Shown here piece after piece: positions 1 to 64,000 of a stretch of DNA of 64,000 nt. This DNA is from Paraphysomonas bandaiensis (lineage: Eukaryota > Protista > Chrysophyceae). Numbering within the stretch: position 1 is the stretch's first letter; every line of letters starts with the position of its first letter. Location: assembly GCA_965644295.1 (NCBI GenBank), contig CBFFRP010000236.1, forward strand, positions 138,209 through 202,208. The letters run 5' to 3'. Both the position numbers and the translations under genes were made by a program. The notes below the pieces were generated by a model. The model ran no database searches. It worked only from the letters and a program-made list of their open reading frames with translations, and was not told where the DNA came from.

Positions 1-3000
1 ACGTCATACTGCAAGGAGCAATTGTGTTCCGTTTCTAAAGCACTTTTTTTCTGGGAAAATTTCCCGAGGATAACTCGCATAGTCCCAATTCGGACCGGCT
101 GAATGACAACTTTTGTGCAAAGGGATGTCGCCAATCTCACTTTGATAATATCATCATAGAAAGCAGCAGATTCTTCTCGCACCCATTCCTCTTCAACAGG
201 AGTAACGACATTCAAAAATGTTTTCGATGTTGTCATCATTGATGAAAAAACTAGAAACTTCGGGTACATAGAAACAGCAGCGGCACGAGACGACATATTG
301 TTAGAGAGCTTCGCAAGTGCGGATCCAGGTGATATTATTCCCGTCGTCGGCGCTGAATTTCGCAATACTTCATACTCACAATGAGATTTAGTCTGCACTG
401 ACAAATTAAGAAAGAGTGCCTTCAGTGAAAGTCGTTGGACCTCTGCTCCTGAAGGTTGAGCAGTTTGGTCGCGATGTGTCCAAAGTTCCCCACCTTTAAA
501 ATTATTAAGAGTACGAATAATTTCCAATTTCGTGCTCTGAGCCATTCCCAGACTCTTATTATTCAAGCAATTCTCTCTGCACCAATTACGAGCTGCCTTG
601 GAAGCAGCAAATTTACTAGCTCTTTGATCCCATGCAGCCATTGCAGATTGCACTGAACTCTTGCTCGTGACACTGGCGGCGTCATTAGTTGTCGTGACAT
701 CATAATTGTCAGTCTCGTCGTCGTCATCATCATCATCATCGTCATCGCTCTTGGCATCACCCGTTTTCATCTCAATTCCATCGGTATCCAAGGCTTTCAA
801 TCGTGCTTCACTCAACGTTACTTTGCCATCTGCATCCATGCGGAAAGATGTGTCTGATATATCACTGACAACAGAATTGTCGTCGGTTGAATCGTCTACA
901 ATGCTAACAGTACCCTCAAAATCTTTCGCCAGTGCATCAATTTCAGAAGATTCTTCAAGGCTCAAAGTACTACCCACGGAGCTATCATCTCTAGCAGAAG
1001 GGAGATAAGACAGCAACTGCGCCTCCCACTGACAGTACGCACTATACATCGACATTACATCTCCGTGTGCACTACATAGAGCCAAGTGTTTTGCATCTGC
1101 AGCGGCTCGAGCATCTCCTGAACCTCGCCAGTAAATCGACGAGCTGACGGATATTACACCTACTATTGTGGCGGCAGCCATGCCTTGCCCTGCTTGACAT
1201 GCGTGGTACAACATACGGACCATACCTGGGTCTATCTGTAAAGTCGCCACTAGTTCTCCAATTGTGGTGAGAGCATATCTTCCATCCAGAGAGCGCTCCA
1301 AGGCACCAAGATATCCCAAATCAATAATAGCTCGCTCCAGACCATCAGGGTCGGGCGACTCTAACCATTGAAAAGTCAAGGGGTCGATGCCCATTGCTAT
1401 CAAACTCACAACTGTGAGCTGCAGAGGCCGCGAAAGTATCTCGGCGGTCTGAGCGGCAGACATGGCTTCAAACTCATCTTCAGAATATAACCGATAGCAC
1501 GTGCCAGAAGCTGTGCGACCCGCCCGACCCTTGCGCTGCACGGCACTACTCTTGCAGATTTCTTTCACTTCCAGAACAGTCACGTTGCGGCGTGCGTCGT
1601 AGCTACTCTCCTTGCATAAACCAGAATCGATAACGTGGCGAATGCCGTCAATAGTAATGCCAGTCTCTGCAACATCAGTGGCAAACACTACCTTGCGTTT
1701 GCCGTGAGGAGTTTTTTGAAACACTAACTGCTGTTCTTCAGGAAGCTGTTTGCCATATAATGCGAGTGACACAGCAGGGGCACATTTCAGCTTCACACAA
1801 ATCGACGCGAATTGGTCACGTGCACGTTCTACTTCATCCTGTCCTGTTAAAAAGCATAAAATATCTCCGCTGCCGACAGACGTTCCCTTGTGCACTTCTA
1901 TGGCCATTTGCACCACTGAATTGACATATTTATCTCGGGCGGCATCCCCCATTGGGCGATAGACTACATCCACTGGAAACATGCGGCCAGGAATTTGCAA
2001 TACAGGAGCCTGGAAAAAATATGCCGAGAACAGCTGAGCATCCAGAGTAGCAGAAGTTATGACAATTTTTACATCTGGCCAGCGTGTGTTTGCATGCATG
2101 TGGAGCATTCCTAAAATAAGATCACAAGTCAGAGATCTCTCGTGCGCTTCATCTATAACTATTGCCCCGACACCAGCGAGAGGATCTTCGCCCGCCACAG
2201 AGTCACTGCCAAATATCTGCCAGATAAGTCACAATTACAATTAGAACCAGTTCTTTAAAATGCAGAAGGATGATAGATACCTTTAACAGTGTTCCAAGGA
2301 ACGTGCCCTCCGTCGTGTACTCTATTCTTGTTTTTCTGTTAGACTTCCTCATTGCACCCACTTTGTACCCAACAGCTTTCCCTACCAACCCCTCCTTGCC
2401 AAGGGACCACTCCTCAGAAACCCTCTGCGCGAGGGATGTTGCGGATACTTTGCGGGGTTGAGTGCAAATGACTTTACGGCTTGGACCCAGCATTTCGGAG
2501 AGGTATTGCGGCAATTGGGTACTTTTCCCACTGCCAGTGGCGCCCTGTACTACAACGAATTGATTGTCAGAAACCGCTTCTTCGATTTGATGACGGAGGC
2601 TTAGAGCAGGCAACGCTAGTTGCAGACGATATACTTCTCGCTTAGCTTGGTACTTAGATTCCTTCCAATATTTGCCCTGGTCTGCATCTCCAGCAGCTAA
2701 TGTATCAGTTCGAATTTTCCTCAAGCATTCTGCCACAACACCATCAAAATTCTGCAACTGCTTCTTTAGTTCGTCGGCTTGTTTCTCAAGGACAAGGAGT
2801 GCCTGCTCATGTTCCTGTTGCTGACTGACGTCGTCGTGCGGGGGCAGTTGCGTCATACGGAAAGACTTTATACAGACATCATGTAGTTTGTCTGTATGCT
2901 GGTGGCGAGCAGCCTTGATATCTCGATATAATATGCCCAGACCACGAGGGGATTTCTTGAGCAAAAGAGTCTCCAGTTCACCCGGCGGATGGAGGCGTCT

Positions 3001-3504
3001 GCAGGTCGCTGATGAGCAGTCTTTACCGTCAGGACACACTGCTGGTCGGCTCGCAGGGTGGTCAAATGCGCAGTCAGGATTTACACACTTTTCACCATTG
3101 TGGCAAGGCTTTCGATTTTTACTTGCCGCAACCGCATCAGTAGGAGATAATGCTACAATGGGTACCTCACCGTTATTCCCATATCTTTGAACACCTTCTT
3201 TGTGTTGAGTGGTTGATGGGGATGGAAAATGGGGAGGATTCTGAGCTTGAGGATGGATATCATCTTGATGCGATGAGTGTGAGTGCTCATCAAGTTTCTT
3301 TATAGGATGTAAAAATTTACATGTTGAATGTTTTTTCTTACAGTTTTGAGCATTCAAACATTGTCGAGTTCTATTTTTATGATGTCTGTGATTACATTCA
3401 TATCTAACACATTCTTTATATTGAGAACATAAAGGGACAGTATGTAAATGATTACAATTCTCATGAAAACATTTTGTATCATATAAACATAATTGTTGTG
3501 ACAT
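1..3504 (-). CDS. DEAH-box RNA helicase (HrpA/DHX type) with five N-terminal CCCH zinc fingers; 3' end beyond window
   Basis: Exon 1 (3504-2281) has CCCH repeats, motif I GATGSGKSTQ and TQPRKVSA. After a GT-AG intron (2280-2217) the frame reads IDEAHERS, SAT, FATDVAETGITID, QRKGRAGR and an HA2-like region. Confidence 0.93.
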
Positions 3505-3997
3505 TATATTGAATTATATATAATGAGATCATTTAATGGGGTATCTACTCCTCCATATCCTCCATATCCTCCATATTATATCATTCATTACTCACTTTGA
3601 TATGTTCGATTGACCAAAAAGGTCCTAGATTTGTCCAAATCTTTATAGATTTGGTCCATTTATTGGAATTATTTGGAAAATATACCAAAAGTACTTTCAT
3701 TATACAGAAAAATCCAATGAATTTAGTTTTATGTTGAAAGATCAATCAGATTATACATACAGAGAAGTATATTCACGTACTATACAGCAGGAGATGGCAA
3801 TCGTTCTTCTTTTGTAGGATGTGCTATTGCCCAATTCAGCCCATGTTTTCGAATAGTGTATCCTGCTGTATTTGATCACTTCCACACTTCTTCCTTTCCA
3901 CCAATAAACGGTATTATATTCAATATAATTGGTGTATATTTCTTTCAATGGTATAGTAACGAAAATATATATATATATACGAAATACCCTACTAGAC

Positions 3998-4143
3998 GTA
4001 TCGGCATAGTTTGTTTATTTTTGTTCCAAGATGCCTCTAATATTGAGACAACAATTATCTGTATTCCAGCTGTAGTTGTATTTCAGGAATATAGAGTATA
4101 TTTGCTTCAATTTATTTCCGAAAAAGATGCTGACTGCCGATAC
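3998..4143 (+). repeat. ~150-bp dispersed repeat, family A copy 1
   Basis: Aligns by eye with 51146-51294 (+) and 54270-54406 (-); shared core aagatgcctctaatattgagacaa; short fragment at ~9062-9095. Confidence 0.85.
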
Positions 4144-4239
4144 ATACACACACCCCTCATATATAGAGCCCTTATCACATCTAGATATCTAGATATCACA
4201 CAAGTCATTAAGTGATATCACCTACATACATACATACAT

Positions 4240-6870
4240 ATGTCAATAGATACATCATTAAATATATGTACATGGAATATTAATGGTATTAAATCATTAT
4301 GTATATATTATCATGGTTTAGATCATGTTCTCAATGATTTACATGCTGATATTATATGCTTCCAGGAAACTAAAGTAGCAACCCCTTTAGATTATTATAA
4401 CTGTATATCATTAAAATATTATAGTTATTTCTCACATTATCGTCCATCGAAAGCATATTCTGGTACAGCTACTTTTGTGAAGAAGACATTACCAGTGTTG
4501 GCAGCACAAGATGGACTCTGTGGACGATATAGCTCGAATTCTGGAAATGATATGATACTTGAATTAACTCCTGATGAAGTAGGATATACAGATGCCGAGT
4601 TAGGTCTTCTTGACTGCGAAGGACGGTGTATTATTACGGGTAAAGATAATACTCTACAGATTCAACGGTGTTTCATACCCTTATATATTGTAGACCACGG
4701 AGAATTTGTTCTACTTAATATTTACGCTCCAAACGCGTACACCGACGATACTGATAGATTCGATTTTAAGATGTGTTATCACCACTTGCTGTCGATGGCT
4801 GTGTCAAAACTTCAAAAATTAGGAAGATCTGTGGTAATAATATGTCTATGTCTCATATATATGTTAGTTGAGAGCAAGTTTTACTTTTAGTATATGCTAC
4901 ATTTATTACACCCAGGTGCCTACTCTGATTGGTTATATTAGATTGTTGTGGGCGATTTGAACGTAACTGCAGCTCGAATTGACCACTGTGAAGGCAACAT
5001 GTTTGATTACACAAGCGATTCGGACGATGGGATAGAAAGGAAACAACGGGTGCACACGTTTGAGGGTAGACCCACTGTTAGATGGATGCAGAGTTTATTA
5101 AAGGAGCCCAAAAGTGACAATTCAGGAGGACAATGCTGCGATCTTCCCGATACAGGTATGTTTGTGCTTCTGCATTGTATATCGTATCGTATGTCAACAA
5201 CGTATATACAGATCTTACTTATCAAGACAAGACTAGTGTGTGTTGTGGTCTTGTAGATACATTTCGTCGCATGCATCCTAGTAGGGAGCATGCATACACC
5301 GTCTGGAATACCAAAACAGGGGCAAGGAAGGTCAGTTGTAATGTTTCTGGAAGCTCTATAGCACCTTTCGCAGATTCTACATCCATTTGTGGCACAGTTA
5401 TTAAATGTGCATTGTCTACTCCTTGTATTGATAACTACTGTGTGTAAGAGTAGTGTGTAGCCGCAATGTTTTTTATGAATTTGGAATTTTGCGAATATAT
5501 TATTGCATTTGATAAAATATTTTAGACTAATTACGGCACAAGGTTGGATTATATCTTGATATCTAAAGACTTACTACCAAAATTGCTGAGTTGTGATATT
5601 CAGGTAGGATTGCAACTTTTGAGTTTTGTAGTCATGAATACTGTATGAATTATTTTTTATGTGATATTATTGGCATACAGCCAGAGACTTATGGATCCGA
5701 CCACTGTCCTGTGATCTGTACATTGCTCTGTATCCCTCCATCCTCTCCCACACTACCCCCCGCTTCCCTATGTACGTGTCATATACCTGGATTCAATGCA
5801 AAGCAAGATACTCTCGCTGCTTTCCTGTCCGCTTCACAGAGTCAGCAAAACAATGGTGGTAGTCGATCACGAACCAGCAACGGAACTGATTCGTCCAGTT
5901 GGAACAAGAGCCTGGCATTGGGAGACAAAAGTTTATCTGCTTCCCTCATGCGAAGTTTTGTTGCTACATACAAGCCAACAGACACTAGTAGCATTGGCTG
6001 TGATAATAGCAGTTGTATATCAGGAACTACAACTGTCAAATCTTGTAGTCTTGAAGCCCATAATGTACCGGAAGGACAAAGTAATTGCAGAAAGCGGGAA
6101 TCAGTAGTTCAGCACCATAAAAATTTAAAGCGTGTGAATAGACAGACGAAGTTACCGTTTGGTGCAAGTACGTCGAGAACTAGCAATTCTGTGTCAAACG
6201 ATAAAACGCACTTAGAAGCGGATGCTGGTAGTGTGGTTTCAGCAGAGGGAAGTGCTTTTCAATCAGCTACAAATGTGTATTCGACTGGTAGTTGCGTATA
6301 TTGATAGTTTTCGTTTCGAGTAAAATTGCATTGTAGACCGGTCAACTACAGAAGAAACTAAAGACAAAGTACTTGCACCGAGCAAATCGGCTTTTTTGTC
6401 ACTATTCTCTGCACCAATAGTTCCTAAGTGCCATGTGAGTAGTGTGACTTAACTGTGAATAAGATGTGAAATTATAAATGTTTGAAAAGGCACATCGTGA
6501 GAAATGTGTTCTGCGCACAGTTATTAAGGATGGACCTAACATCGGACGTCGGTGAGTATATTATGTAGTTGTTCTCTTGGTTATATAAGCTTATGTCTTC
6601 TATTGAATTGACATTTACAGGTTTTACTGTTGTTCCAGGCCACTTGGAGATAAGTCTAACCCAGAAGCAAGGTGTGATTTCTTCCAGTGGGATGAGGTGG
6701 GTGATATGCGGAGTATGATACTTCTGACAAAGTTACTTGCTTACGGTGTATACATCTTTGTAAGCGTATGAATGTTTCCTATCAGCTTTCTTATATTCGG
6801 CTACTAACAACTTGATATTTATACTCTGTAGAGGTCAAAACCGAAACCACAGACGAAAGGGAAGACCTGA
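4240..6870 (+). CDS. APN2: DNA-(apurinic/apyrimidinic site) endonuclease 2 (ExoIII/EEP family with C-terminal zf-GRF), multi-exon
   Basis: TWNINGI, ICFQETK, YSGTAT, DCEGR, NIYAPN, GDLN, YTVWN, NYGTRLDYIL and GSDHCPV motifs across exons. C-terminal GRF finger (..GPNIGRRFYCCSRP..ARCDFFQW). Stop TGA at 6868-6870. Confidence 0.93.
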
Positions 6871-7204
6871 GCAATATCCCAACATCAGTCCTGCCCAACA
6901 TGTAAAAGCAGTATATCTAGTGTAGATTTATGTGACTTCTTATGCTGTTTATATATGTAATTGCATTTCTTCGGATATGTATAATAATTACTATGTAAGT
7001 ATATATTATATATTATTGTATCTCATCGTACGTCTGAAATGCAAGCATGAATACGAGTATGCATAATCCATAAGAAGATATACAGCAATCTTGCAGATTA
7101 GTGGAGTACAATGCTAGTATGTTAAGACTTTAGCATTTCTACGTTTATAATTGGTAATGAATAAGTGTTATATTAGTACAGCGTGTAATGTGTTATATGT
7201 ATTC

Positions 7205-7775
7205 ACGCCCATTTAATCGATGAGGATTGGACACTTGCGACCGTAACTCTTGCTTGTGACCATTTTTTTTCAGGGGAACACAGGTCTGAGCATATTGTTC
7301 AAAAAGTTAAGCAATATCTTCATAATTAATTTTAAATGAGTCCAATAATAGCATATTAGACTCCTTCAGCATTAATTATGAAGATGTAAGCATATTTGGA
7401 CTCATTCAAAATTATTGATGAAGAAGTCGTTTGCTGTATTACTGAGAATGAACCCACTATGAATGGATGGGATGCTTGACCATATCCTTAAGTTAGTGTC
7501 AAAAGCCCCATTCACGGCAGATGGTGTATGCGATGTACTGAAGGCTGTTTGTGAAGTGCTAACTCAGTTCACGAATTCAACACAAGCATCAGCTCATTTA
7601 AAGAACATGCAGACGCATTTGAAACATCGCTTACGCAATCTGCTGTCAATGGGACTTTGTCTTTAACTCAAGAATATGAATAAAGCATCCCATCCATGGA
7701 TAAGTCATAAGGCCGGCTTCAGTATTCATTTTGTGGGTTCATTGTCAAAAACACAGCAAACAACATCTTCATTTA
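7205..7775. mobile_element. Degenerate hAT transposase fragments arranged as an imperfect fold-back
   Basis: 7205-7600 resembles 8545-8885 (DE.W.L, GEHRS, VCC.T.NEPTM). 7615-7770 is a reverse-complement copy of the same segment. Confidence 0.75.
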
Positions 7776-7930
7776 CTTTCTATACCTGTAATGTTCCTTA
7801 AATACATCATCTGACATGCTATATATCTTATTAAAGACATTTTCACGAGGACGATGACCATTCCGAACACGACCAATTATTCGATATCTACGACAACATA
7901 TTCACTTCCACAGCTTTATGCGAATACAAT

Positions 7931-9041
7931 GTGCCTGATTGTGAATCAAATCATAATCATCTATTACATTGTTGTTTACATGAAATCAGGAAAACGATTA
8001 ATCCAGTGTGGCAGTATTTCGGGTTTTACCCAACAGTAGTGAGTGATAAGAACTACATTGTGGTTTGCAAAATATGCCACGAAAAATACAAAGAAGATAT
8101 GAGTGTCAAGCCAAATAAATGGGAGGTGACCTACAGCGCTTCTAGGAGCACGTCAAAATTGGCCACTCACTTGCAGAGCAGGCACCGAAAGGTATACCAA
8201 GACCTGTCTCGTGAGGAAATTGGTGATAGTACGTCTGGCACAAAGCACCCTTTCTTTAAAAGTTGTAAAGAAACGGTTCTTAAGAACCAACGAGAAAAGT
8301 ACTTGCGATGGGTTGTAGAGTCCATAAAAACCTCTCGATGAGTGCAATGATCCCCACCGTAGAGAATACATTGAATCTCTGGACCCAAGGATTATTCACG
8401 AAGATCGCCACGACGATACTAGAAGATTAACAGATAAAGCAGTAACTATGCGTGCCAAAGTTAGGAACATGATTCATGGTCAAAACGTCTCAATTACCAC
8501 GAATTGTTGGACGTCGCTCGCGTATCACAGTTATATCGCAGTCACCGTCCATTTCATTGATGAAGAGTGGAAACTTGTGACCCTAACTCTTGCGTGTGAC
8601 AATTTTCCAGGGGAGCACAGGTCTGCACATATTGTTAGTAAAGTAAACAGCATTTTAGACGCTTTTAAAATTAATCACGACGATGTGGTGTGCTGCGTAA
8701 CTGACAATGAGCCGACGATGAATGCGGCAGCGAACCTCATGACGTACTCATGGATGGGATGCTTTGATCACATACTTGAGTTAGTGACTAAAGTCCCATT
8801 ATCACAAGATGGCGTTAACGATGTTTTGAAGGCTGCACGTGAAGTGATAGCTCAGTTCACCAACTTAACACAAGCATCAGCTCGTGTCAAAGTCCCATTG
8901 ACAGCAGATTGCGTAAGCGATGTTTCAAATGCGTCTGCATGTTCTTTAAATGAGCTGATGCTTGTGTTAAGTTGGTGAACTGAGCTATCACTTCACGTGC
9001 AGCCTTCAAAACATCGTTAACGCCATCTTGTGATAATGGGA
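7931..9041 (+). pseudogene. hAT-family transposase relic with BED zinc finger; frameshifted and truncated by an inverted duplication
   Basis: BED finger (VWQYF..VCKIC..STSKLATHLQSRH), then SITTNCWTS (normally TDxWTS), YIAVTVHFIDEEW, CVTDNEPTM, CFDHILEL. Frame break near 8341. 90-bp inverted repeat 8794-8883 / 8952-9041. Confidence 0.85.
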
Positions 9042-9499
9042 AGTTGAGTGTTCGATGCTCGCGTATCTGCATCCTTTGTATTTTGTTCCAAGATGACCGG
9101 CCTGACTGATGGGTCCGAATGGCTCGGCTTCGGCCTACGTCTTATTGGCATTCACATATCCATGACTATCTGACCATTGAATAAATCTGACTATTTATGT
9201 TGTTCAAAATCCTTGTTATTTCGATACATACTGTATATACATATATATAAATCGGGGATTTTATACAAAAATCCCCGTACCAAGCCTAAATTCATCCACT
9301 ATAACGGGTATATCCACCATAACGCGAACTGACTGTACTGTAGTCAGTATACTGTACCATATACTGTCCCTACAAAGAGTATGAAACTGCCGTTATCAAA
9401 ATCAAATCTGAATACTCCAAAATATATATAAAAATCCCAGTTTCTAGAAATAAAAAATGCCAAAATTGAAATTTCGATGATATATATTGCAACAATATA

Positions 9500-12400
9500 G
9501 GAAATGAGTTAAAGGAAATGTTATAAGTTGGTCACTGAATTATATTGCTGTGAGATTATAATCACACGGAAGGACGTGTGTGGCATATTTCTCGATACTT
9601 TGTATTGGTAATAGTTTTCTTATTAGTAAACTAATTGGGAGGATAGACTTATAGAATGTATGGTATATTCGATCTGTATTTTTGAAGTTAGAAAATCACA
9701 CTTCGAAGAAAGTTCTATTCGCGTACTCCAATTTATATACATTGACACGAGTGATCTATAGGGATTATCCATACGAGTGATCTATAGGATTGTACTGTTC
9801 TTGGGTTCATTATGTTAGAAGATCTTATGATTATCAAGCGTCACGCGGAGGCTGATGAAGCCGATGCAGCACTAAGACATAAACGAAACATGGTGAGTGG
9901 ATTATAGCCAGTAGATTAATAGCCAGCTGTATGATTATAGTGTGCTGTATGTATGATTATAGTGTGCTGTATGTATGACTATAGTGTGCTGTATGTATGA
10001 TTATAGTGTGCTGTTTGTATGACTATAGTGTGCTGTATGTATGACTATAGTGTGCTGTATGTATGACTATAGTGTGCTGTATGTATGATTATAGTGTGCT
10101 GTATGTATGACTATAGTGTGCTGTATGTATGATTATAGTGTGCTGTATGTATGATTATAGTGTGCTGTATGTATGACTATAGTGTGCTGTATGTATGACT
10201 ATAGTGTGCTGTATGTATGACTATAGTGTGCTGTATGTATGACTATAGTGTGCTGTATGTATGACTATAGTGTGCTGTATGTATGACTATAGTGTGCTGT
10301 ATGTATGATTATAGTGTGCTGTATGTATGACTATAGTGTGCTGTATGTATGACTATAGTGTGCTGTATGTATGACTATAGTGTGCTGTATGTATGATTAT
10401 AGTGTGCTGTATGTATGACTATAGTGTGCTGTATGTATGACTATAGTGTGCTGTATGTATGATTATAGTGTGCTGTTTGTATGACTATAGTGTGCTGTAT
10501 GTATGATTATAGTGTGCTGTATGTATGATTGTAGTGTGCTGTTTGTATGACTATAGTGTGCTGTATGTATGATTATAGTGTGCTGTATGTATGATTGTAG
10601 TGTGCTGTATGACTATGATTATAGTGTGCTGTATGTATGACTATAGTGTGCTGTATGTATGATTATAGTGTGCTGTTTGTATGACTATAGTGTGCTGTAT
10701 GTATGATTATAGTGTGCTGTATGTATGATTATAGTGTGCTGTATGTATGACTATAGTGTGCTGTATGTATGACTATAGTGTGCTGTATGTATGACTATAG
10801 TGTGCTGTATGTATGACTATAGTGTGCTGTATGTATGACTATAGTGTGCTGTATGTATGACTATAGTGTGCTGTATGTATGATTATAGTGTGCTGTATGT
10901 ATGACTATAGTGTGCTGTATGTATGACTATAGTGTGCTGTATGTATGACTATAGTGTGCTGTATGTATGATTATAGTGTGCTGTATGTATGACTATAGTG
11001 TGCTGTATGTATGACTATAGTGTGCTGTATGTATGATTATAGTGTGCTGTTTGTATGACTATAGTGTGCTGTATGTATGATTATAGTGTGCTGTATGTAT
11101 GATTGTAGTGTGCTGTATGTATGACTATAGTGTGCTGTTTGTATGACTATAGTGTGCTGTATGTATGACTATAGTGTGCTGTATGTATGATTATAGTGTG
11201 CTGTTTGTATGACTATAGTGTGCTGTATGTATGATTATAGTGTGCTGTATGTATGATTGTAGTGTGCTGTATGACTATGATTATAGTGTGCTGTATGTAT
11301 GACTATAGTGTGCTGTATGTATGACTATAGTGTGCTGTATGTATGATTATAGTGTGCTGTATGTATGATTATAGTGTGCTGTATGTATGACTATAGTGTG
11401 CTGTATGTATGACTATAGTGTGCTGTATGTATGACTATAGTGTGCTGTATGTATGACTATAGTGTGCTGTATGTATGATTATAGTGTGCTGTATGTATGA
11501 CTATAGTGTGCTGTATGTATGACTATAGTGTGCTGTATGTATGACTATAGTGTGCTGTATGTATGATTATAGTGTGCTGTATGTATGATTATAGTGTGCT
11601 GTATGTATGATTATAGTGTGCTGTATGTATGATTATAGTGTGCTGTATGTATGATTATAGTGTGCTGTATGTATGACTATAGTGTGCTGTATGTATGACT
11701 ATAGTGTGCTGTATGTATGACTATAGTGTGCTGTATGTATGACTATAGTGTGCTGTATGTATGATTATAGTGTGCTGTATGTATGACTATAGTGTGCTGT
11801 ATGTATGATTATAGTGTGCTCTATGTATGATTATAGTGTGCTGTATGTATGATTATAGTGTGCTGTATGTATGATTGTAGTGTGCTGTATGTATGACTAT
11901 GATTATAGTGTGCTGTATGACTATGATTATAGTGTGCTGTATGTATGACTATAGTGTGCTGTATGTATGACTATAGTGTGCTGTATGTATGATTATAGTG
12001 TGCTGTATGTATGATTATAGCGTGCTGTATGTATGTTATTGTAGTTGTAGTGTTGTTGTTTTACTGTTATTATAGGAAAGAAAGCAAGAAGCAGATAGAA
12101 AAGCGAAAGAAGCTGAGGAAGCCGCGTATAATAAGATGTGGGGGTGGAAGGATGAAGGGAAGAAAACGTATCGTGAGATGAATCATGCATTTGCCGGTTT
12201 ACAGTCTATACTTGTACCGCATAAGTGCAAGAAGTCCACAATGCTGGAGCTGGAAGGTTTTTGTAGAGCCGCCCATACCAACGAGTCCTTTCTATACAGG
12301 CGTATGTCTCAGCGGGTTCTGAATGAGATATCTCCCTTTCATTTACGTTATAGACTGAAAAGGAGGGCAATACATCGGAAGTATATAGTGATGCGTGAAA

Positions 12401-15214
12401 TCTTTAACCGTACGCGGGCTATGGAGTGCTTGCGTAGTGGGTACTATGAGACCAATAATTTTGTCTATAATGAGTTCATGGACGAACATTTTGCATTGTT
12501 ACAAATGGAAGCAGCCTATGGTCGACGTGTTTTGGTTGGACCAGCGAAAATTATGCTGTTACGAATGTTGCGTACTCGGGTTCAAGATGCCAAAGATAAA
12601 CTTGACCGTGCCACACAAGGAGTAGAGAAGTGTGAGTACATGCTCGTCTGTACGAGTGTATACCACGAGCGTTTGGCCGGATGTTTAAAGTGTGGGCTGA
12701 TAATGATTCATGGGAAAATGTGCATGGAGTCGTATGATAGAGCTACAAATGCCTCAATTGTAGTACCTAGAGAATTCGAACTGGAGGTATGGGAATTTGT
12801 ATATGTTATTGCCGTATTGACTACGTGAGCTTTGAAGCTATATACCTAATTGAGAGTGCAATATATGCAGTTCTTAGCAGTGGTACCCATTCGCTGCACT
12901 GAGTCGTATTTCTGTGCTTTTCATTAAAGCTGTGTCATGTATTTGTGTGATGTTTTTCAGATACTTAAGCGTGAAGTGATCGAATTTCAAGAAAAGTATG
13001 ATGAAGTCAAGAGTGCACTTACTCAAGTGGAAACGGAACTTAGGCACAAAACAGTGTATGATGTGCAGGCTTGGTGGGGGACTCGACTGGCTATACGGAA
13101 AGCCCGCATAATGAATAGGAAAATGGAGCACTCTCGCTTTTATTTCCGTATTAGACGATTAGTAAAGCTGAAGAAAGCTCTAGACGAATTTGATCCATGG
13201 AGATCATCATTGGAAGCTTTAGAAGCGAAATTTTGTGATCTTTTACCGGAATTAGCCGAGTATCGTCTTAAAAAGACGACCCGTGCTATGAAGATTGCTA
13301 ATCGATTTGCGAGGCAAATTCTTACCATTACAAGAGAAAAGGCTAGTGCTGTTGAAGCAAAGGTAAGTAAGATTCTTCATAACGTGGGTACTGTATGGTG
13401 CAGTATATGTTACAGTGGGAGTGAAGTATTTCTATTGCGTATAATATATATGTTTTCGGATTATATCACCACCTCCAACAGCAGTTCACGTTTTATGCAG
13501 AGACGCCTACAGGAGAGTTTAAAGCAGCGCCGAAGACTAGAAAGATATCAATCTCTAGAGATGCAGCGGCAGCGTGAAGCGCGAGTTGCCCAGTCTATGA
13601 GGCACGAATTGAGGAAAGAAGCCGAGAGGATGCTGAATAGGACCTGGATGTGTGATCGTTTCGAGTGTAATAAACGTGTTTTCTATTCTGAGTTTAGGTG
13701 AGATTTTATGTGGTTTGTTAATGTAGCATGTGTGCACTGACTTCGTGGTATATATGGAAGAATTATGTTTTGAATTGAGTGTTCGTACTGTGTATCAAAC
13801 CTGGCAGAAAGAACAATATGGTCGTATATAATTGAGATAATGGTGGAATAATTTCTGTGCATAATGTTTATTTAGGTATAATACTCACATGAAGCTGCAC
13901 CGCCTCAAGGATAAGGATGGGTATAAGTCCCGGGAAGAACTCTATCGACTGAAACAGCTTCGCAAGAAGGGCGAAGAAGAATTTTTGGCCCGGGTGAGGG
14001 CTTTGAGAGATGGATTGATAAATATTCGTGGTTGTGATGATATAGAGAGCTGTAACCCATTAGTAAAAGCCCACGTGTGGCCAGAGTGTCGTAAGTATCT
14101 CACTAAACTCCCTCCTCTGAGCGTGAAGGATGCTATTCCGAGATCAATCGGAAAACATATGGTAGCACCTTCGGCGCATGATATTCCGGAGGATTATATT
14201 ATCTGTGGTGATTGCATCCATGATGAGCGTTCTGTTGTATCTACAGATATTATTCAGAGTACTGCCGATTCAAGAGAAGGGGTGGCAATTGAAGACGATA
14301 ATTGTGAACCGAAGCTTGTAGAGGCCTTGTCTGACAATGCAACTGACGATGAATCCAAGAGTTCATTTGTCTCGAACCTGGGTACGGCACAATCAACTGA
14401 TAGTGGACCTAATACTGCGAATAAGAGTTCGATGAATGTGACTGGCGATGTTTCCGCCCCGCCACCAATGCCTGTCAGTCCCCCCGGCCCGTATGCTAAA
14501 CGAAAAGTCCATTTGGCACCTTCGTCCTCTGACGTCCCTGTATTTAGCCCTATTCGTTCTCACGATGGAAAGCATGAGTCATTGCTGGAAACGAATCTAC
14601 GCGAAGGCCTCATGGAACCCCCATGGATGCATATGCCCCAATTGGTTTCACTGAGCGAAACTGTACAGAGCTCTCACAAAATGTACTTTGAAGTTGTCAG
14701 CAAGGTGGATGAAATCAGCGTATCGCGGTCCAAATATGTTTTAAATAAACATGTATTTCGGATTGGTGCTTTGGGGTCGTGCGATTGCACATTAAGATGC
14801 GAGGACACAGGGGGAGATATCCGTTATGTAAGACGTGCCTCACGTATTCATTGTTTAGTGTACGTGCCACTTGTATTGCCGCAGTATAATCAGTCTAGCC
14901 GCCACAGCAAGCATCCTCCTCTCCCTCCGGATTCACAACCATCTGCACACGGAATCACAGGAGATGATAATGAGGAAGGTGACGATGAACCCGCTTTACA
15001 TAAGAATGTTACGATCGTCGACAACCATAGCATGTGGGGAACTTACATCGTGTCTGAAAATGGCGTCAAAAAAGTCCCCACGGTCATCCAGAAAGGTATT
15101 CCCTTGGTTCCTGGGGACCTGGTATGCATAGGAGTAGTAAGAAATGGCCCTGAAACAATGTCACCTATAGAGGCCAACAAAGCGTTGATTGTCTTCAGAG
15201 TGCGAGTAGAGTAG
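9500..15214 (+). CDS. Large multi-exon protein with coiled-coil region, C2H2 zinc finger and C-terminal FHA-like domain (start approximate)
   Basis: Exon ending ..LRHKRNM|gtgagt (~9892) joins in frame to ERKQEAD.. (12076). C2H2 spans an intron (CDRFEC..FYSEFR|YNTHMKLH). FHA-like motifs FRIG..CD, SRIHC, DNHSMWGT, LVPGDLVCIG. Confidence 0.7.
9928..12035. repeat. 22-bp minisatellite (ytatagtgtgctgtatgtatga)n, ~95 copies, intronic
   Basis: Period 22 read directly. Lies inside the intron ~9893-12075. Confidence 0.97.
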
Positions 15215-15845
15215 TTTGATATTGACAACTTTTCAGGATCATTTTGTGTTGTAAATACAGTTACTTGATGTCGTGTGTTGCTGTATGAAGTCATCTTTTT
15301 AATTTATGTAATATTCAAGTGCTGGTTATTTGACTATGTCTGACTGTTTTCTTGTAATGTGATATCTTACAATCATATGTATTCTAACCGCTCTGGCTTC
15401 TTCTTTCTGTGCGGATACACGAAACTGTTGCCGTATTAAATGTTTTTCGTTTTACATTGAAACATAGACTCTTGCAGTTGTTTCATTATTTGACCTAATG
15501 GCTAAGTATAGCTAGTACGAAATATTGAAAATAAAGAATTTCTTGTTCTTTCGCTTGACATATAGCTTCCACGTTACTGACTTTTCTCGGAAAACACGGA
15601 AAGTGTGTTCGGTGAAAATCAAATCAAGTAATTTTTACTCAACCGATATTAAAATGTTATTTAGTCAAAGTATGAATGATGCCGATGGATTATACTGTTA
15701 AAATTCTCATTTGCATGACACAACTAGAAACGTATACTCTGAAAATCTGGCACCGCGCAATGAACCGTGAGCAGAGGTCAAGACATCACATATTGCTGCC
15801 CCGAAACAAATATACAATTTTTTATATACCGCATATACAACGAAG

Positions 15846-17359
15846 CTATAGAAAATTTTCTCTGACTGTACCATCCACTGATCCAGTGTACAAACACCCT
15901 CTATATGCCGTAAAGCAAGTAATGCTTTCTGTATGTCTCTGCTCGGTGTATACCTTCTCTATAGTTCCCACACATTCCATGTGCTCTGGATCCCATATAC
16001 TTACAATTTCATTTTCCGATGAACCTGAGTATACTTTCCCGTAATGATAAAACCAACTCGAAATTATCGAGTCTGGAGTAAAAGAGAGGAGCTGCATCCA
16101 AAATAAGGGTCAGGGGAAACGAACCATTCAATCAAAGATAATATATTAGCACTATTTCTCATAAAGGGTGCACATATTACTTCTCAAACTCGTTTTGTTA
16201 ATAATAGTTCAAACGTACATACACGAGAACAGAAAATGGTAATTTACCTGCGTTAGGGTCCGAGTACACCACACTCTAACCGACCTATCTGCAGATGAAG
16301 ACAGCAATCGTTCTTTATCACTTAGCAGCAATAAGTTATGCACATGGTCTTCATGACCACGTAATGTACCAGTCTGTCCACACGTGATGTCGTGATCTCC
16401 TTCTCTATGTAAGCTACTAAAAACCCGTATCACCCTATCCCATGTTCCTGTTCCACAGGCAACGAAGACTCTGAGCCAATACCGTCCACGGGTACGGCCA
16501 TCGCGATGCCCGAGCGGTCCAGTGTTGCTGTCTCCATGCCCAGAGGAAATCCACTCGGCAACAGCAGCATTGACACAGATAGGGTTCTGTATTTGCGTCA
16601 CCAACTCCATTACTTTGCATTTTTTATTCATAGCCGCACTATTCGACAGACGTGCCGCACTAGCGTTCCATATACACACCCGCCCGTCAATAGAACTCGA
16701 CAGCAGCAGTGATGAATACGGCGGCCCGTTGCCAATACAGAAGGCCATAGAACTGGGAGCAGAGCATAAAAACAACGAACGTATAGCTCCATTGTGACCG
16801 TCGGATATGCCTGGTGCTTCAATATGAACCTATACACACGAGTTTAAGACTATAACCGGAAAAATGCAACATTGCATATCAATTCAATGCGACTGTCAAC
16901 AACTTGTTTACCCGGTTTATATCGTCGATATTACTGCATCGCCATGCTTCAATGCTTCCATCTTCATACCCCGCAAAAAGTACACACCCAACAACGCATA
17001 AACAAGTAACACTAGAACTAGATACAGAATCCAGGATGCCAATATAACGCATATTCCCAGTGCACTTCCACACACATACACGACCATCCGCCAAGCCGGA
17101 AAAAAGTAAACCTATAAAACCACACTTCAATACAGAGCCATAAGTGCATTGCACACATGCACACAAATCGCTAAAACGCCATCAATATATGTTAACATAC
17201 TTCTCCATACAGTGCTATATATGAGGTATTATTATATATAATGTTATATATGTTGTATTATATATAATGTTATATATGTTGTATTATATAACATGTATCT
17301 ATGATGTGATACCATGTACAACATTGTATGTGAGCTGTTATCTGTACTGTGTTATACAT
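15846..17359 (-). CDS. WD40-repeat protein, multi-exon (ends approximate)
   Basis: Repeated WD motifs: LFSGLADGRVCVW, FAGYEDGSIEAW, LSSSIDGRVCIWN, GHEDHV..LLSSSADRSVRVW, LYTGSVDGTVR. In-phase small 5' exons can be built from ATG 17359. Confidence 0.85.
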
Positions 17360-17439
17360 GGGGCGTTCTAGATAGAGAGTTCCGTATGTGGTATTATATC
17401 TACAGAGTAAAATACGGGGTGTTATATATGAGATGATAT

Positions 17440-18028
17440 GTATAGAGTGTTATATACAGAATGTTATATATAGAGTGTTATATATAGAGTGTTATATATA
17501 GAATGTTATATATAGAGTGTTATATATAGAATGTTATATATAGAATGTTATATATAGAGTGTTATATATAGAATGCTATATATAGAATGTTATATATAGA
17601 GTGTTATATATAGAATGTTATATATAGAATGTTATATATAAAATGTTACATATAGAATGTTATATATAGAATGTTATATATAGAATGTTATATATAGAAT
17701 GTTATATATAGAGTGTTATATATAGAATGTTATATATAGAATGTTATATATAGAATGTTATATATAGAGTGTTATATATAGAATGTTATATATAGAATGT
17801 TATATATAGAGTGTGGTATATAGAGTGTTATATATAGAGTGTTATATATAGAATGTTATATATAGAGTGTTATATATAGAGTGTGGTATATAGAGTGTTA
17901 TATATAGAATGTTATATATAGAGTGTTATATATAGAATGTTATATATAGAGTGTTATATATAGAATGTTATATATAGAATGTTATATATAGAGTGTGGTA
18001 TACGGGGTGTTATATATAGAGTGTTATG
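17440..18028. repeat. 14-bp minisatellite (gttatatatagart)n
   Basis: Period 14 read directly, ~40 copies. Confidence 0.95.
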
Positions 18029-18054
18029 GTATCTTCTATATATCTACTTCATCT

Positions 18055-18846
18055 TCATGCAACATGATCACCTGTTGATGCACAAGCAACACATAACACC
18101 CAGGGTGAATCCTCTGCTACCACACTGGGTCGATCATGTTGCCATGAAACCGCTAGATCTTTCTTACTAGGTACGTATATAGCTGTATTAACAGTATTCA
18201 CCATATTCACTTCTATTCCACATGAAGTCTTGATAGGATAGTGTCTCTTCAAGATGTCCCATATATGGGATTTTATAGAGGAAATTTCACGTAATAAAGA
18301 TAATCGTGTCATATGTGTATGTCCAAACCGTCTTGGAATATCCAGTGGAATAAATTCATCATCAATTACTAATTGACATATTTCAAAATTAAGAAATTTT
18401 GTAAAAATTTCATAGATTTCTAATGATAAAACATACATATGAGAATATACGTTAAAATAATCATTAAGAAATAATTTACATAATATACATATACGACACA
18501 TTAAAGCTAAATCTAGAAATTGATTGACACCATCCTCAAAACTTGGGATATTCTGATCGAAACTATGAAAAAGTTTATCAACTCTTTCGAAGTGTGATAT
18601 GGATTCACTTTCTTGACTTTTACATAGTAAAGATACGCCATTTAATACATATGTAAGTGCTGTAGATACTGTACGACTTCGTATGTGATTATTAATAATA
18701 CATTGACGTAGTTTTTCTATATGTGATTGTAGGATAGTGTAGTCGTGTTCTACTGGTGTATCTGTATAGAAATAGATATCAAATCCCAGTATATGAGCAC
18801 TAGTTGATATGATTTGTTTTAGTATTCGTCTTTGAATGAATGACAT
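18055..18846 (-). CDS. Hypothetical 263-aa protein, intronless orphan
   Basis: Long ATG-initiated ORF in AT-rich DNA. No motif recognised. Confidence 0.5.
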   Translation of the reverse strand: MSFIQRRILKQIISTSAHILGFDIYFYTDTPVEHDYTILQSHIEKLRQCIINNHIRSRTVSTALTYVLNGVSLLCKSQESESISHFERVDKLFHSFDQNIPSFEDGVNQFLDLALMCRICILCKLFLNDYFNVYSHMYVLSLEIYEIFTKFLNFEICQLVIDDEFIPLDIPRRFGHTHMTRLSLLREISSIKSHIWDILKRHYPIKTSCGIEVNMVNTVNTAIYVPSKKDLAVSWQHDRPSVVAEDSPWVLCVACASTGDHVA

Positions 18847-18921
18847 GTGTGTGTATAGAGGATAGGCAGAGTTGATGGTAATTTATTGAGGAGGGATACA
18901 TAAATAAGATATACTAGGAAC

Positions 18922-18924
<3 letters not shown>

Positions 18925-18954
<30 letters not shown>

Positions 18955-19430
18955 TGTATGTATGTATGTATGTATGTATGTATGTATGTATGTATGTATG
19001 TATGTATGTATGTATGTATGTATGTATGTATGTATGTATGTATGTATGTATGTATGTAGGTATGTATGTATGTATGTATGTATGTATGTATGTATGTATG
19101 TATGTATGTATGTATGTATGTATGTATGTATGTATGTATGTATGTATGTATGTATGTATGTATGTATGTATGTATGTATGTATGTATGTATGTATGTATG
19201 TATGTATGTATGTATGTATGTATGTATGTATGTAGGTATGTATGTATGTATGTATGTATGTATGTATGTATGTATGTATGTATGTATGTATGTATGTATG
19301 TATGTATGTATGTATGTATGTATGTATGTATGTATGTATGTATGTATGTATGTATGTATGTATGTATGTATGTATGTATGTATGTATGTATGTATGTATG
19401 TATGTATGTATGTATGTATGTATGTATGTA
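18925..19430. repeat. (TATG)n microsatellite, ~125 units
   Basis: Direct reading; rare TAGG variants. Confidence 0.98.
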
Positions 19431-19779
19431 CAGTATGTAAGGAATTTTCACACAAAACCATTGATTTTACATAAAACTATAGTTTTTACCCCCCTTTTTG
19501 TTGATTTTTGTAAAAGTGATTACAGAAGTTTGCAGCATTTAGAACACAATCACATTCATAATATGCATGTACTCTCATTGCTGCATATGTTAGTCTGCTG
19601 TATGTAGCAATGTCAGATGAATGTAACATCGTTACCAAGCACAAGATATTGTGGATTAGTTTCTCAGATATGGAGAAATGGAATTTCATGAAAGAATATA
19701 AAGAGGGTCGTGTCGAATCCCTCAAACAAGTCGTTGCATACAAGAAAAACATATTCAACAGTTCAGCATGATGTACATG

Positions 19780-20480
19780 GATAAAAGCAATACTACCAGC
19801 TCAAGCTACATTTATCTGTCTTATAGTTTTCCTGGCGATATTTATTATAGTCAACAATTTTCTTCACCACCTCAGGATATGCACCCTTCCTTTGCTTCTT
19901 TCGGCCTGTGCAACTTTCAAGCTTCAGTGTCCCATCATTCCAGGCTTTTGCCCTAGTACATAATGCTGAGCGGCTAAATATGTTTTTCTTGTATGCCGAA
20001 GCTGACTTCGTATCATCAGCCAATGGACATGGTATTATTGCTTCCATGAAAGTAGGTTATAAATGTAATCTTACTGATATAGCTGCAGGAATTACTGAGG
20101 TGACTTCTTATTCTGCCGAACAGCGAGCCAGCGCAGTTGAGTTATTGTATGATGTTGAAAGTGACCCATTGGTAATCGAAACTGAAATTGAGGAAGCCAT
20201 GGAGTGCTGGGAATCTTTTTCTATTTCTCCGCCAACACCGGTGGTGGATGATGAGCGTCAAACTGATACAAGTATAGATCGTACGACTTCATCTGAGGTG
20301 TAACTTGAAATGAATTTAATGATGCCATGCGTGTTGTATACGACTTTACCATGCAAACTTGTTTTGAAAAAAAATCTTCCTTGCACTACCAGTTTGTCAA
20401 GTCCGCTTCCGAAGTGACTAAATCGTACTTAGAGAAGCGCACCAAATCTTTGCCACAACGAAACAATACAGCAATTTTTC
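19780..20480 (-). mobile_element. Probable pogo/Tc1-mariner transposase relic (CENP-B-type HTH)
   Basis: ..SRSALCTRAKAW..RKKQRKGAYPEVVKKIVDY..RQENYKTDKCSLSW resembles an HTH-psq/CENP-B DNA-binding N-terminus. Many stops; no matching TIR pair found. Confidence 0.45.
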
Positions 20481-20799
20481 TCGGTGCAGAGATCTAATTC
20501 TACACTTTAACAGCGTTATGTAGTAATTCTTGTTATACAGCTGTCCGGTGTAGTTAAGTGCTGACAACGCATTCGTATCATGTAATAACAAGACTGTTCA
20601 CATAATTATTTATCTGTAAAGTGATAATAGAAAGTTTAAAGCACAATACCTTTCCAAATTGAAGTATGGGATACGGAATTTTACATAAACTTAGGAGTTT
20701 ACAGCATAAAACTATGCTTTCAATATCGAAAAACTGAGGTTTACTACGAAAACTGGCTTTCAAAAAAAACAGTTTTTATGGTAAACGGTCTATTATGAT

Positions 20800-21010
20800 T
20801 CAGCTTAATACAAGATTGTACCTGTGAGTTATAATGTTCAATGAAATATATCATGAACTGAATTAGAGAGAACCTGTCGAAGATACATGATCGTCATTAT
20901 CAGTTACACTTCTAAATATTCCGTTGTGCAAGATAGTTATGTTCTATATTGTTATTCATAATTTTCACTCTATCGTGTTCATTACTTACACTCTAATAAT
21001 CACAACATTG
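20800..21010 (-). repeat. ~250-bp dispersed repeat, family B (reverse copy)
   Basis: Reverse complement aligns with 25117-25363 and 50034-50299. Confidence 0.8.
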
Positions 21011-21890
21011 TTTTACTATTATAAAGATCAATTCTTTATTCGCTCTACATATGATGCACTGTTTTTGCCTATGGTGCATACCGTTCACCGTATCGAGAAC
21101 GCACTGTATGTTAGATACCTGATATCAAAGAGATGTTAGAACGTATTGAGACAATGAAACCTAAATACCTTATACTTCTGGATTTAGTATCAAGTTATTT
21201 ACCACGCTAAAATTTCAGAAACTTCGAGGAAGTGGACAGCATTTATAACCTTGCGGAGTATTTGAATGGCTCCGAATACATATCATGCATATAACATTCG
21301 AGTCAGTTATTCTAGCAGGGGTTAAGTGTTGTACATATATGTGATGACGCCAGTGACAACAAGATGCCTTGTGCGACTAACAAGTTTTTACATCCATCAT
21401 CACATTTATATACGAATTTCAATACCACTCACCCTCAGCATCCTTTTGTGGTACAGGTACATTTATTGTTGCTATTATGGAAATTTGGGGATTTATTGTT
21501 TAGAGTTGATTTAGTCCTATTGGATATACCATTAATATGAATTTCTTCCACTAACAGCAAGCAAGCTACTAATAGCTATACATTCTAGATATATTATGTT
21601 TTCATGCGGATAAGCTACAATTTAACCTAGGGATAAGGAGATGCATCCCTCGTCGAATTTTAAACACGGGATGATATACCCTCCTCTTGCTATATATAAT
21701 GTTCGATCATGTGATGATCTTAATAATTAGATGCAGTAATGGAATAATCGCCAGTAGCTAGTATTAGTATGAATAAGTATGCTTTACTTATATACGCATA
21801 CCGCACGAGCTGTTAAATCATACCACACCGTCTCATTACATTAAAACTTAATTAAAGTCGTACATTCACAAAATGACATAAAAATTATAT

Positions 21891-22659
21891 TTATACCTTA
21901 TCGCTAGAATCCTTTACTCTTATCGATATCGGACTAATAGTGGTTCTTTCGTGGCTATATGGATCTGTTTCCGAAACTGGAGTACTGCTGTATATTGCAA
22001 ATAAAGAGAGTTGGATAGAAGATAAACCAAGCCCAATAGCATTTGGAATATAAATGCTAGGATCATCTTTAAACAGATATCCATAGAATAGCCATACAAT
22101 TCCATTGCACCAATTTACAATACTGGTACATACGAATTTAAAGAACACTTAGAGCGAGAAGCACACATTACCTCGTAGCGAATGACATTGATGCAGTAGA
22201 CTGATCACGAATAACAACCTTAATTGAGCTTAGCGGAGATGCCATAAGAGCAACTACTAGACAAGATCCAATAAACCCAACTAGAGAAGTATACCTGTAG
22301 AAGGCTAAACATAAAGTAACTATAACTATCGTTATACCAACTAAACATTCATCTAAATGAGATTGTTTTGAATAATACTGATATACAACAGTACTAAATA
22401 ATCCAATAGCCACACCACTCATATTAGATGTTATGGTAGGCATATCATCCGTTATCACTCCATATATCATACGTACACAACAGCATACGAGTAGAGACAG
22501 GAAGGGATAGATAGTATAAGTCCCTATAGATCGACTACAGTATATCGTAATACTGTGTAATAAGATAGTTATATAGAGGATGATTGATAGTGTGGATGCT
22601 GATAGTTGTATGAAGGTATGTATAGTCTGAGTGTGTATGTATAGTGAGAAGAGTAGCAT
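21891..22659 (-). CDS. SWEET: SWEET/MtN3-saliva family sugar transporter (2 exons; intron 22123-22171)
   Basis: Seven hydrophobic segments. Motifs SIGTYTIYPF, ITSN.SG, ASPLSSIKVVIRDQSTASM, WLFYG..D..IYIPNAIG..IQL. Confidence 0.92.
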
Positions 22660-22821
22660 ATGAGGGGACTGTATGAGTAGAGAGGAGACTGTGATGTGTG
22701 ATTATATGATCTATAGAGAGGAGGAGATGAAACATGGTGAAGATGAAGTAGTTGGGGGTGGTTAGAACCCTCTATGTAATGAACATATGGTTCAATCCGA
22801 CCACCTGGATATCCTCATGCT

Positions 22822-23480
22822 GTATGTATGTATGTATGTATGTATGTATGTATGTATGTATGTATGTATGTATGTATGTATGTATGTATGTATGTATGTA
22901 TGTATGTATGTATGTATGTATGTATGTATGTATGTATGTATGTATGTATGTATGTATGTATGTATGTATGTATGTATGTATGTATGTATGTATGTATGTA
23001 TGTATGTATGTATGTATGTATGTATGTAGGTATGTATGTATGTATGTATGTATGTATGTATGTATGTAGGTATGAATGTATGTATTAATGTATGTATTTA
23101 TGTATGTATGTATCTATTAATTTATGAATGTATGTATGTATGTATGTATGTATGTATGTATGTATGTATGTATGTATGTATGTATGTATGTATGTATGTA
23201 TGTATGTATGTATGTATGTATGTATGTATGTATGTATGTATGTATGTATGTATGTATGTATGTATGTATGTATGTATGTATGTATGTATGTATGTATGTA
23301 TGTATGTATGTATGTATGTATGTATGTATGTATGTATGTATGTATGTATGTATGTATGTATGTATGTATGTATGTATGTATGTATGTATGTATGTATGTA
23401 TGTATGTATGTATGTATGTATGTATGTATGTATGTATGTATGTATGTATGTATGTATGTATGTATGTATGTATGTATGTT
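22822..23480. repeat. (TATG)n microsatellite with short interruption, followed by (TG)n
   Basis: Direct reading. Confidence 0.98.
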
Positions 23481-23726
23481 GATTGCATTGCATCGTACTC
23501 CTTCTGTGTGTGTGTGTGTGTGTGGTATTGTAGGGTGTGTAAGATCGTATGTGATTATATCATACCGTTACAGGGCATACATATGCTCCCTCGCACATGG
23601 GAGAAGATATCACTTATGGAGCAGTTGACTTCTCCTTTCAGATCCTTTCCTCTCATCATTCCCTTGCACTAATCCACTTAGAGGCATTATTAGCATTAAC
23701 TGTCAGTGTAGTAACACATATATACG

Positions 23727-24800
23727 ATGTGGTGCTACAGACTATGCATTATAATCTGTCTAATTAATATCAATATTTCACGGAGTATTCGACCATATGT
23801 TTCAAGATCACAACTGGGTGATGATTACAGCTATAGGGCACTATTTAGATGGCTCGAAACACATCAAAGTCGTCGTGTGAAAAGAACTGGATATGATCGT
23901 GTTATACTTGGCCAAGGTACTGGTTTGGGGAGTATGCTCCATTTCAGTGCTCTTCATTTTGCTGAGATTGTTTATCGTGGTAAAGTTGTCCAGTTTAAGG
24001 GACATTATAAGGAGTTTACTAGAAACTCTGTATGCAACCATTTATATGGATCCACTGACGGAAGTAGATGTTTTTTTCTACCAATCAGTGAACAAAAAGT
24101 TCAGTTCAATCAGGCATATGGTGGGCATCAGTTAGCAAGAGGGAATTTTTCTATGTTTATTGATCGTGTACGAGTTCCAATTGCCCTGCCACAAGTTATC
24201 GACCCGTGGTTGTGGTGGGGTGTTGTGCAGTCTTTCATGTTTCGTCTTAACGACCGAACTGAGAGTATATTTAGCGCAGTAAATTCTCAAATGCATTTTA
24301 ACAGCGCAGATATTGGTGTACATTGGTCGGTTCAACATGGTAGCGCATTGCGATATTTGTCCATGACGGACATTGTTTCCAGCATTATCCATGAAATTGA
24401 GCAAGCAGTGGAAACAATATCTAAACGTGATAAAACGATATACTTGTCCACTGATTCATCTGATTTAAAGTCTGCTCTTCATTCGTGGCAAAGACATTAT
24501 CCTAATGTACGTGTGCTCTGTCGCAATGACACGGCTATTAAGACTATAGCCTTCGTGGGATACGAAAGTTTATTTCCCGTTGGAGCACTACACTATCTGC
24601 GTGCACTGGAGGTCTTATACGACATGCACACCCTTCGTCACTCCACTATATTTATAGGTTCTGTGTTCTCTCATGTATCTAAGACAGCGGTGTCTATGGG
24701 CTGCGCAGATGGTTCTATGAACTTCGCCATTGGAATCGATTTCAATGCCACACTTAAGAAAAGTTATGGCCCATGTTGGCGTCACCATGTTAGCACATGA
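23727..24800 (+). CDS. GT23/alpha-1,6-fucosyltransferase (FUT8/NodZ)-like type II membrane protein, intronless
   Basis: N-terminal hydrophobic anchor; GTGLGSMLH; IGVH; KTIYLSTD (motif II); DMHTLRHSTIFIGSVFSHVSK (motif III). Confidence 0.7.
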   Translation: MWCYRLCIIICLININISRSIRPYVSRSQLGDDYSYRALFRWLETHQSRRVKRTGYDRVILGQGTGLGSMLHFSALHFAEIVYRGKVVQFKGHYKEFTRNSVCNHLYGSTDGSRCFFLPISEQKVQFNQAYGGHQLARGNFSMFIDRVRVPIALPQVIDPWLWWGVVQSFMFRLNDRTESIFSAVNSQMHFNSADIGVHWSVQHGSALRYLSMTDIVSSIIHEIEQAVETISKRDKTIYLSTDSSDLKSALHSWQRHYPNVRVLCRNDTAIKTIAFVGYESLFPVGALHYLRALEVLYDMHTLRHSTIFIGSVFSHVSKTAVSMGCADGSMNFAIGIDFNATLKKSYGPCWRHHVST

Positions 24801-25116
24801 ATTAATATGCCGATAACTGGTTGATATAGTGATATCATCTTTATCAGCAGTATCGGTATATTGAATGTGAAATTTGTGGTACTCTACTGTAATTTGTTTT
24901 ATCATGCTTTGGTTTATGTGTTTAGTCATTATTTAATCGTTTTCTGTTTCATTTTAGCCGAGTCGCCCTTGTGAATGACTGTGATCTGTGTGTAAAACAC
25001 GGTCTTGTTTGATTGAAAATTTGTGTGTTTTTTAACCAATAGCTTTGGGATTTCATGGTTTGTGATAATTAATAAAAGTTTTATTGACTTGAACAACGGG
25101 GTGTTAATTGGGCTGA

Positions 25117-25363
25117 ATGCAGATTTAAGATTAGTAATAGTAGTAAGAAGAATGTTGTGATTATTAGAATATAAAGTGATGAGCACAGTAATGTAGAAAA
25201 ATGAGCAATGATGCAGAACATAACTATCACACACAACAGAATAGTTAGATGTATAACTGACAATGACGATCAAGTATTTTCAACAGATACTTCCATTAAT
25301 TCAGTTCATGATATATTTCATTGAACATTATATTTCACATATACTATCTTCTATTAAGATGAA
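25117..25363 (+). repeat. Dispersed repeat family B copy
   Basis: High similarity to 50034-50299 (e.g. taactatcacacacaac, caacagatactt, cacatatactatctt). Confidence 0.85.
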
Positions 25364-25696
25364 TAAAAGGCTGTGCTCATTGTATCTAGTAGATTGTAGC
25401 CGATTATCTAGAGAACACAAAATGTAAGTTTGAGAGCTAACACTTCAACAATTTGGTCAATTACTTCAACTACTGTTAATTTAGAATAATCTCTTAAAAC
25501 ATATACGAAGTACACGACACGTATTCCAACATTCCACACATTTATGGCCTTTCGTTAAGCTGTAGCACAGCTTATATTACATATACACGGATTAAATACA
25601 AGACTGCTTTCCACATATAAACACGACAATACTTCTCATAGCAAAAATGCAGTTCATACACATATAGAAACAGATACAATGTCTGCGCGGAAATCG

Positions 25697-26374
25697 TCAA
25701 CTGCATCCCCTGCGGAATTGGCTGTGCACATTAGGGAGCAGTACTGGAGACGACTTCACTTTAACAACAGGATACAGATCTTCAGTTGATGTATTAACGG
25801 TTGGATGCTTGATAGTTGTAAACACCTCCGTCTTACGCCTTCTATTCACACGGATTTTAGGGAGACTCTGGCTATCAGTATCACCATTCTCCTCACGAAT
25901 AGAATCCAATAGTTTTGAAGTTTTAACAAAATAAGAAGCACCACTACGATTTACCAGCCGTTGTACCACCCTTACTTCATCGGTAAGACCTTTTTTGTGC
26001 AACACTCTTAGATTAGTCCGTACTAAGCCATCTAATCGAGGCGTAAATATACGGTCCATAACACTGTGAATCGATGTAATAATATCGAAAACATATTGCA
26101 AAAAGTGAGTGAATACAACACAATCACCAGCATTATCATAATAACACTGTAATAAATTCTTTTCAATAAATTGACGAAATAAATCAATACGATCCCAAAA
26201 TAATTCACGTAATGTAGGATCGTTACAGTCTTTATACTCCATGTGTTCAACTATACGATCAGTCATGAGTTGCATTTGAAAGAGTGTTGATTGCATACGA
26301 TGTGAAAAATGGGAGATGATGTTCTGTTTTTTTAATTCATTGTTTGTTTTGAATTGTTTTTTATGATTTAACAT
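25697..26374 (-). CDS. Hypothetical 225-aa protein, intronless orphan, divergent from the NLR-like gene
   Basis: ATG-initiated ORF with helical-looking N-terminal half and basic tail (NRRRKT). No family recognised. Confidence 0.55.
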   Translation of the reverse strand: MLNHKKQFKTNNELKKQNIISHFSHRMQSTLFQMQLMTDRIVEHMEYKDCNDPTLRELFWDRIDLFRQFIEKNLLQCYYDNAGDCVVFTHFLQYVFDIITSIHSVMDRIFTPRLDGLVRTNLRVLHKKGLTDEVRVVQRLVNRSGASYFVKTSKLLDSIREENGDTDSQSLPKIRVNRRRKTEVFTTIKHPTVNTSTEDLYPVVKVKSSPVLLPNVHSQFRRGCS

Positions 26375-26437
26375 GTATGTGTATATATATATGTGTGTGT
26401 GTCTGTCTGTGTATGTGTGTATGTGCGTGTGTCTGTC

Positions 26438-26468
<31 letters not shown>

Positions 26469-27230
26469 GTGTGGTAGTTTAAGTGTTAATCTCTGATTCC
26501 ATTGAAGAGAATGTATTGAATTGATATACAGTTACTTGATGAGTAGATGGTGTTGGATTGTATATATGTGGAATTGAAGATGAGAGTGTTGAATGTTGTT
26601 GTTACATGGAGATGACATGATGCTATATAAACTATATGTATATACGTACACGTACATGTCTATGTATGCATGCATGTACAGTTTATCTCCTATATATATA
26701 CATACTCCATACGGTACTGCTGTATGTGCTGCGACTTTAGGTACGTAGGTACATACGTACACATATACATACACATACACACACACATACACAGTACGTA
26801 CATGTGCGTACTACTGTACTTCCCCTCTCAATATGTACAGAGTATGTACACATATCACTATATTTGTACAATTGTATTAAAAACTGTATGTGTGTATGTT
26901 TTATAGTGTAAAATATACAGAATTTTCTGTTTGTAGGTGAAAATAGATGTAAAAAAACACACACTCTCTACTTGTTTTTATGTATAGAAGCACTGTAAAA
27001 ATCAGTACTTTCTTAGAAAATTTCTAATTTCTAGAGGGGAATAGATAGAAATAGGGGATATCTATACATACACAGAGTGCTGTATTTGTATATGGGGATA
27101 TGGAGATTCAATGAAACGCTCGGTGGAATTCTTAACAGTTAGGCAGTTATGCATATATATATTGCCATCCAGTGACTAAACCACATCATATATCAGTAGA
27201 TTGTGGACACTGATCAATTAGTTGATTGTA

Positions 27231-30200
27231 ATGGATGGAAGAAGAGCTGTACATGCAGCTCATATTGACAGAGAATTGCAACTACAATCTTGCAATGGTA
27301 TCATAGATAAACTAAACAGTTACATTGAGACTGATATACAAAATGCAATTGATATATGCACGTATAATATTGAATCTGAACAACAAGATCAGATTTATTC
27401 CTCTCATTATGAAAATACAGAAAATGATGATGATTTGATGCATCAAGACAATGACAATCAGATGCTACAGTATCCGCTGCAGTTATGCAGAGAAGATATA
27501 AAACCTAAATCACAACAGCTGATATCTTTACCACCTTGGATGGTGGGGACTATGAAAACAGATCTTTACGAGCAAATAGGGGTGAATTACACCTGGTCGC
27601 AACTGCGGCTTTTGTTGTTGAAAGGAAAGATAGTGTTCGAGGAGAAGATATCAGAGATCCGTCGAAATCCTGAGAGTATGCCCGGCGAGGTAGTGGACCT
27701 CTACGTGGCTGACCCAGATAGTTTTGCTAATGCTGTTTTCTCAATATTTTTATATACTTGTAACTTTTGCGACTGTAGATGTTCTAATCTACAGATGTGC
27801 ATCAATCACGCGTTGGAAGAACGGAAATTTCTTTCGTCCTACACTGGTGTATTTCAAAGTGCTATTCATCCAAAGGAAACCACCCTTCCTCCCAACCAAG
27901 TTGCACTAGGATACCACTGCTCATTGTGGGCTCTTACAAATTGGGCACTTCGAGTTAGTCGTGGTAGTGCAGTTGTGGCGGAATCGGACAGACGCATGGC
28001 CTCCCTATGTGTAGAAGTCCTAGAACCATTCCAAGTCGTCCTCTATTATGCGCTCAGCAATTTACGACCTACTTACAATACTATATTTCGAGGAATTCGC
28101 GGGCGAGTTGAGTATCCCTATGCTCGGGGAGATGCCATCACTTGGCCTTCCTTCTCGTCTACATCCACAGCAGGGTCTGTTGCGCGGTCATTTATGGGAG
28201 ACAGTGAAGGAACATTTTTTGTAATAAGTACCTGTAATGGATCCACCATTGACTGGTTTTCATGGTTTAAGCTTGAAAAGGAGGTTTTATTGCGCATGAA
28301 TAGCAACTTCGAAGTAAAAGGCCGAATGTCGAACACGTTACTTTCCATGTTGGGTTCGCAAGCGGAGATCATTTCCATGTCTGAGCTGGGGAAAACTGTT
28401 CCTACACCATATCAGGAAGCGGAAAATGCTATTACACTACTTCTAAAGACTGTCTTTTTGTACTCTGATTTCTTGGAAAAATATGTTGTGGGTTATGTGT
28501 CAGCTGCTCCGAATATGAGGACGGGGGGTGTCAGACTTGATGAGGCGCTGGCAATCTTTCTTGAGAGTATAACCTCTAGGGAGGGAAACCCTGATGATTT
28601 ATGTCCATCTATGGTTATACTTGGGAGTGCTGGTGCAGGGAAAACATCAAGTGTACTCTACATTCTTTCAAGCATTGTTCAGACGCTCAGCACTACTTTG
28701 AACTACATGCATGACACCAATTCTTCCCCAGTGGTACCTGTTTTCGTTCCTCTACCTGGAACAAAATTTTGCGATCATGGTGGGGTCGATGCCTTCATAC
28801 TTCAGGAAATGCATGTTTCAAGTGAAGGGTTTAGTGCTCTATGTGCAGCACCAAGGCGAGTTGTTTTATTGCTGGACTCGTTGGATGAAGTGGATTTTAA
28901 AGGATCTAAGTCCGTATCGGAAGTTGTAATGTCTCTACTGCAACGCAATCCAATGGTTAGTGCTAATGTAGCAGGCATCATTCTGTCTTCGAGAGGCGAA
29001 TTTTATGCTGATAACAACTTTAACCCGCAGCATACATTTGGTAGATCAGCGAGTAGTGTACGAGCGACGAAAGTGTACCATGTGCAACCCTTTGTTGATG
29101 ATGACATGGATCTGTTTTTGCAGCGAAGCACGTCCTCTTCGAAGAATAAAACCATGAACCACAGTGAGATGGTACAGCATATCAAAAGCAGGGGTTTATG
29201 GGAGCATGTCAGGAATCCTTTTCTTCTTCATATGCTTGTCTCGACTTTGTTAATGGATCCAGACGAACTTGTGTGTGCTGGTGAAGGACGAACTGGTTAT
29301 GGCCTTTTTGAACTGTATGAGTCCTACTTTAAAAGCCTCTATCGCGTCACAGCTGAGAGGAATACCAGTGCTCATGATGCTGAGACATTTATATCGCAAG
29401 CTGAGGTGATTGCTTTTGCTCTACATTGTGATGGAGTATCTCAGGGTCTAGTATCAACATACGGTAGTCTTGTTCCCTCGCTTTTGCATTTGCCATTGCG
29501 CTTGGAGGTAGCGTACGTGCCAGTATCTGCATCAGCTAACGAGAACCCATCTACATTATCCTTTCGACATAAATCGCTCCAAGAATTTTTGGTTGCGAGG
29601 TGTATATACAATGATTTGGTGTCGAATTCTGAATTTAATTCTGATCGACTGATTGAGCGATGCGGATATCTGAGCTCGCACCCGAACGTGATCAGACACT
29701 TCAGCGATCGCCTTTGTCGAGATGAAACTAATCGTACTGTGGTTTGCGAGCACCTATCTGCCGTATTGAGATACTCCAGCGACTATCCAATTTCTGTGTC
29801 GAACGCTCTGACATTACTCTCGCATAGTCAAGTCGTGATCTCAAATTTTGTGAAAGATTTATCTGGGGTCAACATTTACAATGCGAATTTGAATGGAGGA
29901 ATATTCACCGGAGTGGACTTAACTGATGCAACATGGACAGATTGCTCGGTGAAAGGAATTGATCTGTCACATTCTGTTGTGTGGAATCTCTCTACTCTTG
30001 GCTGCAAAACATATTTGCAGCCATCAATGCACTGTAAATTTCCTGTAGCATCTATTGCATGCTCTTATGATGGAAAATATATTGCGTTATGTGGAGATAA
30101 TAAACTAGTTTTAATCGACGCGGAATCCTCTGATTATGCTGAATTACTCTCAGTGGAGTTCACAGGTGATATGAATAGGCCGACAAGGGAAGTCTCTTTC

Positions 30201-32642
30201 TCAGATGACAGCCGATTCCTGGGTGTTGTGTTTTCGAAAAATTCGCTAAATCACTTCCACGGTTCGGAACACATGAGCTATGCTGTATTTGGTTCTGTTG
30301 AATCTTGGCTGCATAACCACTCGGAGCTGCGACATCATTATCCCAGTTCTGAAGCGGAAGCTTTTGTTAATATTAAATTTTCTTATCATGCGACCTACAC
30401 CCTTCTCTGTGGTTCTCATTATTTTACAATGCTGAGTTCTTCAACAAATGAGGCTTTAGTAAAGTCAGATGTAGAGAACGAGCACGATAGGTACCAGTGT
30501 GGCGAATTTACCCCCGACGAAAGTTACTTACTCTTGTTTTGGGGAAGGTTCGAAATCACTCTCTACGCTCTGTCTGATGATAAAAGCATGAGCTTAACGC
30601 CTCTATGGATAAAAAATACGTATAACCTGTTTGAAGTGAATGGCTGGGGGGATGTGCGCGATATATCTTGTATGAAAACTACTGTAGATGGGGAGTACCT
30701 GTATTTCAGTGGGAGTTGCATTGTGGGAACAACGTGGAGACGTCTACTAAACCTTTCTTCCGATAACCCGAAAGGGGGCTACGATTCTGATCGCTACCAA
30801 ATTGAAAAAGAACTTGGGAGTCAGATTAGGAAAAAACAATCACAGGGTTTGTGTTTCACATTGCCGAAGTGTGGTAAATACTTGTTGAAGTACTTTGAAG
30901 ATGCCGCTGTTGTATTCGATATGGACAGCACTGCCCGAGTGTCTTCCATTGCTAAGTCAGGATGTAAAGACGCTGTTGTCAGTTACTCTCATGATCATAT
31001 CTTGTTAACTGAGAAAGAATATGTCAATGTATACGACTTTGACGTAGGGGCTCAAGAGTTGATGTATCGCAGTGGTCACATGAACGTCGTACGTAAGATG
31101 CACCCTCTGCCCGGGGGCAAGTATATAATTAGCTCTGGGGCGGACAGCAGGAACTTCATACACAGCACCATTTCAAATGCATCTGTTTTATTTCCAGATA
31201 TACACGAGAAGATATACGACTATAAATTCTCACAGTGTGGACGTCTTATGATGATCCTTGCTGCGGATTCTGGGTCACCCTCAGATGTAGTGATGGCTGT
31301 GCGACTGGACCCAGAAGCACCTCAGAATAGTAAAGTGATATTTTCGCAACGAGGCTTTAATAAGTCATGTACTTCGTTCTCTCCATCTGGAACTTACGTC
31401 GCATTTTACTACTGCTCATACGACTGGGATTCGAATACGAAAGAGTGCACGGAAAGAGGTGCTCATATATACCGCGGTGTTCATATCGTTCCCGTTGAGG
31501 AAGTGCTTCATATGGAAGAGGAGAAATTACATAGTGTTAGTAACGAAGGCTGGCGACCGGAATGGAGTAGCAACGCTATTGTCTATGAGGACTTTGGTCT
31601 CGGATATGTGTGTAGTATAGCATGGGCACCTACACGATCACACGATGTCACTGTGGCAGTAATTAATGTGGATGAATGTATATGCAGTGTTTACTCCCTG
31701 GCAGTAGCAGACAGCGCCAAGAAGGTTCAACTTTTCCAAATTGAAAACGCGAAAGTACATGATATGACAAAAGCGAGAGAAATAATGACATATTCTGAGT
31801 GTGGAAGTTATTTATACTTCTACAATTATGGCTGTTTTATGCTAACTATGTACGATGTATCGAACCCGCAGAATGTTCAGGTGTTAAATTCCTTGGAGGA
31901 TATCGCTGACTGCTACTTTTCGCCTCTTAGGCACCATTTTGCAGCCGTGTGCAAAGTCGAAAACTCGCTTAGTGTATATTCTGCCACAGATTTTAGAAAA
32001 CTGAAGATTGTCGGGAGCAATGGAATCGAGCAATGTATGCATGTTAGTCTCTCTGAATCCAGTTACAATGAATCTTGGAAACGTACAAATACTGATAACT
32101 TAGGGATGAGTTGGTCTCAAGACAATAAACTGCTGGCATTCGCCAGCAATTCCAGTGGCATTGATGTTGTTTTGCTGAATTTGTCACATAGCAGCTCCGA
32201 ATCCGCTGATATTATTGGTACTATGAGAGGTTCATGCCAAGCCCGATGTATAACGTTTAGCGAAGATGTGCGATATTGTTTTGTTGGATATGAAAATGGG
32301 TCAATACGACAGTTTTCTATCATGAGTAGTGATATGAATGTCCTAGCTTGTGTTTTTCAATATGGCCCCGAAACTCCAACCTTTAGCACCTTGGGTGCTA
32401 CAGGTGTGGACTCTATTCGAGACAACGAAACATTTCGCAGAGTGTCCGAAGAATTTGTAAACTTCGGTAATCGTGGAACGAAAACTCTTTTAGGTGGAAA
32501 TTGCGTGCCATTTGGGGCCGTAGATATTGAGAAGCATATTTCGCAATCACAGAATATTTCTCCTCAAGAAACTAATTGCGTCGTACACAATCAGTCAAAG
32601 AAAAAAAAGAAAAAACGCATTAAACCGCAGCCCTACTATTGA
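27231..32642 (+). CDS. NLR-like protein: ADP-ribosyltransferase (ARTC, R-S-E) + NACHT + pentapeptide repeats + WD40, intronless
   Basis: ART motifs TIFRG (~28080), FSSTS (~28152), EKEVLL (~28275). Walker A GSAGAGKTS (~28623), Walker B VVLLLDSLDE, NPFLL, winged-helix FRHKSLQEFLVA. Pentapeptides DLSGV/NIYNA/NLNGG/IFTGV/DLTDA. WD40-like repeats ~30040-32330. Confidence 0.9.
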   Translation: MDGRRAVHAAHIDRELQLQSCNGIIDKLNSYIETDIQNAIDICTYNIESEQQDQIYSSHYENTENDDDLMHQDNDNQMLQYPLQLCREDIKPKSQQLISLPPWMVGTMKTDLYEQIGVNYTWSQLRLLLLKGKIVFEEKISEIRRNPESMPGEVVDLYVADPDSFANAVFSIFLYTCNFCDCRCSNLQMCINHALEERKFLSSYTGVFQSAIHPKETTLPPNQVALGYHCSLWALTNWALRVSRGSAVVAESDRRMASLCVEVLEPFQVVLYYALSNLRPTYNTIFRGIRGRVEYPYARGDAITWPSFSSTSTAGSVARSFMGDSEGTFFVISTCNGSTIDWFSWFKLEKEVLLRMNSNFEVKGRMSNTLLSMLGSQAEIISMSELGKTVPTPYQEAENAITLLLKTVFLYSDFLEKYVVGYVSAAPNMRTGGVRLDEALAIFLESITSREGNPDDLCPSMVILGSAGAGKTSSVLYILSSIVQTLSTTLNYMHDTNSSPVVPVFVPLPGTKFCDHGGVDAFILQEMHVSSEGFSALCAAPRRVVLLLDSLDEVDFKGSKSVSEVVMSLLQRNPMVSANVAGIILSSRGEFYADNNFNPQHTFGRSASSVRATKVYHVQPFVDDDMDLFLQRSTSSSKNKTMNHSEMVQHIKSRGLWEHVRNPFLLHMLVSTLLMDPDELVCAGEGRTGYGLFELYESYFKSLYRVTAERNTSAHDAETFISQAEVIAFALHCDGVSQGLVSTYGSLVPSLLHLPLRLEVAYVPVSASANENPSTLSFRHKSLQEFLVARCIYNDLVSNSEFNSDRLIERCGYLSSHPNVIRHFSDRLCRDETNRTVVCEHLSAVLRYSSDYPISVSNALTLLSHSQVVISNFVKDLSGVNIYNANLNGGIFTGVDLTDATWTDCSVKGIDLSHSVVWNLSTLGCKTYLQPSMHCKFPVASIACSYDGKYIALCGDNKLVLIDAESSDYAELLSVEFTGDMNRPTREVSFSDDSRFLGVVFSKNSLNHFHGSEHMSYAVFGSVESWLHNHSELRHHYPSSEAEAFVNIKFSYHATYTLLCGSHYFTMLSSSTNEALVKSDVENEHDRYQCGEFTPDESYLLLFWGRFEITLYALSDDKSMSLTPLWIKNTYNLFEVNGWGDVRDISCMKTTVDGEYLYFSGSCIVGTTWRRLLNLSSDNPKGGYDSDRYQIEKELGSQIRKKQSQGLCFTLPKCGKYLLKYFEDAAVVFDMDSTARVSSIAKSGCKDAVVSYSHDHILLTEKEYVNVYDFDVGAQELMYRSGHMNVVRKMHPLPGGKYIISSGADSRNFIHSTISNASVLFPDIHEKIYDYKFSQCGRLMMILAADSGSPSDVVMAVRLDPEAPQNSKVIFSQRGFNKSCTSFSPSGTYVAFYYCSYDWDSNTKECTERGAHIYRGVHIVPVEEVLHMEEEKLHSVSNEGWRPEWSSNAIVYEDFGLGYVCSIAWAPTRSHDVTVAVINVDECICSVYSLAVADSAKKVQLFQIENAKVHDMTKAREIMTYSECGSYLYFYNYGCFMLTMYDVSNPQNVQVLNSLEDIADCYFSPLRHHFAAVCKVENSLSVYSATDFRKLKIVGSNGIEQCMHVSLSESSYNESWKRTNTDNLGMSWSQDNKLLAFASNSSGIDVVLLNLSHSSSESADIIGTMRGSCQARCITFSEDVRYCFVGYENGSIRQFSIMSSDMNVLACVFQYGPETPTFSTLGATGVDSIRDNETFRRVSEEFVNFGNRGTKTLLGGNCVPFGAVDIEKHISQSQNISPQETNCVVHNQSKKKKKKRIKPQPYY

Positions 32643-33090
32643 TCAGCAAGTATTTTCTTTATAAATTATCGTGGAGTGCATACTGGTATAGGTCGAACAA
32701 GATATCTACAGCATGCAGTCAATCGTCAGCACAACTCGCCATAAAGCCCGCGAGTGCAATATATATGGCTGATAAAATTTTAGCGCTTTATTATGTGACC
32801 CTTACTTTAATTATTGCTGCAAGTAGTATTTACAATTAATACATATGTATCCTGTTTTGATAGTTGATGCATTGAAGGTGGTGTCTCATTGATTAATAAG
32901 ACCAAGATTACACTGACCCTGCAGTCCACTAGGATTTCATTCAAATCTATAAACTTTCTTGCGGCGCATTAGTATACATTACTCTTAAATCAACTCCACC
33001 ACACTAGACATTCCAATACCCAATACAACATATATAACCTGTAAACAACTTAAACTGCAATACGTCAGAAACATAGAAATGTACGAAAAC

Positions 33091-33598
33091 GCGGATTTTT
33101 CGCTTACTGGGTGTAAGTACAAAGAGGAGACCTAACTGACTCCATACGTCTACCACTTTCACAATCCCCGCACAAGTGGAAACGCTACAGTGCAGCCTCC
33201 GCCAGCTAGTTTTCTGTCCCAGGCCCAACTCGTGGGCCGCGCTATCTCCAGACACGACGGCGCCACAATCTACCCCCTCGCCCATATGTCGTTTAGGCTG
33301 GATTCACTCGACTCACTAATTCAGATTCCTGTTCCTCCACAAAGTCCTATAAAGCCCAAGGGATGCCCCCTGACTAACCCCATCTGCTTTTTTAGAACTC
33401 GCGTCCATAGAGGTCTTTTCGCTCACAGTCGCACCTTGGTGCTTGTGGCGATGCCCAAGCAGCTTTCGTAGAGTGACAGAGTATGATACATGAGAAATTG
33501 TACGATTGGTTACAGGTAGAAGTCTATCTAGATTGACTAGTTTTCATCCAGCTACTTCACTTGTGCTGATTCTCGACGCCTATTTTGCTAATAACAAG
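33091..33598 (+). mobile_element. Dispersed repeat family C, likely 3' end of a non-LTR retrotransposon
   Basis: Collinear with 55808-56334 and 57274-57456; all copies end near taata(a)(c)aaga. Confidence 0.6.
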
Positions 33599-35275
33599 AA
33601 GTCGAGGTAATACCAAAACCTGGTAAAGCAATTTCACCAGGTTTCATATATATAAGTATTGAGTTATTATTTTACTGTAATTTGTATCTGAGAGGTTAAA
33701 GATAAAGTAAAGTCGGATGTCTTAGACTCTCATAGACAACTGCAATACGTCTAAAATGGTTAATACTTTAATATATTTGGAACGCCAGAACGCTGAATTC
33801 ATGAAATGAGAATGAGTTCATGCATTCGCTAATAATACCAATTTCCTCTATATATATCATTACAAAGATTTAATTATTTATTTCTACTCAAAACTCTCAA
33901 AAGTTAACACTATCCTAATGTTATATGTGTGACGATTTTGATATGCGTCATTTGACTGGAAAATGTGTAGGTAGAATAATGGAAGATGCTATTCTTGTAG
34001 TTTAGACCCCATATATGGTTAAGGAGAAGGTTAGATTGAGAATTATACGGTGGTGTACCTGTGTATACGTCTACAGCTCGTGTGGTACACGTGCATAAGT
34101 ACGAATCTCCAGCAGTAAGCATGGTTCGTATATGTAAGTAGAAATTTCTAGGGGGGATTGTAGTGCATGTATGGAAATTTGATAAGCTTGACATGGATGC
34201 TAAGGAGTGTAGAGCCAGCTTGCAAGTGCAAGATTGCTATATTATGTTAAGTCACTTCTTTTCGTAGGTATGAAGTCATAATTAGTATATTAAGAAGAGA
34301 AGAAACAGGGACTAGTGGTCTAGATGAACGGTACCCGCTAGCTCCCTCCATTAGTTAGATGCTGTATATGCGTATTAGGGATAACTCGCGAGTATGTATT
34401 TACGGCATATGGACATGATATGTTAGAAAGTAGCCAGAGAAGGATGGTCCCTACAACCCCGGTTACACCAGAGCAGTAGTTTGTTTTATTAGTCAATACA
34501 ATAGCATATAATAAGTATCTTTAAATGCCGAGGAGTAATATTTTTGCGCAAAAACCAGTTATAAAAATATTATTAATAACAAACATTGACTGCAGTCATC
34601 GTCAGCGATTTTGACACATCGTTGTTCGTATTCAAGCGATTTTTCGCCATTGAAAAAATAATAAGTACTGCTTCTGCATATTATGTCACACGTTATCAAT
34701 TATAGCCAGGAGAATCGTATAATCCGTCTCTCAGATTAAGAATGAACACACGTCTGAAAGTCACACAGTAAGTTTGAAACCTAAACTTCCCACATGTACC
34801 GCTTATACGCACGCCAATTACATCATGTCAGTATCAAATTGATGGTATTAAAACTGATTCAATTAATTGCTACATTGATACGCAGCCCTGGTATACACAT
34901 ACAGGTATAACCATTCATTAAATGCCAAATTTAATACGTAGTTTCGGTAATATTATGCAGATAATTCGTATAATAGAAGTGATTTATATTAGACGTTTCA
35001 AGATCCAATTCATTATTGACAACTTGCATTCTGTATGGACGCAAAGCTGTGGTAGAAAAAGAGCTATTATCTTGGTATTCGCATGATATATACATAGCTT
35101 CGACGTGGTGACAGACTAAGACTTTGAATTAAGCAGGAATACTTCTGTACTAAGTGTGAGAGAGAAAATTCAAAGCAGTGTTGGTATTGAAGTTGCAAGT
35201 TATTCACATATAACTCTGCCACGTTTTACGAATCACATTCCAGTGAGACTATATCCACGACAAACAACAACCAGC

Positions 35276-36736
35276 CTACCATTCCACACATGCAATCGGT
35301 TTTTGTCGCATCGTTGCGTCAACAATACAGTAATTACAAGTCGTACACTCCGACATACTAGAACCAGAATCAACTCCAGCATTTAACTCATCATCCCTAC
35401 TTTTCCACCCTTCGTTTGTACTATAACCTCGGGATAGCTTTGACGTACTCACACCTTCCCACTTCTTGACTATGCCTGGATCTCTTAATATTGCCCGGCC
35501 TGATTGCACGAGATCAAATCCATCAACTTCCATCGCATCACGAAGAGCATTGTAACTATGCACCCCACCCATTATGCACACTCTAACGTTGTGTTCCATC
35601 TTCTTTCCCTTAGTTGAGTTCCATCTTCGCAGAGTATGTAACACACACAACGCGGAGGACCGAAAATATAGCTCTTTAAAAGGAATGTACGGAATGACAA
35701 AAGAGCCGAAGAGCATAAGTGCAATACTCTTCATTCTATCTGTTGTGGCAGATATCATTCGGGCGAGGGGTACGCCACCCCGTAACATAAAGAGCCCATT
35801 CTCTAAGATTAATCCACCACTTAATGCAATAATATCAACACCACAAGCAGCAAACGACTCAGCAATAGAGCAGGCTTCCTCGACTGTCAAACCATCCGCA
35901 GTTCCATCTACTAAGTTCAGCTTTACCATGAGTACAGCGCGTCCGTTAAGTGCATGCTTCACCAACCGCAATACTTCAGAGGGAAAGGCAACTCTGTGAG
36001 CTAGAGATATTCCTGGGTTGAGTCTAGGAGATAGGAACTGACTGAGAAGGTACCCATGACCACAATGTATCTCCACACAATCAAACCCGGCTTCAACAGC
36101 AACTCGAGAGGCAGACACAAAATCTGTCGCCAGTTTACTCTTATCTGTAGCAGTCATTTTACGACAAAAATTGAATTGAGCTGGGTTAAAGAGACGCTGA
36201 GCAGACATTTGTTCGTGAGTGGAGTCTTCTGAGAGAGTGCGATCCGAAAAATAACCAGCGTGGGTAAGTTGAATGCATGCAAGTGAGTCATTGGAATGAA
36301 TTGCATCCACCACTTGCTTCATCATTCTCTTGGATTTCTCCCTACATATCAGCTGCGCTGGAAATGAGCGGCCAGCTGGAGATACAGCAGCATAAGCGAC
36401 GATACACATACCAGCACCACCCTCAGCCATTCGTGCATGGAAAGATACGAGTTCTTCACAGGGAACACCATCTCTATCACACATTGCCTCATATGTTGCA
36501 GCTTTGATCACTCTATTGCGAAACTCAGTGTTTCTAATCTTAAGTCTTGAAAATGGCTTTATTGATTGTTGTGGTATGTCATATTCTGCTTGTAACTTCT
36601 TCAGTAATGCCTCAGATGTCTTTTGTACAGTTGTATCGTATATAGAAGCCGTGTAATCCGCATATCTTGCACCCACCCAATGTAAAAGATACAACAAGAG
36701 GGGTAAACCCAAACATATTGCAATAAATGCAAGCAT
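35276..36736 (-). CDS. NADH:flavin oxidoreductase / Old Yellow Enzyme family with N-terminal membrane anchor, intronless
   Basis: FRNRVIKAATYE, GGAGMCI, QLTHAG, AGFDCVEIHCGHGYLLSQFLSP, GRAILRDP, C-terminal CTTCNYC. Confidence 0.9.
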   Translation of the reverse strand: MLAFIAICLGLPLLLYLLHWVGARYADYTASIYDTTVQKTSEALLKKLQAEYDIPQQSIKPFSRLKIRNTEFRNRVIKAATYEAMCDRDGVPCEELVSFHARMAEGGAGMCIVAYAAVSPAGRSFPAQLICREKSKRMMKQVVDAIHSNDSLACIQLTHAGYFSDRTLSEDSTHEQMSAQRLFNPAQFNFCRKMTATDKSKLATDFVSASRVAVEAGFDCVEIHCGHGYLLSQFLSPRLNPGISLAHRVAFPSEVLRLVKHALNGRAVLMVKLNLVDGTADGLTVEEACSIAESFAACGVDIIALSGGLILENGLFMLRGGVPLARMISATTDRMKSIALMLFGSFVIPYIPFKELYFRSSALCVLHTLRRWNSTKGKKMEHNVRVCIMGGVHSYNALRDAMEVDGFDLVQSGRAILRDPGIVKKWEGVSTSKLSRGYSTNEGWKSRDDELNAGVDSGSSMSECTTCNYCIVDATMRQKPIACVEW

Positions 36737-36916
36737 ATGAAATTGGGAATGGATGTAAAGTATAGTTGCAGGTTATGATGAGATGATGCTGTGGCATCGT
36801 ACATAGTGTCGACAGCATCTTAGGCCACTAATTATAGTGGAGACAAAAGACAAAACGACAAAAGACATTTTTTTTCATCAGAATTGTTTTTGTCGGGTGC
36901 AAACGAAGCCGTAATT

Positions 36917-37136
36917 GGGTGACTACCTAAATTGCATAAATACATAAATGCATAAAAAGTCTGGGATTATAAAAATCTATTCAGACCCAGTTTCTGCATA
37001 TGTTTATGCATATAGGATAGTTTGTACGAGGGGTCCGGAGGGGTCTCCTAAAAAATCATAAATCTGCATAAATTCATGAGTTTATGCAGCCTATTTTTTA
37101 TGCATTTATGTGTTTGTGCAATTTAGGTAGTCACCC
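36917..37136. mobile_element. 220-bp MITE nested in the Harbinger left end
   Basis: ~42-bp TIRs (gggtgactacctaaattgcataaatacataaatgcataaaaa / reverse complement). ATT duplicated at 36914-36916 and 37137-37139. Confidence 0.9.
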
Positions 37137-37284
37137 ATTATAGTGCACACAGAAAGACAAAAGACAAAACAGTGTTTTTGTGTTTAAATTCAAATTTCTT
37201 TTCATTCTCTGTTCGCTTGATCTCACTGAATATATTGCGAAGCAAAGCATTAAGCATTGACAGTGACTGTGTAAAGTTGATAGC

Positions 37285-37885
37285 ATGATATTTCGCGTGT
37301 GTGCATTGTCCCGGAAGTTGTCACTGCATAAAAAGAAGAGGGCATCCTTGATCAAACAGCTCTTGAAGCAATCTCGAGTGTCTAGTGAGGATCGTATAAT
37401 TGCAAGAAGAAATGTCTACGAACGGATTTACTACGATAAGACGCCATGGGGACTCCTGCTGAGGGATGCAAGGATAAGAGACCCCACTACTCGTGAAGGT
37501 ATGACTTTTGGTATTGTATTATATACCATGTCACACTGCCTCAGGCAAGCAATTCAGAACGCGTTTTCGAATTCCGTATCAAATGTTTCAAGAGATAGTT
37601 GAATGGGCTAAAGATTCATCACTTCGTAAGAACAAGTTAACAGGGAAGCCCATCGTTGATACTGACGCATCAGGTATTTCTCCTGTTTCCAATAGTTAAG
37701 TTTTTTAGAACTGTGTACTATAGGTCGCAAATCAACACCAAATGACTTACTAGTCCTCGGAGTACTGCGTGTATTAGGGCGAGGAATGTGTTTTGATGGA
37801 ATTTCTGAGCTTAATGGAGCATCATTCTCAGTTAATCGTGTATTTTTTCACGATTTCTGTCAATTATATGCGAGGGACAAATTTT
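37285..37885 (+). pseudogene. Truncated Harbinger-type transposase (N-terminal part, with introns)
   Basis: KQFRTRFRIPYQMFQEIV and LLVLGVLRVLGRGMCFDGISEL..VFFHDFC resemble the PIF/Harbinger N-terminal HTH region. Ends before the DDE core. Confidence 0.7.
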
Positions 37886-39734
37886 GAATTCTGCTCATTC
37901 TCTGCTCGCTAGATCTCACTGAATATACTGCGAAGCAAAGCATTAAGCATCGACACAAGTCACAGGGTTGAAAGAGCTGGGTGTTACTGCCCTTAACTTC
38001 CTATACAGCATCAGATATGGCACTTAAACTCTCCTGTAATATTCTTGCTCTTGTTTCGAAGTCCAGGTTATGAAGATAGATCGCATGCACTGACATCATT
38101 ATTATCTTCCACATCAGACGAAAGACGGATGATGACTTGGAGTGTTTGATGAACTCCTTTTGATAGTTGACTCATCATTGTGGTTTCTCTATAATTTTGT
38201 AATATAACGATATCTATATATCTATACATATGACTGCCAATATCATAATTGATACTTAAGATAGAAGTGAGTTTCTGTTAACCCAATATTGAAGTTGAAT
38301 GTGTATATTTAGTTTATTACAATATTAGTAAGATTAGTTTAGTTTAGTAAGATTAAATGCATCTTACAGTTAGATCATGTGATAATTATTAGTCAATCGT
38401 AATAAACAAAGTTGTGAATTTAAAACTGACACTGACAAACGTCATTATAACTAACGTGTATAATAGAGGAACAACATATGTATAAAACAAACAGAACTTG
38501 CATGGATAACAGACAATCAATCGGACCAAGATAGTTACCATTGGTTGGCGTTGCTGTTAGTGTCATTGTCCTCGCCTTCGAGAGTTATGCCAGCTCTCTT
38601 CTTATCCTTTCAGCTTCTTTACGATTCCAGGAGAGCTCCACCGTCTTGACGAGCAACTCTCTCATCTGCACGCCTGACGGTATTGTTTCGTCCTGCATCA
38701 ACAAATATTACTATTGAATAACATTATAAGATATATATACCTTATTCAAAAGGATAACAAAATCTGGAGTGAACTCATTAATGACTGACTTCCTTCTTTA
38801 TTTCCAGTGTTGTTTAAGTCTTCCAAATAGTTTCAGAGTTGATTCCAAAGAGTTCCTTATTGTATGTATGTAGTAAGTTTAAATCAACACACACTCTTCA
38901 CCTTTCACAATCTGATCAATAGTTATGGTTCCTGCCGGAATATACTCGGTCAGGGATACGGTTTCATTGATGTAGATGTCAGTGCTTTCATTGTTGACAG
39001 GAGTGCGGCGTGTCGTAAGAAGTTTCACAGACATATTTCTCCAAGCTCTGTAATCGTCGTGGTCTTGACACCATGGGTCTCCATGCCTGCCAAAGCAATG
39101 GCAAGCTTCTGCCAATGCTTGAGACTATAAATCATTGCGCCTGGTGCTGTTTACGAGGTGTATGACTATTAATGAAGCTCCATTGTGTAAAAATGTCTTC
39201 CACTCTCGATTTCTGTCCTTGAAGACAAAAAGACATAAATTTGCTCATATTTATGTCTTTCGACGGATTTCTGTCTTTTGTCCTCCTATAACTACAGCTT
39301 TTCAAAGACAGAAGACATTTTTCTGGAAAAATGTCTTCTGTCTTTTTGTCTTTTGTCTCACTATAATTAGTGGCCTTATAGATATCTACTAAAACCTCGA
39401 GTTTTTTATAAATCTGTAGTGATAAATTAGGATTTTTATTTATATCCTGAAAAATTGGTGAAAACACAACTATTTCAACCAACCAAACTGAAAATAAAAA
39501 AAATATTCATATAATTAACAAAAACTGAAAACAAATCGTATCTTGAAACGTCATGACATCTCCACCTCATATATATATATCAAAATATATTGTGTGGTGT
39601 AGAAATGAAGTTCAATATTAATGATTTAAATTACTTTGAACTTCATTATTTTTCATAGTAAGTGAATTTCATATTCTCATATTAAGAAAACAATCCAACT
39701 CATTCCTCATAATTTCATCAAGTCATACAAGGAA

Positions 39735-43194
<3,460 letters not shown>

Positions 43195-44758
43195 TTATTT
43201 TACACACTATATATATTTTTAAACTAAATATTAATCTAATCTTTTTTGACGCCAATTTGAATCACCAGCTAACTAGTTGATTAGCCCTACTATATATCTC
43301 TATACTTTGCGTGTTATTAGCAATTGTGTAAGCAAATAATATCTGCAACAATTATGTTGATTGGTAATTATAGTACTGAATTTATTCTAATTGGAATAAA
43401 TATATTAGTTATTGCGTGTATAATTGAAAGCGATGATACTTACATACTTACATGTAGCTAGTTATAGGTTCAAACTTGCAACTTAGGACATTCAACACCA
43501 TGAGTTCAGTTGTGTTCATTCTGAAACTGAGAAAGGGATTATCTAATTAGCTTCATTGACGACGTCTGTTCTAAATTATCTATACCAATTTTTAATCCCA
43601 ATAAGCAGGAGGAAAATAGATATCCGTAGTGAAGGTGCTTAGGAGTTAAGAGTTAGGATGAATACAAAATATAGTTATATAGCATTGCAATTTTAATAAC
43701 TGGTGCTTAACTCTGATATCCTATTGTAATGCTACGACACTACGAAAGCAGCTTGTGCCACTTTCGCTCTATATAGACATCCAACTCCATCAACAAAGTC
43801 GCTTGTGTAGACTTCTTTGGGCCTTGACGAATAAACAGGCATCCATTCACTATTATACCTAGCGAGTGGGAGTAATGAACACTAGCGTCCCTTGGTTTTG
43901 CGCAGGACTACCTGAACAATATATATCCTGAGTGCTGAGGATATTAATGTAAAGCACTAGTTAAGAACTGAATAAAAATTGCAATTCTGTATTAGCTCTG
44001 ACTCCTAAGCTCCCTTTGCTAAAAGTAAGACATTCACTACGTTTTTGTTGTAGCTATTATATTCAAACTTTGTGTTAGGTGTTAGTCCTGTACAAATGCT
44101 ATTCCCTTACTATTGTGAGCATTGAACAAAATCTATTTTGTGGTCGGTCCACCAATCAATATATTGTTACCGAGCCCTGGTAGATACCATTGATTTGAAG
44201 CAATACATTGATATTAGTCATTGAACACTACTTCATCTTACAGCATGCCAGCAAAAAGCTATACGCTTTAGATATATAAGGTTTTTAATATCATAAGAAT
44301 AGCAAGCTTCAATTTAACTGCATCCATTGCAATCTTTTGTTTTTAATTCCATTCTTAAGATGAAACCAGAACACAATAAAATCCAACGTCTTTAACTCAC
44401 ATTAGCGACAATCTGAGTTGTCTTTTTGCGAAGTTGCATTCGAGACTTATTACCTGTTAGTGCCGGGAAAGACTTGAAGGGAAGGTGTTCTGAGGCGAAG
44501 AAGGGTGGCGCAACCTTTCACAGCATGCCATCAAGCACGCTGGATTGGTTGGATGTATATTTTCTAACTGTAGGGATGTAGCACAAACGCACAAACAATA
44601 TCCACTAAGCTGCAAGGGAAAAAGTATACATAGTAAAAAACACCACATTGTTTTCAGTTTTCACTGTGAATTAACAGACGAGAAAAAACTGCATTGTTAC
44701 TGTGTATCACAAATAAACAGTTGTATAGAAATAACGAAAAGAATATCCCTAAATTTGT

Positions 44759-46322
44759 TTAATTGAGCCAATCCGGTTTAGATCTTTGGCAAGGAGATCT
44801 CTTCTTCACCTTTTGTTGCGAATTGGCACCGGCTTTGGTCCCGTGCCTAGAACCATCCATCTTGCGAGTTCCAGTTTGTGACATATATGCTGAAGATTTG
44901 CTGCTGGTAGATCTATCGACTGACCTATCCAGTGATATTTCAGCAGCTCTATCCGGCATGCTGACAGCGGGATGAGAGTGGTGAAATAGCAACGTGCTTT
45001 TCGCATTGTCATCAACTGTCCCGTCTACAACATCGTCATCCTGTGAAATAGGTTCACGTGATCCCATACGCACAAAGTTCGCGCCATGCGGATGATTATT
45101 AGAACGCAATCCACACAGCGAAGATAGACACCCGCCTCGCTTACGATGCTCAACCTCTTCAACCCGTTGCTGACGTTGGTGCTTGATATGTTCAAGACGG
45201 GCCTCTAAAGAAGCTTTTTGTTTTTTCTCTTTCGCTAGTGCGGCTTCCAAGGTGGCGACATGAGATCGCGAGCTACTTAAGTCCCACATTGTGGATTCAA
45301 GCTGTCGCTTGAGAGCCTCATTTTCCTCTTCAAGAGCCCGAATGTCATCGTTATCCCGTTCATAACACGCAGACAACTTCTCCTCTGAATATTAATTTAA
45401 AACTAGAATATTCGATACAAAACCACACCAGGTGCTCACCTTCCCCTATCACTGACGCTAGAGGTTTCGCCTTTTCCCTGGCAACAGCTTGTAGCTTGAT
45501 ACTGCTGCTACTGGACGTGGACAGTGACCGCTCCCGCTGTATGTGCTCCTGGTCATAGTCATCCTAATACATGACAGAGGGGTCACAACATGGGACAGAA
45601 GATATGATTATTATCCATACGTACCATAACACCATCCACACAGTAAGTTACGCTCTCCCCCATTTCAGAGTCAGAAGCGATACTCATGCTGTCCTCTGCA
45701 TTTCCCTATAGCCGAACTCAGGAACAAAACATATACGATAGAACTAGGACTTACATCACTCTCTAAGTGTTTGGGGGTGATAGTGACATCAATTGTCAAG
45801 CCATCATATGCACATTTAGTTAGCGGTAAGACTTCCCTTGTCTCACCATACATCTTTGCATAAGTATGTAGTGGCAGCATAGCCACTCCGAACACTTTAT
45901 ATGTCTCATCTGCATTTTGTTTTTCACGAACCACAAGTCGACCAGTTTTCTCCTGCATTACTGTTACATCAATATCCATATCAGTTATACAGAACTCACT
46001 AGATAATGATCATTACTACTCTGATAGAGTGTTGCAATAATAGATAACGTCTGTTCAAACACCACTTCACTGGTTCCATTTGCACAATCATGAAATACTG
46101 CATCATTAGTTGATTCTGTTTTTCTTCCTCTTTCAAAACATACATTCAATCTTGCATTTGGTCCAATAATATTCCCTTGTTTGGATATAAGATAATGTAC
46201 TATAGATGGTATAATGATTATATGCAATATATATACATATCATTCCAACCTTTTACTTGAAAGAGTATCTTAAAGGGTTTTGTTCCTCTTCTTTTACTTA
46301 ATTTTGTTACTTTTTTTAACAT
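44759..46322 (-). CDS. N-terminal C2 (NT-C2/EEIG1-like) domain protein with coiled coil, multi-exon (start approximate)
   Basis: LNVCFERG.K..T...VVFEQTLSIIATLY, EKTGRLVVRE..FGVAMLPLHTYA..LPL resemble NT-C2. Coiled coil ALEEENEALKRQLE. Confidence 0.75.
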
Positions 46323-47184
46323 GGTATATATATATATATATGTACTTATATATGAAGATCTACGTAAGGAAAGAAGTGTATAGGGTCTTATTCTAACCCT
46401 ACAGGGATTTCTATACTTTATTCATTGTATATATCAATAGACTTCATTATATAGACTTCAATTGATGTGATGTTACTATATATGCATATCATCATATCAT
46501 ATATATAAGAAGTTATAGAGCAAAGTGTTGTTCTGAATTTTATCTTATCTTTTATTAATTGTATAAAAATCCCAAGAATCTGTTCTGTGAATTCTTATAT
46601 TAGTCTAAAATATAGTGTTTTTTATTCTGAAAGGGAAATATTAGGGATTTATAGGAATATTGTGTTTATTGACAGAATCAGAACGAACATATACACGTAT
46701 TTATATACTTAAAGAATTCTAGAAGAACTGCTGTGCATAATCCTTTTATACTATAGAAATCCTGATTTTCAGATGTTACGACAGTATTTTCAGAGTATTT
46801 ATAATATTATGTCCAAGTAATATACGTGATTTTATGCAGGATATATAAATTTCCTAGTTTTTGTCTTTATAATTTGTAAGGTTTTTGTACATATATATGA
46901 ACACTGTAAAACAACATCACACTTGCATATGGTGTTGTATATGTAGATATACATACATACACGAGAGAGACATATGCTCTACATATATACAGTACATAGC
47001 AGTTTGAAACGAAGTGTAAACATACTTCACTTAAAATTTATTCACTTCATATAAATAAGTGAATTTATCATCTCATATTCTTACGTATATATCCATACAT
47101 ACCACTATATAATCACTCATACTATACACATCCTCATATATATACACACATATCTCACAATATAGAGAGAGATCTTCATAAATT

Positions 47185-49636
47185 ATGGGTGCTGGTGCTA
47201 GTTCTATTAATCGTTTACGTAAAGCACTTATAATGCGTGCATATAATACACGTAATGCAGATGAAACACTTGAAGAACAGTTTCATAAACATACATATCG
47301 AAAGGTTCATATATATATACATTAGAGACTCTAATGATATGATTAACAGGGAGATATACTGTATATCTCTATACAAGATGTGAAGAGAGCATTATCAGTT
47401 GATGCACAATGGGTTGATCAACTGTTTGAAAGGGCCATGGGCTGTGATGTGAGTATATGCTGTGTATGTATGTGTGTCTATATGGGCTGTGATGTGAGTG
47501 TATGCTATGTATGTGTGTCTATATGAGCTGTGATGTGAGTGTATACTGTGTATGTATGTATGTGTGTCTATATATGGGCTGTGATGTGAGTGTATGTATG
47601 TATGTATGTGTGTCTATATGGGCTGTGATGTGAGTGTATACTGTGTATGTATGTATGTGTGTCTATATATGGGCTGTGATGTGAGTGTATGTATGCTATG
47701 TATGTATGTATGTCTATATATGGGCTGTGATGTGAGTGTATGCTATGTATGTGTGTCTATATGAGCTGTGATGTGAGTGTATACTGTGTATGTATGTATG
47801 TGTGTCTATATATGGGCTGTGATGTGAGTGTATGTATGTATGTATGTGTGTCTATATGGGCTGTGATGTGAGTGTATACTGTGTATGTATGTATGTGTGT
47901 CTATATATGGGCTGTGATGTGAGTGTATGTATGCTATGTATGTATGTATGTCTATATATGGGCTGTGATGCTGGTCTTATGTCACTGTTATATATATATA
48001 AGACTAACTATTCTTATATACAGGTTCAAGATTTTGAGTTTTCTGATTTTATGGACTTTTTGGAAACTGGAAAATTGGTATTACAAATTGTTATTGCTAA
48101 ATGTTGTGACCTTGTATGTCAGCCATTACCACCCTGTGATAGAGGGGCATCCAGCAAGACTGCAGCCTTCGTAAAAGGACTAGAGAGTCGCAGAAGCCGT
48201 GGTCCTCCTGAGTTCAAACACAAGAAACAATTTCCTCCAAGCCCGCCCAGAAAAACCCCTCCTAAGTACACACGTTCCACAAGCTACTCGCGATACATTC
48301 CACGTGAGTACACAGCGTTGTTTATGATTCTGTAATATTTATGTCGTACAGCATTCAATGCAGACACTTGTACAATATACCCGGGTACTATCCGTGCCCT
48401 TGGCCTGAATGTAAGAATTTTCTTCATTGTTTGTTATCTTTGCTCTCATCCATGTCTGTGTACAGACTCTGGCACAGGGAATACACAGCGGTACTGTTGT
48501 GCGATCAAAGGGTGACGCCATTGCATTGAATTTTAAGGATGCCTATAAGAGCCCACATGTGACAAGACCTCTCTGGCGTAAGCGTGAAGTCGTTAGACAA
48601 GAACGGACCATCCACTACACTACAGTGGATGCAGAGGGTGTACAGCAGGTAAAATAAAGGATTCCGTAAATAGTGTAGTTTTCAGTGTTGAATTTACACG
48701 GATATTTACATCTCGCAATTTCATAGGAATTAGTGGAGCGGGAGATGCAACAAACTGAAGTGCTTCATATGGAATGTAGAGACACCGGTGAATTTGCTCA
48801 TAGAGAGACTACCGACTATGAGCAGCTAGAAACTTTTAATAATGAGGTGCGTGGTTTAGAGTTTTTACACGATGTTATCATGTTCGACACAGGTAGTGAC
48901 TGAGATCTGCGGTAACGAGGAGTACGTCCACCTGAAGTCCAAAGAAGATGAATTTGAATACATGGAGAGTAATATGCCCAAGAAAGAGGCCCCTCCTACG
49001 GAGGAAGAACCCGAGGTGGAGATGCCTGCTGATGATGGGGTAGGAGCCCCGCATTCAACATGTGCGGAGGGTGGGGAAACTCCCCGTGGAGGCATGGGTG
49101 TAGAGACAGACCCTGTGGATGAAGAAGGATATCCACCTCGTGCCCCTTCCTTTAAGCAGCAGCCCATGTCTACAGATCCGGATGAAGAAGATCCATTTTA
49201 TAATAGAGGTGATCAAGGGCAAGTTCCGTCCCCGTCAGCTGGGGGTTGGGCATCTATGGGGCAACAGTCATGGGTCCCTCCATCCGCCGAAGATTATGGT
49301 GAAGACCCACATATACCATCTGGGATTAAGGAGGACCTGTTTACTCAGGACAGCCAGGAGAAGGAGTATGACCGAGAAGCTGCCAGATTCAGAGAGGGGA
49401 AGTCTTCATCTAAGGCTGACATATGGACCGCTGACGATGATCATGAACTCACGTCAGCTGACTTTAGAGACAGCAAAGATGATGATGAGCCCCAATCAAA
49501 GCCATGGAGCCATCAACATAGTGCTGATCCGCTGGGTGAAACCATGAATGGACACCGCTATGGTATAGACAGTAAAGAAGACGATGAGGAAGCACCAAGA
49601 ATTGTGAAATGGGGTACAGAAGATGATATTGATTAG
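47185..49636 (+). CDS. Uncharacterised multi-exon protein; putative N-myristoylation (MGAGASS), EF-hand-like N-terminus, acidic C-terminus
   Basis: In-phase exons with GT-AG introns; FEFSDFMDFLE helix; conserved-looking block LWRKREVVRQERTIHYTTVD..EVLHMECRDTGEFAHRE. Confidence 0.7.
47438..47972. repeat. ~40-52-bp variable minisatellite containing the exon end plus 5' splice site
   Basis: About 11 copies of gctgtgat|gtgagt separated by TATG/TG tracts. Confidence 0.92.
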
Positions 49637-50033
49637 CATTAATTGTCACTGTCAGTGTGTAGGTAATTATGCAATCCTCTTTATGTACAGTGTACACTTA
49701 TATGGATTACTTTTGCATTGCTGCCTTTGTAATCATATAAGTTGTATAAAATATCATTGTTATCTTAAGTAAGTACTGTAAGATGAAGATATATGTATGA
49801 ATATACGAGAGGTTTTGTTGTATAGTTTCAGCTAGGCCCTCTGTACTCTGTACATTATATGGACATTCTTATGATATGATATATTCAGCAGCAGGTTTTC
49901 TACAGCAGTATATATATACAGGAGGTTTGTGACAGCAGGGTCAGTCAACAATATATTGCAAGCAAAAGTAAATAATAATAGTAATAATATTTTCAAGACC
50001 AATAATATCTATTAAATTTGTTGCAATATAATA

Positions 50034-50299
50034 ATGCAGATTTGAGCTTCTTAGTAATAGTAAGAAGAGTGTTGTGATTATTAGAACGCAAAGTGATGAA
50101 CATGATAGTAATGTAGAAAAGTGAAAAATAATGCAGAACGTAACTATCACACACAACGGAATAGTTAGAAGTATAACTGATAATGACGATCGTTATGATG
50201 AAGATCATGTATCTTCAACAGATACTTTCTCTAATTCAGCTAATGATATACTTCATTATACATCATAACTCACATATACTATCTTATATTAAGATGAAT
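50034..50299 (+). repeat. Dispersed repeat family B copy
   Basis: Aligns with 25117-25363. Confidence 0.85.
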
Positions 50300-50765
50300 C
50301 CTAATAAGTAAGAAGGGCATGTGCTCTTTAATTCTTACAGGTTGAAAAAACATGACTTCGACCTGTAAAACAACTAATTTTAACCTGGAAAAACGTTATT
50401 TTGGCATGTAGCAACACACTATTGTACTCTGCAGATCTACTCTGTACAGAGTATACGCAGAGTGTACAAAAAATAGCATACTTTTACAAGATAAAAGAAA
50501 CATCTAGTGTGTACTCTAGAAAGGCAGATGCAGTATCTATAATGGTTGATTTTGTTGTTCCGAATTTGCCGATATTCATGTCTTGATCCACCTCTGTATC
50601 ACCTTAAATCTTACTATAAAGCAACCTCACATACTTACACAAGAACTACTGTACATGATGTATAATTGTATCGGGTAGAGTAAACAGTAATCACTTCACA
50701 TGATGAACATTATCTGATTTGATTTTCATAAAGAATACATCGAGTATGATGCGAAGACGTCCACC

Positions 50766-51007
50766 ACGAAGCCGAATCACTCATAAGCATACAGACAGTC
50801 GTATGGATGTAGTCACACTGCTCTCATTGGGGAAAAAGATGGTTGTAGTTGAGGTAAAGCATACCAGACAGTGTAGCGTGGATCCAGTGAAAGTATCTCA
50901 CAAGTTAGAGATTGATATGGTGTTAAAGGCTTTGTCGGATCTGCCCAATGAGAGCGACCGAATCCTCCACATCCCTGAGAGATTGAATGAGAGTGATTCG
51001 GCTTCGT
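50766..51007. repeat. Nested inverted repeats (long imperfect hairpin or MITE-like)
   Basis: 17-bp perfect IR acgaagccgaatcactc (50766-50782) / 50991-51007. Inner 12-bp IR gctctcattggg (50820-50831) / 50944-50955. Confidence 0.7.
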
Positions 51008-51145
51008 AAGATACGTCCTTTCATCATACTCTAACGAAGTGATAACTGTTTACTTTACTTGATACAATTCTATATCATGTACAGTAGTTCTTGTATAAGT
51101 ATGTGAGGCGGGTTGGTTTCTAGTAAGACTTAAGACTGCTGCAGT

Positions 51146-51294
51146 CGTATCGGCATCCTTTGTGTATTTTTGTTGAAAGATGCCTCTAATATTGAGACAA
51201 GAATTAGCTGTATACCAGCCGTAGTTGTATTGAAGTAATATGAAGTATTTTTGCTTCAATTTATTTCCGCAAAATAAGATGCTGGCAGCCGATA
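51146..51294 (+). repeat. Dispersed repeat family A copy 2
   Basis: Aligns with 3998-4143. Confidence 0.85.
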
Positions 51295-51862
51295 GTGGAT
51301 CAACATGCGAACATCCGCCAATTCTCTCTGTAAGAATATGTCGATTTAGCAAAAAAAATCGACCTTTTTTCGTTATTCTTGAAATATATACATCATCAAA
51401 AAGCAGCATGTATCAAGAAAACCTGGATTTTGTTTGCTGGGTCGACATATTCCCCTAAACAAAAAAAAAGAAAATCTGCTAAATACCTGCCTTCCTATAC
51501 GTGAATTTCATATGAAAGTAAAAAACTATGTATTTTTTTCATAAAATATAAAATCCTTGTTTTTAGTACATAAATTTCAATTTTTTTCAACACAAAACAA
51601 TATTACTGGAGAATATAGCTCTATAGTCCATTTTTCTACCTATCATATAGTACATTACACACCACTACACTGCTGTACATATATGTACATATCTGTGTAT
51701 GTATAGACTCATATATACACAGCACACAGCACAGCACTATATGCATATATATCACTATGACTACTCGATTCATGCCAAACTATTCCTTCCACTCTTCATT
51801 AATGCAATAAATAACACATACAATTAATCTAATCAACTAATCCATACTATTCATAGTCTAAC

Positions 51863-52630
51863 ATGCCTCTATTGAGGTTTCTATATACTAACCATACACT
51901 ATATACACACACTACTAGAGCTTCACGTTTATTAACTAGTCATACACGTAGATTACATAGATCACATATGTCATACACTACATCTGTTCAATATATATGT
52001 AAAAATGAAGATGATATTGAATTAATAGGAAGAAAATTCGCAGAATGGTGCGGAGTTGGTGATGTTCTATTGCTTAGTGGGTATGTATGTGTATATACTA
52101 GTGTCTATATACTTATATTGATATGATCATAGAGATTTAGGGGCAGGTAAAACATGTTTTTCTCGGGGTTTAATTCGAGCGGTTACAGAGCAGAGGGATC
52201 TGATTGTTACATCCCCATCATACTTACTTGATAATACGTATCCAGTTCAGCGCAATGGTAGAGATTTGTAGGTGTTTCATTTAATTTACTTATTATACTC
52301 TAACACTTTGCTTTGAAGTGTGATTCATCATATTGATCTGTATCGACTTCCGCATGGGTGTGATCTGTCCTTCCTCAATATACCATCTATATATAGCTCA
52401 AGTAAGGAATCCTGTGTAATGATATTACCTATTGTGTCTTACATGTGTTGTGAATGTTAGGTATTACTCTCATTGAATGGCCGGACAGACTTTCGAATTT
52501 ACCAAAACAATATTTTGGCATCAGCCTTCATATTCAACCAAATCAGGACAGAGTAGTGACATTTGAACCGAATGGCGATGACGACTACAAGGAAAGGTGT
52601 CAGATGTTGCTAAAGAGTATAATTGAGTAA
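51863..52630 (+). CDS. tsaE: tRNA threonylcarbamoyladenosine biosynthesis ATPase TsaE (YjeE) with putative organellar transit peptide, 4 exons
   Basis: Spliced reading: GDVLLLSG|DLGAGKTCFSRG..VTSPSYLLDNTY..IHHIDLYRL..ITLIEWPDRL. Arg/Thr/Ser-rich, acid-free N-terminus. Confidence 0.92.
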
Positions 52631-54269
52631 ATAATAATCACTATTTTATTTTATATTGACTAAATACCTTTATATATTGAAGTTCTTGAAGTAAAAGCCC
52701 ACAATAATAGTAACATGGTGGTATTATAGTACGTAAAACAATTACCTATTGTTAAATGGCCCTCAAAACAATTGAACTGTATGTGCGCTTTTTATCGAAT
52801 TCTGTAGTTACTCTATTAGTGAATCCTGCATGTTGTCAGTTAGCAATAATTAAAGATAACTGCACATATAGAAAACTCATGCATAGTTATGAGAAATCCC
52901 GCGTAATCTTAGCAAAGGTGAACACGGGTGGGGCGGCAACAGAATCTGCGCGTAATCTATGCATCTATGTGGTATGTGGTCAGCTACGTTGGTATGCGGG
53001 TGGTAGATTCCGCTATATCTTGGTGTTATAGGTGGTGCACCAGCCTGCCTACAATATGGCCACTCCCTCGGAATGGGGCAATAACAATGACTCTTCTATT
53101 AACAGACGGCAAGTACTGTTATAGGCTGAAAACGATATGAGGTAAACTATTACACTTCGAAGCCACCTGATAATAAGGAAAGTACACACACTTATTTTGC
53201 TTTCATTTGGTCGTGTCTTGTGAACCAAGTACATAGCAATCTACTATTCTGGTATAGTAGAGGCTACAAAGCGTGATATAATTGGTAGTGTATTTTGTGT
53301 CGATAGTGGGACCTATTGCATACATGAGTATTACTGTACTATGCACGTGTTTGAGTTGTTTTGTCGCTTGCAAACTGGGGGTACTGTTGATCTTCGAGAA
53401 GAATTAAATCATATGAAATATATACAACTTCTCAATTAAATCTACTTTTTTTCTGCGTGCGTCTCACCGTTAATTTTCAATTTCTTCACAATGCTTCCTG
53501 CTAGATACTGTTGCAATTTCGTAATGTTTCATTCAAATGCGATTATATGTGTAATACAAGACTCTATCTATTCTCTTCTGATATGAAGTTCCGAATTTCT
53601 TATACTTAGACAGTCTTATTGATACCACCATCGGAGTATACTGAGGTGATTGTGGTATATTTATGCACTTACGGTTCCTTGATCTCTTCCCGGATTCATA
53701 ACCTAATGACTGTCCACTTCAATTGAAGGACTTTTGCTTACTTCAACTTCATATTCCGTAATGAGTTCATCACACGGCTTTTACTCTTATTCCTCTATTG
53801 AGAATAATTGAGATGACTGCAAAGAGAAGCTGTAATCACAGTTGCATCAATAGGGAGCTATCTAACATCTATATATATGGATCTCCAGTGTGCTTCATAG
53901 GTTCACCATTGTCATTCGTCACCTTCAGCACATGATATGCAATCCTTTATGCAAGTGGTTGCATAGTTGCTAGGCATAGGCGACTTTATATATAAAATAT
54001 GCTGCGAATAATCTCAGAATATTCTTGTGCCATATGCATATCTGCTGCTGTACTATACAGAGTAGAAAACCATGGTTTTACTATCCAAAAACTGTGGATT
54101 TTAACACAAAACTGCTTTTCCCAACAAAAACTAGGTGTGAATATGAGTTTTGCTTGGGTGTGCTATAGGGAGTTGTATACCACACTACATACACACAGGC
54201 TGTATACAGCTGTCTGTACACATACCACATACACACATCTACATACTGCTGTATAATACATAGATGTAT

Positions 54270-54406
54270 GCATCTTAGTTTTCGGCAATATATTGAAGCA
54301 AATATCCTCTATATTACTGAAACACAACTACGGCTGGAATACAGAGAATTGTTGTCTCAATATTAGAGGCATCTTAGAACAAAAATATACACAGGAAGCC
54401 GATACG
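54270..54406 (-). repeat. Dispersed repeat family A copy 3 (reverse)
   Basis: Contains ttgtctcaatattagaggcatctt, the reverse complement of the family core. Confidence 0.85.
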
Positions 54407-54578
54407 AGTCATATAGGAACCACTCTGTATACAGCACTGCTGTCTGCATACATATACATACATACATACATATATATATATATATACACCCCTCACTCAG
54501 CATCACATTAACACACACCATCAAAACAACTACACACAACATACAACATTATCAACACACCATCACCTTCATCGAAAC

Positions 54579-55007
54579 ATGATCACTCTATACTTATTCT
54601 ACGCTTTATTTATTGATTTTTTTCGACTTTGTTGCTATATTTTCAATACTGAAAAAGTTGCATCAGTCAAACTCACAGAAAATTCCTGGAAAGATCCAAG
54701 AATCAGAGAATTAGCATTATCTAATAATCGTAATATGCGAATGTATTTTTTATTTCGTTGTATTGTTCATATATATGTATGTATATATATAGATAATCAC
54801 ACTTCACAACGTGATGTATATGCCTGTATATTATTTATGATAGATGTATTTGTATGGTTAACTACTTCATACTTTAAATACAATGTATTACAACTACCAA
54901 ATAAAAGTTTAATATCAAAACATCAAAATAGTTATATACCGTTTATAATACAGTCATCATTACTTGTATGTTATCTACTAGTAAGACTGTTCATGTTATA
55001 TAACTAG
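54579..55007 (+). CDS. Small putative multi-pass membrane protein (142 aa)
   Basis: ATG ORF with ~4 hydrophobic segments, preceded by a CA-rich leader like other genes here. Confidence 0.45.
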   Translation: MITLYLFYALFIDFFRLCCYIFNTEKVASVKLTENSWKDPRIRELALSNNRNMRMYFLFRCIVHIYVCIYIDNHTSQRDVYACILFMIDVFVWLTTSYFKYNVLQLPNKSLISKHQNSYIPFIIQSSLLVCYLLVRLFMLYN

Positions 55008-55807
55008 CTGTAGTATCAGCTAATTGTCAATTGATTGTGTAATCTAATAATAAGTAATGTATTAATGATAGATATGATTTGAAAAGCTAGTTAAATATGA
55101 GTTGGACACACATCTGAATATATACTATTGTGATACCATGTACCAAGCCACAGATTAGAATATTAGTGGCTGGATAATTCTGTATTAGTGGGGCCAGTAA
55201 TAATAGATTGCTGAGAAATAAATAGCTCCATCAACACTATTGATAGAATGCTACATAACAATAGTACTGCCATATATGGTTCCCTATCCCTGGAATCAGC
55301 TATTATTTGTTGTGTTCATCGCCTTTTCAGTAGTCTACACTCTTATAGGCTCTATATTCTATATAACGGACTGGGAACAATATACTGTAGTGCTATCAGT
55401 AAGCTAAAAATAATTAAGAAACCAAAAATTGAAATATCTAAGTACAGGTGCATGAGTCATGTAGTTTGTACTTCCTATCTTGCAATACATGTGAACGCGC
55501 AGAATAGAGCAGTTGTAAACACAGTATTACATGAACTGATGATTTATGTTTATGTTTGAAAAAGGAATAATAGCTCATAATACAGCAAATATAACGGCAG
55601 GTGCACTACCATATTATTCAGCTTCCTTACCCAAACTTTGACATAAGTCTTAAAAGAAAATTCTCCTTAGAATGAAAAATATTAATGACTGTTAAATAGA
55701 TGTGGTAAAAATATACATCACAATTTATTATTCTCGTTTGCCGAAGGGTTCGCTCCCTTTTCTGTTGGTAAATTCAATGACCCCTACCATACCCACAGCA
55801 ACACCCA

Positions 55808-56334
55808 GCGGATGCCGCTGGTTCTACTCTTATTACGTGTAAAGCGGAGACCTAACGCGCCCCTCAGGTTGACTTCCTCTTCCACGACCTCCGCCTCAGC
55901 AGAGACGCCATGATATGCCAACTCCATCAGCTACCCTTCTGCCCCATGTCTAACTCGCGGCTGGAGCCATTCAAAGACACGCCGCAGTCCCAATCTACCC
56001 CCTCGCCCATGTATCTCAGGTTAGAAACACTTAACTCACTGATACAGAATCCTCCTCCACAAAGTCCTGCGGTGCCCTACCCCAAGGAACGTCCCCCTGA
56101 CTAATCCCTTCTGTACTCAAGGACTCATGTCCATAGAGAGCTTCTCGTCACAAGAACGGAAGTGGTCGCATCTTGGTGCTTGCGGCGATGTACAAGCAGC
56201 TTCTGTAGCGTTACATTGTAGGACATGAGTATTTGTACTAGTTACTTACAGGTAGCGGTTGATCTAGATTGACTAATATTAATCCAGCTACTTCTCTGGT
56301 GGTGATTCTTAACGCCTACTGCAAGTAATAAGAC
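55808..56334 (+). mobile_element. Dispersed repeat family C copy (LINE-like 3' end)
   Basis: Shares caatctaccccctcgcccat, cctccacaaagtcct, cttggtgcttg, tctagattgacta and atccagctacttc with 33091-33598. Confidence 0.6.
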
Positions 56335-57273
56335 TTTCAACCATACCCACAAATTCTATAAAAGCATTGAAAGTATGTATTTTCAACAAGAAGACATCCA
56401 TAAAAATATTCGTGAAGTTTTTCCTCAAGTTCTGAATTAAGTTTGCTTACGCAACAAGAGAAAATTATTATACAATTTTAAAGGAAGATTATGTAATTTA
56501 CATAGTGTTTTTCCAAGTTGAGTCTGAAAATTCTTTGTGTCATTTTTGTTTGTTGTACAGTGATATAAAGCGAAGTTACACGACGTGAGTGAATATATAA
56601 TCAAGGGTGCCATTATGCGAATATTTATTGGCAAGATGCACTCGAGAAAGCTTTATGTCGGACTCGCACCTTTTCGTGGTGTTCTGGGGGATAAGTACCG
56701 GAGAGATTCTCTCTGGGAAACTAACGTGAGCCGCAAATATAGTCAGCAGATATTATTCTGCCCACTCATAGCCCAATGCTTGTGTGGTACAAGGTGTTGT
56801 AATACGTATGGTTCTCTAAGATAGTACTGTAGAATACGTTAAATACAATGTGAAAAACAGTAATACGTCAAAGGTGCTATATAGCTATAACTGTGAAGCT
56901 AAAGTATTATATCATGACGATTCAAGATACGGAAGTTGAGCAGTGGTTGACATGAACGAAATAATTTATCATGTTGTCGACATGTATTACATGACAACAC
57001 ACACAATTGTGTATACAATCATAATAAAGTAATCTATCTAGTTTGACTAACTTAAACTTCTCTTACAACGATCTTAATCACCTGAAAATGGTCAATTGTC
57101 AATACAAGGGACACCAATAAATGTCACTTGTGTAGACGTCTTTGGGCCCTGACGAATAAACAGGCATCCGGGAATGAGCCCACCTCAAGGGCATCCGGGA
57201 CAGGGCCCACCTGAAGGGTAACCGGGGTATTGGGCTGCCTGCTGAAGTCAAGCATCCGGGATATTCACCTTAA

Positions 57274-57456
57274 GAACTCAGAGCGGAAGTGGTCGCACCT
57301 TGGTGCTTGCGGCGACGCACAAGCAGCTTCCGTAGCGTTAAATAGTAGAAAAGTGTGTACTGATTAGTTACAGATAGAGGTCTAACTAGTTTGTCTAGCA
57401 TTCATCTAGCTACTAAGTTGGTGCAGGTTTTTAATACCTATTGCTAATAATAAGAC
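57274..57456 (+). mobile_element. Family C, short 5'-truncated copy ending in (TAA)n
   Basis: cggaagtggtcgcaccttggtgcttgcggcga..caagcagctt matches ~56157-56205; ends taataataagac. Confidence 0.6.
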
Positions 57457-57646
57457 GTTCAATATATATGTAGTGTGTCAGATTTGGGTTAACTGTAGTT
57501 CGTGGTGACGTACATTGCTTAAGTTTGTCCTCCTTCAGTAAGTCTTCTTTTCAATCTTTATATCATAAACAATGAAAGACGAATATATTCATGCGTCGCA
57601 TTAGACTTCGACACAAAACAATAACCCAACTAACTTAACCTATAAA

Positions 57647-60354
57647 TCATAAATCTACACTATCTCGAACAATATTATCTTTGCTCTTTTTCTTTCTATT
57701 CGTTGATATCCTATTAATATCATCTTCCCAGAGGGTATCATTAAACGATGGCTCAGCCCTTGGAGACTTCTTCTTCCTCTTGAGTCGCACTAAATTCGTT
57801 TCTTGTGTTTTATCTTCCTCATCCGTTGGAAAACCGGCACTTTCGTCCACCTTCAAACAGGACTCTATTCTTCGCCGATTTTCGGCAATTTCATCGTCCT
57901 CTGCATCCTCCAAAAAGTTGGCCAGCAATGTAGTATCTGTCTCAGTCGTGGGAGAAAAAGAATCCAACACCTCTGTCTTAGCAGTAGTAGCTACCACCGC
58001 CCCAGTTTTATTATTCGGTTGCATACGAGAAGATGTCGACTCTCTATCCTTAATACTTGTTGTCATATCCGAACTACTATTTGTTACATCACCGCTACTG
58101 TCATGACTAAGCTTTAACTTGACCGGACCTTCATCACTATCACTGCTATAATCAACTCTCTCCAAATCTCTGTGTGCAGTGGAGACAACACCTATATTTT
58201 TCTTTTTTCGTCGCACAACATCTCCATTTTCGCTGTATACTGAAGTAGCGTCTGGTGAACCCTTAGGAGGTTCTAATTTCTCAGGAACAGATGCTACTGT
58301 GGCAGTCCCGGTTCCTGTTGATATTTGCCTCCTAAACAAAATGACGTTGGTATAGGAACATGACGAAGTTTTACATGAAGCCACCTTTGCATATATAGAG
58401 TATGGTGGGATTCGTATGTAGAAGCAATTGATGTTACTCTGCCATCTGTCGTGAATTGTACACTTCGCTGACATACTTCCTCGGAACACGAATGAAGATC
58501 CTGTTCTGTTCGCATCAGTTGTTCTTGCAAACACACTTTTTTCAGAGCCAGGAAAGGAACATTGAAAAACTATAACAAACATATTTCACGATCTATCTTA
58601 AAGTTACATTATATTTACATGCCTTGTCAAGCTCCACCAAACCCCAGCAGTCATAAAGTGATGCTTCAATAGCAAAAACTGTGCAACAGCCATCCTTTTC
58701 TCGAGTTTTACGTATTGCAGTGACAAGGTCCATTACATCCGCAAGAGACACTATTTTTTCATCATTCTCACCACACGATCTATAGTAAGCACCATAGTGC
58801 TCAGGTTTTATACCGTCTCTGCAAAATCCTATTATACAGGCAATGACACCTTATTCTGTCCAATAACCATTACCTGAAGTTGATTAGGAAAAGTATAGCA
58901 ACAGATGGTGGAACTTCCGCAGACATGTTCCTATATGTCACAGTATCAGCACATAAGAAAAGGACAGCTCATACATGTACCTTGCATACTCAAATGATAA
59001 TTTGGAAAACGGGTTTATCATAAATATCACTGCATGTGTTCCTTTATACACATCAATCACGCTGGCATCTAGGACGGATACATTTTGCTTAGTTTTAGAA
59101 AATCCTTGGTCTACAATGTCCCACACTTCTACTTTGACATTATCCTCATGACTCTTGAAGGACCAGTTTATAGTTGCCGTCTAGGCAATATTAAATCTTA
59201 CAATCTTCAATCAATTCGATTCACTGTACCTGAATTTCTGATGTAGCTTCATGCTAAAATATAGATATAAGTGCACTTCATACAATATATATAATAGAAG
59301 AAGTCACCTGTGCACAGAAAGGCATACCCTGCAGACGCTTCCATAGAGTTGTTTTGCCACTCTGAGGTTCCCCTCGTATAACTACTTTCATGTTATACTG
59401 CACCCCCGCACGTACTCGACTCCTATACATATAAAGCGATATACGTCACCACAACTTAGTAGTGGTAGTTATAATAATAATAGTATTAAAAGTAGAAGTC
59501 ATAATAGTTGTAATAATAATAGTTATCGTGTAGTTATAATAGTATTCAGAGTAGTTAACGAAGTATTTATAACCGTAGTCATAGCTATAGTAGTTTTTGT
59601 CACTGTAGATATAGTTATAGCATTACAGAGTTAGTAGGTAGAGTATTGTAGTTATAGTCATAGTAATTGTACTAGTATAGTGTTGGTAGTTATAGTATAT
59701 CATAGTAGTTATAGTGTAGTAGTATAGTGTTGGTAGTTATAGTATATCATAGTAGTTATAGTGTAGCAGTATAGTGTTGGTAGTATAGTGTTGGTAGTTA
59801 TAGTATATCATAGTAGTTATAGTGTAGTAGTATAGTGTTGGTAGTTATAGTATATCATAGTAGTTATAGTGTAGTAGTATAGTGTTGGTAGTTATAGTAT
59901 ATCATAGTAGTTATAGTGTAGTAGTATAGTGTTAGTAGTGATAATATAGTCATAGTGTAGAATAGAATAGAATAGTGTAGTGTACTCATAGTATAGTGTA
60001 CTATAGTCATAGTATAGAATAACATAGTTATAGTGGAGTATAGCGATAGCAGTTATAGTGTAGTGTAGTCATCGAACTCATAGTATAGTGCTAATAGTCA
60101 TAGTTATAGTACAGTGTCATCATAGTAGTCATAGTATAGTGTACTATAGTCATAGTATAGCATAGCATAGTGTTAGTAGTATAGTGGTAGCAGTTATAGG
60201 CTTAGTATAGTATGGTATAGTGATAGTGTTGCATCGTATAGTAGTGTGGTGTGAGGTGCAGTGGATGGTACCTGACAGTGTCATCCATAGCACGAATAGA
60301 CCGAAGTTTAGCTTTAATATCTTCATCTTCAGGTTTAGATACTTCAACTCCCAT
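57647..60354 (-). CDS. RABL6: Rab-like protein 6 (RBEL1/PARF), multi-exon
   Basis: [22 protein letters not shown]|[43 protein letters not shown]|FFNVPFL, low-complexity charged tail. Confidence 0.9.
59460..60260. repeat. TAG/TAT-rich low-complexity tract with 47-bp tandem unit in RABL6 intron 1
   Basis: Unit agtatagtgttggtagttatagtatatcatagtagttatagtgtagt repeated ~5 times at ~59675-59935. Confidence 0.88.
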
Positions 60355-61096
60355 TAGAATAATGAGATTAGCAACTAAATGATAAGAGTTTGTATTGTAA
60401 ATCTGTTTTTAATGTGCCTTAAGAGTGTGACTATGTGAGTTGTATGTGTACCTGATGAGTGTACTCCACGACTATATTGTACTGATATATATGCACATAT
60501 GATTGTGTATATATAGAGAGGGAGTATCGTACTGTGATATTATTTGCTGATGTATTGGTACATTAGTATATAAGTACAGTTGTACTTTCCTACTTGTACT
60601 GTGTGACTGCTTTATATGAAGTAATTAGCAGTACATTTTGTATGGGAGTATACACTATTAACGACCACATATAATATTTTCCCAATTTTCCATCTTTACA
60701 ATACTAAAAAGCCTAATATTATATAGTACTCAATATAAAAATCAAGGATATTATACTTCTGTTGTAGTTGGGGTATAAGGGTCCAATCATATGAATTCTC
60801 TTGATGAGGTGGCATTGAAGAATATCCCCAACTTCATCTGATTTTTGTCAAGAAGTGTATAAAAAGTATACCCTACTTGATTGGTAGGAATTCCATATAG
60901 AGTATGTGAATTTCAAGGGATGTTGATATATATATATATGTGACTATAAGTTAATATGACTGTGTTAAAGTATCATTATTATGATATGACTATAATAGCA
61001 TGATATTACCATGAATATGGTGATATCACATCAGATTTTATTAAATGATCATATAAGAATGTATTCTTATCATATTGGAGTTGGTTTCTAAGGTAC

Positions 61097-62552
61097 ATGT
61101 CGTGGAAAAGTGAAGATAGCCGATTATCTAAGCGTTCATCAGGTATATACATATATATACATATATATCATTTAATATGGATATAACAGGCTCTATGCAT
61201 GGAATAGAAACACAACAAGAGTCTCCTGAACTATCCAATAAACGTTTTATTAGTCGGAATTTATCCAAACAAGAGATGAGCTGTCATGAGAAAGAAGCTC
61301 ATACAGGTGTTGCTTTAATTATACGGTCACGTATATTAGCTACAAGTAGTGATGGATATATGACTTCATCGTATTGTAAAGAATATTCTATTTTTAATTT
61401 AGAGGATTCATCAGAGATTGTTGAGGTGATTGTGTGTATACATTATATGTGTGGTGTTTTGATGTTATTTACAGGACCCAGAGCATTTATTGAAAGATAT
61501 AATAGCATGTTTGACTCGCGTCACTGGTTGGGGTCAGCTGCCATACGACTGTATGATTATTGCTCTTATATATATTGATCACATGCGGGAGCACACACAA
61601 GGAAAATTTCGCCTCTGTCATCTTAACTGGCGGCGCACTGTATTGGCCTGTCTTGTGCTTGCCTCAAAGGTATATATCTTCCACGTTCTCTACGCATAAT
61701 AACACCTTTTTCTAGATGTGGGATGACACCTCAATGATTAACTCTGAGTTTGCCCTTGTCTACCCTGATATCACGCTCGCCTTACTGAATTCTTTGGAGG
61801 TGGAGTCTCTCAAAATGCTCGGATTTAATGCCCTCATTTCTTCAGCGGAGTACACCACTTGTCAGACACTTGTGCGAAACACCGCACAGGAGTATAGTGT
61901 CCGGTCTGCGATTTCGAAATTGGAAGGGTTATATCAGGATCAGCAGCTGAGCTCATATGAAGAGGAAGACGACGATGAAGTGTGGTCTGTGGATGGAATG
62001 GATTTGGTTACTTCGCGGCACACGGAGACCTCATTGGCAGACTCTTTGTCAGACACCTTTGGTGAGGGTGCACTTACAGAACGTATCCTGAGTCCTAGTG
62101 ATACACCGGTCATCCCTTTTGGGGGGGTGACGTCTACGACAGTTACGCACAGCTTATCTGGCACTACGGTGTCAAGTGTTGCGACTAGCCCATCTGCCCC
62201 ACCTGTGCGACGCCATGGTTTACGGATGCACCTTTTTTCTTCCCAGGAACGTGAGGAACCTGTGGATTTGGCAAGATCAGGTGGTATTATTAGAAAGAAA
62301 CCGGCAGCTGGGCGGGGTAGAGGAAAAGGTGCCAGTGTGAGAAAAACCGGAAAGGTTAGGACTGTAAAAGTAGTTCCGTTGACCTTGTCGCCCACCCTGC
62401 CGGCGCGACCTGTTGTCCGTTCGCAGTCTAAACGGCCACCTCTTATTTCACCTCACAAGCGCTCAACCAAGACTAGCATGTGGCAGTTTTCTTATCATAT
62501 GAAGTCTGTTGTGTCAGATATAACTGGTCGCTTGTCTAAGCCATGGTACTAA
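61097..62552 (+). CDS. Cyclin-Y-like cyclin with long low-complexity C-terminal tail, multi-exon
   Basis: DCMIIALIYID..LCHLNWRRTVLACLVLASK|MWDD.SMIN.EF..LNSLEVESLKMLGFN, typical cyclin Y/Pho80-group box. Confidence 0.88.
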
Positions 62553-63438
62553 CGCATCCGCTGATGTTATCTGCGATTATGAGATACATCCCTATCACAG
62601 GTTGATATTATTGAACACGGTCAATGTATAGATGATTTGTTTATGGCTTGCAATGGGTATTTGCTCGAACAGAGTATTGAGCCTATTCAAGTAGAGGCGT
62701 TTCTGCCCTGAAGAATGTTAAATCGATGACTGTACTGTATCGTGATATTATTATACAACAAATGATCAAACCTTTTTTTATGTTAGATATATTGCTTTAT
62801 TGAAAAGAATGATAATGGTCGTTGCACCAGCGTTGCTCTATAATATTGTATTGCTATTGACTGCTTCATGTAGCAGACAAGTGCAGTTACATCCAATTGT
62901 TTATTAATAAATATAGCACATTATGCAGTTATATCTAACGCAATGTACCATGAGATTAAATTTTCCCCCTTTGATGTGAGCGTTGAACGTATACAGGGAA
63001 GCAATCTACAAATTAATGGGTATTATAAAAGAAGTCATAAACGAAAAACAGTGCCTTAGATATTAGAAATATTTTTCGGCTACATAGGGTCCTCTTCCTG
63101 GTAATGTATGTGTGAGGAGTGAGCTTCTGAGTCGACTGATAATCATATGTAATATGTAATTCGTCAACTAACAAGTCGACATCTCATTGATATATACTAT
63201 TGTCATGCCGCTATTATTGCGTTGCTTGATGATGAGAAAAAAGCTTCAATAGCAAGAATTGCAAATTACTCATCTATGACACGTACAACCTACAAGTACT
63301 ACTAATAATCTACTTACACTGATTTACACACACACTTTCAATATTCTTTCAGGTACATGTCGCATAATACTCTATCTCAATATACTTCAAACTTTTCATA
63401 AACATTTCTCTTATATTTTCGCTAGTCCAACAGGTAAA

Positions 63439-63891
63439 CTAGTCTAACTCCTCCCTTATTCTCTCGATGATAGAATTATCAGCGGTGGGTGGTTGATCAA
63501 AGAGCCCAAATATATGTCTCGCCAACAATTTCGCAAAAGCAGATGGTGGATCATCATCAGGATATTTACGTGTCGCCAAATCGAGTAATGCTAATAAGAA
63601 ATGTTCATAGTCAAGACGTCGATTGCCACTATCACGAGCCTTTGTAAATACAAGATCAAATTCTTGTCTTCCAATACGTTTACTTTCTAATCCAGGTGCA
63701 TCTTTACACATTTTAACAAAAGATGCACTATCAATCATAATATGATGGTGATCAGATGAGATAGCAGTCTTCCAGGGTGAACAATAGTGGGAAAATATCT
63801 TATGAAGAGATTCACATATAGACATACCAGCGGGAGGGTTATAGAGTTCGAAGATATAAGAGGAAGTATTTGATCGGTGTAAGGTTGGCAT
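63439..63891 (-). CDS. p25alpha/TPPP-domain protein (short type)
   Basis: IFSHYC..IDSASFVKMCKD..FDLVFTKA..RRLDYEHFLLALLDLATRKY. Confidence 0.85.
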   Translation of the reverse strand: MPTLHRSNTSSYIFELYNPPAGMSICESLHKIFSHYCSPWKTAISSDHHHIMIDSASFVKMCKDAPGLESKRIGRQEFDLVFTKARDSGNRRLDYEHFLLALLDLATRKYPDDDPPSAFAKLLARHIFGLFDQPPTADNSIIERIREELD

Positions 63892-64000
63892 GGTGAAGAA
63901 GAGAGACAGGGGTAATTTATATTGTGATTAATAACTCTGCCTCATATATATATATATATATCTTCCACACACATAGTTAACATGTACTGAACGAAGTACA

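Follow-up and report, generated by a model that had tools for sequence, protein, structure and literature searches.

A candidate NLR-like protist protein that joins an ADP-ribosyltransferase-fold domain to a NACHT switch

The stretch of Paraphysomonas bandaiensis DNA analyzed here (64,000 nt, the window) includes a long open reading frame that raises the question of whether a protist protein can place an ADP-ribosyltransferase (ART) under the control of an NLR-like switch. An earlier note on this DNA had proposed an ART effector, a NACHT switch, pentapeptide repeats, and a WD40 region in a single chain. The ORF is open from ATG to stop over 1803 codons, it has no introns, and there is no N in the window. 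The motifs named in that note are all in place, i.e., FRG (aa 286-288), FSSTS (aa 308-312), E349-K-E351, Walker A (aa 465-472), the Walker B segment LLLDSLDE (aa 546-553), NPFLL (aa 662-666), and FxHxSxQEF (aa 778-786). Comparison to Pfam produced an ART match at aa 266-364 (E 1e-11, 45 bits, cut-off 22.3), a NACHT match at aa 461-630 (E 1.3e-4, 22.3 bits, below the cut-off of 26.7), a pentapeptide match at aa 876-913, also below the cut-off, and weak matches to propeller families (WD40-type) from aa 917 to 1704. The Pfam matches, the motifs, and the structural models bear out the proposed layout, which is detailed in Table 1. The orthologs P0001 and P0004 have 1764 aa and are 38% identical to the window protein over its whole length, so the ORF represents one conserved protein. 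Its first 150 residues are a possible adaptor or regulatory part, and the conserved segment at aa 1701-1755 possibly folds back onto the pentapeptide stalk.

Table 1. Features of the ART-NACHT gene and its product, with positions in the window
Feature	Position	Strand	Basis or remark
ART-NACHT-pentapeptide-WD40 protein, 1803 aa	27231..32642	+	ORF; colinear intronless orthologs P0001/P0004
N-terminal region, aa 1-150, no known family	27231..27680	+	common to orthologs (38%), partly to Lacrimia P0005
Helical half of ART domain, aa 151-258; conserved Y175-T176 and N237-x3-R241	27681..28004	+	model and alignment
ART catalytic core, aa 259-390, R-S-E (ARTC) class	28005..28400	+	Pfam, model, 62% to P0001
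Catalytic-core residues	R287 (28089), S310 of STS (28158), E349 (28275), E351 (28281)	+	
Family signature helix, aa 365-375, K/R-x-S-x-T-L-L-x-M-L	28323..28355	+	between the last two ART strands
Helical connector and pre-NBD F-L-x-x-Y-V motif, aa 391-455	28401..28595	+	model and alignment
NACHT nucleotide-binding domain, aa 456-630	28596..29120	+	Pfam, motifs, alignment
NACHT motifs: Walker A; Walker B with D-S-h-D-E signature; sensor-1 R588	28623-28646 (Walker A); 28866-28889 (Walker B)	+	
HD1, winged-helix domain (WHD), and HD2, aa 631-865; P663 motif, His780	29121..29825	+	model and alignment
Pentapeptide-repeat beta-helix stalk, aa 866-930	29826..30020	+	Pfam and model
Degenerate WD40-type region, aa 931-1700, presumed sensor	30021..32330	+	weak Pfam and low-confidence model
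Conserved post-propeller segment, aa 1701-1755	32331..32495	+	ortholog comparison, 47% to P0001
Non-conserved tail with lysine-rich NLS-like stretch near aa 1790-1798	32496..32639	+	not present in orthologs
Transcript-like contig, run X1	27212..32880, on 38 nt to about 32918	+	RNA nature of X1 is a guess

The gene is real and host-encoded. In the independent run X10 a single contig spans the whole stretch and its flanks. The neighbors, found on both strands, are of ordinary eukaryotic types and code for a DEAH-type helicase, a SWEET transporter, a flavin oxidoreductase, an arginyl-tRNA synthetase, and a p25-alpha protein. The gene structure of this neighborhood rules out a kinetoplastid host; among solved structures, the Plasmodium enzyme gave the best score to one exon of the synthetase, which was searched singly. 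The contig from run X1 starts 19 nt upstream of the ATG, ends about 280 nt past the stop, and has no joints; a spliced-leader tail was not found on it. Fragments from its 3' half and the 3' UTR, covering parts of 30158-32823 at 95-100% identity, were found in polyA and cDNA marine metatranscriptomes from two studies. The contig ends and the 3' bias fit an mRNA and, though contigs alone cannot prove transcription, the gene is very probably transcribed. Differences between strains within the ORF comprise 11 silent and four replacement changes (pN/pS about 0.10; p 3e-5), indicating that it is under purifying selection. No paralog or other sign of local expansion was found within the window, and the gene is apparently single in this genome. 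Window positions 16212-16829 were considered as a second ART copy and discarded, as the match to a family member consists of a WD40 repeat only. An Atlas feature search with the upstream 225-aa ORF found nothing.

Some features of the locus could point to a delivered toxin or a relic (a contaminant, a pseudogene, or viral or bacterial cargo). The gene is intronless amid intron-rich genes, such as the neighboring arginyl-tRNA synthetase with its many GT-AG introns, the ART fold is nearest to those of bacterial effectors, and one ortholog locus is frameshifted between ART and NACHT. However, the gene is joined to host flanks in run X10, its GC3 of 0.40 is in line with the 38% GC of its surroundings, and intact orthologs lie among eukaryotic genes. 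A hydropathy scan of the 1803-aa protein detected no signal peptide or membrane helix (top 19-residue value 1.62), with hydrophobic segments lacking both in the first 60 aa and in the rest of the chain, and Pfam identified no delivery domain; the protein is predicted to be cytosolic. Scans that detect close relatives only found none in viral contigs, prokaryote genomes, plasmids, or PADLOC. Against curated models of known prokaryotic STAND defense systems (Avs, bNACHT) the one match was partial, to EruA, at 22 bits with a cut-off of 1000. Contamination, viral cargo, and pseudogene were rejected. The reading as a toxin or relic is therefore largely refuted and we regard it as very improbable.

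The N-terminal and central parts of the protein (aa 150-945) were modeled with AlphaFold2 using an 85-row alignment (pLDDT 90.1, pTM 0.90). The N-terminal domain takes the predicted ART fold. Structural alignment of aa 150-387 gave Z values beyond chance to HopU1 (16.0), Tre1 (15.9), ART2.2 (15.3), and Vis (15.2); at the level of sequence rat ART2.2 was matched with an E value of 1.6e-4, and HopU1 and Vis were matched more weakly. The R-S-E signature is complete, with R287, S310, and E351 intact, and the domain combines the ART fold with the Arg, STS motif, and catalytic Glu that characterize ARTC enzymes as well as the E-x-E loop of the arginine-specific members, E349-K-E351. The catalytic core is the most conserved part of the protein, and in the helical half the Arg at R241 is conserved in 69 of 72 alignment rows. 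An Atlas feature search with aa 1-455 returned generic ART clusters only. HopU1, Tre1, and Vis are arginine transferases. Judging from the E-x-E motif and these closest folds, the ART output would most likely be mono-ADP-ribosylation of arginine. The pTM across the two modules suggests that ART and NACHT are held in a fixed mutual arrangement in the model. The helix at aa 365-375 was found in 81 of 83 ART+NACHT proteins among the matches listed and otherwise scores in six proteins that resemble truncated or divergent family members. This specificity for ART+NACHT fusions makes it the obvious candidate for a coupling, docking, or autoinhibitory element.

The switch region has the NACHT fold that the earlier note had read from the motifs. 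Structural alignment of aa 391-877 matched ADP-bound NOD2 with a Z of 13.5 over 409 residues, as well as NLRP3 and NLRP1, a similarity beyond chance, and autoinhibited NLRC4 and ADP-bound NOD2 were the top Foldseek matches. The nearest shapes in the Atlas belong to bacterial NACHT-pentapeptide(-WD40) proteins (TM 0.5-0.6). The Walker A segment agrees with GxxGxGK[ST], and the Walker B region, D-S-L-D-E at aa 549-553, fits D[GAS]hDE, the defining NACHT signature (10.1101/2022.07.19.500537). HD1 with its Pro motif, the WHD with its conserved His, and HD2 are all present. In the alignment the Walker A Lys is conserved in 83 of 85 rows, the Walker B Glu in all 85, the sensor-1 Arg in 84 of 85, and the WHD His780 in 75 of 78. 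The protein is a divergent NACHT member in which fold and motifs make up for the Pfam score below the cut-off. The modeled switch is closed-like and best matches resting NLRs, although AlphaFold often gives the closed form for monomers.

The C-terminal 900 residues were modeled separately from a four-row alignment. The model, at a pLDDT of 47.6, is all-beta, and its recurring four-strand units match those of double propellers, e.g., Pwp2 and Apaf-1. The proposed WD40 region is supported by weak Pfam matches and this low-confidence model, from which aa 931-1700 most likely form two beta-propellers. This region is the least conserved part of the protein (32-33% identity to P0001). The best internal identity over 36 aa in a diagonal scan was 0.28, equal to that of shuffled sequence, and there are no DNA repeats in the propeller region. 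The lack of internal repeat similarity and the purifying selection rule out a HET-E-like hypervariable sensor in this copy. The apparently single gene, the mainly silent differences, and the absence of repeat similarity in the propellers argue against a rapidly diversifying receptor; this copy looks stable and resembles a receptor that guards one constant ligand.

The architecture is shared by a family with a range wider than the earlier note had supposed. Word-indexed homolog searches recovered only three and 18 proteins, whereas an exhaustive HMMER search with aa 150-930 recovered 552 cluster representatives; the family counts given here were taken from 150 listed representatives together with the query and its orthologs. 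A full ART followed by a NACHT, with a median spacing of 85 residues, is present in at least 81 distinct proteins. Among the matches listed, the pentapeptide region is reached in 42 of the 81 and WD40s are recognizable in 29. Most members are environmental sequences. The named ones come from Lacrimia lanifica (five divergent paralogs), Apiculatamorpha spiralis (two paralogs), Flectonema neradi, Papus ankaliazontas, and Pigoraptor chileana, that is, diplonemids and free-living kinetoplastids plus one filasterean entry; no Bodo saltans member was found among the named matches. Two further members were found in one metagenome, in which BILBO1 and same-strand gene arrays on the contig mark the source as kinetoplastid-like. 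The family thus appears to be centered on free-living Euglenozoa. Pattern scans of metagenome contigs found no relatives, an absence that is weak because such scans reveal close relatives only. The C-terminal parts vary and include canonical WD40s, degenerate propellers, BspA-type LRRs (P0009), WD40 plus ankyrin, and unclassified regions, and one member has an N-terminal SAM. In some members the WD40 repeats are near-identical (0.75-1.0, about 0.3 when shuffled). Divergent paralogs, varied C-terminal parts, and near-identical repeats are traits that would be expected of a conflict-type family.

The family alignment also bears on the reaction catalyzed. Among the matches listed, the catalytic Arg is present in 81 of 81 members, the STS Ser in 80, and the catalytic Glu in 80. 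These residues and those of the NACHT are near-invariant in the family, which indicates that both active sites are under joint selection. The first E-x-E residue is Glu in 71 of 81 members listed, as it is here, and Gln in eight, P0005 included. Q-x-E in known ARTC enzymes goes with acceptors other than arginine, and rodent ART2 enzymes, which are among the top matches, can be strong NAD+ hydrolases. Since NADase outputs are also the rule among known STAND effectors, the switch could instead gate an enzyme whose output is mainly NAD+ hydrolysis, leading to depletion or an ADP-ribose signal in the manner of TIR/SIR2 effectors, or the modification of RNA or another residue. The prevalence of E-x-E and the closeness of the fold to HopU1, Tre1, and Vis argue against this alternative, which we consider unlikely, and favor arginine ADP-ribosylation.

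The origin of the family was approached with trees obtained by quick searches on subsets that left out unnamed rows. When ART-less NACHT-pentapeptide-WD40 proteins served as outgroup, the ART-fused NACHTs fell together on a single branch (SH-aLRT 99-100). Most fused ARTs cluster apart from stand-alone ARTs, with 12 exceptions in this short alignment. P0005, a Lacrimia paralog, is the sister of the group formed by the window protein and its orthologs (100 and 96 with ART+NACHT, 87-89 with NACHT alone). P0005, from a diplonemid, is the nearest named relative. Transfer was tested without P0077, P0014, and P0031, which are long or doubtful; P0037 was also left out of the test with NACHT alone. Holding all named euglenozoan sequences together was marginally rejected with ART+NACHT, rooted on an unnamed clade (p-AU 0.0475), and was not rejected with NACHT alone (0.485). 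The diplonemid nearest relative and the lack of introns, in an apparently stramenopile genome, make a transfer between eukaryotes possible but weakly supported; ancient paralogy with loss could account for the same trees, and a transfer could have gone in either direction.

The ortholog loci permitted a second view of selection. P0001 and P0004 are two haplotypes from one metagenome sample, they are intronless, and their surroundings consist of intron-bearing eukaryotic genes with 39.5% GC. In the third locus a frameshift just after the catalytic Glu, which is either a sequencing error or a true break, splits the gene into P0006 and P0002, which were treated as separate, unjoined sequences. 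In a comparison that consists of one pair at low coverage, P0001 and P0004 differ by 55 silent and 45 replacement changes (pN/pS 0.22), and the ratio is 0.05 in the ART and 0.27-0.31 in the propellers. Four neighboring genes of similar total length on the same haplotypes differ by 29 silent and nine replacement changes. Both rates in the ortholog gene exceed those of the neighbors (p 0.002 and 3e-7), with amino acid changes per site about five times higher (p 3e-7). The propeller values fit a sensor under weaker or balancing constraint, and nothing exceeds neutrality; relaxed constraint accounts for them as well as selection does. In all parts of the gene pN/pS was below 1.

These data are also pertinent to the idea that the protein is a domesticated, non-immune signaling switch in which the propeller recognizes an unchanging host partner or a metabolite and the ART exerts reversible control over a host target in stress, feeding, or encystment. 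Such a role would agree with an apparently single-copy gene under purifying selection, with a degenerate propeller conserved along its whole length in the orthologs, with the adjoining downstream RING gene kept in two ortholog loci, and with RNA in field samples without known infection. Nonetheless, the family is patchily distributed and has undergone paralog expansions and sensor swaps, the ortholog is more polymorphic than its neighbors, and the gene neighborhood differs between the window and the ortholog locus L001. We find a non-immune role of this kind quite improbable. An immune role is probably the better reading by analogy and from the dynamics of the family, i.e., its expansions, sensor swaps, and repeat homogenization.

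By the features analyzed, other than the Pfam NACHT cut-off, the window protein is a NACHT protein with an ARTC-fold enzyme, and it differs from each of the known systems that it resembles. Bacterial and fungal NACHT-pentapeptide-WD40 proteins (10.1101/2022.07.19.500537; ARM_5-NACHT-WD40, e.g., P0088) have the same D[GAS]hDE NACHT, WHD, HD2, stalk, and propellers, but an R-S-E ART effector is absent from the fused domains in that study of bacterial NLR-related proteins (Kibby et al., 10.1101/2022.07.19.500537). The likeness to HET-E that had been suggested holds for the effector-NACHT-WD40 order, which is that of HET-E/HET-D (HNWD), and some ART-NACHT members have near-identical WD40 repeats as well; it fails for the window protein in that there are no internal WD40 repeats of high identity, selection is purifying, and no sign of local expansion was found. 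In addition, the window protein has a pentapeptide stalk and lacks a HET domain (no Pfam match), so it is not a HET-E/HNWD protein. NLRC4, NOD2, and NLRP3 share the NBD-HD1-WHD-HD2 fold and the closed-like arrangement, and Apaf-1 shares the double-propeller sensor but has an NB-ARC rather than a NACHT; compared with these animal proteins, the window protein has neither LRR nor death fold and carries an enzyme effector in the same chain. A WD40-type region takes the place of a C-terminal LRR, and the protein is not an NBD-LRR in the strict sense. HopU1, Tre1, Vis, ExoS, and vertebrate ART2.2 (PF01129) agree with it in fold (Z 14-16) and in the R, STS, and E-x-E motifs. HopU1-type toxins and GPI-anchored ecto-ARTs are secreted, injected, or anchored, whereas the window protein is predicted to be cytosolic, has a helix that they lack and no delivery domain, and is fused to a NACHT.

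The effector had been proposed to lie outside the usual set. This stands for the ART, but NAD+-consuming STAND effectors were already known. Plant TNL (TIR), SIR2-STAND/Avs, and DUF4062/NIR/TeTIR-NACHT-WD40 proteins, including TEP1, likewise have a NAD+-using enzyme before a STAND switch and a repeat sensor (10.64898/2026.09.21.753143, 10.64898/2026.05.01.722283). TIR-like and sirtuin effectors hydrolyze NAD+, often at sites built by the oligomer, while the window protein has an ARTC transferase fold with a self-contained site. A survey of NACHT proteins from bacteria and eukaryotes names TIR, sirtuin, PNPase, nucleases, peptidases, and pentapeptide repeats, never ADP-ribosylation (10.1101/2022.07.19.500537), and in the TeTIR preprint ART is mentioned for PARP4 only. 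An ART fusion also goes unmentioned in the main texts of a 2026 prokaryotic STAND survey and of a survey of fungal NLRs. A full-text literature search, which covered main texts and could have missed a passing mention, brought up no account of an ART-NACHT or ART-STAND fusion. The ART-NACHT-repeat proteins are apparently an undescribed family.

Then, we hypothesized that the protein acts as a self-contained cytosolic NLR-like conflict protein with a ligand-gated, arginine-type ART output, a reading that we judge reasonably probable. At rest the protein would be a monomer, its NACHT ADP-bound and closed with the ART packed against it, as suggested by the joint model and the fusion-specific helix. 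The propellers would bind a ligand, probably a protein from an invader or a host protein under guard. If the protein behaves as other STAND proteins do, binding would lead to ADP/ATP exchange and oligomerization, which would free or cluster the ART domains. These would then take ADP-ribose from NAD+ and attach it, most likely at arginines, to a protein of the cell or of the invader, and the modification would stop growth or kill the infected cell. Because the ARTC site is complete in one chain, gating would probably work by covering the cleft or keeping the ART from its substrate. A role in defense is known for NACHT proteins whose N-terminal enzymes target NAD+ (10.1101/2022.07.19.500537). 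As a more tentative proposal, on which our confidence falls short of even, the family would represent an undescribed single-chain class of protist NLR-like proteins in which the NACHT gates toxin-type arginine ADP-ribosylation through a dedicated docking helix. The class would have multiplied in free-living kinetoplastids and in diplonemids as a defense against giant viruses or bacteria that live inside cells, and a heterotrophic stramenopile would have acquired it by horizontal transfer.

Infection detection in unicellular eukaryotes is largely uncharted. The known STAND outputs are death folds, pores, proteases, nucleases, and NAD+ hydrolases, to which a toxin-class writer of ADP-ribose would add one. 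To our knowledge, few writers of intracellular arginine ADP-ribosylation are known in eukaryotes; if the proposed mechanism is correct, this modification would be tied to immunity. Since sensor, switch, and an easily assayed enzyme share one chain, the gating of a protist NLR becomes directly testable. The free-living kinetoplastid members point to hosts with cultured giant viruses, such as Bodo saltans virus, with 12 ARTs encoded in its own genome (PMC9503650).

A diagonal scan for internal repeats identified near-identical WD40 repeats (0.75-1.0) in three family members, P0030, P0040 and P0050. The same repeat pattern is found in the diversifying sensors of the fungal HET-E/HET-D type (HNWD), and these three proteins are better candidates for variable receptors than the window protein. 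The family search also recovered proteins with other architectures. P0065 and P0133 are relatives that have the NACHT-pentapeptide-WD40 chassis with a decayed or missing ADP-ribosyltransferase (ART) domain and are possibly sensor-only forms. P0060, P0107 and P0126 carry two or three ART domains in tandem and lack NACHT. In the trees, P0014, the record from Pigoraptor chileana, clusters with a kinetoplastid-like sequence. The culture of this organism contains kinetoplastid prey, from which the sequence may derive, and the holozoan record of the family is therefore doubtful.

Features of the window and of the related loci are collected in the table. NADAR domains remove ADP-ribose adducts; therefore, P0016, a paralog on the kinetoplastid-like metagenome contig L003, and the genes that follow it may constitute a small cluster of the writer/eraser type or one for defence. 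At two independent loci, those of P0001 (a full-length ortholog) and P0002, the ortholog has a RING-finger gene downstream in tail-to-tail orientation, but none was found downstream of the ART-NACHT gene in the window. The ortholog at the P0006/P0002 locus is divided into an ART and a NACHT-WD40 ORF that overlap by 41 nt. The break is located directly 3' of the catalytic glutamate and 5' of the family helix, the signature helix between the last two ART strands, and may represent either an assembly error or a true frameshift. This locus also has a 225-aa minus-strand gene upstream of the ortholog, equal in length and strand to the upstream ORF of the window; the latter had no match in Pfam or Atlas.

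Coordinates of features in the window and at related loci
Locus	Feature	Position	Strand	Remarks
Window	DUF659 fragment (hAT-type transposase-associated)	8448-8978	+	Pfam, below cut-off
Window	Simple-sequence tracts	about 10000-12000, 18900-19450, 22800-23650		strong G/T skew
Window	225-aa ORF	25697-26374	-	upstream of ART-NACHT gene, divergent
Window	Old Yellow Enzyme	35276-36736	-	intronless, N-terminal hydrophobic segment
Window	Arginyl-tRNA synthetase	39735-43194	+	intron-rich, long N-terminal extension
JGI locus	P0006/P0002 ortholog, ART ORF	1596-2792		
JGI locus	P0006/P0002 ortholog, NACHT-WD40 ORF	2752-6927		
L001/L007	RING-finger gene	15579-17330	-	downstream of ortholog, tail-to-tail
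L003	P0016 neighbourhood: LRR_5 gene, then large NADAR plus lipase gene	15770-25343		downstream of P0016

Elsewhere in the window, (TATG)n microsatellites make up the second simple-sequence tract and the first part of the third, and they give rise to spurious ORFs of repetitive sequence. The closest homologs of the Old Yellow Enzyme form a group of environmental proteins (52-56% identity), followed by bacterial and other eukaryotic proteins at 33-40% identity.
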